A DNA stretch of 49,902 nt from the IMG/VR virus record IMGVR_UViG_3300046057_000005, positions 1 through 49,902 of that record. One strand, given 5' to 3'. The DNA comes from a virus (taxonomy: Duplodnaviria; Caudoviricetes). A program made the translations under genes and the position numbers. Below, in pieces: positions 1 to 49,902 of the stretch. The notes under the pieces were generated by a model. It was given only the letters and a program-made list of their open reading frames with translations. It was not told the origin of the DNA and ran no database searches. The stretch's first letter is position 1; every line of letters starts with the position of its first letter.

Positions 1-55
1 TTATTGTGTCGGGGCGCATTGCGTTAGGTATGGCACGAACGCCTACCCAAGCCGA
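1..55. repeat. 55-bp terminal overlap identical to 49848-49902 (circular assembly junction, lying inside the cassette repeat)
   Basis: TTATTGTGTC...CCCAAGCCGA is identical at both ends. Joining the ends places TerL upstream of the portal gene, the canonical order. Confidence 0.9.
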
Positions 56-245
56 TCGAATGATGGAAGCGAATCAGCGCGCAAAGGCCCCAGAAACCGA
101 AGAATGTGTCGTCTGTGAGTGCAACACGGATGCGCACTTTGGGGAAAATATTGTGGGCGTCGGATTCGTCTGCGATGACTGCTATCGCAAGACGGAGGGC
201 CGGGATATAGAGCGCGTCGTCAGCCGCGGCGAGGGTAAAGCATGA
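30..245 (+). CDS. MARTPTQAD-leader small Zn-finger protein
   Basis: ATG lies 29 nt after TTATTG; motifs CVVC...CDDC; stop overlaps the next ATG (ATGA). Confidence 0.75.
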   Translation: MARTPTQADRMMEANQRAKAPETEECVVCECNTDAHFGENIVGVGFVCDDCYRKTEGRDIERVVSRGEGKA

Positions 246-373
246 GCGGTCCCTTGGAATGTCGGTATTGCGGCTTGCGAAAGGACTACGCCGGCGCGTT
301 CGCGGCCGACTGCCGGAGCGAACTGTGTCCCGAGCGATCCGGTCGCCGAGGCCACGATTACCGAGAACAGTAA
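242..373 (+). CDS. 43-aa Cys-rich micro-protein (MSGPLECRYCG...CRSELCP), not in ORF track
   Basis: Manual translation; ATGA coupling to the upstream ORF; followed by a T-tract at 384-389. Confidence 0.65.
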   Translation: MSGPLECRYCGLRKDYAGAFAADCRSELCPERSGRRGHDYREQ

Positions 374-476
374 TCGGACGCACTTTTTTCGCGGCGCGGT
401 CCCATCCAGCGCGAGTAAGACGCAAAAAGACGATAATCCCGACACATTTATCACACTACAAGCCCGTCTTACAGAC

Positions 477-602
477 ATGGCAACAAACGGGTCGCCGTAT
501 TGCCGACGGTGCGGGACGCGAACCGAGTTAGCTATCGGGTCGTCGCCGGGCGAACTAACGGGCTACGTTTGCCCGAACCCCGATTGCGGCGGCGACTGGT
601 AA
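477..602 (+). CDS. 41-aa Zn-finger micro-protein (CRRCG...CPNPDCG), not in ORF track
   Basis: Manual translation; TTTATC at 447-452 and GTCTTAC at 466-472 precede the ATG. Confidence 0.7.
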   Translation: MATNGSPYCRRCGTRTELAIGSSPGELTGYVCPNPDCGGDW

Positions 603-699
603 GCCGCGCCCACCTCTATTGTTAGCGGTTTGTCCTTACTCAAGACTGGTTCGGGATTGGTTACAAAGGTTTATGTGGGGATGGTTCGTCTTACGCGGC

Positions 700-1008
700 A
701 TGGGACGAACCCCTACCGAAGCCGACGACGCACCGGACGAACAGCCCGATCCGACGGGATGGGAGTGTTCTGAATGTGGCGGTACACTCGCCAAGAGCGC
801 CGAAGAATGTCCCGATTGCGGGGCAAATCCCATGACGCGCTCCACGGCGGACGGGATAGCGGCGTTCGGCGTCGCCATATCGCTCACAGTCGTTCTCGCC
901 CCGATCGGTATTCCCATCGCGGTGATTGGGTTCGCCGCTCGCTTCGCGCTACCGAAGCGGCTGGCGGTCGAATCCTCCAGCGACGCCGGGGATGGGGTCG
1001 AAGAATGA
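700..1008 (+). CDS. Zn-ribbon membrane protein with variant leader MGRTPTEAD
   Basis: CSECG...CPDCG followed by a hydrophobic hairpin; TTTATG at 670 and GTCTTAC at 688. Confidence 0.75.
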   Translation: MGRTPTEADDAPDEQPDPTGWECSECGGTLAKSAEECPDCGANPMTRSTADGIAAFGVAISLTVVLAPIGIPIAVIGFAARFALPKRLAVESSSDAGDGVEE

Positions 1009-1238
1009 GCGACGACCGCAAGCGCATCCCGACCGACCCCGCGGTTTTCGGGGAATTGAACGAGCGCAAGAAGGCGCTCGGCATGACGTGGGACGGGCTG
1101 TTCAGACACCTCCTAAAGATGGAGTACGCCGACGGCGACGCCGCGACCGGGAACGCGAACATCCCGCTCGCCGACCGATTAGAACGGCAAGCCGAGCGGA
1201 TCGAAGACGCGGCCGACCGACTGGAGCGAGAACGATGA
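1005..1238 (+). CDS. putative ribbon-helix-helix DNA-binding protein
   Basis: MSDDRKRIPTDPAVFGELNERKKALGMTWDGLFRHLL fits the RHH strand-helix-helix pattern; ATGA-coupled on both sides. Confidence 0.55.
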   Translation: MSDDRKRIPTDPAVFGELNERKKALGMTWDGLFRHLLKMEYADGDAATGNANIPLADRLERQAERIEDAADRLERER

Positions 1239-1435
1239 ACGGCTACGTCTATCGCTGGTATTGCGGCGCGTGTTCCGAAGCGAGCGACTGGTTCGATTCG
1301 CCGGGCGAAGCCGCCCACGAACGAAACGAACACGAACTTACCCATGCCGATAAATTCAGCACGCCGGTCGTGGAGAATCCACGCATCCAGCGTTATCCCG
1401 AAGGCGAAGCGCCGGGCTACGAGGGTAACGCATGA
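1235..1435 (+). CDS. small C2H2-like Zn-finger protein
   Basis: WYCGAC...HELTH; ATGA overlaps at both ends. Confidence 0.65.
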   Translation: MNGYVYRWYCGACSEASDWFDSPGEAAHERNEHELTHADKFSTPVVENPRIQRYPEGEAPGYEGNA

Positions 1436-1614
1436 GCGAGTTCAACGAAGACGAGTTAGTTCGTCGCCCCGATACCGGCGAACTATACGATGTTCTGGAG
1501 CAAGATGGGGACATGGTTCGTGTCGAACCGCGAAACGGGCGGCCGCTATCCCCGGACTCATTTTTCTTACAAGCCCACGTTATCGAACCTGTTAAAGACG
1601 AATGGACACCGTAA
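1432..1614 (+). CDS. hypothetical protein (60 aa)
   Basis: Acidic ORF, translationally coupled to the upstream gene. Confidence 0.6.
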   Translation: MSEFNEDELVRRPDTGELYDVLEQDGDMVRVEPRNGRPLSPDSFFLQAHVIEPVKDEWTP

Positions 1615-1690
1615 CCAAATAGTAACACTTATCGTGCCGGGGCGCATTGCGTTAGGTATGGCACGAACGCCTACCCAAGCCGACGACGAC
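1610..1690 (+). repeat. cassette repeat copy (operator variant, TATA, MARTPTQAD leader)
   Basis: CGTAACCAAATAGTAACACTTATCGTGCCGGGGCGCATTGCGTTAGGTATGGCACGAACGCCTACCCAAGCCGAC. Confidence 0.9.
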
Positions 1691-2134
1691 GCAACGATCC
1701 GACGAATCCGCGCCGACCCTCATTACCGCAACGGCCCGCTCGTTCTTCGCGCTATCATGCCGAGATTCGCGGAAGTTCGCGGCGAATATCGGCCGGTCGG
1801 ACAGAAACACGTGGGCGGCTGGCAAATGATCGAACTCGCCGAAGCGGCCGAACGCGCCGATGTGGTTCGTGGCGACGTTCCCGACGACGACGGCGTTCCG
1901 ATCATGTATGTCGGCAACCCCGGCGCGAAGCACTATTACAACGGCCACGACCCCGAAGGTATCGACGTGGACGTTCTGGAGTGGATTCGGGATAGCAAAT
2001 ACACGCTCTACGAGAACGTTGAAGGTGGCTGGGAATCGTGGGACGGCCGACCCGAGTTCTCCAAAACCCGGCTGAACCTACGTGACGCGTCGAAGGCGGA
2101 CGTAGACGCCATGATCGCCGAACGGCGCGACTGA
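1658..2134 (+). CDS. MARTPTQAD-leader hypothetical protein (158 aa)
   Basis: ATG lies inside the repeat; globular-looking sequence; followed by a T-tract. Confidence 0.8.
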   Translation: MARTPTQADDDATIRRIRADPHYRNGPLVLRAIMPRFAEVRGEYRPVGQKHVGGWQMIELAEAAERADVVRGDVPDDDGVPIMYVGNPGAKHYYNGHDPEGIDVDVLEWIRDSKYTLYENVEGGWESWDGRPEFSKTRLNLRDASKADVDAMIAERRD

Positions 2135-2151
2135 CGCGGCGACCTCTTTTT
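2135..2151 (+). terminator. CGCGGC..CTCTTTTT putative terminator
   Basis: Similar elements follow cassette genes at 18527-18544 and 48495-48513. Confidence 0.55.
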
Positions 2152-2171
2152 CCGGCTTAGTTCGCGCAAAG

Positions 2172-2201
2172 CGCGAGCGTTCGCGTTTGGTGCAATCGCC
2201 G
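2172..2201 (+). promoter_or_regulatory. 30-bp element repeated at 18588-18617 (29/30 identical)
   Basis: CGCGAGCGTTCGCG(T/C)TTGGTGCAATCGCCG lies between a cassette terminator and the next gene at both sites. Confidence 0.7.
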
Positions 2202-2235
2202 CAAAAACCATACCTTCGCGGCGTAATATCCTCGT

Positions 2236-2805
2236 ATGGCCGACGACAATACCGATTCGAAGATTGACCCCACTGAGAAACTTCGCGGCGTCCTTCGCGG
2301 CATGATGGATTACCCGAGTTTTACGCCGAGCGAAGGCGTCGAATCGATCAACCTCGCAATCGAAGAACTCGCCGACGAACTAAACGCGGAAGCGGCAGCT
2401 ATCAGCATCGAACGAGTACCGTGCGCGGGTTGCGGTATGCCGACGCCAGCGCTACTCGCTCCGGCCGATTACCAGCGCGACGGTTCGCCCCGGTCGTTCT
2501 GTAAGTCGTGCGTCGAAGGTCATGCGGCCGACGACGACGGGAACGACGCCGAGAACGACGGCCACGGACCGATGGGAATGGCGGGCGGCGGCCCCCTTCC
2601 GTTTTTGGAGGTAGGCGACGGCGGGACGGGCGACGGCGGGGGCGACGACGCTCAAAAAATGCGGATTTCAAACGCCACTATCAGTATAACCAACGGCGTT
2701 GATGAACTCGGGACGCCGAGTTTTACGGTGAGCATGGAGAAAACGCCGGTCGAACGGGCCGAAGACTTGAAAGACCGCCTTCGCCGTAAGGGGCTGGATG
2801 AATGA
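2236..2805 (+). CDS. hypothetical Zn-finger protein
   Basis: CAGCG...CKSC; overlaps the portal start (ATGA). Confidence 0.7.
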   Translation: MADDNTDSKIDPTEKLRGVLRGMMDYPSFTPSEGVESINLAIEELADELNAEAAAISIERVPCAGCGMPTPALLAPADYQRDGSPRSFCKSCVEGHAADDDGNDAENDGHGPMGMAGGGPLPFLEVGDGGTGDGGGDDAQKMRISNATISITNGVDELGTPSFTVSMEKTPVERAEDLKDRLRRKGLDE

Positions 2806-4664
2806 GCGACCGCAATCCATACGGGCAAACGACGGCGCTCCAGTACGATAGCCTTCAAGACGTGATAGACGCCGACGTAGACGACATGGCGGCGACGCTC
2901 CAGCGGGCGGCCGGCCGCGTCGCGTCGGATGGGGGTGTTCCGCAAAACAGTCCCGTGGCGAACGCACGGACGCAAACGAACCAGCCGGGGACGACGCTCG
3001 GGCCGGATGAACCAGCGGGCGCGCAAATACAGAACCAGCGGGGCGCATCGAACTCAGTAGATTGGGGCGACGTGATGGGGGGCGGGCGATTCGGCGCGGA
3101 AATGATGGGCCGCTACGGCGAGCAATTCGGCGGCGACCGCGACATATACGACGCGCTGGGCTACGATCGAAACCCCGACGTAGATGTTTTCAAGCAAGCA
3201 TACGAGCGCGAAGACATTGCCCGCCGCGTCGTAGACGCTTATCCAAATACTACATGGCGCGAGCGGCCCGAGATTAGCGACGACGCCGACGACGAAGACG
3301 AACTTACCCCGTTCGAACAGGATATTCAAGAGCTGTTCGAAGAAACCCAAGCGCTTCGCCATTTGAAGGACGTAGACCGGCTTTCGGGTATCGGCGAGTA
3401 TGGCGTTCTCGTCTACGGGTTGCACGACGACGGCGAATTGATCGATCCGGTCGAAACGGGCGCGCTCGGTAGCGATAGCGAAAGCGAAAGCGAAAGCGAA
3501 AGCGGGGTCGAAGGCGTCGCTCACTTTACGGCGCTCGCCCAAGACCGCGTGGAACGCATATTTGTCGGCGACGACCCGGATCGGGAGGATTACGCCCAGC
3601 CGGTCGGCTATGAAATCGACTTTACTCCCGAGGACGACGGCGCGAACGAGGTAGTTCCGTTATCCTCGGTCGGCGCGTCGGACAATCCCCAGCGCGGTAG
3701 CGACGACGTGGATAGTAGCCCGAGCGGTGCGAGTGTAAACGGCCGCGAGTTCGTGAACGCGGATCGGGTCTTACACGTCGCCGAAGATAAGTTAGATTCG
3801 AACATTAAGGGAACGCCCCGCCTACTGCCGGTTTGGAACCGATTTACCGACTTGTGGAAAGTCGTCGGTGCGGCGGCTGAAATGTTCTACCGCGGCGCGG
3901 ACTATGGCTTGCACCTGAACGCCGACGGCGAAGTTGCGAACCCGGACAAACTCGTAAACGAGGTAATGGATTACCTTCATGGGTTGCAACCCTATCTAAA
4001 GACCGAGAACATGGACGTGGAGCGGCTGGGCGGCGAAGACGTAGACCCGTCCGGCCCCGTCGATTCGATTCTAAAGCTAATCTCGGGGCAAACGGGTATC
4101 CCGAAGCGGATGCTTACCGGATCGGAACGCGGCGATTTAGCGAGTACCCAAGACAAAGCCACGTTCTACGGCCGCGTCGCCGAACGCCAGCAACAGTATG
4201 CCGAACCTCAAATCCTCCGCGAGTTCGTCGCCGATATGGTTCGCTTCGGCGTCGTTCGCGCCCCGGTGGGTAGCGATTCGCTTGAAGACCTCGCCAGCTA
4301 TACCGTCGATTGGCCGAACCTCTTTGAGCTAAACGACGTAGAACGCGCCGAAGTATCGAACAAGCTAACGGGCGCGGCGCAATCGGCCGCTAAAACGCTC
4401 ATGACGGCGGAACTATTCACGGCGGGCGAGATACGCCAAGAGTTCTTCGACATGAATCCCGAGATAGGTAGCGAGGTAGACACGGCCGGCGACGGATCGG
4501 GCGACGGTACTGGAGCGCCCGACGACCCCGAAGACGACGCCGAACCGGGCGAGCGTCCGGGCGATAGCGGCGATGTAGGAGCGGACGGGCTACCCGACTT
4601 AGACGAAGACGACGAGAACGTAACGGCGCAATTCAGCGCTATCGCCGACGGCGGTAGTACGTAG
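2802..4664 (+). CDS. portal protein (DUF1073-like)
   Basis: 620 aa; YEREDIARRVVD..WR.RPEI and TGIPKRMLTGSERG motifs; positioned after TerL and before MuF. Confidence 0.85.
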   Translation: MSDRNPYGQTTALQYDSLQDVIDADVDDMAATLQRAAGRVASDGGVPQNSPVANARTQTNQPGTTLGPDEPAGAQIQNQRGASNSVDWGDVMGGGRFGAEMMGRYGEQFGGDRDIYDALGYDRNPDVDVFKQAYEREDIARRVVDAYPNTTWRERPEISDDADDEDELTPFEQDIQELFEETQALRHLKDVDRLSGIGEYGVLVYGLHDDGELIDPVETGALGSDSESESESESGVEGVAHFTALAQDRVERIFVGDDPDREDYAQPVGYEIDFTPEDDGANEVVPLSSVGASDNPQRGSDDVDSSPSGASVNGREFVNADRVLHVAEDKLDSNIKGTPRLLPVWNRFTDLWKVVGAAAEMFYRGADYGLHLNADGEVANPDKLVNEVMDYLHGLQPYLKTENMDVERLGGEDVDPSGPVDSILKLISGQTGIPKRMLTGSERGDLASTQDKATFYGRVAERQQQYAEPQILREFVADMVRFGVVRAPVGSDSLEDLASYTVDWPNLFELNDVERAEVSNKLTGAAQSAAKTLMTAELFTAGEIRQEFFDMNPEIGSEVDTAGDGSGDGTGAPDDPEDDAEPGERPGDSGDVGADGLPDLDEDDENVTAQFSAIADGGST

Positions 4665-4666
4665 TT

Positions 4667-5791
4667 GTGAGCGCCGCTGATTCGCCCGCTGATAGCGATG
4701 AACTTCCGCAAGTGGCGAAGGCCCTACCGCGGGACGACCCGACGCGCACGACCAAGCTACGCAAGCGCTTCGGGTCGCAAATATACAAGCGCTACAAGGC
4801 GCTCAAAGGCGCGGTTCGACAGTACGTTTTAGCCGAGAACCGTTTCGGTATCCAGAACGCCGCGGTCGCCGACGCGGTAGCGAACCGCGCGATAGCGCTC
4901 GGTTCGGCGACGACTCCGCCCCACGCGCGGGGGCGCGCGAACGACGGCGACGCTCCAGTGTTCTACGCACCGAACGCTCAAATTCCGGGTATGCCCGACC
5001 CGTCGAAAGTCCCGGCTATTACGCCGCCAGCGTCGCCGTCATGGGAGTTTCCCGAAGATAGTAAGAAGGTTCAGGCGTTTACCGAATGGTTTCGGGGCGC
5101 GCAAAACGCTATCCTCTTAGGCGGGGGCGGCGCGGGTCCGTCGGCTGGCGTCGGCTGGGCGAACGAGTACGTCAGATATGCTTACTTTCGCGGCTTAGAC
5201 TTCGCTCAAGACGTGCTTCAATCTCAGGGATTCGTCGGCGAAGATATTGACGTAATGGATACGTTCAATATGCCGGTTCATCAAAGCGCGCTCGCTCTAA
5301 TCTATCAGCGGCAATATACTGGGCTGAAAGGTATCACCGACGAAGTGGATAAACAGGTTTCCCGAATACTCGCCGAAGGCTTCGCGGCTGGCGAGAACCC
5401 GAGAACGATAGCCCGAACGATCAACGATAGGGTAGACAAGATTGGAATAACCCGCGGTCGGACGCTCGCCCGCACCGAGATAGTCCGATCCTACAACGAA
5501 GCCACGTTGAACCGCTTCGAACAGGTCGTAGGCGGCGATGCGAGCGTTCAGCTATACGCGGAGTTTTCAACGGCCCGAGATAGCCGTGTATGCCCGATTT
5601 GCGCGGCGCTGGAGGGAACGACGTTTCGCATCAAAGACGCGCATAACGTCATTCCTCAGCATCCAAATTGTCGGTGCGCTTGGGTTCCTGTTAAGACAAA
5701 TACCAGCGCCGCCGCAAGCGCCCGTAACCGTCGCATAGCTCTAAATCACCAAGAACACACTCACAGTATCACCAATTCGCCGGTAGCGTAA
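4667..5791 (+). CDS. minor head protein, SPP1 gp7/MuF family
   Basis: RGRTLARTE...DSRVCPIC...HPNCRC signature. Confidence 0.9.
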   Translation: MSAADSPADSDELPQVAKALPRDDPTRTTKLRKRFGSQIYKRYKALKGAVRQYVLAENRFGIQNAAVADAVANRAIALGSATTPPHARGRANDGDAPVFYAPNAQIPGMPDPSKVPAITPPASPSWEFPEDSKKVQAFTEWFRGAQNAILLGGGGAGPSAGVGWANEYVRYAYFRGLDFAQDVLQSQGFVGEDIDVMDTFNMPVHQSALALIYQRQYTGLKGITDEVDKQVSRILAEGFAAGENPRTIARTINDRVDKIGITRGRTLARTEIVRSYNEATLNRFEQVVGGDASVQLYAEFSTARDSRVCPICAALEGTTFRIKDAHNVIPQHPNCRCAWVPVKTNTSAAASARNRRIALNHQEHTHSITNSPVA

Positions 5792-5851
5792 CGCACGGCG
5801 CGAGATAGAGCGAAGCTCTATCACCGACCCCCTCGAAGACGGACGGGTTGT

Positions 5852-7138
5852 ATGGCCGAAAGGCAGTTCCGAACTCGGCGAGTAAACGAGGCCATGCCGC
5901 ACACAATAGCGACGCGGGACGTAGGCAGTGAAACGAACCAATCCGCCGAGTATAAATTCGTCTTCGAAGGTAGCGATAAACCCACTTTCGCCGACGTTCA
6001 TAACGCGACGCCCAGCCCGAACGCACGCATCTACGAGAACGAAAACGGGAATTGGGTCGTTGAAGATATGGTATGGGGCGGCATTGATGCGTGGGAATAC
6101 ACGAACGAGTACATCCGGCTGGCGTTCCGCGACCCGTCGCGTCACGAAGTTCAGGTAAACAATCAGGGATGGACGGCTTCGGGTAAGTTCGCCGAAACGG
6201 ACACCTTCGCTGGCGGGTCCGAATCCTCGAAGGATCAAAGCGATAGCGGGGGCGAAGACGACGGCATACCTGAACCAGCGGGCGGCGAGCGAGATTCTTC
6301 GCTTCCGGCGTCGTGGCGGGACGTTAGCGGCCCCATCCAGAACGAGCGACCGAGATACGGCAACGTCAATCGCCGCCCCATGACGGCCGACCATGCGACC
6401 CATTACGTCGGATTCGGCGAGTTCGGGACGGGCGACGGGTCGAAGTCCGATCCGTTCGGGACGCTCATGGACGCGCTGAACTTCATGCCGTATGGCGTTC
6501 GACACGAATACATCATGCAAGTCCTACCGGGGATGCATGACGGCGAACCCGGCAATTCGATCAATACCGATCCGCACCGCGTCGGCGGTATCAAATCATG
6601 CCAAGCGACTATTCTCGGCGACCGTGATAACCCCGAGAATCACGTAGTGGAAGCGAACCAGTGGAATTTGGAATATACTGGCGTTCCGCTCAGTGCAAAA
6701 ATCGCGGGCATGAAGGTGCGGGGGACGGTACAATCCTACGGCGGGGCGTTTGCCGTGGAGGATTCGGTAATCGTTCCTAACGGCCGATGGGGGAAAGGAA
6801 ACAGCTACGCGGTAGATACCTACGACGGGACTGTAATGATTAACCAATCCGCTATCCGCGACGAAGACGGCGAAGCGGACGCCGTTTTTAATCTCACCGA
6901 CGACGCCACGATTGAACTCGGCGGGAACGTTCGGATAGATGCGGATTGCCCGCTGGTAACGGCTGGTATCGGCGGCGGTAAGCTAACAATCCATCCCGGC
7001 GCTGAAATCAACGTTTCCGAAGTGAATACCGAGGGATACGAACCGTCGGGGATTCAGGTAATCGATATAGGTCGGCAAACGTCCGGGCTGGCGGCGGGCA
7101 ATCACGTCATTCGCCAAGGGCCGAACGGGCGATTCTAA
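5852..7138 (+). CDS. putative beta-helix (pectin-lyase-like) virion protein
   Basis: HYVG..GTGDGSKSDPFGTLMDAL resembles a beta-helix capping motif; the C-terminus is rich in G/N/I/V. Confidence 0.5.
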   Translation: MAERQFRTRRVNEAMPHTIATRDVGSETNQSAEYKFVFEGSDKPTFADVHNATPSPNARIYENENGNWVVEDMVWGGIDAWEYTNEYIRLAFRDPSRHEVQVNNQGWTASGKFAETDTFAGGSESSKDQSDSGGEDDGIPEPAGGERDSSLPASWRDVSGPIQNERPRYGNVNRRPMTADHATHYVGFGEFGTGDGSKSDPFGTLMDALNFMPYGVRHEYIMQVLPGMHDGEPGNSINTDPHRVGGIKSCQATILGDRDNPENHVVEANQWNLEYTGVPLSAKIAGMKVRGTVQSYGGAFAVEDSVIVPNGRWGKGNSYAVDTYDGTVMINQSAIRDEDGEADAVFNLTDDATIELGGNVRIDADCPLVTAGIGGGKLTIHPGAEINVSEVNTEGYEPSGIQVIDIGRQTSGLAAGNHVIRQGPNGRF

Positions 7139-7607
7139 CAGCCCGATCAACCTTACGCTCAGTAGCCGTTTTCAGGGCTCGCACCACTTTTGAAAACCGT
7201 CGCATAGCCACGGCGAACAGCGGCCGGAACGCGGTCAATAGCTTTAGCTTCCGCTTCTTAGATAGCCGGGCGGCGAAGAACCCAACGCGGTTGTAGCGCG
7301 TAATCTCGGGTCCGGGGTCGTGCGCCACTAACTCGGCGTCCAATATCAACGATCGTAGCGGGTCGCTCCCATCAATAGGATCGACGCCCCGACACGCGAT
7401 ATTTCTGTAATAGCGAATGATTTGGGCTTGCGTCGCGCCGGTTTCCTCCGCGAGTTCTCGGGATTCTTCAACGATAATGTTCATACTCCAGTTAGACATA
7501 TTCGTGACGAGTAACAAACCGGACAATTCACGGCGTGCGAACGGCCCAACGTCGAATTTGCTCGGGTCGGCTTGTTCGTATGGGTCTTGAAGTTCGGAAC
7601 GATCCAT
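7107..7607 (-). CDS. antisense hypothetical protein with basic C-terminus
   Basis: The ATG at 7607 has GTCTTAC 5 nt upstream on the minus strand; the ORF fills the gap in the head module. Confidence 0.55.
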   Translation of the reverse strand: MDRSELQDPYEQADPSKFDVGPFARRELSGLLLVTNMSNWSMNIIVEESRELAEETGATQAQIIRYYRNIACRGVDPIDGSDPLRSLILDAELVAHDPGPEITRYNRVGFFAARLSKKRKLKLLTAFRPLFAVAMRRFSKVVRALKTATERKVDRAVRIARSALGE

Positions 7608-7761
7608 GGCGGGTAAGACGGACCGGGCGGTAATCAAACCAGCGGCGACCGGAGAAATCGAACGTTCGGCGCGTCTTACGGACGGTTTTGCGCGAAAGTA
7701 GCGCAAAAGTAAATAGGGTAGCGCGAAAACACGGCTAACGAGGTAGCAAAGCAACGTAATC

Positions 7762-9441
7762 ATGTATCTCGCGCTACAAAACGCATCGCTAAACGGCGAG
7801 GATACCCGCGTCGCTTGGCATGACGGCCGGCCGCACCTCGTTACGGGCGTCGTCGCCGTTCAAGAGCAAGTCCTAAAGGGCGAACTCCTACCCCAAGCCG
7901 AGATAGAAGCGTCGGCTTCGTCTTTCAACGGGCGACCGCTACCCGTCGGACACCCGGTAAACGAGGATACCGACGAGTTCGTTAGCGCGAACGACCCCGA
8001 AACGTGGGATAGCGAAGTCGTCGGTAAGCTATTCGACGCGCGCGAAGACGACGCCCAGCTAATCGGCGAAACGTGGATAGACATTAAGAAGTCTATTCAT
8101 TTGGGCGAGAACAAAGCCGCGAGATACGCCGGGCCGCTCGCATTAATCGGCCGCTATCTGGAGGGCGGGCTTCAATCGCTCGCCGAAGGCGACGGAACGC
8201 CGGATAGCGGCGTCGGCTTAGATATGAACGTCGTGAACTCGCTTTCGGAACTCGCGGACGAACTCGGCGAAGACGCCGAAGACGCGAGCGAGAACGCGAA
8301 CGACGCGCTGGAGGTATCAACGGCGTACTGGTATCAACCCGACGGGCAAAGCGGGACGCATAACGGCGAAGAATACAAATCTCGCCAGCTAAACGTTAAG
8401 CCCGATCATTTAGCGCTTCTACCGACACAAATCGGCGAGTGTTCGGTCGAAGACGGGTGCGGCGCGCCGCGGGCGAACGAAGCCGGCGGGTCGAAGGTTC
8501 TCGCCGACGGCGGCAATCCAGCGGACGACGCCGCGACCGGGAACGCTTCGCCGCCCGATCCGTCGGACGAACAATCGTTTGCGTTCGCGTCGGACGAAGA
8601 CGCGGACGGGAACACGGTCGGCGGCGCGACCAAGAACGACGGCGGCGGTAACGGATCGGGCGACGGCATGACCGACGACGACGCGAAGGGTTTGCTCGGC
8701 GGCTTGTTCGAAACGATGCGAAGCTTCGGCTACGATACGCCGGAAGTGGACGACTTCGAAACGGACGAGAACGCCGGCAATTGCGGATGCGACCACGAAA
8801 CAGGTAACAACCGAATCATGAACAACGACGAACTTGCAAGCCATACGGGGCTTACGGTCGAACAAATCGAAGAAATGAGCGACCCCGCTCGTTCGGCGCT
8901 TGAATCGGAAGCCGAAGAAACGCTTTCCGAAGACGGCGACGGCGACGACGGGGCGGGCGACGGCGGTGGCGACGGAAGCCAAGCGTCGGGGAACGAATCG
9001 GGCGGCGGGTCGGACGGCGACGACCCCGACGGAACGGGGAACTCGTCGGGCGCGCTGTTCGATTCGCGCGAAGAAATGGGTGAGTTCATCGTTGAAACGA
9101 TGAAATCCCGCGAAAATCAGAAAGAAGCGGAGGAAGTAATCGGCGAGATTACGACGCTGAACGAAGACGCGGACGCCGACGAACTCCGCGGTACTTCGCT
9201 TTCATTCCTGAAAGCGCACCGGGACGCGCTCAAAGAAGCTCAGAACGGCGGCGCTGGCGGCGGGGGCTACCCCGGCGGCGCGTCGGATACCAATAGCGGA
9301 TTCGCGGGACAAGTCGGCGGCATGACGCCGGGCGGGAACGACGGCGACGAAGACGACGGCTGGGGTAGCGAGCCAATCAGCGCGAATCATGCCGGCGAGG
9401 GCGCAATTCCCGACGGCGGCGAAACGGAGGATAGCGAATAA
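7762..9441 (+). CDS. prohead protease/scaffold (DUF2213-like)
   Basis: FNGRPLPVGHP, EVSTAY and PDHLALLP..GECS..GCG motifs; long acidic C-terminal part. Confidence 0.8.
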   Translation: MYLALQNASLNGEDTRVAWHDGRPHLVTGVVAVQEQVLKGELLPQAEIEASASSFNGRPLPVGHPVNEDTDEFVSANDPETWDSEVVGKLFDAREDDAQLIGETWIDIKKSIHLGENKAARYAGPLALIGRYLEGGLQSLAEGDGTPDSGVGLDMNVVNSLSELADELGEDAEDASENANDALEVSTAYWYQPDGQSGTHNGEEYKSRQLNVKPDHLALLPTQIGECSVEDGCGAPRANEAGGSKVLADGGNPADDAATGNASPPDPSDEQSFAFASDEDADGNTVGGATKNDGGGNGSGDGMTDDDAKGLLGGLFETMRSFGYDTPEVDDFETDENAGNCGCDHETGNNRIMNNDELASHTGLTVEQIEEMSDPARSALESEAEETLSEDGDGDDGAGDGGGDGSQASGNESGGGSDGDDPDGTGNSSGALFDSREEMGEFIVETMKSRENQKEAEEVIGEITTLNEDADADELRGTSLSFLKAHRDALKEAQNGGAGGGGYPGGASDTNSGFAGQVGGMTPGGNDGDEDDGWGSEPISANHAGEGAIPDGGETEDSE

Positions 9442-9926
9442 TGGTAAACAAGAACAAAGCGCTCATGGGCGGGCCGCCCGCCGGGCGCGAAGATGGCGAT
9501 GTAGCCGCCGGTGAAACTCTCCAGCCGGCGATGCTTGCGGCAATCGCATCGGTCGGCGTGGACGGCGAAACGACCGAACTCAAAGCGCACGACGTGGACG
9601 GCGAGTTTTCGCCGTTCGTCGTGAAAAAGCAAGCATGGTACGGCGACGTGGAAGACGATAGCGCCGAAGCGATTAACGAAACGATCGATGCGGGCGACTT
9701 CGTGGAAGCCGCCCGCGTTAGCACGGGCAACCGGATTCTCGGTCGGCTGGCGGAAGATAGCACAACGACCGCGGGGGAAACCCGGCTGGTATCTGACGGG
9801 ACGGGCGGCGTCCGACCCGTTGATACCGCGGGCGGTGAAATCAAGGATTCGCCGTATTACCTCGCCCGCGAAGCAATCACGACTGCCGTGGGAGAAACGT
9901 CGCTGATTATCTTGGAGGTTCTCTAA
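9441..9926 (+). CDS. capsid decoration/cement protein
   Basis: 161 aa, between the protease and the MCP; LVSDGTGGVRP...AREA pattern. Confidence 0.6.
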   Translation: MVNKNKALMGGPPAGREDGDVAAGETLQPAMLAAIASVGVDGETTELKAHDVDGEFSPFVVKKQAWYGDVEDDSAEAINETIDAGDFVEAARVSTGNRILGRLAEDSTTTAGETRLVSDGTGGVRPVDTAGGEIKDSPYYLAREAITTAVGETSLIILEVL

Positions 9927-11089
9927 TGTTCGAACGAAACAGTCAGAAACAGAACGCGGTAGACCGAGGGCGTAGAATCGCTACTGACGGCGGCGTGGCG
10001 GCCGCGTCCGGCGGCGGGCGAGTGAACGAGCAATCCGAAACGTATGCGGCGGGTCCGCAAACGCAATTCGGCGAAGCCACGAATCAGGGCTTTCAGTCCA
10101 AAAACGGCGGCGATTTGGGCTTTCAGTACCTCATGCGGGAACACGGCGAAGCCCGCGATTCGTTCATGGCGAACTACGGCGACCTTCGCTATGATGAATG
10201 GAAGGAAATCAACGATCGGGTCATTGAGGTTCGCAAAGAAGCGCTGAATCTCGTCGCCGACCTTCGGGCCGCGGGTCTAACGACGAACGAAGACATTGCG
10301 AACCTCGTTACTCGCTGGCAAACGTCGGGTCGTATGTCGGAAGACGCCGACATTACGATGAACCCGGCGACCGACACGAACGAGGAAGACCCCGGCGGCT
10401 TCGGTCTTGCTGGCGCGCCGATGTGGATGTTTCAAAAGGATTGGCGAATCGATCGCCGCCTTTTGCTCGCGTCGCGGAACGCGGGCGGCATGGATATTGG
10501 TCGGCGGGCGTCCGCGGGCATGACCCGCGCCGTCGCTTCGACTATCGAATACGCCATGCTGAACGGTATCAGTACCCCGATCGATGGGTACACCATGCCC
10601 GGCTTTCTGACCCATCCGGACCGCAATCAGGTTACGGGGTCGGGCTGGGCGGACGACGACGGCAACGACGCCGATAACGTTCGGGCGGACTTGCTCGCCG
10701 GTATCGAACGGATGGAAAACGACGAGTACGACGGCGGCGGGTACTACCTTTACCTCGCACGCCGCGAATGGCAACGCCTTCGTCGCCTTCTTGCGGACTT
10801 CGGCGGCGGGTTCAGCGGCGAAACGAACATGAGAACGCGAATTTCCGAGGAGTTCGACGCGGAACTCGGTCGGGTTCGCGTTAGCAAGCACATCCCCGAC
10901 GGGCAAGCGCTCATGTTTCAGCCGTCTACCGACGTGGTGGAAGTGGGTATCGCCGAAGACATTCAGCCGGTGCAATGGGAAGCGCCCCACGGCTGGGTCG
11001 TCTTCATGAAGATGCTGGCGGCGATGAACCTCAAACTCGCTTCCACCCAAGAGGGTCAAATGGGCGTCGCTCACCTTACCGGGCTGTAA
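9926..11089 (+). CDS. major capsid protein (HK97 fold, linocin M18/encapsulin-like)
   Basis: 387 aa; DEWKEINDRVIEV, KDWRIDRRLLLASR and GFLTHPDR motifs; position in the head module. Confidence 0.85.
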   Translation: MFERNSQKQNAVDRGRRIATDGGVAAASGGGRVNEQSETYAAGPQTQFGEATNQGFQSKNGGDLGFQYLMREHGEARDSFMANYGDLRYDEWKEINDRVIEVRKEALNLVADLRAAGLTTNEDIANLVTRWQTSGRMSEDADITMNPATDTNEEDPGGFGLAGAPMWMFQKDWRIDRRLLLASRNAGGMDIGRRASAGMTRAVASTIEYAMLNGISTPIDGYTMPGFLTHPDRNQVTGSGWADDDGNDADNVRADLLAGIERMENDEYDGGGYYLYLARREWQRLRRLLADFGGGFSGETNMRTRISEEFDAELGRVRVSKHIPDGQALMFQPSTDVVEVGIAEDIQPVQWEAPHGWVVFMKMLAAMNLKLASTQEGQMGVAHLTGL

Positions 11090-11126
11090 GACCGAACACG
11101 AAACGTAAGCGAACACCAACTCAATC

Positions 11127-11729
11127 ATGAGCAAGCAAAATTACCGATACGAGGGAACCGGGCTATCGCTCGCCAGCGGTGGCGTCGTTCGGAACGGCGA
11201 CGTTATCGCAATCGAAACGAACGAAGACGGCCAAATCACCGATGCGGCGCTCGCGCCGTTCGCGCAATCGTTCCGGGCGACCGACGACGAAACGACCGTC
11301 GAATACGACCCGTCGGAAGCCGATCGTTCGGCGGGGGACTTGCCGCCGGGCTACAACGAGGGAACGCCGCCGGGAACACCGAAAGCTACCCACCGGACCG
11401 GCGACGCCTACGGCGAAGATACGCCGGAAACGGGCGGCAACCCCGACGCGAGCACCGAAAGCGATACGTCGGACGTTTCCGACCCGGACGAAGCCGATAC
11501 GAGCGAGGGCGCGCAACCCGAACCGCTCGGTGCGGACGGGTCCGAAGACGGTTCAACCGCGGACGAATCGGACCTTCAAGACGTGAATCTGGAGGAAACC
11601 GAGCGCGACGAACTCCGCGACCTCGCAAGCGTCTACGACGACGTAGACGGCCGGCAATCGAACGCCGAACTACGCGAAGCGCTCGCCGAGAAACAAGAAC
11701 AGCAAGAACAACAGCAAGCGGACGGGTAA
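11127..11729 (+). CDS. acidic protein with C-terminal Rho-N/HeH-like motif
   Basis: RDELRDLAS...QSNAELREAL; typical position right after the MCP. Confidence 0.55.
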   Translation: MSKQNYRYEGTGLSLASGGVVRNGDVIAIETNEDGQITDAALAPFAQSFRATDDETTVEYDPSEADRSAGDLPPGYNEGTPPGTPKATHRTGDAYGEDTPETGGNPDASTESDTSDVSDPDEADTSEGAQPEPLGADGSEDGSTADESDLQDVNLEETERDELRDLASVYDDVDGRQSNAELREALAEKQEQQEQQQADG

Positions 11730-11738
11730 CATCCGCGA

Positions 11739-12164
11739 ATGGCCGACGTGAATACCGGGGTATCGCCCGACGACGTTCGCGGGATTTTCGAAGGCGAAGT
11801 CGCGCCGATTACGAAGGGGGCGTTAGAAACGCACATAGAAGCGGCTTCAAATCTCGTCGCGGACGTTCAAGACGCCGCGCAAGCGACGGGTGCGACGGTC
11901 GCCGACGACCGGCTTGCGGACATTCATACGTACCTATCGGCGCACTACGCGACGGCGCAAGCGCCGCGAAAGGAAACCGAGCGGGGCGAATCGTATCGCG
12001 CCGACTGGTTACGGGAAACGTCGTATGGTGAGATAGCGATTCAGTTAGACCCGACGGGCGTGCTGAACGACGCGAGCGAGAAACCCGCATCCGTTCGAAC
12101 GGGTAACGTCCGCGGATCGAAACGCCAGCAAACCCGTCGGGAAACCCGGCGAAGGTATCGATAG
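11739..12164 (+). CDS. head-tail adaptor
   Basis: YLSAHY...TSYGEIAIQLDPTGVL motif; position. Confidence 0.65.
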   Translation: MADVNTGVSPDDVRGIFEGEVAPITKGALETHIEAASNLVADVQDAAQATGATVADDRLADIHTYLSAHYATAQAPRKETERGESYRADWLRETSYGEIAIQLDPTGVLNDASEKPASVRTGNVRGSKRQQTRRETRRRYR

Positions 12165-12180
12165 CTGGAGCGCCCCGATC

Positions 12181-12519
12181 ATGGTTCAAGTCGGAATGTC
12201 CTTGCTCGGGGCCGCGGACGTAATCGATTCGTTTCAATACCTCTTAGGCAAGTTCGAATCGCCCGCTGATTGGGTCGTCGGGACGAACGTAAAATATAGT
12301 CTATATGTTGAATTTGGAACTTCAAGCCAGAAAGCCCAGCCCTATCTACGGCCGGCGCTCGCTAAGGTAAAGCGGAACATCGGACGGATCGTATCGTCGG
12401 CGTCGTCGCTGAATGAAGCGCTCCGGAATGCGGCGCTCGCTATCGAAGCCGAAGCGAAGCGGCTGGTTCCCGTGGATACCGGGACACTAAAAGGTTCGAT
12501 AAAAGCTGTGAAAAGGTAA
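12181..12519 (+). CDS. HK97 gp10-like neck/tail completion protein
   Basis: YVEFGT..AQPYLRPA and PVDTGTLKGSI motifs. Confidence 0.75.
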   Translation: MVQVGMSLLGAADVIDSFQYLLGKFESPADWVVGTNVKYSLYVEFGTSSQKAQPYLRPALAKVKRNIGRIVSSASSLNEALRNAALAIEAEAKRLVPVDTGTLKGSIKAVKR

Positions 12520-12551
12520 ATTATGAACGAACACACCGGAGGAAAACGATC

Positions 12552-13016
12552 ATGGTAAGAAGCGCGACGCGCGCCGGGGCGGAACAAATGATCCGCCGCG
12601 AAGGCGAACCAGCCCGTCTTACGAACCAATTCGACACGGGTGATAGAAACATGGACGGCGACCCGGTAACGACGCAAGAAAGCGTTTATCGGCGGGCGCA
12701 ATTCCGCGAACCTACCGGAAGCCAAGAATCGCAAACGCCGTTCGGCGAATCGGTCGAAGCGGACGCGGTTATATTCGTCCACGCGGATTTACTGGATAGC
12801 CGCGACGAAGTACGCGACCAATCGGACGCGGACGAAGCGATAGACGAAACACGGATTGCGCGGCTGGCGGCCAACCCCTTCGATTCGGACGGCAATCGCA
12901 AGACCGACGAGAACGGCGACGCGATACCGGACGACGTAATAGACGAATACGAAGTGGTTCGCGCCGTCCGCGAATCGATCAACGGGCTAATCCACATTCA
13001 GGGGGTTTTGGACTAA
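12552..13016 (+). CDS. head closure protein (putative)
   Basis: Size and position in the neck module. Confidence 0.5.
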   Translation: MVRSATRAGAEQMIRREGEPARLTNQFDTGDRNMDGDPVTTQESVYRRAQFREPTGSQESQTPFGESVEADAVIFVHADLLDSRDEVRDQSDADEAIDETRIARLAANPFDSDGNRKTDENGDAIPDDVIDEYEVVRAVRESINGLIHIQGVLD

Positions 13017-13017
13017 G

Positions 13018-13557
13018 ATGCTGGAGATACCCGCCGATACGCGCATCCGCATGATACTCGCCGACGATTACCCCTTCGGTAGCGCGATTACCGAGAACGA
13101 CGACGAAGGGTATCGCCAGCCCGAGATTAGCACGGGATGGTGGGATAACCAAACCAGCCGGCCGCAAATAACCGTCACAAACCCATCCGAAGGGGTCTTA
13201 GACGGGGGTTCGACCGGCTATACCAGCGGGACGGGAACCGGCGGCGTCGGCCGGATATGGACGGGCTACGCGCTCGTTAACGCATGGGTGAAAGACGACG
13301 ACATTCGCCTTCGGGCGACCCAATCAACGATAGACGCCGGGCGAGCGTCGGGAAAACAGGTGTCGTATATGCTGGCGAAAAACGCTGCCGGAGTAATCAC
13401 CGACTACGCGAATGGCTATTACGAGCCCGAAACGGGAAACCTCGTTTTCCGATCGATGGGGGTGGACGAAGTGGAGCGGGTAGCGACGCCCGACCAAGAC
13501 GACTTGTATCGCTACGAGTTCTCGGCGTTATTTAACCATGCAGACACAAGTGGATAA
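13018..13557 (+). CDS. tail terminator (putative)
   Basis: Size and position; PQITVT and YRYEF patterns. Confidence 0.5.
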   Translation: MLEIPADTRIRMILADDYPFGSAITENDDEGYRQPEISTGWWDNQTSRPQITVTNPSEGVLDGGSTGYTSGTGTGGVGRIWTGYALVNAWVKDDDIRLRATQSTIDAGRASGKQVSYMLAKNAAGVITDYANGYYEPETGNLVFRSMGVDEVERVATPDQDDLYRYEFSALFNHADTSG

Positions 13558-13579
13558 TGGCGTTACCCAAAACCGATGA

Positions 13580-13954
13580 ATGACCGACCGAACCCGACCG
13601 TCCGAAGCGACCGACGACGAACCGAGCGACGAACAGCCAGCAAACCGAAACGACGACGGCAGCCACCAGAACGATGTGGCTCAGGCGGCCGAAGACGCGG
13701 CAAGTGCGACGGCGCAAGCGGCGGCCGGTATAACCGAGAATCCACGAAGGGAATTAAAGAAACACTCGTATCGGACCCGCTCGCGCATATCGTGGACGCT
13801 AACCCTTATCGTGGCGTTCATGTTGGGGTTGGAAGCGCTCTTACCGGGATATGCCCCGCAACCGACTATCGTGGCGTCGGTGCTTGGAACGGTTGTTACG
13901 CTCCTAATCCTCCAGCGCAACGGATCGGGCGGCGAAGGCCAAGGTGGAGGGTAA
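13580..13954 (+). CDS. membrane protein (2 TM)
   Basis: Two hydrophobic segments after an acidic N-terminus. Confidence 0.65.
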   Translation: MTDRTRPSEATDDEPSDEQPANRNDDGSHQNDVAQAAEDAASATAQAAAGITENPRRELKKHSYRTRSRISWTLTLIVAFMLGLEALLPGYAPQPTIVASVLGTVVTLLILQRNGSGGEGQGGG

Positions 13955-14051
13955 AAATCAGAATAATGGAAACGATGAAAACGAAAATCACTGGCTACAA
14001 CGGCCAAAACAATGCCGAAGAACAAAGGCCGGCCCGGAGCAATGGTGAGAG

Positions 14052-14486
14052 GTGATGGTCGAACTTACCGCGGCGCAAAAGTTGATCGTTGCGTTCGGCT
14101 GTTCGACGGTCGCGTTACAGCTAACGGGCGATTCAGTGGTACTCGCCGAAGCCCCGGCATTGCTTTATCTCCTATGCTATGCGACGGGCTTGGCGCTAAT
14201 GGGTAGTATGTGCTATCTGGAGTTTAAGAGCCCGCGGCCGTTTCCTTCGATCATTCTCGCGCCGCTTGGATTCGCTGGCGTCGTCTTTTTCCTACTCGCG
14301 TATGGCGCGCAAAACTATATGTTTCCGTATCCCGGCGCGATTATCGGCGTAGCGCTATCGGGGTCGCTGTTCGGCGTCGGCGTCTTCGTCGGCTGGCTAT
14401 CATGGGGTATCACCGACGAAACGCTTGCGTCACTTAGCGACAGTAGCCCGACGGACGACCCGCCAGAACTTCGAAGGGGGACATAA
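14052..14486 (+). CDS. membrane protein (~4 TM)
   Basis: Almost entirely hydrophobic, 144 aa. Confidence 0.65.
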   Translation: MMVELTAAQKLIVAFGCSTVALQLTGDSVVLAEAPALLYLLCYATGLALMGSMCYLEFKSPRPFPSIILAPLGFAGVVFFLLAYGAQNYMFPYPGAIIGVALSGSLFGVGVFVGWLSWGITDETLASLSDSSPTDDPPELRRGT

Positions 14487-14488
14487 AC

Positions 14489-14671
14489 ATGGGACAAACG
14501 AGATTCTATCCCGACCGCAACGACGACGGCTACGGATCGGGGAACGACGACGAAGACGGGGACGAAGAACAGCAAGAGGAAACGAGCGAGGATAGCGCCC
14601 GGCAATCGCGCAAATCAAATCAGAACTTCGCGGCGAACCCGTCCGACAAAGACGACGGGAGCGAGGGGTGA
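14489..14671 (+). CDS. small acidic protein
   Basis: Fills the gap between the flanking ORFs with 1-2 nt spacing. Confidence 0.5.
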   Translation: MGQTRFYPDRNDDGYGSGNDDEDGDEEQQEETSEDSARQSRKSNQNFAANPSDKDDGSEG

Positions 14672-14672
14672 A

Positions 14673-15161
14673 ATGGCGGGCGACCCGGTTCGGGCGGGCG
14701 TTAACGCGGTCATGGGTGCGGCGGCCGGCGCAACCTATGGTTTTATCGCCTTCGCGCGAAAACGCGAAGACGCAACGCGAGAAACTGAAAGATGGGACGT
14801 TCGCAAAGCAATCCCGACGGTACTCGTCGCGGCCGCTATCGGCGCGGTGGACGGCTACGCAGCCGGACCCGAAGCCGTAACGCCGGAAGCTATCGCCACC
14901 CGATTAGCGATGTACGGCGGCGTAATCTTCGCCGTCGAACAAGTGTTAAAGACGCTACGCGACCGGCGAGAAAACCAGCGCGACGCAAAAATCCGCGGGA
15001 TATTAGCCGATTGGGAGTTCCCGGCGGCCGGCAACCGCAACGAAGCCCAAGCCGAGCGCGATACTCCAGTGGACGGCGGTGCGAACCCATCGGACGGACC
15101 GAATCGAAGCGAGAACGATACGAACAACGATACCGAGAACGGACCGAGAAATGTGGATTGA
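14673..15161 (+). CDS. holin-like membrane protein (3 TM)
   Basis: Three hydrophobic helices followed by a charged C-terminal tail. Confidence 0.5.
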   Translation: MAGDPVRAGVNAVMGAAAGATYGFIAFARKREDATRETERWDVRKAIPTVLVAAAIGAVDGYAAGPEAVTPEAIATRLAMYGGVIFAVEQVLKTLRDRRENQRDAKIRGILADWEFPAAGNRNEAQAERDTPVDGGANPSDGPNRSENDTNNDTENGPRNVD

Positions 15162-15588
15162 GAACACACTAATCCGACCCGACGACGACCCGCCCGGCGA
15201 ATGGAACCCACCCGAGATACCGGGAAAAGTCGAATGGTCGGATAACGCAAAGGCGCAAGTGAGCGCCGAAGACGGCATAGCCCTCACAACAAACTATCCG
15301 CACGTCGTTGATGCGAACGCCGACGACGCGGACGGCGACGAGAACGACGCCCAGCCGGTCGCTGATAGCGGCGGCGACGGTGGGGCCGGCGACGACGCCC
15401 AAGACGAAGCCGACGGGGATAGCGACCAATCTCGCGGCGATACGGGCGAGGTGATCGCCACCGAAGAAATCACCGTCGAACCCGAACCGGAAGGCAACGC
15501 GGACGCCGATGCGGATAGCAACGACGAAACAGACAGCATCGACACCGATAGCAACATTCAGACCGACACCGATAACGAGGAAACCTGA
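15151..15588 (+). CDS. acidic hypothetical protein
   Basis: Start at MWIENTL; ends 2 nt before the tail tube gene. Confidence 0.6.
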   Translation: MWIENTLIRPDDDPPGEWNPPEIPGKVEWSDNAKAQVSAEDGIALTTNYPHVVDANADDADGDENDAQPVADSGGDGGAGDDAQDEADGDSDQSRGDTGEVIATEEITVEPEPEGNADADADSNDETDSIDTDSNIQTDTDNEET

Positions 15589-15590
15589 AC

Positions 15591-16886
15591 ATGCCCGAAC
15601 TATCAACGCCGTCGAATCCGGAAAGTGGACTTCGAAACCACCGAACCCACTTCGCGCGAGAAAAGAAAACGAACCGCGGATACCTTCAAGATGTTCGTGA
15701 GTTCTTGCTGTATTCCGACGGCATGAACACCGTGGAGTTCTCGCCGGGCGCATCGATCGAAGAACGGCGCGTCATGAGTAACGCCGATCCGAAAGAGTTC
15801 AACCGCGGCCCCGAAAGCCACGAACTAACGATCGCCTACGACCTTTGCAAGTGGTTTACGCAGAACGGGGGCAACGCATGGGACGCGACCTATGACGCCG
15901 TTCTTCGGGACGCCGATAACAAACTCGCCAATAGCCATACGATCGTAGACCGCGAAGACAAGCAACTGGTTAACCAGCGTTCCACCCATAGCGGGACGAC
16001 CGACCGACCACAGCGGCTTTACAAGGTTGCGCGTGGGGCGCTCGCCGACGAAGCCGAGATTAGCGGCGACCCTTCGGATAGCCAGCCGGTCGGCGTCGAA
16101 CTATCTTACATCGCGTCGCGGATGCGTTCGTTCAAGATCGATCAGCCGACGGACGCCGAAGGCGCGGTAAATCTCGCGGTGGTTTCGACCGATCCGAACG
16201 ATACGATGGAGGTAATCGTAGAATCGGACGGGGGCGCGACGAACGAACGAGTTACGCTGAACGGCGACACGCTTGTTTCGCTTCAAGAAACCTACGATAA
16301 CGTGGACGGCTTCGAACTCACGACCGGGGCGGTCGGCGACGTTCGGCTGGTTGTCAACACTAACGACCCTACCGCTCCCGCGGAAGGCGACACGCTTGGC
16401 GTTATCCTCGGTAGCGACACTTACGGCGTTACCGGCGAAGGCGATTTGGGCGTCCCGACTATCGAAGACGGTGGTTCGCGCGAATCCGAAGGTGCTGTTC
16501 CGGCGGTTGAGACGTTCATCGGCGATTCGATCATGGCGAACGCGAATCCCGTCCCGCACGAGGTTCAATCCGCGACTATCACCGTTGGAAACAACGTCCA
16601 AGAAATGGAGCGGTCGGAAGGCTACGGCATGGCGCTTTACGCTCAAAACCGCGATTTGGACCTCGAAACGACGATGTACGGGGAAAGCACTTCGCACGAT
16701 TACCTCGTAGACCACCTTACCAACACCGCGCGCGACCACCGCTGGAGTCTTCGCGGCGGTGATTTGATCGTGGATAACGCGACGCTCACCGACGCGGGCG
16801 ACATTACAGCCGAATCCGAACAGGCTGTAATGACGGTCGAAAACACGCATAACGGAACAGGGATTACCGTCACCGAAGCCGCCTAA
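15591..16886 (+). CDS. major tail tube protein
   Basis: 431 aa, beta-rich; upstream of the chaperone and TMP; no sheath gene seen. Confidence 0.65.
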   Translation: MPELSTPSNPESGLRNHRTHFAREKKTNRGYLQDVREFLLYSDGMNTVEFSPGASIEERRVMSNADPKEFNRGPESHELTIAYDLCKWFTQNGGNAWDATYDAVLRDADNKLANSHTIVDREDKQLVNQRSTHSGTTDRPQRLYKVARGALADEAEISGDPSDSQPVGVELSYIASRMRSFKIDQPTDAEGAVNLAVVSTDPNDTMEVIVESDGGATNERVTLNGDTLVSLQETYDNVDGFELTTGAVGDVRLVVNTNDPTAPAEGDTLGVILGSDTYGVTGEGDLGVPTIEDGGSRESEGAVPAVETFIGDSIMANANPVPHEVQSATITVGNNVQEMERSEGYGMALYAQNRDLDLETTMYGESTSHDYLVDHLTNTARDHRWSLRGGDLIVDNATLTDAGDITAESEQAVMTVENTHNGTGITVTEAA

Positions 16887-16963
16887 CCCCAGTACCCCGA
16901 TCCCGGTCTAACCAGCGCTTTTTTGCCGGTAAGTATAAACCCGAACAGCCCGTCTTACGGACC

Positions 16964-17587
16964 ATGGCACGGGACGCTACCGGAGCCAGACGAGTCGATT
17001 GGCCGAACGGATTCGTTCGGACGCTGCCGGAACAGCGCGAACCGAACAACTCGTTTCGCGTCACGCTATCGACGGCGCTTGACGAGTTAGAAAACGAGTT
17101 CGAACGGCTGGGTGCTGATTCTCACCACTTTTCGACAGCCATGCCGCAGCGAAAAACCGACAGCCGACCGTATGCGAACGCTACCCATCCGGATGATCCG
17201 GGGGTAGCGGCATACTGGGTCATGGACGGTGAGCAGTACGCCGTGGCGTGCGACGAGTTTACCCGAGTACGCGATAACGCGAGGTCTATCGGGCTGTATA
17301 TCCGCGAGAAACGAAAAATGCAATCGCGTCCCGTCATGACGGGACGGCCGGAGTTCTCGAACGCACGGCTACCGTCGGGCGACGACGGCGATCCGGCCGA
17401 AGCCTTCGTAAGACCCGATCATGAAATTGTCGGCGTCGATCCGGATGCATCGGAAAAAGAAATTCGGCGGTCCGCACGAGCGGAAATCAAAGCCGCGCAC
17501 CCGGATACGGCGGGGACTTCGGAATACGAGGTTGTGAGGGTAAAATCCGCGCGCGACCGGCTACTCGGCGACGATACCGAAGGGTAG
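16964..17587 (+). CDS. J-domain (DnaJ-like) protein
   Basis: C-terminal HEIVGVDPDAS.KEIRR...AHPD; own TATA (16933-16939) and GTCTTAC (16952). Confidence 0.75.
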   Translation: MARDATGARRVDWPNGFVRTLPEQREPNNSFRVTLSTALDELENEFERLGADSHHFSTAMPQRKTDSRPYANATHPDDPGVAAYWVMDGEQYAVACDEFTRVRDNARSIGLYIREKRKMQSRPVMTGRPEFSNARLPSGDDGDPAEAFVRPDHEIVGVDPDASEKEIRRSARAEIKAAHPDTAGTSEYEVVRVKSARDRLLGDDTEG

Positions 17588-17658
17588 GCGCGGGGAACGA
17601 GCGCCGAACGCTTTCGGAACTTGCTCGTATCTTTTCGCTCCGGTCGAAGGACAGCCCG

Positions 17659-17739
17659 TGTAACCATACCGTTACACTTATTGTGTCGGGGTGCATTGGG
17701 TTAGGTATGGCACGAACGCCTACCCAAGCCGACGACGAC
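17659..17739 (+). repeat. cassette repeat copy
   Basis: TGTAACCATACCGTTACACTTATTGTGTCGGGGTGCATTGGGTTAGGTATGGCACGAACGCCTACCCAAGCCGAC. Confidence 0.9.
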
Positions 17740-18525
17740 CGAACCGCAACCGAGAAGGCTACGATCATGGCGGACATTTACGAAGCGGCCGCTAACTCGC
17801 TGGAGTCGTTCGGGTACGACGCGACGGGTTCAGCCAGCTACAACCGAAGACGCCGCCACGATCATATGATGAGCACGGCCCGATCCGCGTTCAAGATGCG
17901 CGACGATGCGACAGCGTTCGAGTTCGCCAGCGAATACATCGAAACCTTCGACAAGCTAACGCGGTGCCACGAAAGCGCGTCGGGGAACTACGCGAAAAAA
18001 GCGAGCGCCGGCGTTCTTCGCTCGCTCGCGGCCGGGCTTCGCGGCTTCGCCAAGCGCGCCGAGAACAGCGAAGACGTTCCCGGCGAAGAACACCGCGAAG
18101 CTATTCACGCGCTCGCCCGTGAGGGGATGGATGCAATGGCGGTTATCCTTTGCGAGGAGTACGAAGGCGTCGGCGACGAACCCGACGCGCCCGAGTTCAG
18201 CGTAGACCGAGAACTCGCCGAATCGCTGGAGAACGGCGAAGGGGTCCGCTACGATTACGAAACCGTAGACGGCGAGCGCGTCACTGGCGACGGTTACGTT
18301 GCAAAGTCGAACACTGGCGGCGTTCGGATTATTACGGGGTCCGGGCGCTGGGCGCTCCTAACGATCAAACGCGGCGGCGCTGTTTTCGAATGTCGGCGCG
18401 ACGGCGCGGCGGGCAAGTCCCGGCGCGTCGGGTCGGACGCGAAGGTTGCGCGCGATGGAACCAGCGCGACGGTCGAATACGAACAGCGCACCGGCTGGCA
18501 AATCGGCGACGACGGCGAAGCGTAG
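17707..18525 (+). CDS. MARTPTQAD-leader hypothetical protein (272 aa)
   Basis: ATG lies inside the repeat; a T-tract follows the stop. Confidence 0.8.
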   Translation: MARTPTQADDDRTATEKATIMADIYEAAANSLESFGYDATGSASYNRRRRHDHMMSTARSAFKMRDDATAFEFASEYIETFDKLTRCHESASGNYAKKASAGVLRSLAAGLRGFAKRAENSEDVPGEEHREAIHALAREGMDAMAVILCEEYEGVGDEPDAPEFSVDRELAESLENGEGVRYDYETVDGERVTGDGYVAKSNTGGVRIITGSGRWALLTIKRGGAVFECRRDGAAGKSRRVGSDAKVARDGTSATVEYEQRTGWQIGDDGEA

Positions 18526-18655
18526 ACGCGGCAAACTCTTTTTTGGAGGGTTCGACGGCGAGCGACGACGCCGAGCGGTGGCTTTCACGCGAGCGTTCGC
18601 GCTTGGTGCAATCGCCGGTATCCATAAGGCGCGGCGGGTCTTACGAACGGTCGCA

Positions 18656-19288
18656 ATGAGCGAACAGGACCCGGAACGGCCGAACGAACCCGAGAACGAC
18701 GGCGGGCCGCCCGCAAGTCACGATAATAATGAAAGCGCCGAGAACGCGCCCAGCGACGGCATGAGCGACGACGCGCCGAACCCCGACGCTACCCCTTCGG
18801 ACGCAAACAAACACAACGAGCGCGATGTGAGCGGCCAAGACGGCGCTAACAGCGCCGAGGCCGAACTAAAGCGATGGGATGAACAAGCCCATCCCGAACC
18901 CGAGTATGCGAACCCCGAAGACTTCGGATTAACTCGGGACGGCGAAGCCGACCGCAACCCGATCGATAAGAATGTTCCCGGCGTCGGAATGTGCAATTTC
19001 ACGCCGCTCAATTACGGCGACGTTCAAAACTACTTTGGCGATGCTGGAGCGGCGGCCGAAGCCGACCCCGACACGCTCGCCAAGGTAATCCACTTTCACT
19101 TAAACGAACCCGACCTTTCGGAACTCAGCGACCGGGGCCGCGTCACGGGGACGCTAATCAAAAATATGCGGCCGATGTACCCGCGAAACGTCGTTCTCGC
19201 GCTGTTTGACGCGAGCGGTATCGAAGCCGATTTGCAAATGGATAACGAGGGGAACGCCGAGATAGAATTTGAAGAACCGGGAAACTGA
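18656..19288 (+). CDS. tail assembly chaperone (G)
   Basis: Between the tail tube and the TMP; ends CCG GGA AAC TGA with a slippery heptamer. Confidence 0.75.
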   Translation: MSEQDPERPNEPENDGGPPASHDNNESAENAPSDGMSDDAPNPDATPSDANKHNERDVSGQDGANSAEAELKRWDEQAHPEPEYANPEDFGLTRDGEADRNPIDKNVPGVGMCNFTPLNYGDVQNYFGDAGAAAEADPDTLAKVIHFHLNEPDLSELSDRGRVTGTLIKNMRPMYPRNVVLALFDASGIEADLQMDNEGNAEIEFEEPGN

Positions 19289-19572
19289 ACGAGTTCGACC
19301 GTAATGCGGGCTTCATCAATTGGCTTCATGAAAAGGGCTACCGATTCATCGGGGATACATCGTTCTACCGGCTTATGTTCCCTGAAATCCGCATTTTATG
19401 GGCGGGCTATCAACTCCAAAGACAGTTAGAAAAGGACGCCGAGAAAGGCATCGATCAAAAAGATCGAGTGAACTTGAAAAAGTTCGACAAAAAGATTCAG
19501 TCCGGCGATTGGGAACCCGGCCCCGATCCGTCCGAAACCCGAGAAACCAATACGGTTGAAGGCATGGGCTGA
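19279..19572 (+). CDS. -1 frameshift extension (T) of the tail chaperone
   Basis: G GGA AAC at 19279-19285; the -1 frame is open to 19572 (LNEFDRNAGFINWLHEKGY...), in frame with ORF 19375-19572. Confidence 0.75.
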   Translation, partial: GKLNEFDRNAGFINWLHEKGYRFIGDTSFYRLMFPEIRILWAGYQLQRQLEKDAEKGIDQKDRVNLKKFDKKIQSGDWEPGPDPSETRETNTVEGMG

Positions 19573-19894
19573 TTGGGGGCTGGAGTTCGCGGCCGGCGCT
19601 TTGTAGTGGCGGGGCCTACGCTGGCGATAGGCGCGGGGCTTTGGACCCCGAGATCGTCGGTTCAATTCCGACCGCCACAATATCTTAGCCGCTACCTCCT
19701 ACCGACGTTTTTCGACGCGAATCGCTAAATTAGCGCGTAAGACGGTGCGGCGCGTCTTACCGACCGATTGAGTTCATTAGGAGGGAAACGTATTATAGCG
19801 TTCGCGCGAAACGCGAACCATGACGCGAATCGCCGCGAAAACCTACCGCTTTCTCCACCGAGTTCACGGCGTCGCCGTAGGTGTTCGCTAACCG

Positions 19895-22800
19895 ATGTTT
19901 GGCGCTGGCGGCGGCGATAATGAAATGGAGGTTAAGGTTACGGGCGATTCACAGGATTTGGATTCTACGCTTTCCCAATCCATCGGGAACATCACCGGCT
20001 TTCAGAAAGCGGTCGCCGGCATGGGGGCGGCTATGGCGGCCGCGAGCGGCTACGGGATAGCGAAGGCGGTCGGCGCGGCGTCGAAGTGGAACGATACCGT
20101 CCGTGAAATGAAGAAAGTAACCAGCGCGGAAGTGGCCGCCGGGCTGGATCAAAAAATCCGGGATTTGGCCGATGAAATTCCCATAGCGACGAACGAACTC
20201 GGCAAAATCGCGGCCGCCGCGGGTCGGTTTGGTGTTAAAGGAACTGAAAATATAACCAAATTCACAGAATCCGTGGCGAAAATGGCGTCGGCGACGGATT
20301 TGAGTACCGACGAAGCGGGCGAATCCTTCGCCAAACTCGCCACGCTAACCGAAACCCCTATCCCCAAAATCGAAAATCTCGGATCATCTATCAACGAACT
20401 TTCAAATAATATGGCGACTTCGGCGGGTGAAATTACTGAAAACATGCTCCAGTCCGCGGGGTCGCTTTCCTCGCTTGGGGCGACAAATACTGAAATCGCG
20501 GCGCTCGCTGGTTCGATGAATGAAATGTACCAATCGGCGAGTATGGCCGGCCGCGGGCTTCGGCGTGTATCCCAAGAAATGACTTCGCCGAAGAAAGTCG
20601 GCGATCTGGCGAGCGCTCTAAACATGACATCTGAGGAATTTACCAATATGCGAGACGAAGACCCCACTAAGCTCATGCTACGCATGGCGGAAGCCATGAA
20701 GGGCGGGGGTAAACAAGCGGAGCAATTGCGAGGAACGCTCAGTTCGTTCAGCCGAATGGCGCTAACGAACATGGGTAAGAATCTTGAAGATACCCGCAAG
20801 GCGCTCGGTATGTCGGCTTCGGCTTTCAAAGAAAACACTTCGTTGCAAGAGGAATTTGAGATAGCAACCAAATCGCTTTCGGCGCAAATCCAGCAACTTC
20901 GAAACGCGGTTACGAACGTGGGTATCCAAACGGGCCGCGTGTTCATCCCCTACGTGAAATCGGCGGTAGAGATTCTAACGTCCGCCGTTAGCGCGTTTTC
21001 GGAACTCAACAGCGCGACGAACGGCGCGGCGGGCGCGGTCGCGCTGGTTTCCGGCGTCGTCGCGGGGCTATTGCCCGTTCTCGGTTTGCTGGTTCAAACT
21101 ATCGGTCCGGCTTTGCCCCTAATATCTGGATTGGGTAGCGCTTTCGTCGGGCTGGCGGGTCCGATCGGAGTCGTCGCGGCCGCGGTCGGCGGGCTATACG
21201 TCGCGTGGACGCGAAACCTGTTCGGCGTTCAAGAAACGACCCGTTCGGTCGTATCTTCGGCGCGTTCGTCCATCAACGAGTTAATCGCTGGCGTCCGTCG
21301 CGGCGTCGAAGCGTTCCGATCCGGCTGGAGCGGCATGGCGTCGTATATTTTAAGCGAGGATGTTGGCGGCGCGCTAACGTGGGTGCGCGAATCGATTCGC
21401 TCGGCTTCGACGGCGTGGAACGCGCTCTTGGCGGGGAACGGCCCGAAGTTCCGCGAACATCTATCCTACGCATTTTCCGAAGCGAAGGCGGGGGCGAAGG
21501 TGGGGATAAACGGGCTTTCGCAATTGTTCGATTCGCTGGCGATACTCCTAACAGATACGTGGAGCGCGATTTTCGGACCCATGCCGGAAGATGTTCAGAA
21601 CGCCTTTCGTTCGGCGGCGACCGCGGCCGGGGCTGGTATCGGCGCAATCCTATCCCGATTGCTCGGGTTCAAGGATCAAAGTAAGAGTATGTGGTCGCAT
21701 GCAATGCGGACAGGAAAAGTGGCCGTCGAACGCTTCATGCCGCTAATCAGTTCGGAACTATCTTCGGGGCTGAACACGCTGGTTTCCCGAGTTCAATCGT
21801 TCGGGTCGCGCGTGATGGGGGCGTTCACGGCGATATTCCCGCTTCTACCCGAGCCAGTTCGGTCAGCGCTCACCCGCATAAACAATATATGGCAAACCCA
21901 CGGCGTCGCAATCCTATCCAAAGCGAGAACGGCATATCAGAACGCGGTCGCCGCGGTCCGCACGGTCGTCGGGACGCTCGCCACAGAAATCCGTAAGACG
22001 CTATCCTACGCAACAGGGATTTGGCAAGCTCACAAGTCGAGCGTCATGCGCGAAGCGCGGTTAGCGTACCGGGGCGCGGTTACGTCGGTTCGCTCAGCGC
22101 TGGATGGGGTTCGGACGGCCATACGGTCGCGTCTAACGGGCGCGCTCGGGATTTGGCGCTCACATACGGCGAAGGTCAAGGGACAAGCATCAAACGCCTA
22201 TCAGGGAGCGGCTAACACCGTTCGCGCGAAGTTAGCGCAAATCGGGACGGCGGTGCGGTCGAAACTGTTGGCGCTGGCGAAGTGGTGGAGCAAGCACGGT
22301 GTGCAAGTTCGAACTCGCGCGACGGCCGCATACCAAGGCGCACTAAACGCCGTTCGGTCGAAAATCGCGCTGGTTCGTACTGCTATCCAGTCCCGTCTTA
22401 TACAAATCAGTAACCTATGGACGACGCACGGAACGAATCTCATAGCCAGCGCCCGATCCGCGTACTCGCGGCTGGTTAATACGACGCGGACGCTAATCAC
22501 CAAAGCAACGAACGTATGGCGCAACCACAGTCAGAAAATCAAAACAGCCGTAACGACGGGTATCGGCGCGGCGATTACCCTATACGCCGGGCGTATCAGC
22601 AAGCTCATTACGCTGGTTCGATCCGGGATTACGAAAGCAAGCTACGAATGGCAAAAACACGGGTCGAAAGTAAAGACGGCGCTAACGAAAGTCGGAACGG
22701 CGCTCGCCCCATACAAGAAGAAATTAGCGGCGCTCGGTGTCGCGCTAACGTCGTTCGGGGTTACGAGCGGTGCAACCCAGTCGAAGATACTAACGCTCGC

Positions 22801-24817
22801 CACGTCTATCAGCGGCCGCGCGCTGGGCGCGTTACGCTCGCTCGGGACGTTCGTTCGCGGGACGCTCCTAACGGCGTTCCGTAGCGGTCTTATCCCGGCT
22901 ATCGGTAGCACCGCCACCGCGTTCACGTCCCGGCTAAAGAGCGGCGCGGGAACGGCGAATACCGCGTTTCAGAAATTAAAGGGCATACTCCTATCCTCCA
23001 GCAAACGCCTACGATCCGCACGGGGAACGGCGACGAATCTCGCCACGAAGCTACGCGGCGTTCTCGGGAAAGCGGTATCCGTCCTTCGCGGTCGCTTCGC
23101 CTCGTTCGGGTCGTTGATTGCCGGGCGCATCCCCGGACCGCTCAAACGCATTACCAGCGGGGCCGGCCGGCTGGCGTCCAAACTCGGCGGCCCGCTCCTG
23201 TCGAAAGTCGGATCGATCATTGCGCGGTTCGGGTCGTTCGCGCTTCGGATTGGTAGCGTCGGTTCTAAGCTATCGCTCCTAACGAATCCGATCGGGATAG
23301 TCGTCGCCGCGGTCGGCGGGCTATATCTCGCTTGGAAAAAGAACATCTTGGGTATTCAAGATATAACCCGAGATATATTCAACGCGGTAAAGGCGCTTCT
23401 ACGCGGCGATATGGACTCTATGCGGTCGAACGTATCCAGTGGAACCAGCCGGATCAAAGAGGCATGGGGTCAGATTCAATCAGTAATTGATACCGCCCGC
23501 CAAATCTTCGGAACGGTAAAGTCAGTTATCAAAGATGTTATGAAGTTCCTATGGAGAAATGCGGTCAAACCAGCCGTAGATAGGATACTGGAGATTTGGA
23601 ACACTCGGGGCGATGAAATCATGGAGTCGGTCGGCGAACTCGTTAGTTTCCTGAAAACGACGTTCAAAGCCGTGTTCGGGACTCTCATGTTCTTGTGGCA
23701 GAACTTCGGCGACGAGATACAAACGATTACCAAGGGGGTGTTCGACGTTCTCGGGACTATCATTGATGGGGCGTTGGACCTAATTATTACTTCGTTCGAC
23801 GTGTTCACTGACATTCTATCCGGCGATTGGGAAGGTGCATGGGATAAGATAAAGGGGTACGTAGACCGCACGTTCGGCCGTATCGGGTCGCTGGTTAACA
23901 CGTTCGTAGAAACGTTCTTAGGCGTTATTGACGGTCTTGTTGAATCTACGATCGGGTTTTTCGAAGATATGTATAACGCGATAGTCGGGAACAGCGTTAT
24001 CCCTGAAATGTTTTCGGAAATCAAAAGCGCGACGACGGAATTCATATCCAAATTCCTCGATTTCCTTGGCGGATTGGTCGAAGACGCGACGACGAAAGCC
24101 ACAAATCTAAAGGACAAGGTGTTCGGTGAGATAGAAACGCTATACAACGACGCGAAGGATAAGGTAGACTCCATGAAGTCGAAGATAGTGGAAACGCTCG
24201 GCGGGCTGGCGTCGGATGCGAAAACGAAGGCGGAAACTCTGAAAGACGACGTTTTCAGCGCCTTCGAAACGCTATACGATGACGCGACGGACAAGGTATC
24301 TGAAATGGCTTCCGACGTTATGGGTTATCTCACTGGAGATAAAGGGCCGCTCGGCAACGTCAAATCCGCCGGAGAGTCACTAATCAGCGGGTTTGTGAAC
24401 GGTATTAAGAATAAGGTGAGTGACGTTAAGGATGCGGTAGATAATGTTGTGGGGAAAGCGCGCGATAAGCTACCGTTCAGCCCGGCGAAAGAGGGGCCGC
24501 TTTCCGATTTGGACGAAACGGGTCCGGCGTTCGTCCAAGAGATAGCGGGCGGTATCGTCGCTAACACGGGCGAACTTGCCGACGCCGCTCAATTGGCGGC
24601 GAGCGCGGCGAAGGTTCCCATGCCCGCGGCCGACGACTTCGGACTGAGCGCGGACGAACTCGCCAGCGCGAACCGACCCCGCGGCCCCGCGCCGGACGGA
24701 TCGGGCGGCGGGACGACAAACGAGTTCAAAGTAGAAGTCCATGCGAACAGCCGGCGCGAAGGCCGCGAAGCCGCCAAAGGCTTTACCAGCGGTCTACGCT
24801 CATATGGGTTTGACTAA
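19895..24817 (+). CDS. tape measure protein
   Basis: 1640 aa; TP901-type N-terminal core and amphipathic Trp-containing repeats. Confidence 0.92.
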   Translation: MFGAGGGDNEMEVKVTGDSQDLDSTLSQSIGNITGFQKAVAGMGAAMAAASGYGIAKAVGAASKWNDTVREMKKVTSAEVAAGLDQKIRDLADEIPIATNELGKIAAAAGRFGVKGTENITKFTESVAKMASATDLSTDEAGESFAKLATLTETPIPKIENLGSSINELSNNMATSAGEITENMLQSAGSLSSLGATNTEIAALAGSMNEMYQSASMAGRGLRRVSQEMTSPKKVGDLASALNMTSEEFTNMRDEDPTKLMLRMAEAMKGGGKQAEQLRGTLSSFSRMALTNMGKNLEDTRKALGMSASAFKENTSLQEEFEIATKSLSAQIQQLRNAVTNVGIQTGRVFIPYVKSAVEILTSAVSAFSELNSATNGAAGAVALVSGVVAGLLPVLGLLVQTIGPALPLISGLGSAFVGLAGPIGVVAAAVGGLYVAWTRNLFGVQETTRSVVSSARSSINELIAGVRRGVEAFRSGWSGMASYILSEDVGGALTWVRESIRSASTAWNALLAGNGPKFREHLSYAFSEAKAGAKVGINGLSQLFDSLAILLTDTWSAIFGPMPEDVQNAFRSAATAAGAGIGAILSRLLGFKDQSKSMWSHAMRTGKVAVERFMPLISSELSSGLNTLVSRVQSFGSRVMGAFTAIFPLLPEPVRSALTRINNIWQTHGVAILSKARTAYQNAVAAVRTVVGTLATEIRKTLSYATGIWQAHKSSVMREARLAYRGAVTSVRSALDGVRTAIRSRLTGALGIWRSHTAKVKGQASNAYQGAANTVRAKLAQIGTAVRSKLLALAKWWSKHGVQVRTRATAAYQGALNAVRSKIALVRTAIQSRLIQISNLWTTHGTNLIASARSAYSRLVNTTRTLITKATNVWRNHSQKIKTAVTTGIGAAITLYAGRISKLITLVRSGITKASYEWQKHGSKVKTALTKVGTALAPYKKKLAALGVALTSFGVTSGATQSKILTLATSISGRALGALRSLGTFVRGTLLTAFRSGLIPAIGSTATAFTSRLKSGAGTANTAFQKLKGILLSSSKRLRSARGTATNLATKLRGVLGKAVSVLRGRFASFGSLIAGRIPGPLKRITSGAGRLASKLGGPLLSKVGSIIARFGSFALRIGSVGSKLSLLTNPIGIVVAAVGGLYLAWKKNILGIQDITRDIFNAVKALLRGDMDSMRSNVSSGTSRIKEAWGQIQSVIDTARQIFGTVKSVIKDVMKFLWRNAVKPAVDRILEIWNTRGDEIMESVGELVSFLKTTFKAVFGTLMFLWQNFGDEIQTITKGVFDVLGTIIDGALDLIITSFDVFTDILSGDWEGAWDKIKGYVDRTFGRIGSLVNTFVETFLGVIDGLVESTIGFFEDMYNAIVGNSVIPEMFSEIKSATTEFISKFLDFLGGLVEDATTKATNLKDKVFGEIETLYNDAKDKVDSMKSKIVETLGGLASDAKTKAETLKDDVFSAFETLYDDATDKVSEMASDVMGYLTGDKGPLGNVKSAGESLISGFVNGIKNKVSDVKDAVDNVVGKARDKLPFSPAKEGPLSDLDETGPAFVQEIAGGIVANTGELADAAQLAASAAKVPMPAADDFGLSADELASANRPRGPAPDGSGGGTTNEFKVEVHANSRREGREAAKGFTSGLRSYGFD

Positions 24818-24829
24818 CGACTTACGACT

Positions 24830-26296
24830 ATGCCACTCAATATACTGGATTCGCGCGTAGACGTGTTTCATCCGGAAACGGATTTGGCGGGCGCAATGGC
24901 CGATTTCACCGTAGCGGGCGGGGGCGGGCCGGACGCCGATTTGGTGAGCGTGGACGGCGGGCTACGCCTGTCGAATCGAAAAGACGAAGGTTCGATTCTC
25001 CTATGGAACGACGACGGCCAATATTCCCGATCCGACGGCCGGCCGCGCATCCATTCGGGCGACCGACTGGATTTCTACGTTCGGCATGAAGGCGAAAACC
25101 AGCCGTCGCGTCGGTGGGTCGTTATGGTTCGTGACGTAGAACGAACTCGGGGCGGCCCGAACACATCCACCATGAAGCTTACCGTAGAAGACTATGCAAT
25201 GTCGATCATGAGCAAGCGAAAAGTCTATAATTCGTTCGACCGGGTTCAGATAGCCGGAAGCCCCGAATCCATCTTGAATACGGTTCTGAGAAACGAAGCG
25301 CCGGCTATCGATCGCTCGCTCATATCAAACGCCGACCGCGAAGCAACTTCGGTTAATTGCGACGGGACGAACCTATTGGACTTGGGCCAAACCCTCGCTC
25401 GCCGGGCCGGGGCGCATATGCGTTCGGATGGGACGGCCTTGCGGTTTGCACTTCCGCGCGAGTATCCCACCTATACGCCGGATAAGCGAACGATCGGTAG
25501 CGTGAAAAACAAGACGAGCGACGCCGGCATGATTAACAAGATTCGTGTCCACGGCGGCCGTGGTCGTGCCGTAGACGACGAACAGCCGAATCAATCAGGC
25601 TATACCAGCGTCGCGCCGGGTAGCCCGGTCATGTTTCAAGTCGGCACGCGGAAATCAACGTTAGACCGGGTTCAGATATGGCTACACAAACAAGCCGAAG
25701 ATGGGAAAATGGGGGTACGCATCCAAAAGGCAAACGACGCGAACACGGGTCCGATCGAACCCGGCAATACGGACTCAGATATTGATTCGGACACCCTAAG
25801 CCATGAGTTCTTGGATAATGATGGGTTCACGCCGTTCGACTTCGGGCAACACACGTTACCCGAACCGAATCCGTGGATAATCGTTGAAATGGAGGGCGAT
25901 AACGACCCGGCCCAAGAAATCGGAGTGGATTCGAATGAGAATCCGGCATATATCGCCGAGTTCGGCTATCCAATTCTTGCCCGGAAACCCGAAGCCGATA
26001 GTACCGAGCGCTATCGAATCCGCGAAGACACGAAGCGCCGAAAAGACGCCCCCACCGAAACCGAAGCGCTTGCGCTGGCGAACGAAGTTCTGAATCACGA
26101 ATCCGCTCCGGAAAACAAAGTCACGTTTGAAGCCGTCGAACCAGAAGCGCACTATTACGTTCCCGGAGACCGGCTAACGCTGAATTACCAGCGCGAAGGC
26201 GCGGTAGGCGAGTTCATGATTACCGAGCGTAGCGACAAATACGAGGGTATGAGTTTACAAACGGACTATGCCGCCCAAGAGATAGGAACGATATAA
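24830..26296 (+). CDS. tail tip/hub protein
   Basis: Directly after the TMP; 488 aa; INKIRVHGG and PGDRLTL hub-like patterns. Confidence 0.65.
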   Translation: MPLNILDSRVDVFHPETDLAGAMADFTVAGGGGPDADLVSVDGGLRLSNRKDEGSILLWNDDGQYSRSDGRPRIHSGDRLDFYVRHEGENQPSRRWVVMVRDVERTRGGPNTSTMKLTVEDYAMSIMSKRKVYNSFDRVQIAGSPESILNTVLRNEAPAIDRSLISNADREATSVNCDGTNLLDLGQTLARRAGAHMRSDGTALRFALPREYPTYTPDKRTIGSVKNKTSDAGMINKIRVHGGRGRAVDDEQPNQSGYTSVAPGSPVMFQVGTRKSTLDRVQIWLHKQAEDGKMGVRIQKANDANTGPIEPGNTDSDIDSDTLSHEFLDNDGFTPFDFGQHTLPEPNPWIIVEMEGDNDPAQEIGVDSNENPAYIAEFGYPILARKPEADSTERYRIREDTKRRKDAPTETEALALANEVLNHESAPENKVTFEAVEPEAHYYVPGDRLTLNYQREGAVGEFMITERSDKYEGMSLQTDYAAQEIGTI

Positions 26297-26733
26297 TGAG
26301 CGGAAACGGTGGTTCGGGGCGTCCGCCGGGGCTGGGAAAGGGCGAAATGCGAAGCCATGTCCGCGAAGGGACGGACGCGCAAGCGGCGTTCAAAATCCTC
26401 GCGGATTTAAAAAACCGTGTCGATGCGATTGAGGAGACTTCTCGCGGCGCGGAACAGACGCCGACGCTATACCGCGACGAGGTAGAAACGGTTCACGTAT
26501 TCGATTCAATCAGCTTTTCGACGTTCGCCGGGACATACAAGTACGATACCGACCCGACTGTATATGATTATAGCCAATACGCGGACGAATCGAACCGGAT
26601 TTTTCGCTCATATATCCGGAACATCGCCGACGGCGAAACCGTGACTGTCGCGGCCGGAGAAACGAGGTATGCGGGCAATCCGTTAGATAACGACGGGACG
26701 TTAGATAACGACGGGACGCTTATTTATGAATGA
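26296..26733 (+). CDS. minor tail protein
   Basis: Coupled to the hub gene; ends with LDNDGT x2. Confidence 0.55.
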   Translation: MSGNGGSGRPPGLGKGEMRSHVREGTDAQAAFKILADLKNRVDAIEETSRGAEQTPTLYRDEVETVHVFDSISFSTFAGTYKYDTDPTVYDYSQYADESNRIFRSYIRNIADGETVTVAAGETRYAGNPLDNDGTLDNDGTLIYE

Positions 26734-26750
26734 ATCGATAACAGGGTAGC

Positions 26751-27551
26751 ATGGTAAAAGACGTATTCGGGGACGATTGGGTTCGCACCGTAGATTCTAA
26801 CGGCAATTACATATTGGAACATGAACCGACCGGAAACACCTATGTATTCGATTCTTCCGGCGCGCTGGCGTCGCCGTCGGTCGGCGTCGGCGGCAACCAG
26901 CCGATTGAGGATTTCACGGGTTCGAACCTATCCCGCAATTCAAGCGGCGTTCTGAACGCTAACGATACGAATACCGAGAAAACGACGGACGAGATACGCC
27001 AAGCCGTCGAAGGCGACATAGAAGTCACCGATTTACTCGGCAACGCGGGAACGAACGGGCAATTGCTGAAAACCGACGGGTCGGCGCTATCCTTTGCCGA
27101 CGATAACACGTACTCGCCGCCGCCGTCGGGTATCGTTCAATATACGAGTAACGCGACGGGCTACGACATTAACACAAGCGGGTTTACCGCCGTCCCGTGG
27201 GATACGGTCGTAACGCCGAACTCGTCTTACAACCAGCCGACGAACGAAGAACTAGAGTTCACGAACGCCGGGACGTATTGGGTACATACGAGGTTAATGT
27301 TTAGCTCAACCACACAGCGCGTAAACCCGGCGACGTTTATGTTCTTGAACGGAAACCAGTTAGAAGGTGGGGGTCAAAGCGGCTATATGCGCACTGCTGA
27401 CGGGCATAACGATGCGAGTAGCGGGTTCGCTCGTTACGTCGAAGTGAACGCGAACGACAAACTAACGATTGAAACGACGCAACGAGGCAATACCGGGACG
27501 GTTACGTTGAACGGCGGCGAGTCCATCCTTTCGATCGAACAGCGGGAATAA
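26751..27551 (+). CDS. tail fibre/adhesin with C1q/BclA-like C-terminal domain
   Basis: VPWDT...FTNAGTYWV...VEVNANDKL jelly-roll pattern. Confidence 0.6.
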   Translation: MVKDVFGDDWVRTVDSNGNYILEHEPTGNTYVFDSSGALASPSVGVGGNQPIEDFTGSNLSRNSSGVLNANDTNTEKTTDEIRQAVEGDIEVTDLLGNAGTNGQLLKTDGSALSFADDNTYSPPPSGIVQYTSNATGYDINTSGFTAVPWDTVVTPNSSYNQPTNEELEFTNAGTYWVHTRLMFSSTTQRVNPATFMFLNGNQLEGGGQSGYMRTADGHNDASSGFARYVEVNANDKLTIETTQRGNTGTVTLNGGESILSIEQRE

Positions 27552-27644
27552 CCACGACGGCGAACCGCAAAAAACGGCCGCGGCCGCGCCGAAGTGACCA
27601 AATCGACGGGGTAGAATTATCTACCGTGGGGCGCAACGGTGGGT

Positions 27645-28259
27645 ATGCCCGAGAACGAGCGCGCGGCGCATCGATCAACGGAAACCGCGGTCGCCGAAGC
27701 GAACGTTTTCATCGACTGCTATGAACCCGCCTTACTCCACTATCAGTATCCCGAATGGCCGGCGCTATCCGACGCCGAAAAATCTCGCTTGCTGGAGGTT
27801 CCCGCGAATGATGCGAAACCGACGCCCGAAGAACGCGAACAGCGCGAAGCGAGCAACGCGAAGCTAACCAGTCAATCAACGCATAACGTGGCGACGGATG
27901 GGCTGTTCGCCGGGTTAGTCGATGGGTTAGACCCGAACACATCCGGGGACGACCCGATTCAGGCGCTCGCGGTAGGCGACGACGCGAGCGCTTTCAATCA
28001 GGGAGATTCGTCGCTGAACAGTCCGCTCGGCGAGATAACCGTAACAAACGTAATACCCGACTCCGATGCTGGAGAAATTCGATCGTCATTTTTTATCGGG
28101 ACGAACGCCTTCGAAAATCAGATATTGCGTGAGTTGGGGCTTAGTTCGCTATCCGGCCGCCTACAAAACCATGCCCCGATCGAACCCGAGATAGACAAAC
28201 AAAGCGGTGAGAAGGCCGCGACTGTCGCGGTCATTATCGGGTTCGGCCCCGGTCCGTAA
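27645..28259 (+). CDS. minor tail/baseplate protein
   Basis: HNVATDG..LAVGD..LRELGL pattern; start could be GTG at 27639. Confidence 0.55.
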   Translation: MPENERAAHRSTETAVAEANVFIDCYEPALLHYQYPEWPALSDAEKSRLLEVPANDAKPTPEEREQREASNAKLTSQSTHNVATDGLFAGLVDGLDPNTSGDDPIQALAVGDDASAFNQGDSSLNSPLGEITVTNVIPDSDAGEIRSSFFIGTNAFENQILRELGLSSLSGRLQNHAPIEPEIDKQSGEKAATVAVIIGFGPGP

Positions 28260-28326
28260 GACCCAATCGGCGACATTTGCGTTTTCGCTCGGTAGTTATA
28301 TTAGCCGCGGAGATATACTGGTACTC

Positions 28327-29346
28327 ATGACCGATTTAGCAATTCCGACGCTGGATGCTACCGTTCGGTCGCTCGTTACGTCGAAGCTGAACCGATTCGG
28401 CGCGGGAACGGACGGCTGGATACAGCCAGATTCAAGCGCGTTTCTCGCGGATCGATACGCAGAAATCGATCAAAGCAACGTTCCGCTCGGCGGCTTCGAA
28501 TATCTGCCGGGCGCATCGGGCGGCGGGTCAGCCGACTTCAACCACGGCGAAGCGGTCGTTTCCGGAGCGTGGGTCGCCCGCGATAGGACGACCACGGTAA
28601 GCCTTCCTACCGAAGCAACGACCACGATTTATGTCGGATACGACGCCGGCGAGACGAACACCGTAATTCTCGGGAAAGTCGGGGCGTTCGTTCCCGACGA
28701 CCCACGAATCCCACTATGGGAGCTAACGACGGACGGAAGCGGCGCAATAACCGGTCAAACGGACTTACGCCGAACCTCCTACGAGATAGACGCCATAGCA
28801 AGCCAGTACGATAGCACGGCGAGCGGCGTCGTAGACGACGCCGAAGACGCCCAAGAACTCGGCGGCGAGCCACCGGGCGATTGGATGCGCGCGGATACGA
28901 GCGACGAGTTCGAAGCGGTTCCCGCTTTCGGCGCTAAAAACACACCGCAAAGCCCGCCGGGGACGGGTAGCGGCGAAGTATGGCGGGCTGGCGGGTATGT
29001 AGCCGATAGTAGCATGGCCGTTCAAGGCGGCTTCGGCCGCGTCGCATGGACGTGGAATTGTTATTATGATAATGCGTCGAACGATTGGCGGTATGAATCG
29101 GGTAGCGACTCGGCGATGCTTGTTCTGTTAAGTAAGACAGGGGAAATCAGATTCTTAACGGCGGGTGCTGGTACTGCCGACGACCCGATTCCGTTCGACA
29201 GCGTGAACGTCTCAGACGGTTCTATCAAAAGCGATTCGTTCCAATTCACGAACTATCAGACAAAATCAGACGTTCCTAACCTTGTAGAAGGTGAAATGGT
29301 GTATGTCTCGGATAAAAAACAGTTCTATTTTGAGAACGGTGTGTGA
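28327..29346 (+). CDS. tail fibre protein
   Basis: RIPLWELTTDG...ITGQTDLR fibre-attachment pattern; TATA at 28296-28302. Confidence 0.65.
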   Translation: MTDLAIPTLDATVRSLVTSKLNRFGAGTDGWIQPDSSAFLADRYAEIDQSNVPLGGFEYLPGASGGGSADFNHGEAVVSGAWVARDRTTTVSLPTEATTTIYVGYDAGETNTVILGKVGAFVPDDPRIPLWELTTDGSGAITGQTDLRRTSYEIDAIASQYDSTASGVVDDAEDAQELGGEPPGDWMRADTSDEFEAVPAFGAKNTPQSPPGTGSGEVWRAGGYVADSSMAVQGGFGRVAWTWNCYYDNASNDWRYESGSDSAMLVLLSKTGEIRFLTAGAGTADDPIPFDSVNVSDGSIKSDSFQFTNYQTKSDVPNLVEGEMVYVSDKKQFYFENGV

Positions 29347-29348
29347 AA

Positions 29349-30056
29349 ATGACACTCAAACCACTTGGCGGCGGGGGCGGCAAGACTTATCGTATTTCAG
29401 ACACTCTAACCACCGATTACGATGATTACAGCGAGATCGTTTCGTTGTGGCAAAACACGCTCGTCACTGATCAGGACCTGATGGAAATGATTGCGGCGAG
29501 TGAGGAGACGATGCGTGTTCACGCTCGCACGCCGTGGATTATTGACGCGGTGGTGGGGTCGCAGACCGCTATTGACGCGGTGGTGGGGTCGCAGACCGCT
29601 ATTGAGGCGGTGGTGGGGTCGCAGACCGCGATGGCCATTTTTCTCTCCACTACAGCCGCCACCGATAGCATCTGGACGAGCGCAACAGCAAGCAAGACAA
29701 TTTGGGACGCAGTGACGCCTTCGAATGCCACGAAGAATTACGTTGACGGTCCCACGGGAAATGGCAAGGGGGTTCAAATCAGTCCGAATGCGGATTTTGA
29801 GGGGTCATTGCACCTTCCAGAAATAAATTTGGACGATGCTAATACGATAGCGTTTCAGACGAAACTCGATGCAGCTACGGAAAGTGACGACTATGCCGTG
29901 TCTATTAACGAGACAAATTTGTTTCAGATTGACGCTGGGTGGTCAGAACAAACCGCTGATGTATCTGGATTTGGTGGACGGCCTAAGATAGAAGTCGAGA
30001 ATACTGGGGGAACTTCAGATGAAAAAGCCTCAATAGCCAATATACATCTTTCATAA
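29349..30056 (+). CDS. putative receptor-binding protein with 10-aa repeats
   Basis: Last tail gene; lower GC; IDAVVGSQTA x3. Confidence 0.55.
   Translation: MTLKPLGGGGGKTYRISDTLTTDYDDYSEIVSLWQNTLVTDQDLMEMIAASEETMRVHARTPWIIDAVVGSQTAIDAVVGSQTAIEAVVGSQTAMAIFLSTTAATDSIWTSATASKTIWDAVTPSNATKNYVDGPTGNGKGVQISPNADFEGSLHLPEINLDDANTIAFQTKLDAATESDDYAVSINETNLFQIDAGWSEQTADVSGFGGRPKIEVENTGGTSDEKASIANIHLS
29541..29629 (+). repeat. 30-bp tandem repeat x3
   Basis: ATTGA(C/G)GCGGTGGTGGGGTCGCAGACCGC(T/G). Confidence 0.95.
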
Positions 30057-30160
30057 ACAAAGTCGTGTTCAAGTCCGTCCCGATTGGGAATAACCCGCTG
30101 ATTCTAACGCCATGTTGTCTAATCAATACCGGCGGTCAAAGAGCTTTGATAAAAGACTTA

Positions 30161-30493
30161 TCAGGACTCAAACCCTGTCCGACGGCCGATCCGAACCATG
30201 CCAAGTCCAAACACTATCATGACGTAACCGGCGGCGACGACCGGCGCGGTTTGTAAGAGTGAAACGAACACATCGTAGCCGACGATAATGACGCCGAGAA
30301 CCAGCGCCACCCGGCCGAAAATGACCATCATATTGCTCAGGCCGCGTGCGGGCGCTGTCTCGGTTTCGTCGCTCGCCGGGGGGCATACGTCGCCCCGATC
30401 GTTCGGCGGCGCATGAGCGTTGTCTTCGCCGCCACGTTCGTCTGATTCGGCTTCGTCGGCGATAGCCCGGACGCGGGCGAGTAAGTCACCCAT
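30161..30493 (-). CDS. membrane protein (2 TM)
   Basis: Two hydrophobic helices at the C-terminus. Confidence 0.6.
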   Translation of the reverse strand: MGDLLARVRAIADEAESDERGGEDNAHAPPNDRGDVCPPASDETETAPARGLSNMMVIFGRVALVLGVIIVGYDVFVSLLQTAPVVAAGYVMIVFGLGMVRIGRRTGFES

Positions 30494-30498
30494 CGCTA

Positions 30499-30750
30499 TC
30501 ACCCATCGGCCCAATCAGTATCAACGGCGGCGTCCCCATCGGCTTCGCCTTCGTTCTCGCTTTCGCCGTTTCCTTCGTCGTCGCGGGAACCCATGCCGAC
30601 GAGAACGATTGATAGGAGCAAGCCGGCGAACGCGAACGCCAGCATATCGGGCAACCCGATCATGCGGACGAACGCGAGCAATCCCGCGCCGACCGATGCG
30701 ACGAAAACCACCCATCCGACGAGTTCGATAGCGTATTTACCCCGACTCAT
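30499..30750 (-). CDS. membrane protein (2 TM)
   Basis: Hydrophobic hairpin followed by an acidic tail. Confidence 0.6.
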   Translation of the reverse strand: MSRGKYAIELVGWVVFVASVGAGLLAFVRMIGLPDMLAFAFAGLLLSIVLVGMGSRDDEGNGESENEGEADGDAAVDTDWADG

Positions 30751-30757
30751 GAGTTTA

Positions 30758-31024
30758 TCAACCGTCTTCGGCGTTGTCGGCGTCGCGGTCGTCCGCGCTG
30801 GAGGGTACAACCACCGATGCGCTCGAAGCCTCTTTTTTGAGAGATACCGCGGCGTTTCGGGCGGCGTATTCGGACGTATAGCCTTCGCCGCTATCGGCTA
30901 TTATGTTCCCGTTCGCCGCAACCAACCGCCAGCGCCATTCGCCGCCGCTATCTTCGTATAGTTCAAACTCGCTATTCCGTCCGTCCACGTCGCTCGCGTC
31001 GTTTTGATTCTCGTTCTCGCTCAT
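30758..31024 (-). CDS. DUF1508/YegP (HVO_2922-like) protein
   Basis: FELYEDSGGEWRWRLVAANGNIIADSGEGY signature. Confidence 0.85.
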   Translation of the reverse strand: MSENENQNDASDVDGRNSEFELYEDSGGEWRWRLVAANGNIIADSGEGYTSEYAARNAAVSLKKEASSASVVVPSSADDRDADNAEDG

Positions 31025-31308
31025 GATCGGTTAGCCCCGCTTGCTTTGGCGGTATCGGTTTCGTCTTCGGCGTCGTCGCCCAAACCACGCCAGATATGGG
31101 CGCACGTTCCGCAAACGCCAGCGTCGTCGGCGTCTTGGGAGTTCTCGCCGAGCGGTTCGTCTACCTGTACGAACGGACCCGACGACGTTCGCCCGCATAG
31201 CGATTCAACGGGACTATCAGCGCGTCCGTCGCTGCCGTTCTCGCTTTGAACGGCGTCGTCGCGGTAGTAATGCGATTGGTACGGATCGGTGGGTTCGGTC
31301 GTATGCAT
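31021..31308 (-). CDS. Cys/His hypothetical protein
   Basis: H...SLCG...CGTC; GTCTTAC box 6 nt upstream. Confidence 0.6.
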   Translation of the reverse strand: MHTTEPTDPYQSHYYRDDAVQSENGSDGRADSPVESLCGRTSSGPFVQVDEPLGENSQDADDAGVCGTCAHIWRGLGDDAEDETDTAKASGANRS

Positions 31309-31372
31309 CGGTTCGTCTTACGGGCCGCCACGTAAAATAGGTATCGGCGAGCGCTCCAGCCCGATAGAGTTG

Positions 31373-31456
31373 GATAGCGACGAACTCGAATTAGACGCCG
31401 TAGGCGTCTAATTCGAGCGCCCCGAGTTCGAAGGTTCACCCGGCGCTATCGCTATC
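31373..31456. repeat. nested inverted repeat / long hairpin
   Basis: Perfect 15-bp stem CTCGAATTAGACGCC-GTA-GGCGTCTAATTCGAG (31385-31417) plus outer complementary 8-mers. Confidence 0.85.
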
Positions 31457-31505
31457 GTTTCTCGTCGTGTTCGCAAAAAGTGCAAAGTTCGCGCGACGCT
31501 TCGCG

Positions 31506-31901
31506 TTATTCGTCGGCGTCTGCGTCGTCCCCCGCTGGTTCAGCCGCGCCGTCGGCGTCGCCGACCCCATCGGGAACGCCGTTTTCAACTATTTCTTCGG
31601 CGTCGTCGCGGCGAATGTATAGTTCATCCGCGACGCGATACGCCGGTTCGGGAGCGTCCCGCGGGTGTCGGTACACGTCGAAGGCTTCCGCCAGCCGTTC
31701 AAGCGCGGCGCGCCCCTCGTAATCGCCAATTTTTACCTCTAATTCTCCCTGAACGATGCCTTCCGCTTCGTGTTCGACACTGATCGATTCGACCCCGACC
31801 GAAGGGGGCAGCGAACCGATTATCTCGGCGAACGCCCGCATGAAGACGGGCGCGACGCCTTTGCTCCAGCGGTTCGTTCGCCGGTCGTACTCGTCGCTCA
31901 T
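31506..31901 (-). CDS. hypothetical protein
   Basis: MSDEYDRR start, ATGA-coupled; acidic. Confidence 0.65.
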   Translation of the reverse strand: MSDEYDRRTNRWSKGVAPVFMRAFAEIIGSLPPSVGVESISVEHEAEGIVQGELEVKIGDYEGRAALERLAEAFDVYRHPRDAPEPAYRVADELYIRRDDAEEIVENGVPDGVGDADGAAEPAGDDADADE

Positions 31902-32035
31902 GCGCCGCGCCCCTGTTCGCAAGGATTACATAGCCGTCGAATCTCGCCGGTTTCTACGTTTTCGTATTTAATCACGTCTTCGCCACTACCGCACTCGCAT
32001 TGGCCGGCAAAGCTAACCGCCTTCCAGTTCGTCAT
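31898..32035 (-). CDS. 45-aa Zn-finger micro-protein (CECG...CNPC), not in ORF track
   Basis: Manual translation; ATGA overlaps at both ends. Confidence 0.7.
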   Translation of the reverse strand: MTNWKAVSFAGQCECGSGEDVIKYENVETGEIRRLCNPCEQGRGA

Positions 32036-32154
32036 GTTTCGACTTCAACCCCTGTTCCGCAATCCGGGCAATCGCCCGTTTTCATCGCTTCAGCCCCGTC
32101 GTCGGCATTCAGCGTTTTCTGACAGTCGGGGCAATAGAGGGATATACGGGTCAT
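32032..32154 (-). CDS. 40-aa CPxCG micro-protein (CPDC...CPDCG), not in ORF track
   Basis: Manual translation; ATGA overlaps at both ends. Confidence 0.75.
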   Translation of the reverse strand: MTRISLYCPDCQKTLNADDGAEAMKTGDCPDCGTGVEVET

Positions 32155-33695
32155 GCTTCGCCCCCATCATAGAACTCGCCAGCTACGTCGGTCGGTTCTT
32201 TTTCGGATTCCCCGACTTCGGACTTTACCGCGGCGGCGAGCGCCCGGTTCAGCCCCTTAATGTCGGCTAATTCCTCTTGGGTCGCATCGCGTAGGTCGTC
32301 TATTGATCGGATACCAGCGTCGTATAGCATATGGGCTTTGTGCGCCGAGATACGCGGGACGCTGGTTAGTTCGTTCAGAACGCCGTCGGGGGCTTCGTCT
32401 TTGCCGCCGTGTTCGTCCGATAGCTCAAGCGGAACGAACGCATTACGTTCGTCTTCGCTCATGGATTCGATTGCCTCGTTAACGCGAACGCGACCTTCAA
32501 CCGAGATAGCCCCGGCCCAGCGTTCGTCCGCGTCGTCGGGCGCGTCGCGGCGCGTCATGAGTCCCTTGCGGTATGCCGACCCACCCGACCACATTCGATA
32601 GGTAGCCAGCCGGTCGGTGAGCGGCGTGCGCTCGGCTACGTCGCTCGCTGTATAGTGTTCAGCGTAGGGTTGGCGTGCGAGCCATTCGAGGAACTTGAAC
32701 AGTTTCGTATCCGCAAGAAGGGGTCCGTCGGCGAGCGACATATCCGGCGGCCGGCTGAACTTAGTTTTCTCCAGCGGTTCGGTGGGTAGTCGCTCAATCA
32801 CCGGATCAACGCCGTCTTGGCCGCTCACATCGCGCTCGTTGTGTTTGTTTGCGTCCGAAGGGGTAGCGTCGGGGTTCGGCGCGTCGTCGCTCATGCCGTC
32901 GCTGGGCGCGTTCTCGTCGCCGTCCGCGTCGTCGGACCCGTCGAGAAAGCTCACTTCGATACTCGTTTGCTCACCCGGCGGGTCGTGACGCTTGGATACG
33001 TCGGTTTCGTCGGCGTTCTCGCGCCCGCCCGCGCGTGGGGCGGATTCGTCTTCCGAACCGTCGCCGTCGTCGGGTTCGGGAACGTCCATTCCGACGCCGG
33101 CCGCGAAGCCTTCGGGGTCGTTCTCGTCGTCTTCGCCATTGATTAACTCGTCGGGAATCCCGCCGCTTTCCTCCATTATCTCCCTCATTTCAGCAAAGAA
33201 CCCCTCCGCCACGTCTTCGCGCTCGGCTTGCGGGTTCTCGCTGCCTTCGTCGTCGTCCATCAACCCCGTCAAGTCGTCCGGCGCGAACGGTTCGCCGTCT
33301 ACGTCGGTCGGTTCGTCTTCGTCGTCGCCGAAGCGGGCGGCAATAGCGTCCACTTCGCCGGGCGTAAGCGGCCGCTCCACCTTTTCGGCGTACTTCAATG
33401 TCGCCGCCATGCGCTTCGCGCCGGTGCTTGGCGACGCCGCCATTCCGGGTATCATATTGGCGAGCGACTTCGGGATGTAAGACGGACCTTTCGCATCCAG
33501 CCAGTCACGGAAGTCCATCGAACAGCCCGCACAAAGCGCGAACGGTTCGCTCGCAGGTTCGGTGATTTGAACCCCGCCTTCGTTCATCCCTTCGCGTCCG
33601 AACTCGCCGTTCACGACCTCGTAAGTTCCCGTCGAAACTTCGCCGCCGCAACGGGCGCACGTTTCGCCGTCCGCACCGTTGATTGCTCCCTTCAT
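32151..33695 (-). CDS. Zn-finger / acidic linker / helix-hairpin-helix protein
   Basis: N-terminal CARC...CAGC; C-terminal LYDAGIRSIDDLRDATQEELADIKGL (HhH). Confidence 0.75.
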   Translation of the reverse strand: MKGAINGADGETCARCGGEVSTGTYEVVNGEFGREGMNEGGVQITEPASEPFALCAGCSMDFRDWLDAKGPSYIPKSLANMIPGMAASPSTGAKRMAATLKYAEKVERPLTPGEVDAIAARFGDDEDEPTDVDGEPFAPDDLTGLMDDDEGSENPQAEREDVAEGFFAEMREIMEESGGIPDELINGEDDENDPEGFAAGVGMDVPEPDDGDGSEDESAPRAGGRENADETDVSKRHDPPGEQTSIEVSFLDGSDDADGDENAPSDGMSDDAPNPDATPSDANKHNERDVSGQDGVDPVIERLPTEPLEKTKFSRPPDMSLADGPLLADTKLFKFLEWLARQPYAEHYTASDVAERTPLTDRLATYRMWSGGSAYRKGLMTRRDAPDDADERWAGAISVEGRVRVNEAIESMSEDERNAFVPLELSDEHGGKDEAPDGVLNELTSVPRISAHKAHMLYDAGIRSIDDLRDATQEELADIKGLNRALAAAVKSEVGESEKEPTDVAGEFYDGGEA

Positions 33696-33910
33696 TGGTC
33701 GAACTTCGAACCCCAATTGATTGTCACGCCAGTACCCTCGCAATTCTCCGGCGTTTTCGCATGTTTCACCGCTTGAAGGATTCGGGCGGCTCGGTCGCCC
33801 AAATCAATTATAGCGGCTTCGGAAACCGCTTCGTCTTCGAACTCCGCGGTAATGTCTATACTGCCGTCAACCCCTTCGATCGATATTCCGTTTCGTTCGT
33901 GTTTCGTCAT
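33692..33910 (-). CDS. hypothetical protein
   Basis: MTKHERNG start; ATGA-coupled. Confidence 0.6.
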   Translation of the reverse strand: MTKHERNGISIEGVDGSIDITAEFEDEAVSEAAIIDLGDRAARILQAVKHAKTPENCEGTGVTINWGSKFDQ

Positions 33911-34104
33911 GATTGCGTTCCTCCGCTCGCATCCGCGCCCGCGTCCGCGTCGTCTTCGTATTCGTCGCATCTTGGTTCGTGGCTCAGTCGTTGATCTTCG
34001 GTAAGGAACCCACGGCCGCACCCACGGCAAGACGGTAGCGTAACCGACGGGTGGGGTTCTTGCTCCAGCCGCTCGGTCGCACCGGGCTTCCGATCGGTAC
34101 TCAT
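33907..34104 (-). CDS. C2HC Zn-finger protein
   Basis: CRGCGRGF...SHEPRC; ATGA-coupled. Confidence 0.7.
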   Translation of the reverse strand: MSTDRKPGATERLEQEPHPSVTLPSCRGCGRGFLTEDQRLSHEPRCDEYEDDADAGADASGGTQS

Positions 34105-34268
34105 ACCGAACCACCGTAAACGTCGGCAAGGCATGACCCACAGATTTGCACCTGAACCCCGCTGGCTCGGTCGCGTACCAGATAGTACGCGGTGCGTCCT
34201 TCGTCGCAACCTTCGCAATCGCCATACTGTTCGGCTTCGTTCTCGGGGGCGTCGCGCTCGTCGGTCAT
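34101..34268 (-). CDS. 55-aa Zn-finger micro-protein (CEGC...CGSC), not in ORF track
   Basis: Manual translation; ATGA overlaps at both ends. Confidence 0.7.
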   Translation of the reverse strand: MTDERDAPENEAEQYGDCEGCDEGRTAYYLVRDRASGVQVQICGSCLADVYGGSV

Positions 34269-35584
34269 GCAATCACCTCGTTATCGTTACCGCTACCGTT
34301 CTCGTCGCCGGATTCGCCGGATTCGCCGGATTCGTCGGCTTCGTCGTCGCCGTTCTCGCTGGCTTCCTGAAACATGTCTCTTAGCCGGTTCTGAATCGAA
34401 CCGTATTCTTCGACGGCTTCGCGCGTCGTTTCGCGCCGCTCGTTCAGCGTTTCGCGCGTTTCCTTCGCTTCCAAGCGCGATTGCTCCGCAAGACCGGCGC
34501 GCGCCGAATCCAGCGCGTTATTCTCGGCGGCTCCGGGAGTGCTCAGGATTCTGTTTGCCGTCTGAACATGGCCGCGAATCGCTTGACCATCGGTCTTGCT
34601 GGTAAAGCCGTCGGCGAGCGTTACTGATAGCGCTCGGTACAACTCCCATGCCGAAAGCGTGGCGTTCGCGGTTGACCGTCTGCCGTCCGGCAGACGGTCG
34701 CTATCCACGGCGTCGCTGGCGACGGTGCTGGGGATACCGTTCGCTTCGTAGAACTCAATCGGCGAATACGGTAGTTCGCCGAACGGGACGCGGTACTCTT
34801 GGGCTTCGCTGATAACGCGAAACAGCGTTTCGCTCACCGTATCCAGCCCGTCGATTATCTCGCTATACCATGCGGCCGTTTCGCTCGCGCTATCGCCTGA
34901 TTCTTCGTCGGCGCTCTTTCTATGGCGACGGCGACGCGCTTCGTCCAAATGGCGCATGGTCGCGCCCGTGCTCATGTCGAAGGCGATAGGCGTGGCGTAC
35001 AGCGTTTGGTTGCGAAAGTAGTCCTTTCCCGTCGTGATACCCATGACGAACGCCGCGTCCGATCCGTTGGCGTCCTTGCCGTCGGGTATTGTCACCTGAT
35101 ACGAGGGAAAGAACACGTCTACGTGGACTTCGCCGCCGTTCTTGTATTCCCGAGCCATACCAAACACGTCGGGGGATTCGTACTTGCCGGCGTCTTCGCG
35201 CTCGTTTAGCTTTCGCCGAGCGGTAGCGAGCAACGGACCGAACGCTTCGGTCGGCGTCACTACGTCATACGAGCGCGTCGGGACGTTCCACGCGGCGGAC
35301 TCTTGTGGGCTATCCTCAAGCCCGTCGCCCAGCCACGCGGGGTTAACGACCGCGGCGTTCCGTTCGATTTCTACGTATTCGCCGCGTTCTTCGTCCCAAT
35401 AGAAGACGGGCGTAGCCGTCGCCTTCGGTAGCGCCTGAATCGCGTTCTGGAGGGAGGTCGCCGCCTTCGTCTTACCCCCATCCATCATTTTCAGCGCGTC
35501 GCGGAACGGGTCGGGCATGTTCTCGGGGTCTGTTCTACTGTTCGAATCGATCCCCACAAAGGGGCGGGTTAGTTGCGCGTTCAT
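34265..35584 (-). CDS. DUF932-like protein (tentative)
   Basis: YDVVTPTEAF..GGEV and SAWELYRAL resemble the DUF932 plasmid/phage family. Confidence 0.45.
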   Translation of the reverse strand: MNAQLTRPFVGIDSNSRTDPENMPDPFRDALKMMDGGKTKAATSLQNAIQALPKATATPVFYWDEERGEYVEIERNAAVVNPAWLGDGLEDSPQESAAWNVPTRSYDVVTPTEAFGPLLATARRKLNEREDAGKYESPDVFGMAREYKNGGEVHVDVFFPSYQVTIPDGKDANGSDAAFVMGITTGKDYFRNQTLYATPIAFDMSTGATMRHLDEARRRRHRKSADEESGDSASETAAWYSEIIDGLDTVSETLFRVISEAQEYRVPFGELPYSPIEFYEANGIPSTVASDAVDSDRLPDGRRSTANATLSAWELYRALSVTLADGFTSKTDGQAIRGHVQTANRILSTPGAAENNALDSARAGLAEQSRLEAKETRETLNERRETTREAVEEYGSIQNRLRDMFQEASENGDDEADESGESGESGDENGSGNDNEVIA

Positions 35585-35587
35585 GGA

Positions 35588-35785
35588 TTACCTCACTACG
35601 ATTACCGCGGTTGCAAGCGCGACGACGCCAGCCGCCGCGCCGACTATCAGCCGCACGGTCGAAACCTCGCCGTCCAAAACGAACGCGGTAACGATCGAAA
35701 CGGCGAGAACGTAGACGACCATCGCGGTCGCATCCCGCCGCGACCATATCGAAGCGCTCGCGGTACTGGGTTCTGGTTTGATCAT
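35588..35785 (-). CDS. small membrane protein (2 TM)
   Basis: Hydrophobic; within the operon. Confidence 0.6.
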   Translation of the reverse strand: MIKPEPSTASASIWSRRDATAMVVYVLAVSIVTAFVLDGEVSTVRLIVGAAAGVVALATAVIVVR

Positions 35786-35941
35786 CTATATCGCGTTCGG
35801 ACCGTCCCCGAAGGTAATCACCGGGCAATTGTTACAGGTATAGATTGCGTACCCGTAGCCCGTGTCTACCTTCGTATCAAGTAACTCACCGGGTTCTTTA
35901 CAGCCCGGACAGGGGACGACATCAAATTGTCCGTCGGTCAT
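35786..35941 (-). CDS. 51-aa Zn-finger micro-protein (CPGC...CNNC), not in ORF track
   Basis: Manual translation; coupled on both sides. Confidence 0.7.
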   Translation of the reverse strand: MTDGQFDVVPCPGCKEPGELLDTKVDTGYGYAIYTCNNCPVITFGDGPNAI

Positions 35942-36117
35942 TCGGTGCTATCCTCCAGCGGGTCGTTCGGACCGAGGATTTCAGCGCCGCCGTTAGGATT
36001 CGCTACGATTATCGGGTCTACGTCGTCGGTCGCCGCGTAGGCCGTTCCGTCGTCGGCGTCGCCGCTACCCTCGTAATCGCCTAACGTGGCTTCGGTCCGT
36101 GTTCGGTCGGATACCAT
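35938..36117 (-). CDS. 59-aa acidic protein, first gene of the operon, not in ORF track
   Basis: MVSDRTRTEA...; promoter at 36157-36190; ATGA overlap with the next gene. Confidence 0.6.
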   Translation of the reverse strand: MVSDRTRTEATLGDYEGSGDADDGTAYAATDDVDPIIVANPNGGAEILGPNDPLEDSTE

Positions 36118-36156
36118 AGCGTTCAGATACGGGGTCCGTTCCGCTACGTTCGCCCG

Positions 36157-36190
36157 TATCGGTCCGTAAGACGGACCGGGGCATTATAAA
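36157..36190 (-). promoter_or_regulatory. family-B promoter with palindromic operator
   Basis: Minus-strand TTTATAA; CGGTCCGT-AAG-ACGGACCG perfect inverted repeat; matches the copies at 38460 and 40211. Confidence 0.7.
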
Positions 36191-36307
36191 ACTATGCGTT
36201 TAGATATTCCCGCTGAATCCATTTGGCTATAGCCAAACGGCCATTGCGGTATAACGAAAAGGCTTCGGTCGGGCGATACCTACGAACCGACGACACCGAC
36301 GAATCAG

Positions 36308-38464
36308 CTAATACACTCGGTCGGTGTTCCGATCGATTTGCTCGCGGTACATCCGAACCAGCAATTCCGTCATGTCTGACATACCAGCGTTCACGTAGCC
36401 GTCGGGCGCGACTTCTCCGCCGTCGCCGTTCAGCGCGGGGGCGTCCCGTCCGGTTTCGAATTGCTGTTTCATCTTCGCGCTGGAGATAGACCCGACGCCC
36501 ATGCCAATGACGCGCGTTCCGTCCGCGCGAGCCCCTTGAACGACGTTATTTACCTGTTCGAATTTGGTATCGCCGGGGTACTCGGCGGTCGGTAGCCACT
36601 TCCGGGTCGCGCCGTCCGTAATCACGATTAGCAGTTTTTCGCGTTTGTCCGATCGCTCCATGAGCGATAGCGTCTCAATGATACCGTGACCGGTCGGCGT
36701 TCCGCCGGTCGAAACTATCGAATCCAGCATTTCAGGCTTGAACGCTTCGTTCGGCGCGGTAATCAGCCGCGAGTAGTTCCCGCTGTAACCCGTACTGTAC
36801 GCGGACGCTACGAGTTCGTCGCCGGTTACGTCGGTCGCAATCGATAACGCGAGCAACGCGGCTTTCGCCTTAACTTCGGTCATGGACGAACTCATATCTA
36901 CGCAAACGCCGATACATAGGTTGCCGAACGTTCGAATCTCGCGGTTCAGGTACACGTCTTTGTGCGCGTAATCGCCGCTCATATGGCGATTGACGCCAGC
37001 CATGTTCATCCGATTGCCCCGCCGGTCGGGGCTATCCCGCGGCATACTCGTTAGCTGGCGAAACGCTTCGGCGAGTTCGTCGTCTAAGTCGCGTTCGGAT
37101 AGGTAGCTTTCCACGTCTTCGTGGGGAACGCCTTCGTTGTTTTCAGTGCGTTCGTCGCGCTGTTTGATTCGCTGTGCCATGTCGCTTTGCTCGCGGCGTT
37201 CCTGTTCGCGTAGGCGCTGGGCGCGCTCGCGGGTTTCCTCGCTCGGCGTTTCGTAGCCGTCGGTCGCGTCGTACCAATCTCCACAATCGCCGTCTTCGTC
37301 CGCGCGTTCCATCGCCCCGAGTTCGTCGGCTTGTTCGTCGGTATAGTCGCCGGATTGATTCGCGTCGCTTTCGTCGCGGAAGCCTTCGGGTGACGCGCCG
37401 CCGGGGTCGCTATTCCCATCGTCGTCCGCGTCGTCGCCGCTGGCGTCTTCGTTCTCGGCGTTCTCGCCTATGGAGTTCTCGCCGTCGCCGTCGGCAGTGG
37501 TATCCCCTTCGTCTCCAGCGTCGTCGCTTGTGTCGTCGCTCACGGCGTTCTCGGCGTCCGGCTGTTCGTCCGCTTCGTCCACGCTGTTCGCGTCGCCCCC
37601 ATCGTCCGACCGATCGTATTCTTCGAAGTCCGCGGTCGCGTTCCCGTCTTCGTCTACGCGAGCGTCGGGATTTTCATACGAAACGGGAACCGGATCGCCG
37701 TCTTTGGGGTCGCCTTCGTCGGCCGGCGTCGTATCGATTTCATCCAGCAATTCCGAATCGCTGGGAACATCCGCCGAATCCAGTATGATCTTCATGGCGT
37801 CATGCGCGTACCCGTAGCGCGCCGTCGCGTCGTCTTCATGACGCACCTCTTTCAGCAATCGCCGGAGTTCCGCGAGCGCAATGCGAACGTCGTCGCTCAC
37901 TGATTCGTCGGTTACGTCTTTCGCGTATCCGGCGAACGATATTTGCAAGAAGCCTTCAACGATTTGCTCAACGTCGGTCGCCTTCGATGTGAGCGGCGGC
38001 CGCCTATGGCCGTTACTCATGATCGTTTTCGCGGCGAACGCTTGCGAACGCCGAAGCCCGGCGTAGCGCTTGCCGCGCGTGAAATCGATATAGGCGTCTT
38101 CTACGACGTTATAAACGACTGCCGCCAGCCCCGTGTTGCCGGGGTACAGACGCGCGAACCGCGCCTTATCGCTCAAACCCGATTGGCGGTAGTGTTCGAC
38201 TTCGTGCGAAAGCGTATCGGTCAGAATACGCAATTCGTTCGCGTCCGAAAGGTTGCGGCCGAACACCTCTTTAATATTGACGCCGACCGTAATCTCGGCG
38301 TCGTCCACGAGGTGATTGTTCTCCGGCCGTTCGATTATGCCCGGATCGACGGGCTGGATGAACGACCTATCACTACTGAGTTCGACCGGAATCGCCTTCC
38401 GGGTATTGTAGGTTCGCGTTAGCGACTGTAACAACCGTCGCAATGGTTCGCTGTCTTCGTTCAT
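36308..38464 (-). CDS. VWA-domain partner of MoxR ATPase (CobT/NorD-like) with HExxH N-terminal domain
   Basis: MIDAS DMSSS, GGTP and ITDG motifs; SHEVEH; acidic linker. Confidence 0.85.
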   Translation of the reverse strand: MNEDSEPLRRLLQSLTRTYNTRKAIPVELSSDRSFIQPVDPGIIERPENNHLVDDAEITVGVNIKEVFGRNLSDANELRILTDTLSHEVEHYRQSGLSDKARFARLYPGNTGLAAVVYNVVEDAYIDFTRGKRYAGLRRSQAFAAKTIMSNGHRRPPLTSKATDVEQIVEGFLQISFAGYAKDVTDESVSDDVRIALAELRRLLKEVRHEDDATARYGYAHDAMKIILDSADVPSDSELLDEIDTTPADEGDPKDGDPVPVSYENPDARVDEDGNATADFEEYDRSDDGGDANSVDEADEQPDAENAVSDDTSDDAGDEGDTTADGDGENSIGENAENEDASGDDADDDGNSDPGGASPEGFRDESDANQSGDYTDEQADELGAMERADEDGDCGDWYDATDGYETPSEETRERAQRLREQERREQSDMAQRIKQRDERTENNEGVPHEDVESYLSERDLDDELAEAFRQLTSMPRDSPDRRGNRMNMAGVNRHMSGDYAHKDVYLNREIRTFGNLCIGVCVDMSSSMTEVKAKAALLALSIATDVTGDELVASAYSTGYSGNYSRLITAPNEAFKPEMLDSIVSTGGTPTGHGIIETLSLMERSDKREKLLIVITDGATRKWLPTAEYPGDTKFEQVNNVVQGARADGTRVIGMGVGSISSAKMKQQFETGRDAPALNGDGGEVAPDGYVNAGMSDMTELLVRMYREQIDRNTDRVY

Positions 38465-38525
38465 GGCTTAGGTAGCGCCGTGTTCGTCGGCGCTTATCGG
38501 TCCGTAAGACGCGCCGGGGCATAAG
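38460..38525 (-). repeat. family-B promoter/5'UTR repeat
   Basis: About 60 bp identical to 40211-40270, extending through ATGAAC. Confidence 0.9.
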
Positions 38526-38727
38526 TGTTTCGCGTCTCTTTGCGCAAGCGTTCGCACTCGGCGCGAAACCAGCCGCGAATCCTACCCGCATCGAACCCCA
38601 TCGTTTCGCATGGAAAGCGAATTGGACACTATCGGACGTATGGTATTCGAAGCGACGCCTGAACCGACACCTATCTCTAAACAGCGATAGAACGATATGA
38701 ATGAAGGGTATGCCGGTTTATGAACGC

Positions 38728-40215
38728 TTAGGCAGCGCTTCCGTCCGAATGAACTTCGTCGCGCGCTTCGACGTAGCCTTTGCAATCGGGACACTCGCGC
38801 AACCCGGATGCTTCGGTCGGCGCGTCGGCTTCTATCTCGCTCCAGCCGCAATCGTCGCACCGTAGCACCGTCGTTTTCTCGCTCGCGCGGTCGCTCGTAT
38901 CCTGAATATAGGCGTCTCCGTCGAACGGCGTTCCGTCGAAGCGCGTCCGAATGATTTGAAGAACTTCGTCCGCCGCTGAACCGTTCTCTCCATGCCACGG
39001 TGCGACGACGTAGTTTTTCCCAGCGCGAACGATCGGGCTATCTATCTCCGCTTCGGCGTAGGCTTCGCTCGCGTTCGCCCAATCTAAGAGCGTCCCGGTC
39101 GAAACCGACTTGCGAACGTCCGAATCTTGCGGGTCTTTCGCGCGTTCCCGAACGTCGTTCGCCGCATCAACCATATCCTGAGCGAGTTCGTAGTTCGCGC
39201 CCGTCCGATCCGCGATAAGCGCCGCTTCGCGTTCCGGGTGGCCGTTATCGCGGTCGCCGAGATAGTCCAAATAGAACTTCGCGCCGTAGCGTCGCCGCTC
39301 GGCAAGGTCTAACTCTTGGGTGGCGTAGCCGGGGCCTTCGTTCATCGTCGCAATCACGACGATGTTCGTCGGGTCGCCCCGGATCGTTTCGTTCCCGATT
39401 GCCGGGATGGTCACGCTACCGCGGTCGTCTAACGCGCTGAATAGCGCCGCCTTCGTTTGCGCTGGAGCGCGATTCACTTCGTCTATCAGCAAGACGACGG
39501 TGTTCTCTTGACTGAATCGAAGCGCCTGCGTAACCGGACCGGGCTGGTAAAACGAGTTCGACCCCGAGAACACGGGCGTCCCGACAATATCAGCCGCGTG
39601 GAGGTCGGGGCTACCCTGAACGGTAATCAGCGCCCAATCGTTCCGCGCGGCGATATGGCGAGCGAGGTGGGTCTTTCCCGTCCCGGTATCTCCCGAAACG
39701 AGCGCCCGCACCGGCTTGCCAGTGCGCTCGCGTAGGTCTATCTCCGCGTTTAGTTCGCGTAGTTCGCCGCCGCTCGGGACGTAATCAGCAACGTCGTCGG
39801 GGACGAACCGATCATATTCGTCGTTCCACACGGCGGGCATGGCTTGCTCGCCGTCGCCCGGCTGGTTCGACCCAGCCGGCCCGGCGTCGTTATCGAACGC
39901 TGCACCGTCGCCGAGCGCGCCGCCAAGCGCGTCGGCGAGTTTCCGAACGTCTACGGACCCATCGCCCGATGCGTCCGCTTGTGTGACGTTCTCAGCGCTC
40001 GTATCGGCTTGCACTTCGGGATGGGTTTCGGCCGGGCCGACCGAATACTGGTATGACCCGCCAGAACGCTCGCGGGCGACCGAGTTATTCGGGTCTTCGG
40101 CCATTTCCTTCAACGCCCGCCCGACATGGCGGTGGTCGAGTTCTACGAACTCGGCTATCTCTTTTGCTGTTCTCCGGTCGTCGGCTATCGCGGCGCGGAC
40201 TTCGCTTTCGTTCAT
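38728..40215 (-). CDS. MoxR-family AAA+ ATPase (CbbQ/NirQ/GvpN-like) with N-terminal wHTH and C-terminal Zn ribbon
   Basis: Walker A GDTGTGKT, Walker B LLIDEVNR, ATMN; CDDC...CPDC. Confidence 0.88.
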   Translation of the reverse strand: MNESEVRAAIADDRRTAKEIAEFVELDHRHVGRALKEMAEDPNNSVARERSGGSYQYSVGPAETHPEVQADTSAENVTQADASGDGSVDVRKLADALGGALGDGAAFDNDAGPAGSNQPGDGEQAMPAVWNDEYDRFVPDDVADYVPSGGELRELNAEIDLRERTGKPVRALVSGDTGTGKTHLARHIAARNDWALITVQGSPDLHAADIVGTPVFSGSNSFYQPGPVTQALRFSQENTVVLLIDEVNRAPAQTKAALFSALDDRGSVTIPAIGNETIRGDPTNIVVIATMNEGPGYATQELDLAERRRYGAKFYLDYLGDRDNGHPEREAALIADRTGANYELAQDMVDAANDVRERAKDPQDSDVRKSVSTGTLLDWANASEAYAEAEIDSPIVRAGKNYVVAPWHGENGSAADEVLQIIRTRFDGTPFDGDAYIQDTSDRASEKTTVLRCDDCGWSEIEADAPTEASGLRECPDCKGYVEARDEVHSDGSAA

Positions 40216-40277
40216 GGCTTAGGTAGCGCCGTGTTCGTCGGCGCTTATCGGTCCGTAAGACGCGCCGGGACTTATAG
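40211..40277 (-). repeat. family-B promoter/5'UTR repeat
   Basis: Copy of 38460-38525. Confidence 0.9.
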
Positions 40278-40448
40278 CTTTGCATTGTTCGCGCGAAACA
40301 ACGTAAATCAGGATTGCGCGCGGCGTTCGTCGGCTTTTACGGGTTCGTAAGACGCGCCGATAGGACTAAGATGCGGGCCGCTGTTCGTCTGAGTTAGCCG
40401 CCGGAAAGCGGCGAACGGTGGAGCGGTTCGCCGCCGAAACACAACGAC

Positions 40449-40754
40449 ATGACGCAAGGACGCTACGATGGGGTTCGGGATGAACCCAATCGGCTAATTG
40501 TCTTCCGGTGGCAAAAGCCTACCGGCGACGAACCAAAACCCATGCCATTCCAAAACTATACACCGAAGACTCAAACCAGTCTGAGCGGATCGGATTCAAG
40601 CGAAACGGACGATTCGGACGCGAACGATCAACCGAATAGCGCGGAACTATCCGAAGACTTCCGCGCGGCGCTCATGAATCCCGGACCGATCGAACTCCGC
40701 AATAGCGAACACGCCCGCATGATCCGCGCGCATGATCCGCGCGACCGGGAATGA
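40449..40754 (+). CDS. hypothetical protein
   Basis: First ORF of the divergent block. Confidence 0.5.
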   Translation: MTQGRYDGVRDEPNRLIVFRWQKPTGDEPKPMPFQNYTPKTQTSLSGSDSSETDDSDANDQPNSAELSEDFRAALMNPGPIELRNSEHARMIRAHDPRDRE

Positions 40755-40828
40755 GGATAACCCGCGAATCGTCGGGCTGGAGAACTACCCCGACGCCACG
40801 CCGCGCGACGACGGCGAAGGGGATAGCA

Positions 40829-41707
40829 ATGAGTGAGTACCGCAAGAAAGCGCCGAAACCCGAGCCTGATTGGTTTTGGTTACTGTCCGGCGGTATCGAT
40901 TCGGTCGCCGCGTTCCTTCTAACGAAGGACGCGCTCGCCGAGAACTTCCAAAAGCGGCCAATAGCGATATACTTAGATACTCGCGTCGGGTTGCCGATAC
41001 AACGGTCATACGTCGAACAGGTATGCGACCGATACGATGTTCAGCTATGGACGCTTAGGACGCACGAAAAGTTTGAACGCCGAGTTAGCGGGGCGGGAAA
41101 GTTCGACGGACGGGACGACGCGGGCGCACCGGGCGGCGCGCAACACAAGAACGTTCAGAACGAACTAAAGGGTCGCCAGCGCGACAAAATAGCTGATTTG
41201 TGCGACGGCAAACCGATTTTCATTAGCGGGTCGAACAAGAGCGAATCGCCCGAACGCGCGACGAAACCGAAAATCGAAGAACGTCGCAAGATGTGGTATT
41301 ACAAGCCGGTTTACTCGCTTTCAAAGGCCGATTGCGCCCGGATCATACTGAACCATGAAGATTGCCCGATCAACCCCGCATGGTCATACAACCACGCAAC
41401 GGACTGTTTTTGTTTGGCGAATGGCGACCCTTCGGAATTGGATAAGGTAGAACAGCGGTTCCCCGAGTTCGCCCAGCGACTTCGTGAATTAGAAGAATCA
41501 GCGGTCGGCGACGGCGTTCGTTCAATGCTTGGATGGGACGGTTTGAGCGCGAGCGAGAAATCGGCCAAAAAAGCCGGCCACGACCAAATGGAACTTTGTA
41601 GCGAGGGATGTTCCCGAGCGCAACCGACACCCATCGTGGACGCTTTCGAAGCCCGAGCAACCGGATCGACGGTTGATGAATCACTTACAATCTTGGGGTC
41701 GCAATGA
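40829..41707 (+). CDS. PAPS-reductase-family (PP-loop) protein
   Basis: LLSGGIDS, YLDT.V, SESPERA and DCFC motifs. Confidence 0.8.
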   Translation: MSEYRKKAPKPEPDWFWLLSGGIDSVAAFLLTKDALAENFQKRPIAIYLDTRVGLPIQRSYVEQVCDRYDVQLWTLRTHEKFERRVSGAGKFDGRDDAGAPGGAQHKNVQNELKGRQRDKIADLCDGKPIFISGSNKSESPERATKPKIEERRKMWYYKPVYSLSKADCARIILNHEDCPINPAWSYNHATDCFCLANGDPSELDKVEQRFPEFAQRLRELEESAVGDGVRSMLGWDGLSASEKSAKKAGHDQMELCSEGCSRAQPTPIVDAFEARATGSTVDESLTILGSQ

Positions 41708-41901
41708 TCCGTCGAAGCCGCTTTTGGATGGAAAAGAATAGCCGCAACTCTTTTTAGAACGGCCTTATCGCTATGAGGTAGCTATTGAAACGCGAACAAA
41801 GGAACAGCGAACGATCGCCGTTCCCGCCGCGCAAGTAACCCAGCGTCTCGTCTGACGCTGTTCCTTCGTTCGCGTTTCGGTGGCATAAGCATATCGAAAC
41901 C

Positions 41902-42429
41902 ATGAATGAAAGCCCAGCCGACGAAGACAAAAAGAACTTTCAGCAATTGAAAGAGGAGTACCTGAAAGACCTACGATCGACCGAGAACCGCGACGAGTAT
42001 GTTGCTAACGAATTAGCGAAGTTTGAAATGTCCCGTGATTGGGCGAACGACAAGGTAGATGAACTAACCCATGAAGTCGAATTGCTAAAGGAAAATCAAA
42101 CCAACACGCCCGACGAACGGCTTACGAAAAAAAGAATGGCCGAACTCGTCGCGTTAGACCGGCTGGCGCGGTCGGTAGGATCGGGCGGTTCCTTCGGAGG
42201 GTCGGTCAAATACCGCGAAGCGGCCGACACGACAGAAACCGTTTTCGGGACTGAAATCAACGCGGTCACGGTCTACGATGCTTTCAACGCTATCGCCGAA
42301 AAGCACGAAGGCGTGAACGTAGGAGAAAACAAAGGCGGCGATAAGTGCTTGCGAGCATCAAAAGACGGCATTACCCAAGCCGCACGGAACGAGGTAGCCG
42401 CTTTCCGCGACGAGTACCTGAACGAGTAA
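41902..42429 (+). CDS. hypothetical protein (coiled coil plus possible winged helix)
   Basis: 175 aa; adjacent to the inverted-repeat region. Confidence 0.65.
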   Translation: MNESPADEDKKNFQQLKEEYLKDLRSTENRDEYVANELAKFEMSRDWANDKVDELTHEVELLKENQTNTPDERLTKKRMAELVALDRLARSVGSGGSFGGSVKYREAADTTETVFGTEINAVTVYDAFNAIAEKHEGVNVGENKGGDKCLRASKDGITQAARNEVAAFRDEYLNE

Positions 42430-42465
42430 CGGAACAGGTAGCGGATCATAACGAGCGCGGCCCCG

Positions 42466-42678
42466 TTAAACTTCATCATAACGGCCATGACGGGGGCGAC
42501 CGTTCAGCGAAGGGTTTTTGGTGTTAGCTAATCTACGGATAGACGCGAACCCGCAAAACCGCAAACACTTACCTTACTAAACTAAGGGTTCGTTAGCGGT
42601 GGGTAGACTGCCTTTGCTTGCTAAGCTATCGTCCGTTCAGTTCCGTAGCCGGTGGTTAGCCGTTATGATGAAGTTTAA
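42466..42678. repeat. 20-bp perfect inverted repeat flanking an AT-richer spacer
   Basis: TTAAACTTCATCATAACGGC (42466-42485) and GCCGTTATGATGAAGTTTAA (42659-42678). Confidence 0.9.
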
Positions 42679-42733
42679 AGGTCCAAACGCTAACAAATCT
42701 TCGACGGCCGTTAGAATCGTTCTCGGGGCAATC

Positions 42734-43045
42734 CTACTCGTCGGGGAATACCTGTTCTTCGGTCGGCTTTTCTTTGTTCAAGTCCATCAATTCGACCTTA
42801 CCAGTCATTCCCGTGTTGATGAATATACCCCGCGTTCCGCCACCGCCAACTTTGCCCGCCTGTTCGACCACGCTCTCTTTCACCTCGCGCCGCTCGTACT
42901 CGTTGAATTTTTCCAATATGCGACGGACGAACTCGTTACTATCGATGTGGGTAACGGGTTTGCCTTTTTCTTCAAGTATCTCGCTTACGACTATCTCCAT
43001 TTCAACCCGATCAACCCGTCCCGGCTCGGTTTCGCTGTTTCCCAT
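42734..43045 (-). CDS. hypothetical protein (possible winged helix)
   Basis: ATG 4 nt from GTCTTAC (43050); divergent from the ORF at 43142. Confidence 0.6.
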   Translation of the reverse strand: MGNSETEPGRVDRVEMEIVVSEILEEKGKPVTHIDSNEFVRRILEKFNEYERREVKESVVEQAGKVGGGGTRGIFINTGMTGKVELMDLNKEKPTEEQVFPDE

Positions 43046-43141
43046 GCGCGTCTTACGAACCGCCGAAGTGTATAACCACCGGCTAACCACCTTCGTCCCG
43101 GTAGCTATATCCCTAATTGGTCCGTCTTACGTCTTACAAGC

Positions 43142-43819
43142 ATGGCCGAACAACCTCAAACCGAGACACCGGACGGAATACCGGAGTTCGTGAACGACTT
43201 CTTTGCGTTCGTGGAGCAATTCGAAGACCTCGAAAGCGTCGCAACGACGGACGAAGCGAAGATACTCGGCGACCGCGATAATCCCGAAGCGGGTCGCGTC
43301 ATGATCGATTTGGAACTCCCAAGCATCCCCCAATCGGTGCGGGACGTTCTAAACGAACACGACGCAACGATAGCCGACGCGAACGCCTTCGGGTCCGTCC
43401 TATCCGTAACCGCTCGCCTTTCCGCACACGACGATACCGGCGACACGAACGATACTGATACCGCGGCCGAAGACGCCCAGCCCGACGAACCGAGCGACGA
43501 ACCAGCCGCACCCGAATCCGACCCAAATCCGACCCAATTCGAAGGCGAACCCAAACTTCAACCAGTCCCGAAGTTAGAACCGTTCGAACGAATCCAAACC
43601 CGGCCAATCTATCGATCCGGTCATAGCCCGACTATGACGCTGGATAAAGAGCTATTAGCGGCGAGCGGGCTATCGCTTGGCGACGAAGTTAGCCAATACG
43701 CTACCGACGGCCGCGTATTGCTCCTACGCGACGACAAAGACCCATACGAAGACTCAGACGAAGACGACGCCGAAACCAGCAACGAAACGAACAGCGGGAA
43801 AGAGGATGCCGAACCATGA
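43142..43819 (+). CDS. protein with C-terminal AbrB/MazE-like DNA-binding domain
   Basis: RPIYRSGHSPTMTLDKELLAASGLSLGDEV; tandem GTCTTAC x2 upstream. Confidence 0.65.
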   Translation: MAEQPQTETPDGIPEFVNDFFAFVEQFEDLESVATTDEAKILGDRDNPEAGRVMIDLELPSIPQSVRDVLNEHDATIADANAFGSVLSVTARLSAHDDTGDTNDTDTAAEDAQPDEPSDEPAAPESDPNPTQFEGEPKLQPVPKLEPFERIQTRPIYRSGHSPTMTLDKELLAASGLSLGDEVSQYATDGRVLLLRDDKDPYEDSDEDDAETSNETNSGKEDAEP

Positions 43820-44019
43820 CCGAGAACGTCAATAACGCCATGATCGAATGTAACGAGTGTTCGATAGACCGACCGATACAAGAAATACCCAAGGACGAAA
43901 CCATAGAGCTATGCGAATATCACCAAGCGAAGGTAGAACACGGTTTCAAGAAAATCGGTGACGCCATGAAGCGATTCAGTGACGCCGCCAAGGATTTAAA
44001 AAGGGGACCGTATCAATGA
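43816..44019 (+). CDS. small Zn-finger protein
   Basis: CNEC...CEYH; coupled. Confidence 0.65.
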   Translation: MTENVNNAMIECNECSIDRPIQEIPKDETIELCEYHQAKVEHGFKKIGDAMKRFSDAAKDLKRGPYQ

Positions 44020-44432
44020 ACGACGTTCTGACGGCGTTCCCGCTGAACACCGCGGCAACCGGCGAACCGATCATTCCCGAGTTCCCGCTTTCGGAATTGC
44101 TGGATTCGGTGGGGCTGGAGTTCGGACGGATCGAAACCCATGTAGTGAACAACGAAACGCCGGGCGAGCGCAAGCGCTCGTATCTCGTCCAAAAACTCGG
44201 GATTGATACGACGAACTACGAATCCCGCAACGACGTATGGCCGATTCACGGCTGTTCGTGCAAGGCGTTCAAATTCCAAGAACTACCCTACCCCGAAGAC
44301 ATAGAAGACGCGCCGATGTACGGGATAAACAACGACGTAGGCGCTTGTAAGCACATCAAAGCGGTCATGAAGGCCGACCGAACGATAGAACAGCGCGACG
44401 ACGACCAAAGCGGAATGGATGGATTCGAATGA
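44016..44432 (+). CDS. SWIM zinc-finger protein
   Basis: CSCKAF...CKHI. Confidence 0.75.
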   Translation: MNDVLTAFPLNTAATGEPIIPEFPLSELLDSVGLEFGRIETHVVNNETPGERKRSYLVQKLGIDTTNYESRNDVWPIHGCSCKAFKFQELPYPEDIEDAPMYGINNDVGACKHIKAVMKADRTIEQRDDDQSGMDGFE

Positions 44433-44668
44433 CTGAAATCAGCGCCTTCGGCTATTCAACGCCACTGGCAGCGCTCGGTGCAATCGCGTTCTTCGTCGGT
44501 CTGTTCTGGTTGATCCTATCGTATGATGAATACTACGTCGATCAACCCGGACCGGGGCTTACGATCCAGCGGAGTCACCGGTGGAGGGTTTCAACCGCTG
44601 CAATCGCAACGACGCTGTTGGGCGCGGCGACCGTCGCGTTTGAACTGATAGCGGCCGTAGTTCAATGA
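44429..44668 (+). CDS. membrane protein (2 TM)
   Basis: Two hydrophobic helices; coupled. Confidence 0.6.
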   Translation: MTEISAFGYSTPLAALGAIAFFVGLFWLILSYDEYYVDQPGPGLTIQRSHRWRVSTAAIATTLLGAATVAFELIAAVVQ

Positions 44669-45012
44669 CTGAGAACGATAGCGATAGCCCGAGCGAAGAC
44701 GCCGAGAACAACGAAGACGAGTATATCGTAACGACGCAAATCCGTCGCAACGTAGACGTAGAAGTAACGGCCGAATCGCAACAAGATGCGCGCGAACTCG
44801 CCGTAGAAAGCGCCCAAGAGGTAGCGCCCGCCGGCTTCGTCGTTAGCCCGATCATAGTCGAATACGCCGAAGGAACACATTCGAAGCGAATCATGGATAA
44901 CGTGAAACGCTCGGTCATAGGAACCGACGGCGAACCAGCCGATTCGGTACAACGCCGGACCGACGACGAACCGAACGAAAACGACGAAGCGGAAACGGAA
45001 GCGAACGATTAA
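44665..45012 (+). CDS. acidic hypothetical protein
   Basis: Coupled ORF. Confidence 0.6.
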   Translation: MTENDSDSPSEDAENNEDEYIVTTQIRRNVDVEVTAESQQDARELAVESAQEVAPAGFVVSPIIVEYAEGTHSKRIMDNVKRSVIGTDGEPADSVQRRTDDEPNENDEAETEAND

Positions 45013-45018
45013 TCCCCC

Positions 45019-45453
45019 ATGCCACGCACCCATACTTTAGAATTTGACCGGCTGGATAGTGCAAACGAAGCGCGAAAAGTCGCGGGTCCGTGGCTCGCCG
45101 AATCCGACGACCGACGCCTAACCAAGATCGAAGTCCAAACGACCGTTCCACACGACGTTCTCGGCTTGCTTGAATGGCGCGAATACCGATCAACTCCCAG
45201 CCGACGCTTCGGCCAATCAGCGCTAACGAGCGCCGAACGCTACCACATCAGGCTACCCAAAACGGAAGCTGGCGGCGCGAACATCTTCCACGCGCGTAGC
45301 TGTAAAGCGATAGCCGAAAAAATGGAGGTGTCCGACTGGGTTGCGCATTACGACCCGACGCTAACGGTAGACGAACACTTTGATGTTTACGAGGGCGTCA
45401 GAACTGACGTTCCTCGCTCGGTCGTTCCCTCGTATATGCGAGGAAAGGGGTAG
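45019..45453 (+). CDS. hypothetical protein
   Basis: 144 aa; globular-looking; last gene of the operon. Confidence 0.65.
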   Translation: MPRTHTLEFDRLDSANEARKVAGPWLAESDDRRLTKIEVQTTVPHDVLGLLEWREYRSTPSRRFGQSALTSAERYHIRLPKTEAGGANIFHARSCKAIAEKMEVSDWVAHYDPTLTVDEHFDVYEGVRTDVPRSVVPSYMRGKG

Positions 45454-45855
45454 CCCGCTGGATTCATATACCTACGCGAGATAGGTACAATCGCCCCTTA
45501 GATGGGGCGGCTTAGGTAGCGTGTTCGTCGGACCCCTTCGGGGGTCCGTTCCGCTATAAATCGCCCATGAGCGCCCAGCCCGGCGTTCGCCGCCCGCCGA
45601 GACGCCGATACTCTTATGCTAACTACGCCCGACGCAACGAACGCGAACGGCGTTTACTGTCCGCGTCGTTCGCCAAAGCTCCCACCCTGTAATCGGGCCG
45701 CGCCGACTCGTGGGCGGCGAAGCGGTTGATTCGCGGCTTTTCTCCGCGATAGTCCGCGTTCGGCCCGATTTTCAACCCAGTCCCGAGAACCTACCGGCGT
45801 CTTCTTGCGGGCGAGTTCCCGTTATTCCTATCAGTACCCGACCCGTCTTACCCGC

Positions 45856-46935
45856 ATGGCGAGCGCAAACAACGACGGATCGGACGCCGACGAACAGCTT
45901 ACGCCGAACGGCTACCGGGACGAGTTCGACGTTCCCGATTACGTTCCCGCCGACTACGACGGCCCGGTAGCCCGCGAGGATAGCCGCGGCGAGGTTCGCC
46001 GTCTTTGCTTGGTCGAAACCAACGGGACGGGAAAACCGTGTTCGAACTACATGGATACTTGCCGATTTCACGATCATACGCTCGGCGAACTCAAACCAGC
46101 CGATGAACGTCCCGATAACGGTGCGCCGCTCAAACTCGTATCGGACGACAAAAACGAGAGAAAAGCAATCGAAGGCGCGAAAGACGGTCTACGAATCCGT
46201 GACATAGCGGCGCTTTTGTCAACTACTCAGCCGACGCTTTCAAACGCGATTAACCGAGGGAAAGCGGTTCACGATATACCTGATTCAGAACTATCTGACA
46301 AAGAAATCCGGTTCAAGTCCTTCTTTAATCGCTTCAAGCGCGCGTGGGGCGTTGGGACTGAACGGCTGGTTCAGGGCGCGCTCTACGACGACGACATAGA
46401 TACGCAAGCCGCGACGTTCATGCTGGAGCGCTCGCGCGATTTCATCAAAACCGAACGGCGAGAAGTTGACGCGAATATCACGAACGACCGCGACGACGAC
46501 GAAGGATATGAAATCCTGAACGCCGAAGGCGGCCGCGTCCATCCCGATCGGTCGCAAGAAGCGCGTCGCAAGCGCAACCAGAAAGCCCAGCGCGAGAAAC
46601 AAGCCGAAAGCGACGACGAGAACGCCCCCATTCCGGTCAAATCGCAAACGATCAATAGCTCCGAATCGGTCGACGGCGGCCGAACGGCCGACAACTCCGC
46701 CCCACGCGCGGGCGGGCGCGGAGCGAACGACGTGAACCAAACAGATAGCACGTCCGTAGACGCCCAGCCGGACGACGCGAGCGGTGCAAATAGCCGTGCG
46801 AATGATGCGAAACCGACGCCCGAAGAACGCGAACAGCGCGAAGCAAGCGATCGAAACGATCCGCCGAGCGGGAACCAGCCGCTAACGGGTCGCGTTCCCG
46901 ACGGCTACGAATGTGACGACGGGGCCGAAAAGTGA
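45856..46935 (+). CDS. terminase small subunit (putative) with disordered C-terminal tail
   Basis: HTH-like GLRIRDIAALL..TL..AINRG and F..FKRA...ATFMLERS; upstream of TerL; GTCTTAC at 45845. Confidence 0.6.
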   Translation: MASANNDGSDADEQLTPNGYRDEFDVPDYVPADYDGPVAREDSRGEVRRLCLVETNGTGKPCSNYMDTCRFHDHTLGELKPADERPDNGAPLKLVSDDKNERKAIEGAKDGLRIRDIAALLSTTQPTLSNAINRGKAVHDIPDSELSDKEIRFKSFFNRFKRAWGVGTERLVQGALYDDDIDTQAATFMLERSRDFIKTERREVDANITNDRDDDEGYEILNAEGGRVHPDRSQEARRKRNQKAQREKQAESDDENAPIPVKSQTINSSESVDGGRTADNSAPRAGGRGANDVNQTDSTSVDAQPDDASGANSRANDAKPTPEEREQREASDRNDPPSGNQPLTGRVPDGYECDDGAEK

Positions 46936-47144
46936 GCGACGTACCCGACGAACCACGGGATTACCAGCCGGCCAAAGTACGTCTTGGCGCGAACGTGGGC
47001 GACCCCGACATAGACGAACTCCGCGAAACAGGCGAGATAAAACTCGGCATGAAGGCCGACGACGGCCGCGAATACGAGGTTTTGCTGTTCTACGACGACG
47101 AAGACGACGACGGCGGTCATAGAATCAGCACGACGCTGGTATAA
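46932..47144 (+). CDS. hypothetical protein
   Basis: GTGA-coupled to TerS. Confidence 0.55.
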   Translation: MSDVPDEPRDYQPAKVRLGANVGDPDIDELRETGEIKLGMKADDGREYEVLLFYDDEDDDGGHRISTTLV

Positions 47145-47149
47145 CGCCG

Positions 47150-47581
47150 CTATCCGCCGGACCCACTGGATTCGTCGTTTGCATCCCTATCCGGCTGTTC
47201 ATATCCGGCTTTCTCGTCCCGGCTGTTCAATTCTTCAACCAAGCGGGTCGGCGTAATTCCCAGCCGGTCGGCTTCGTCGCGTATCACTTTGTACTCGGTC
47301 GAACGCGGCGATTGTTCCCATCGAATTATATTGCGGCCGCGGAGTACGCGCGCCGTGACGGTAAGCCGGTCATGAACTCGGTCTAATCGATCCGCGAGCG
47401 TCTGTCCGGAACCGTCGTTATCTCCGGAACCGTCGGCGGCGACCGAACTAAGGTATTCATCCAGCGCCGCGAAAAGTTCTGCATGCTTTCGCTCGGCTTC
47501 GTCGCGGGCTTGCTCGTATTCCCCTCGTTTAATGCGGACTGTATCTAACAGGGCTTCGGGATTCGGCTGGTTTGAACTCAT
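47150..47581 (-). CDS. hypothetical protein divergent from the cassette promoter
   Basis: MSSNQPNPE start; helical character. Confidence 0.55.
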   Translation of the reverse strand: MSSNQPNPEALLDTVRIKRGEYEQARDEAERKHAELFAALDEYLSSVAADGSGDNDGSGQTLADRLDRVHDRLTVTARVLRGRNIIRWEQSPRSTEYKVIRDEADRLGITPTRLVEELNSRDEKAGYEQPDRDANDESSGSGG

Positions 47582-47643
47582 GCACTCGCCCCTAACGTGG
47601 CGACGAGAACGGAAAAGCGTTCGACGGGCTGGATACAAGACCG

Positions 47644-47722
47644 TGTAACCATACCGTTACACTTATTGTGTCGGGGCGCATTGCGTTAGGTATGGCACGA
47701 ACGCCTACCCAAGCCGACGACG
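47644..47722 (+). repeat. cassette repeat copy
   Basis: TGTAACCATACCGTTACACTTATTGTGTCGGGGCGCATTGCGTTAGGTATGGCACGAACGCCTACCCAAGCCGAC. Confidence 0.92.
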
Positions 47723-48210
47723 AAGCGGCCGACGACGCACAGAACGAAGAAATCGACCCCGACAAGACCTTCGACCTCGTGGCGGACAAATGGCTGTCGT
47801 GGAAGGCCATTAGCCGTCATCCTAACAAGAAGGCTTGCAAACCGTGGGCTCAGGAAATCACGGGGACGCACGAGAAATACAACGTTGATGGGGAATGGCT
47901 TGAGAAGAAGACCATCGACGGCGGTATCAAATTCGACGTTTCTGGGTTGCATCGCGGAAGCATCGTCAAGGTGTCCGGGGCGTCGCACAACAACCGCAAG
48001 CACGCGTACTGGCGCGTCGAAGAAGTCAACGGCGAGTTCGCGGTTTCGCGGATGGACGAATCCGCCGTTATCGAGGAAATGACGGAACGTGAGAACAACG
48101 GCAACACAGAACTTCGGCAGCAAGTCCGTCGGCTGGCTGACGAGTGCGACGACCGGAACGCGCTCCAAGGGGCTTTGCGGGCGCTCAAGAGCGACGCCAG
48201 CGACGAGTAG
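47692..48210 (+). CDS. MARTPTQAD-leader hypothetical protein (172 aa)
   Basis: ATG lies inside the repeat. Confidence 0.8.
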   Translation: MARTPTQADDEAADDAQNEEIDPDKTFDLVADKWLSWKAISRHPNKKACKPWAQEITGTHEKYNVDGEWLEKKTIDGGIKFDVSGLHRGSIVKVSGASHNNRKHAYWRVEEVNGEFAVSRMDESAVIEEMTERENNGNTELRQQVRRLADECDDRNALQGALRALKSDASDE

Positions 48211-48251
48211 TTCCGCTACTTTTACGCCCCCTCGGTCCGTCTTACGAGCGC

Positions 48252-48455
48252 ATGACGCGCTACAAGACCGAAGCCTCGGTATCGCTGGAGTTCGTCGGAA
48301 AGAAGTCGGCAGCGAACACCCAGCACGAGCAATTCGTTCATGAAATGATCCAACTCGTCCGGGGCATGGATGAAGTGACGATGGACGTGACGACCGAAGC
48401 CGTGAAAGACAACAAGACGGACGTGGGAACGACCCACTACGAGGGACCGGGGTAG
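48252..48455 (+). CDS. hypothetical protein (67 aa)
   Basis: CTTTTA and GTCTTAC (48239) upstream of the ATG. Confidence 0.65.
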   Translation: MTRYKTEASVSLEFVGKKSAANTQHEQFVHEMIQLVRGMDEVTMDVTTEAVKDNKTDVGTTHYEGPG

Positions 48456-48537
48456 GCGACGGGTAACGCACCGACCGAACGCCGAACGGCGTCACGCGGC
48501 GATACGCTCTTTTCTCGGGAACGTCTACGATTCAGCA

Positions 48538-49821
48538 ATGCCTAAGCAAGTGCGCCGGAAGTGGTCGCCGCACGACGGACAGAAACCGATCATTCAATCC
48601 CCCGCTCGCTTCCGTGTCTGTCCGTGCGGCCGCCGGTTCGGCAAGACTGAAATGGCACAGTACGAAACGGCCGACTTCGCGCTTGAACAGCCGGGCGCGC
48701 TCGTTTGGTGGATTTCTCCCAGCTACGACGACGCGAACGAACTCGGCTATCTACCCATCAAACGAATCTTAGAATCGATCGATATGGTTGCGGACTTCCG
48801 ACGGCAGAAACCTCGATATATCGAACTCCCGAACGGGTCGCGCATATCCTTTCGATCCGCCGACCGTCCCGAATCGCTTCAAGGGCGTGGCGTAGACTTC
48901 ATTACGGTTGACGAAGCGGGCGACGTTCAGGGAGAAACCTACCGCGCGGAGATTCGACCCTCCGTTACGGATACCGGCGGCGATATACTCCTAATCGGGA
49001 CGCCCACGGGTCGGAACTACTTTCAAGACCTATACGAACGCGGGAACGACCCGGCGAATCCGAATATTCAGTCCTTTCAGCGCACCTCGTATCAGAACCC
49101 GCACGTCCCCGATTACGAGATAGACGCCGCCCGCGACGAACTACCCGAGCGCGTGTTCGAACAGGAATATCTCGCCAAATTCGCCGAAGCGGAAGGCGCG
49201 GTATTCCCCGGCGTTTGGGATAGGAATTGTGTCACCTACGATTTGCCGAGTTACGAGGGAACCAGCCCGTACTATACGGGCGTGGATTTGGGCCGGCAAA
49301 AGAACTTTAGCGCTATCTCGGCGCTGGATTCGAACGGTCGGCTGGCGCACTTCGAAAGGATTCGCCGGGTATCGTGGCAATTAATCGAAAACCGGGTAAA
49401 GCGCGTCGCCGCCGATTACGGCCCGTCGTTCATCCGCATGGATGCGTCGCGGGATAACCAGATAGTCGAAAACATCGATTCGGCTGTTCGGTCCGCGACC
49501 GTCGAATACGTCAAATTCGGCGGCGGAAAGACGAAGAACAACCTAATCGAAAACCTAAGCGCTCGGCTTGAACTCGGCGATATTCGGCTACCGGATTCGG
49601 GCGACGCGCTATATATTATCTTACCGGAACTTCGCGCGTATCAGTACGACACGACGAAGGCGGGAAATGTCCGATACGGCGCGCCCAGCGGGACGCACGA
49701 CGACGCGGTAGACTCCCTTGCTCTTGCCGCGAAGCCAGCCGAGAACGTGGAGAACTCGGGAACATGGGGGCGCTCGGCGGGGCGTTCGGCGGCCGCCGAC
49801 GGCCCGAGCGGGACGTTCTAA
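48538..49821 (+). CDS. terL: terminase large subunit
   Basis: Walker A CGRRFGKT, Walker B ITVDEA, RNase H GVDLG and HDDAVDSLALA. Confidence 0.93.
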   Translation: MPKQVRRKWSPHDGQKPIIQSPARFRVCPCGRRFGKTEMAQYETADFALEQPGALVWWISPSYDDANELGYLPIKRILESIDMVADFRRQKPRYIELPNGSRISFRSADRPESLQGRGVDFITVDEAGDVQGETYRAEIRPSVTDTGGDILLIGTPTGRNYFQDLYERGNDPANPNIQSFQRTSYQNPHVPDYEIDAARDELPERVFEQEYLAKFAEAEGAVFPGVWDRNCVTYDLPSYEGTSPYYTGVDLGRQKNFSAISALDSNGRLAHFERIRRVSWQLIENRVKRVAADYGPSFIRMDASRDNQIVENIDSAVRSATVEYVKFGGGKTKNNLIENLSARLELGDIRLPDSGDALYIILPELRAYQYDTTKAGNVRYGAPSGTHDDAVDSLALAAKPAENVENSGTWGRSAGRSAAADGPSGTF

Positions 49822-49829
49822 GGTACACC

Positions 49830-49902
49830 GTAACCATACCGTTACACTTATTGTGTCGGGGCGCATTGCGTTAGGTATGGCACGAACGCCTACCCAAGCC
49901 GA
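49830..49902 (+). repeat. cassette repeat copy (continues into position 1)
   Basis: GTAACCATACCGTTACACTTATTGTGTCGGGGCGCATTGCGTTAGGTATGGCACG... Confidence 0.92.

Follow-up and report, generated by a model that had tools for sequence, protein, structure and literature searches.

Mobile regulatory cassettes known as PeSLs have been described in T4-type phages (Arbiol et al. 2010, PMC2839356), and an arrangement likened to them has been reported for the haloarchaeal tailed virus HGTV-1, in which a TATA-like box and an inverted repeat precede most ORFs of the left arm (Sencilo et al. 2013, cited in PMC3950731). The intergenic repeats of HF2 have promoter activity, as shown by a reporter, and both the repeats and their positions are conserved in the genus; in the proven repeat promoters, the TATA box begins at -26, and mutation of the conserved region around the start site abolishes activity (Russ et al. 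2021, PMC8707807). Hardycor1, the isolate nearest to the virus studied here, carries related repeats of 20-83 bp upstream of six ORFs, one of which overlaps the starts of three coding sequences and thereby gives their products the common N-terminus MNANT (Dyall-Smith et al. 2021, PMC7911831). A sequence-only reading of the present locus had considered its repeated cassettes possibly undescribed in haloviruses, a suggestion that is wrong in view of the HGTV-1 motifs, the HF2 repeats and the Hardycor1 repeats.

The DNA examined, referred to below as the window, is the whole of the 49,902-nt record IMGVR_UViG_3300046057_000005. It was compared with two IMG/VR records from other samples, G001 and G002, and with three extra proteins. 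We consider it probable from these comparisons that the block repeated in the window is a virus-specific regulated promoter for leaderless mRNAs, which brings its own start codon and a nine-codon leader; the cargo genes that follow it differ among the three genomes through gain, loss, replacement and relocation.

Anatomy and geometry of the repeated block

The block, designated class A, spans 83 nt and comprises a palindrome (TGTAAC-N6-GTTACA), the hexamer TTATTG, and an ATG with the codons for MARTPTQAD. A second shared element, consisting of the last codons, the stop, a T-run and GGTGCAATCGCCG, marks the 3′ end and is common to two cassettes of the window and one of G002. The cassettes of the window are composed as follows.

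49820..49902, continuing as 1-55, plus strand: class A block copy 1; palindrome 49830-49846, TTATTG 49848-49853, ATG 49877 (= position 30)
30..373, plus strand: cargo of copy 1; 71-aa CxxC ORF (30-245), ATGA overlap, 43-aa CxxC ORF (242-373)
655..1008, plus strand: fifth, hybrid copy with its cargo; GTTACA 660-665, TTTAT 670-674, class B element CGTCTTAC 687-694, ATG 700
1601..1683, plus strand: class A block copy 2; broken palindrome 1611-1627, TTATCG 1629-1634, ATG 1658
1658..2134, plus strand: cargo of copy 2; 158 aa
2135..2201, plus strand: 3′ element copy 1; GACGCGGCGACC, T5 run, then GAGCGTTCGCGTTTGGTGCAATCGCCG
16890..17600, plus strand: neighbouring inserted unit; putative class B promoter and 207-aa ORF (16964-17587)
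17650..17732, plus strand: class A block copy 3; perfect palindrome 17659-17676, TTATTG 17678-17683, ATG 17707
17707..18525, plus strand: cargo of copy 3; 272 aa, residues from ~118 homologous to a G001 ORF behind another block
18526..18617, plus strand: 3′ element copy 2; stop, GACGCGGCAAAC, T6 run, then GAGCGTTCGCGCTTGGTGCAATCGCCG
47635..47717, plus strand: class A block copy 4; perfect palindrome 47644-47661, TTATTG 47663-47668, ATG 47692
47692..48210, plus strand: cargo of copy 4; 172 aa

All four class A copies lie on the plus strand. The repeat search placed them at 1601, 17650, 47635 and 49820, with 82-90% identity to the copy at 1601, which served as the reference. The 55-mer running from TTATTG to GCCGA matches at positions 1, 1629, 17678, 47663 and 49848 with 0-2 mismatches (chance expectation 0.00); here, 1-55 and 49848-49902 are a single copy that appears twice through the 55-nt overlap of the record's ends. 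The repeat search also uncovered a fifth, diverged copy at 671-725, which is 62% identical to the copy at 1601 and whose ATG at 700 opens the leader MGRTPTEAD, bringing the number of block copies to five in the window; G001 likewise has five. Allowing at most one mismatch, GTAAC-N6-GTTACA has 7 strand-matches in the window against 0.44 expected, all of them confined to the four class A blocks. The palindrome is perfect at 17660 and 47645, reduced to GTAAC/GTTAC at 49830 and broken at 1611, so that it is perfect or near-perfect in three of the four class A copies of the window, and the fifth copy keeps the right arm alone. In G001, it is found at all five copies and is perfect in four.

The sequence-only reading had described a near-identical plus-strand block at four sites, with the palindrome perfect at 17659 and 47644, shortened to GTAAC/GTTAC at 49830 and broken at 1610. 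The 55-mer matches and the repeat search bear out the first of these statements and the pattern search agrees with the second; its inventory of four copies was right as far as it went but left out a fifth, and the reading also missed the 3′ element that cassettes share as well as a second class of promoter. As for the positions, the flanking TerL (48538-49821) and portal (2802-4664) genes had been correctly assigned, whereas the TerS assignment is weak (candidate at 45805-46935, phrog_4102, E=4e-4) and that of a tail tube gene is wrong. The latter ORF (16964-17587) is an inserted gene whose product has the N-terminus MARDATGARR and a weak match to the DnaJ J-domain; the entire unit 16890..17600 is missing in G001.

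The geometry of the block is fixed. In all eight class A copies, four from the window and four from G001, TTAT occupies -29..-26 relative to the A of the ATG, TT (or GT) is found at -11/-10, and the palindrome extends over -48..-31. Haloferax promoters have a TTWT box and a WW element at -10, and 72% of the transcripts are leaderless (PMC4983044). The layout of the block thus agrees with that of haloarchaeal promoters giving rise to leaderless mRNA, the predicted start site coinciding with the ATG, and the proposal of the sequence-only reading that the blocks form one promoter class with a common palindrome is supported, their activity being predicted from geometry. The two features that characterize the HF2 repeat promoters, a TATA box near -26 and a conserved start-site region, have positional counterparts here in the TTAT at -29..-26 and the almost invariant stretch +1..+26. 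What speaks against the promoter reading is the absence of the BRE consensus CGAAA from the BRE position of the block.

In the proposed mechanism, the TTAT box at -29..-26 would be the binding site of TBP/TFB, with transcription beginning at the ATG or within 4 nt of it. The palindrome, which lies over the BRE position, would be bound by a dimeric regulator that switches all five genes together, and the T-runs would act as terminators of each unit. Because host mRNAs are mostly leaderless, promoter and start codon would have to travel together as one unit; in such hosts, a promoter that did not bring along a correctly spaced ATG would probably be of little use.

Copy 4 and a divergent 143-aa gene (47150-47581, minus strand) are arranged back to back, the start of the gene being on the side of the block. 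The product of this gene, a candidate for the regulator, had no match in the Atlas, and its AF2 model (pLDDT 57.7) was unusable. A hairpin at the 5′ end of the RNA (GGUAUGGC-ACGAAC-GCCUACC) was considered and rejected: 10 copies were folded in two frames, with energies that lie at z-scores of -1.3 to +1.3 relative to shuffles, and the stem is lost in the type II and hybrid copies of G001. The Rfam scan yielded a tRNA as its sole match.

The leader as nucleotide module or peptide tag

The five ORFs share the N-terminus M(A/G)RTPT(Q/E)AD, and across the eight class A copies, positions +1..+26 contain a single difference in 208 positions. This near-invariance is stronger than a passive by-product would need. 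Between the genomes of the window and G001, 449 of 1174 four-fold sites differ (38%), as compared to 0 of 18 in the leader for three pairs of copies, or 1 of 24 when the fifth pair is included; taken as one comparison, the leader result amounts to 0 of 6 sites (P ~0.06). The test is weakened by concerted evolution, which is indicated by the genome-specific variants that copies within a genome share: position -42 is C in 4/4 window copies and G in 4/4 G001 copies, and position -25 is T/C/T/T in the window copies and G in 4/4 G001 copies.

Distant homologues of the cargoes do without the leader. None of the 11 metagenomic proteins homologous to the 172-aa cargo (46-55% identity) has it, nor does a 44% homologue of the 158-aa cargo; a 71% homologue of the latter cargo starts with MARTPTKADD. 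Furthermore, the core 10-mer GGCACGAACG is exclusive to repeat blocks (4/4 sites in the window, 5/5 in G001 and 4/4 in Hardycor1), and in Hardycor1, it is located upstream of the ATG and is hence non-coding. Given the distant homologues that lack the leader and the frozen four-fold sites, we read the leader as a nucleotide module and not as a proven tag; the peptide itself, which precedes an acidic disordered linker, is less likely to be a signal than a by-product that is tolerated.

The alternative is that MARTPT(Q/E/K)A is a functional peptide tag, serving in capsid targeting, in processing or as a handle for a chaperone or protease, with conservation of the DNA being secondary. Several features are consistent with such a role. 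In all five cargoes, the leader comes first and an acidic linker, disordered in the sole cargo modelled, comes next, and all cassettes reside in the packaging/head/tail half of the genome. The hybrid fifth copy has retained the leader even though a class B element replaces its promoter spacer, which fits a peptide function too, and the only synonymous change in it, ACG to ACC, does not alter the peptide; relatives known from the protein alone also retain MARTPT. However, constraint on the peptide by itself would not require frozen four-fold sites, the changes at codon 7 are non-synonymous (Q/E/K), codon 9 varies (D/G/E), and neither the distant homologues without a leader nor the non-coding GGCACGAACG of Hardycor1 is in line with a tag, which we therefore regard as unlikely. 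Quite unlikely, too, is the specific version in which the leader is a true address label and the proteins fused to it via the acidic linker go to the virion or to a viral processing machine. If it were true, promoter, start codon and targeting tag would form one recombination module and provide the virus with a plug-in payload system, an archaeal counterpart of the T4 internal-protein system combined with PeSL-type mobility.

Cargo genes and their exchange between related genomes

A composite-pattern search of IMG/VR returned 15 loci, of which two are real (G001 and G002) and 13 unrelated, and the related-locus search with TerL and with the cargo alignment returned G001 alone. The degenerate leader pattern found 16 loci in metagenome and genome collections, none with the block upstream (0/16), which look like chance matches in bacterial-type sequence; in public DNA, megablast of 25 kb and a blastn comparison between the block and phage isolates returned either nothing or chance 18-21-mers.

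The ORFs behind the four class A copies encode 71, 158, 272 and 172 aa, and the cargo of copy 1 is followed by a T6 run at 384-389. That these ORFs are dissimilar beyond the block, as the sequence-only reading had held, is borne out by BLASTP among seven proteins stripped of their first 10 residues, in which none of the 21 pairs reached E<0.01 (best E=0.032, over 10 residues). The 102-aa cargo of the fifth copy, which has an ortholog in G001, combines a zinc ribbon with a hydrophobic C-terminal segment. The matches in PHROGs, Pfam and NCBIfam were limited to weak zinc-ribbon rows for this ORF, a Birna_VP4 row below threshold for the 272-aa ORF and, for the 172-aa ORF, a weak PHROG row of unknown function; three cargoes searched by tblastn had no match among 50,697 phage records. 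In the AF2 model of the 172-aa cargo (pLDDT 75.7), disordered residues 1-20 are followed by a beta-rich domain and three helices, for which Foldseek found no PDB match at E<=0.001 and the best VIA Z was 4.5. The Atlas yielded nothing usable for the 272-aa cargo. At 0.57-0.64, the GC content of the cargoes is not deviant relative to that of the genome (0.583) or of core genes (0.58-0.61). The five cargo families are candidates for host-interaction functions; a role as accessory effectors or in anti-defence is a guess.

Some cassettes are missing from one of the three genomes or another, one locus holds different cargo in different genomes, and there are also cases of relocation and of fusion to a truncated gene. 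The unit at ~49822-415 of the window (block, two CxxC ORFs and T6 run) is missing in G001, where TerL continues directly into sequence matching the window from 427 onward. In the ORF189/portal region, G002 and the window share 93% identity over 4.8 kb. At the copy 2 locus, G002 has a block followed by 138-aa and 57-aa ORFs homologous to the cargo of window cassette 1, so that a zinc-ribbon cargo occupies the place held by the 158/161-aa cargo in the window and G001; homology between G002 and the window breaks off at ~+25 of the leader and returns in the 3′ element. In the tail region, the order is block-ORF_B-X-65aa-block-ORF_A in G001 and block-(110 aa + ORF_A)-X-65aa in the window. ORF_A of G001 is the leader joined straight to the middle of a gene, whereas P0017 and P0018, homologues at 85% and 73%, keep the full N-terminal domain. 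The G001 homologue of the 272-aa cargo adjoins the upstream side of a tRNA gene and the tape-measure gene. Thus, different ORFs do follow the block at one and the same locus, the check that the sequence-only reading had proposed, and its notion of exchangeable cargo also holds for cassette 1, missing in G001, and for the tail region, where the cargoes differ and have moved.

The breakpoints between the genomes fall in the block and in the shared 3′ element. Homologous recombination between dispersed 5′ and 3′ elements would homogenize them and swap the intervening sequence, as in PeSL cassettes; the mechanism is read from the breakpoints, and the events are few, since the comparison is limited to three genomes and three extra proteins. 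Contigs mapped on the window count against it in that they revealed no alternative inter-block junctions beyond repeat cross-mapping. Alternatively, the blocks could be sites of site-specific recombination, integron-like or homing-like, with the palindrome as the site of a recombinase or nuclease. Conserved 5′ and 3′ ends around variable content, together with a perfect 6-bp palindrome of fixed spacing, would suit such a scenario. Yet no integrase, recombinase or homing nuclease is found among 60 ORFs compared with PHROGs, 30 of which were also searched against Pfam, the sole "integration and excision" row being an AAA-domain match (E=7e-5) of a MoxR-like ATPase. In addition, the palindrome keeps a fixed distance from the TATA box and the ATG, the breakpoints lie downstream in the leader rather than at the palindrome, and every cassette has its own predicted promoter, unlike the promoterless cassettes of integrons. 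Site-specific recombination is, accordingly, very unlikely.

It is highly improbable that the common start is a remnant of gene duplication in a paralogous family that has diverged everywhere except at the 5′ end. Five genes with a common start on a single strand are what such a history would leave, but their products share no similarity past residue 10, sizes and predicted architectures differ, and cargo families occur elsewhere without the leader; moreover, the non-coding upstream part is as conserved as the leader, and cargo is replaced between fixed ends. That the repeats or the linkage of cargoes to them are assembly artefacts is extremely unlikely, for, even though the record starts and ends inside a repeat, its 55-nt "terminal repeat" being the block and the same 55-mer recurring at 47663-47717, and Logan contigs break within every block, the copies differ mutually by a few bases, long contigs of G001 and G002, which come from other samples, hold several blocks in the same synteny, contigs in a run of a second study connect TerL with the block (49074-49859) and, by way of cargo 1, the block with its successor (26-1667), and the alternative pairing would close a small loop that excludes the remaining genome.

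Comparison with known systems

The viruses compared here, archaeal viruses from halite, provide a clear natural example of accessory genes slotted into a conserved array of structural genes. Promoter, start codon and short leader would move jointly, with the shared 3′ end closing the cassette, and the block is a candidate for a compact regulated expression module in haloarchaeal genetics. The finding alters no long-standing question.

Among the described systems, PeSLs resemble the block in that a repeated promoter with an inverted repeat motif extends up to the start codon of the next gene, although the promoter is predicted from geometry in the halovirus. As PeSLs have been described, both systems precede ORFs of unknown function, and in both, insertions, deletions and replacements between close relatives terminate in the motifs. 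A further feature of PeSLs is the excision of mini-circles through recombination between the motifs. The PeSL promoter is a bacterial early promoter of the sigma-70 type, whereas the block has an archaeal TATA-type layout; its inverted repeat is AT-rich and positioned over the BRE, and thus looks more like a protein site than the GC-rich terminator stem of PeSLs. The block also extends 27 nt into coding sequence, and the stop and T-run belong to a separate 3′ element. Given the archaeal layout and a nearest isolate that infects Halorubrum, we regard the block as working like a PeSL rather than as a member of that class.

HGTV-1 is closer in kind, being a haloarchaeal tailed virus with a TATA-like box and an inverted repeat before its ORFs, for which roles in regulation and shuffling have been proposed; it differs in the abundance of the motif, of which one arm of the 144-kb genome holds many copies, and the description of these motifs mentions neither a coding leader nor a 3′ element. 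The HF2 repeats likewise are repeated blocks in which a TATA box starts near -26 and the surroundings of the start site are conserved. However, they hold their genomic positions, cassette exchange and a coding leader do not figure in the account given of them, and five HF2 repeat motifs, among them beta, gamma, class II core and alpha, had no match on either strand of the window.

In Hardycor1, as in the halovirus block, a repeat overlaps start codons and makes N-termini identical. The layout is also alike, proceeding from a palindrome through ACTTAT and GTCGGGGCG to GGCACGAACG, the 9-mer and the 10-mer being exact and in the same order; the local alignment of the two repeats is not significant, since its score is reached in 71 of 2000 shuffles and, among 2897 genome windows, in 229. 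The Hardycor1 palindrome is a different one (ATATCG-N5-CGATAT), the ATG lies downstream of the 10-mer, and the repeats mostly precede early, minus-strand genes, with the text devoted to them offering no functional reading. Its TerL and portal genes are separated by 248 nt.

Morons of lambdoid phages are self-contained promoter-ORF-terminator units that lie between conserved late genes and are absent from relatives. Cassette 1, with its block, two ORFs and T6 run, resembles them in having a predicted promoter and terminator, in lying between conserved genes and in being missing from G001, but the halovirus units have a single promoter-start module in common and, in part, also a 3′ module, and their cargo is not deviant in GC content. 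The T4 internal proteins are otherwise unrelated small proteins, encoded at variable loci, that bear a short N-terminal capsid-targeting leader, are cleaved by the prohead protease and enter the head; a short N-terminal leader common to unrelated proteins is also what the halovirus has, as known from its sequence. For T4-type phages, the general principle is already in the literature; in the case of HGTV-1, it has been suggested.

Repeated blocks and two putative promoter classes

The 83-nt block, comprising the palindrome TGTAAC-N6-GTTACA, TTATTG, and an ATG with the leader codons MARTPTQAD (class A), is dispersed over four places of the window, each time ahead of an unrelated ORF, which confirms what the sequence-only reading had claimed. 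The 55-mer TTATTG..GCCGA matches at 1, 1629, 17678, 47663, and 49848 with 0–2 mismatches (0.00 expected in the window), the matches at 1 and 49848 being a single copy doubled by the end overlap. GTAAC-N6-GTTACA (≤1 mismatch) is confined to the four blocks (7 strand-matches versus 0.44 expected in the window). The cargoes, i.e., the ORFs fused behind the leaders, measure 71, 158, 272, and 172 aa and are dissimilar past the leader; the best BLASTP match among 21 pairs of seven proteins covers 10 residues (E=0.032).

Features of the window
1601, 17650, 47635, 49820: copies of the 83-nt family (repeat search)
2802-4664: portal (PHROGs)
16890-17600, +: inserted unit, class B promoter and 207-aa ORF (ORF 16964-17587)
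19604-19681, +: tRNA-Gln gene, anticodon TTG (ARAGORN and Rfam, 46.3 bits)
48538-49821: TerL (PHROGs)
465, 687, 7620(-), 16951, 36173(-), 38511(-), 40262(-), 43123, 45844, 48238: examples of class B elements

Relative to the A of the ATG, the palindrome spans -48..-31 and TTAT occupies -29..-26, and positions -11/-10 are TT in six of eight class A copies and GT in the other two. A start-site study of Haloferax describes a TATA box of the form TTWT, WW at -10, and 0–5 nt ahead of the start codon in 72% of transcripts (PMC4983044), and in the reporter-proven repeat promoters of halovirus HF2, the TATA is reported to begin at -26 and mutation of the conserved start-site region to abolish activity (PMC8707807). 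Because the positions of the elements match this layout, we read the block as a promoter, with a predicted transcript start, judged from position, at the ATG or up to 4 nt before it. A 5′ RNA hairpin was not supported for the block.

A second stereotyped class (class B), which we likewise interpret as promoters, consists of a TATA, 8–10 nt, and (GGTC)CGTCTTAC(GGACC), the latter element itself a short inverted repeat. CGTCTT[AG]C has 25 matches in the window, 10 of them (from both strands) positioned 4–48 nt ahead of predicted start codons; the genes behind class B elements include those for an AAA ATPase, a vWA protein, a TerS-like protein, and a J-domain protein. A fifth block copy, overlooked in the sequence-only reading, is a hybrid composed, in order, of the right palindrome arm, TATA, class B element, and leader (MGRTPTEAD, ATG at 700); its 102-aa cargo combines a zinc ribbon with a hydrophobic tail. 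For the TerS-like gene (45805-46935, +), an assignment that is weak (phrog_4102, E=4e-4), the real start is probably the in-frame ATG at 45856, not the TTG at 45805; this ATG lies 4 nt past a class B element. The MoxR-like AAA ATPase and vWA genes, located in the minus-strand half, adjoin each other (36308-40215, -), as they do in Halorubrum virus Hardycor1, the nearest isolate (TerL 46% identical over 94% of length), and each is preceded by a near-identical (97%) 68-nt block (38456-38523 and 40207-40274) that carries a long leader and the start ATGAACGAA.

Gain, loss, and replacement of cargoes

Four sites matching a degenerate leader pattern were found in IMG/VR, all in one virus record, G001 (48,184 nt, linear), in which a palindrome search identified a fifth block. 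G001 shares long collinear stretches with the window at 76–92%, mostly ~80–85%, identity. A composite pattern retrieved a second record, G002 (6,224 nt), which shares 93% identity with the window across 4.8 kb in the portal region. Among 16 loci matching the leader pattern in metagenome and genome collections, none has the block upstream.

G001 lacks the unit from 49822 to ~415 of the window (block, 71-aa and 43-aa CxxC ORFs, T6 run); in that genome, ≤24 nt separate the TerL stop from sequence matching window position 427 onward. Ahead of ORF189/portal, the block is followed by a 158-aa ORF in the window and its 161-aa ortholog in G001; at the same locus of G002, it is followed by a 138-aa ORF (start MARTPTEAGRMMEANQRAK) and a 57-aa zinc-ribbon ORF, which are 69% and 72% identical, respectively, to the two ends of the 71-aa cargo located after TerL in the window. 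Here, G002 and the window cease to be homologous near +25 of the leader, and homology restarts in a shared 3′ element. Such mutually alignable sequences follow two window cargoes (158 and 272 aa), the zinc-ribbon ORF of G002, and ORF_B of G001, and include the final codons plus stop, CGCGGC(G/A)A, a T-run, and (G/A)A(G/A)CGTTCGCG(C/T)T(C/T)GGTGCAATCGCCG, directly followed by the promoter of the next gene; a 27-mer of the element has two matches in the window (0–1 mismatch, 0.00 expected). Thus, some cassettes have conserved ends on both sides.

Past the major tail gene, the order in G001 is block, ORF_B (147 aa, absent from the window), X, 65aa, block, ORF_A, tRNA, and tape measure, and that in the window is block, 272-aa ORF, X, 65aa, tRNA, and tape measure. 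ORF_A is matched by the C-terminal 155 residues of the 272-aa ORF, and its leader is joined straight to ...ESIEEVPGEEHRE. Two metagenomic homologues (85% and 73% identity) combine leader, a 110-aa domain, and that segment, one with a different C-terminus. Hence, the block module is able to generate an in-frame gene start within an existing gene. The ORF_A copy of G001 (reverse complement, 9146-9757) departs from the reading frame of the window after ...RELAES, owing either to a genuine disruption or to a sequencing error in the record.

The gene at 16964-17587, previously taken for the tail tube, is instead an inserted gene that has its own promoter and matches the DnaJ J-domain weakly (HPD motif; sub-threshold Pfam E=3e-4); the entire unit is missing from G001, which has 5 nt in its place. 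The N-terminus of the product, MARDATGARR, and the first 27 nt of the ORF are similar to the leader (17 of 27 bases). GRPEFS(K/N)(T/A)RL is common to this protein and the 158-aa cargo (1658-2134; BLASTP E=0.032), and GRPEFS is retained in a 44% homologue of the latter. Since profile scans of 60 window ORFs with PHROGs detected no integrase or recombinase, exchange would proceed by homologous recombination.

Evolution of the block and its leader

Across eight class A copies, positions +1..+26 contain one difference in 208 positions; the TATA-ATG spacer has two versions within G001. Position -42 is C in all four window copies and G in all four G001 copies, and position -25 is T/C/T/T in the window and G in 4/4 copies of G001. 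The copies are therefore closer to their genome-mates than to positional orthologs, which we regard as a mark of concerted evolution. At four-fold degenerate sites, the window and G001 differ at 449 of 1174 positions (38%), and the leaders at 0/18 (three pairs) or 1/24 including the fifth pair (binomial P ~1.5e-4); because the copies are not independent, a cautious count gives 0/6 (P ~0.06).

A role of the leader as a peptide fits too: the hybrid fifth copy retains it despite a changed spacer. However, distant cargo homologues lack it. For the 172-aa cargo, none of the 11 metagenomic homologues (46–55% identity) starts with it, and the 158-aa cargo has a 44% homologue without the leader and a 71% homologue with MARTPTKADD. 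Residues 1–20 of the 172-aa cargo are disordered in its AF2 model (pLDDT 75.7). Furthermore, the 10-mer GGCACGAACG, exclusive to repeat blocks in the window (4/4 sites), G001 (5/5), and Hardycor1 (4/4), falls within coding sequence in the window, and in Hardycor1 precedes the ATG. Collectively, the homologue, AF2, and Hardycor1 evidence favours a nucleotide-level module, although local alignment of the window and Hardycor1 blocks is not significant (71 of 2000 shuffles score as high).

Genomic setting and known systems

Window DNA is present in halite metagenome runs from two studies. Logan contigs break in every block, as expected for 31-mers, but the repeats and their links are not an assembly artefact, given that contigs of a second-study run connect TerL with the block (49074-49859), link that block to the following one by way of cargo 1 (26-1667, 20 differences), and traverse the remaining cargoes, and that G001 and G002 contain blocks inside long contigs. 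The window comprises the entire 49,902-nt record, and its last 55 nt repeat the first 55; this 'direct terminal repeat' of the record (1-55/49848-49902) is the dispersed block, with the same 55-mer also at 47663-47717. Hence, the overlap is weak proof of completeness (77% according to CheckV), and the TerL-block-cargo 1 closure rests on overlap plus synteny.

Besides TerL and portal, PHROGs assigned MuF-like head, capsid-like, neck, and 1640-aa tape-measure proteins. The tRNA-Gln gene lies between tail-chaperone-like genes and the tape-measure gene, with matching sequence in G001. A 111-nt inverted repeat (18735-18845, +/32810-32920, -; 99% complementary) resides in gene X (tail-chaperone-like) and in the unrelated gene of a 530-aa HhH protein, so that the two products have the same 37-residue acidic stretch in common; the contig covering this repeat has double depth in run X1. 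A 51-nt direct repeat (27804-27854/46798-46848, +; 98% identity) lies within two different genes, the TerS-like one and an ORF of the tail region, and its contig likewise shows double depth.

The cargoes could not be assigned a family, fold, or isolate relative using PHROGs, Pfam, NCBIfam, Foldseek with the 172-aa model, or tblastn of three cargoes against phage records; an anti-defence or host-takeover function of theirs is a guess. The sequence-only observation is thus both borne out and extended, and its interpretation as a plug-in cassette system is supported in part.

PeSLs of T4-type phages are described as repeated promoter-plus-stem-loop motifs that extend to the start codons of ORFans and mediate insertion, deletion, and replacement among close relatives (PMC2839356), and a TATA-plus-inverted-repeat motif ahead of most left-arm ORFs of halovirus HGTV-1 has been likened to them (PMC3950731). 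The Hardycor1 repeat consists of the palindrome ATATCG-N5-CGATAT, ACTTATGT, GTCGGGGCGACCCGGCACGAACGACC, and ATG AAC; its authors report repeats upstream of six ORFs, giving three proteins the same N-terminus (PMC7911831). The HF2 repeats are proven promoters (PMC8707807) but share no motif with the window block, five HF2 repeat motifs giving 0 matches on either strand. The window system works like PeSLs, the HGTV-1 motif, and the HF2 repeats, but differs from them in its coding leader, in a distinct 3′ element containing the stop codon, and in that replacement of a cargo is directly evident at one locus.
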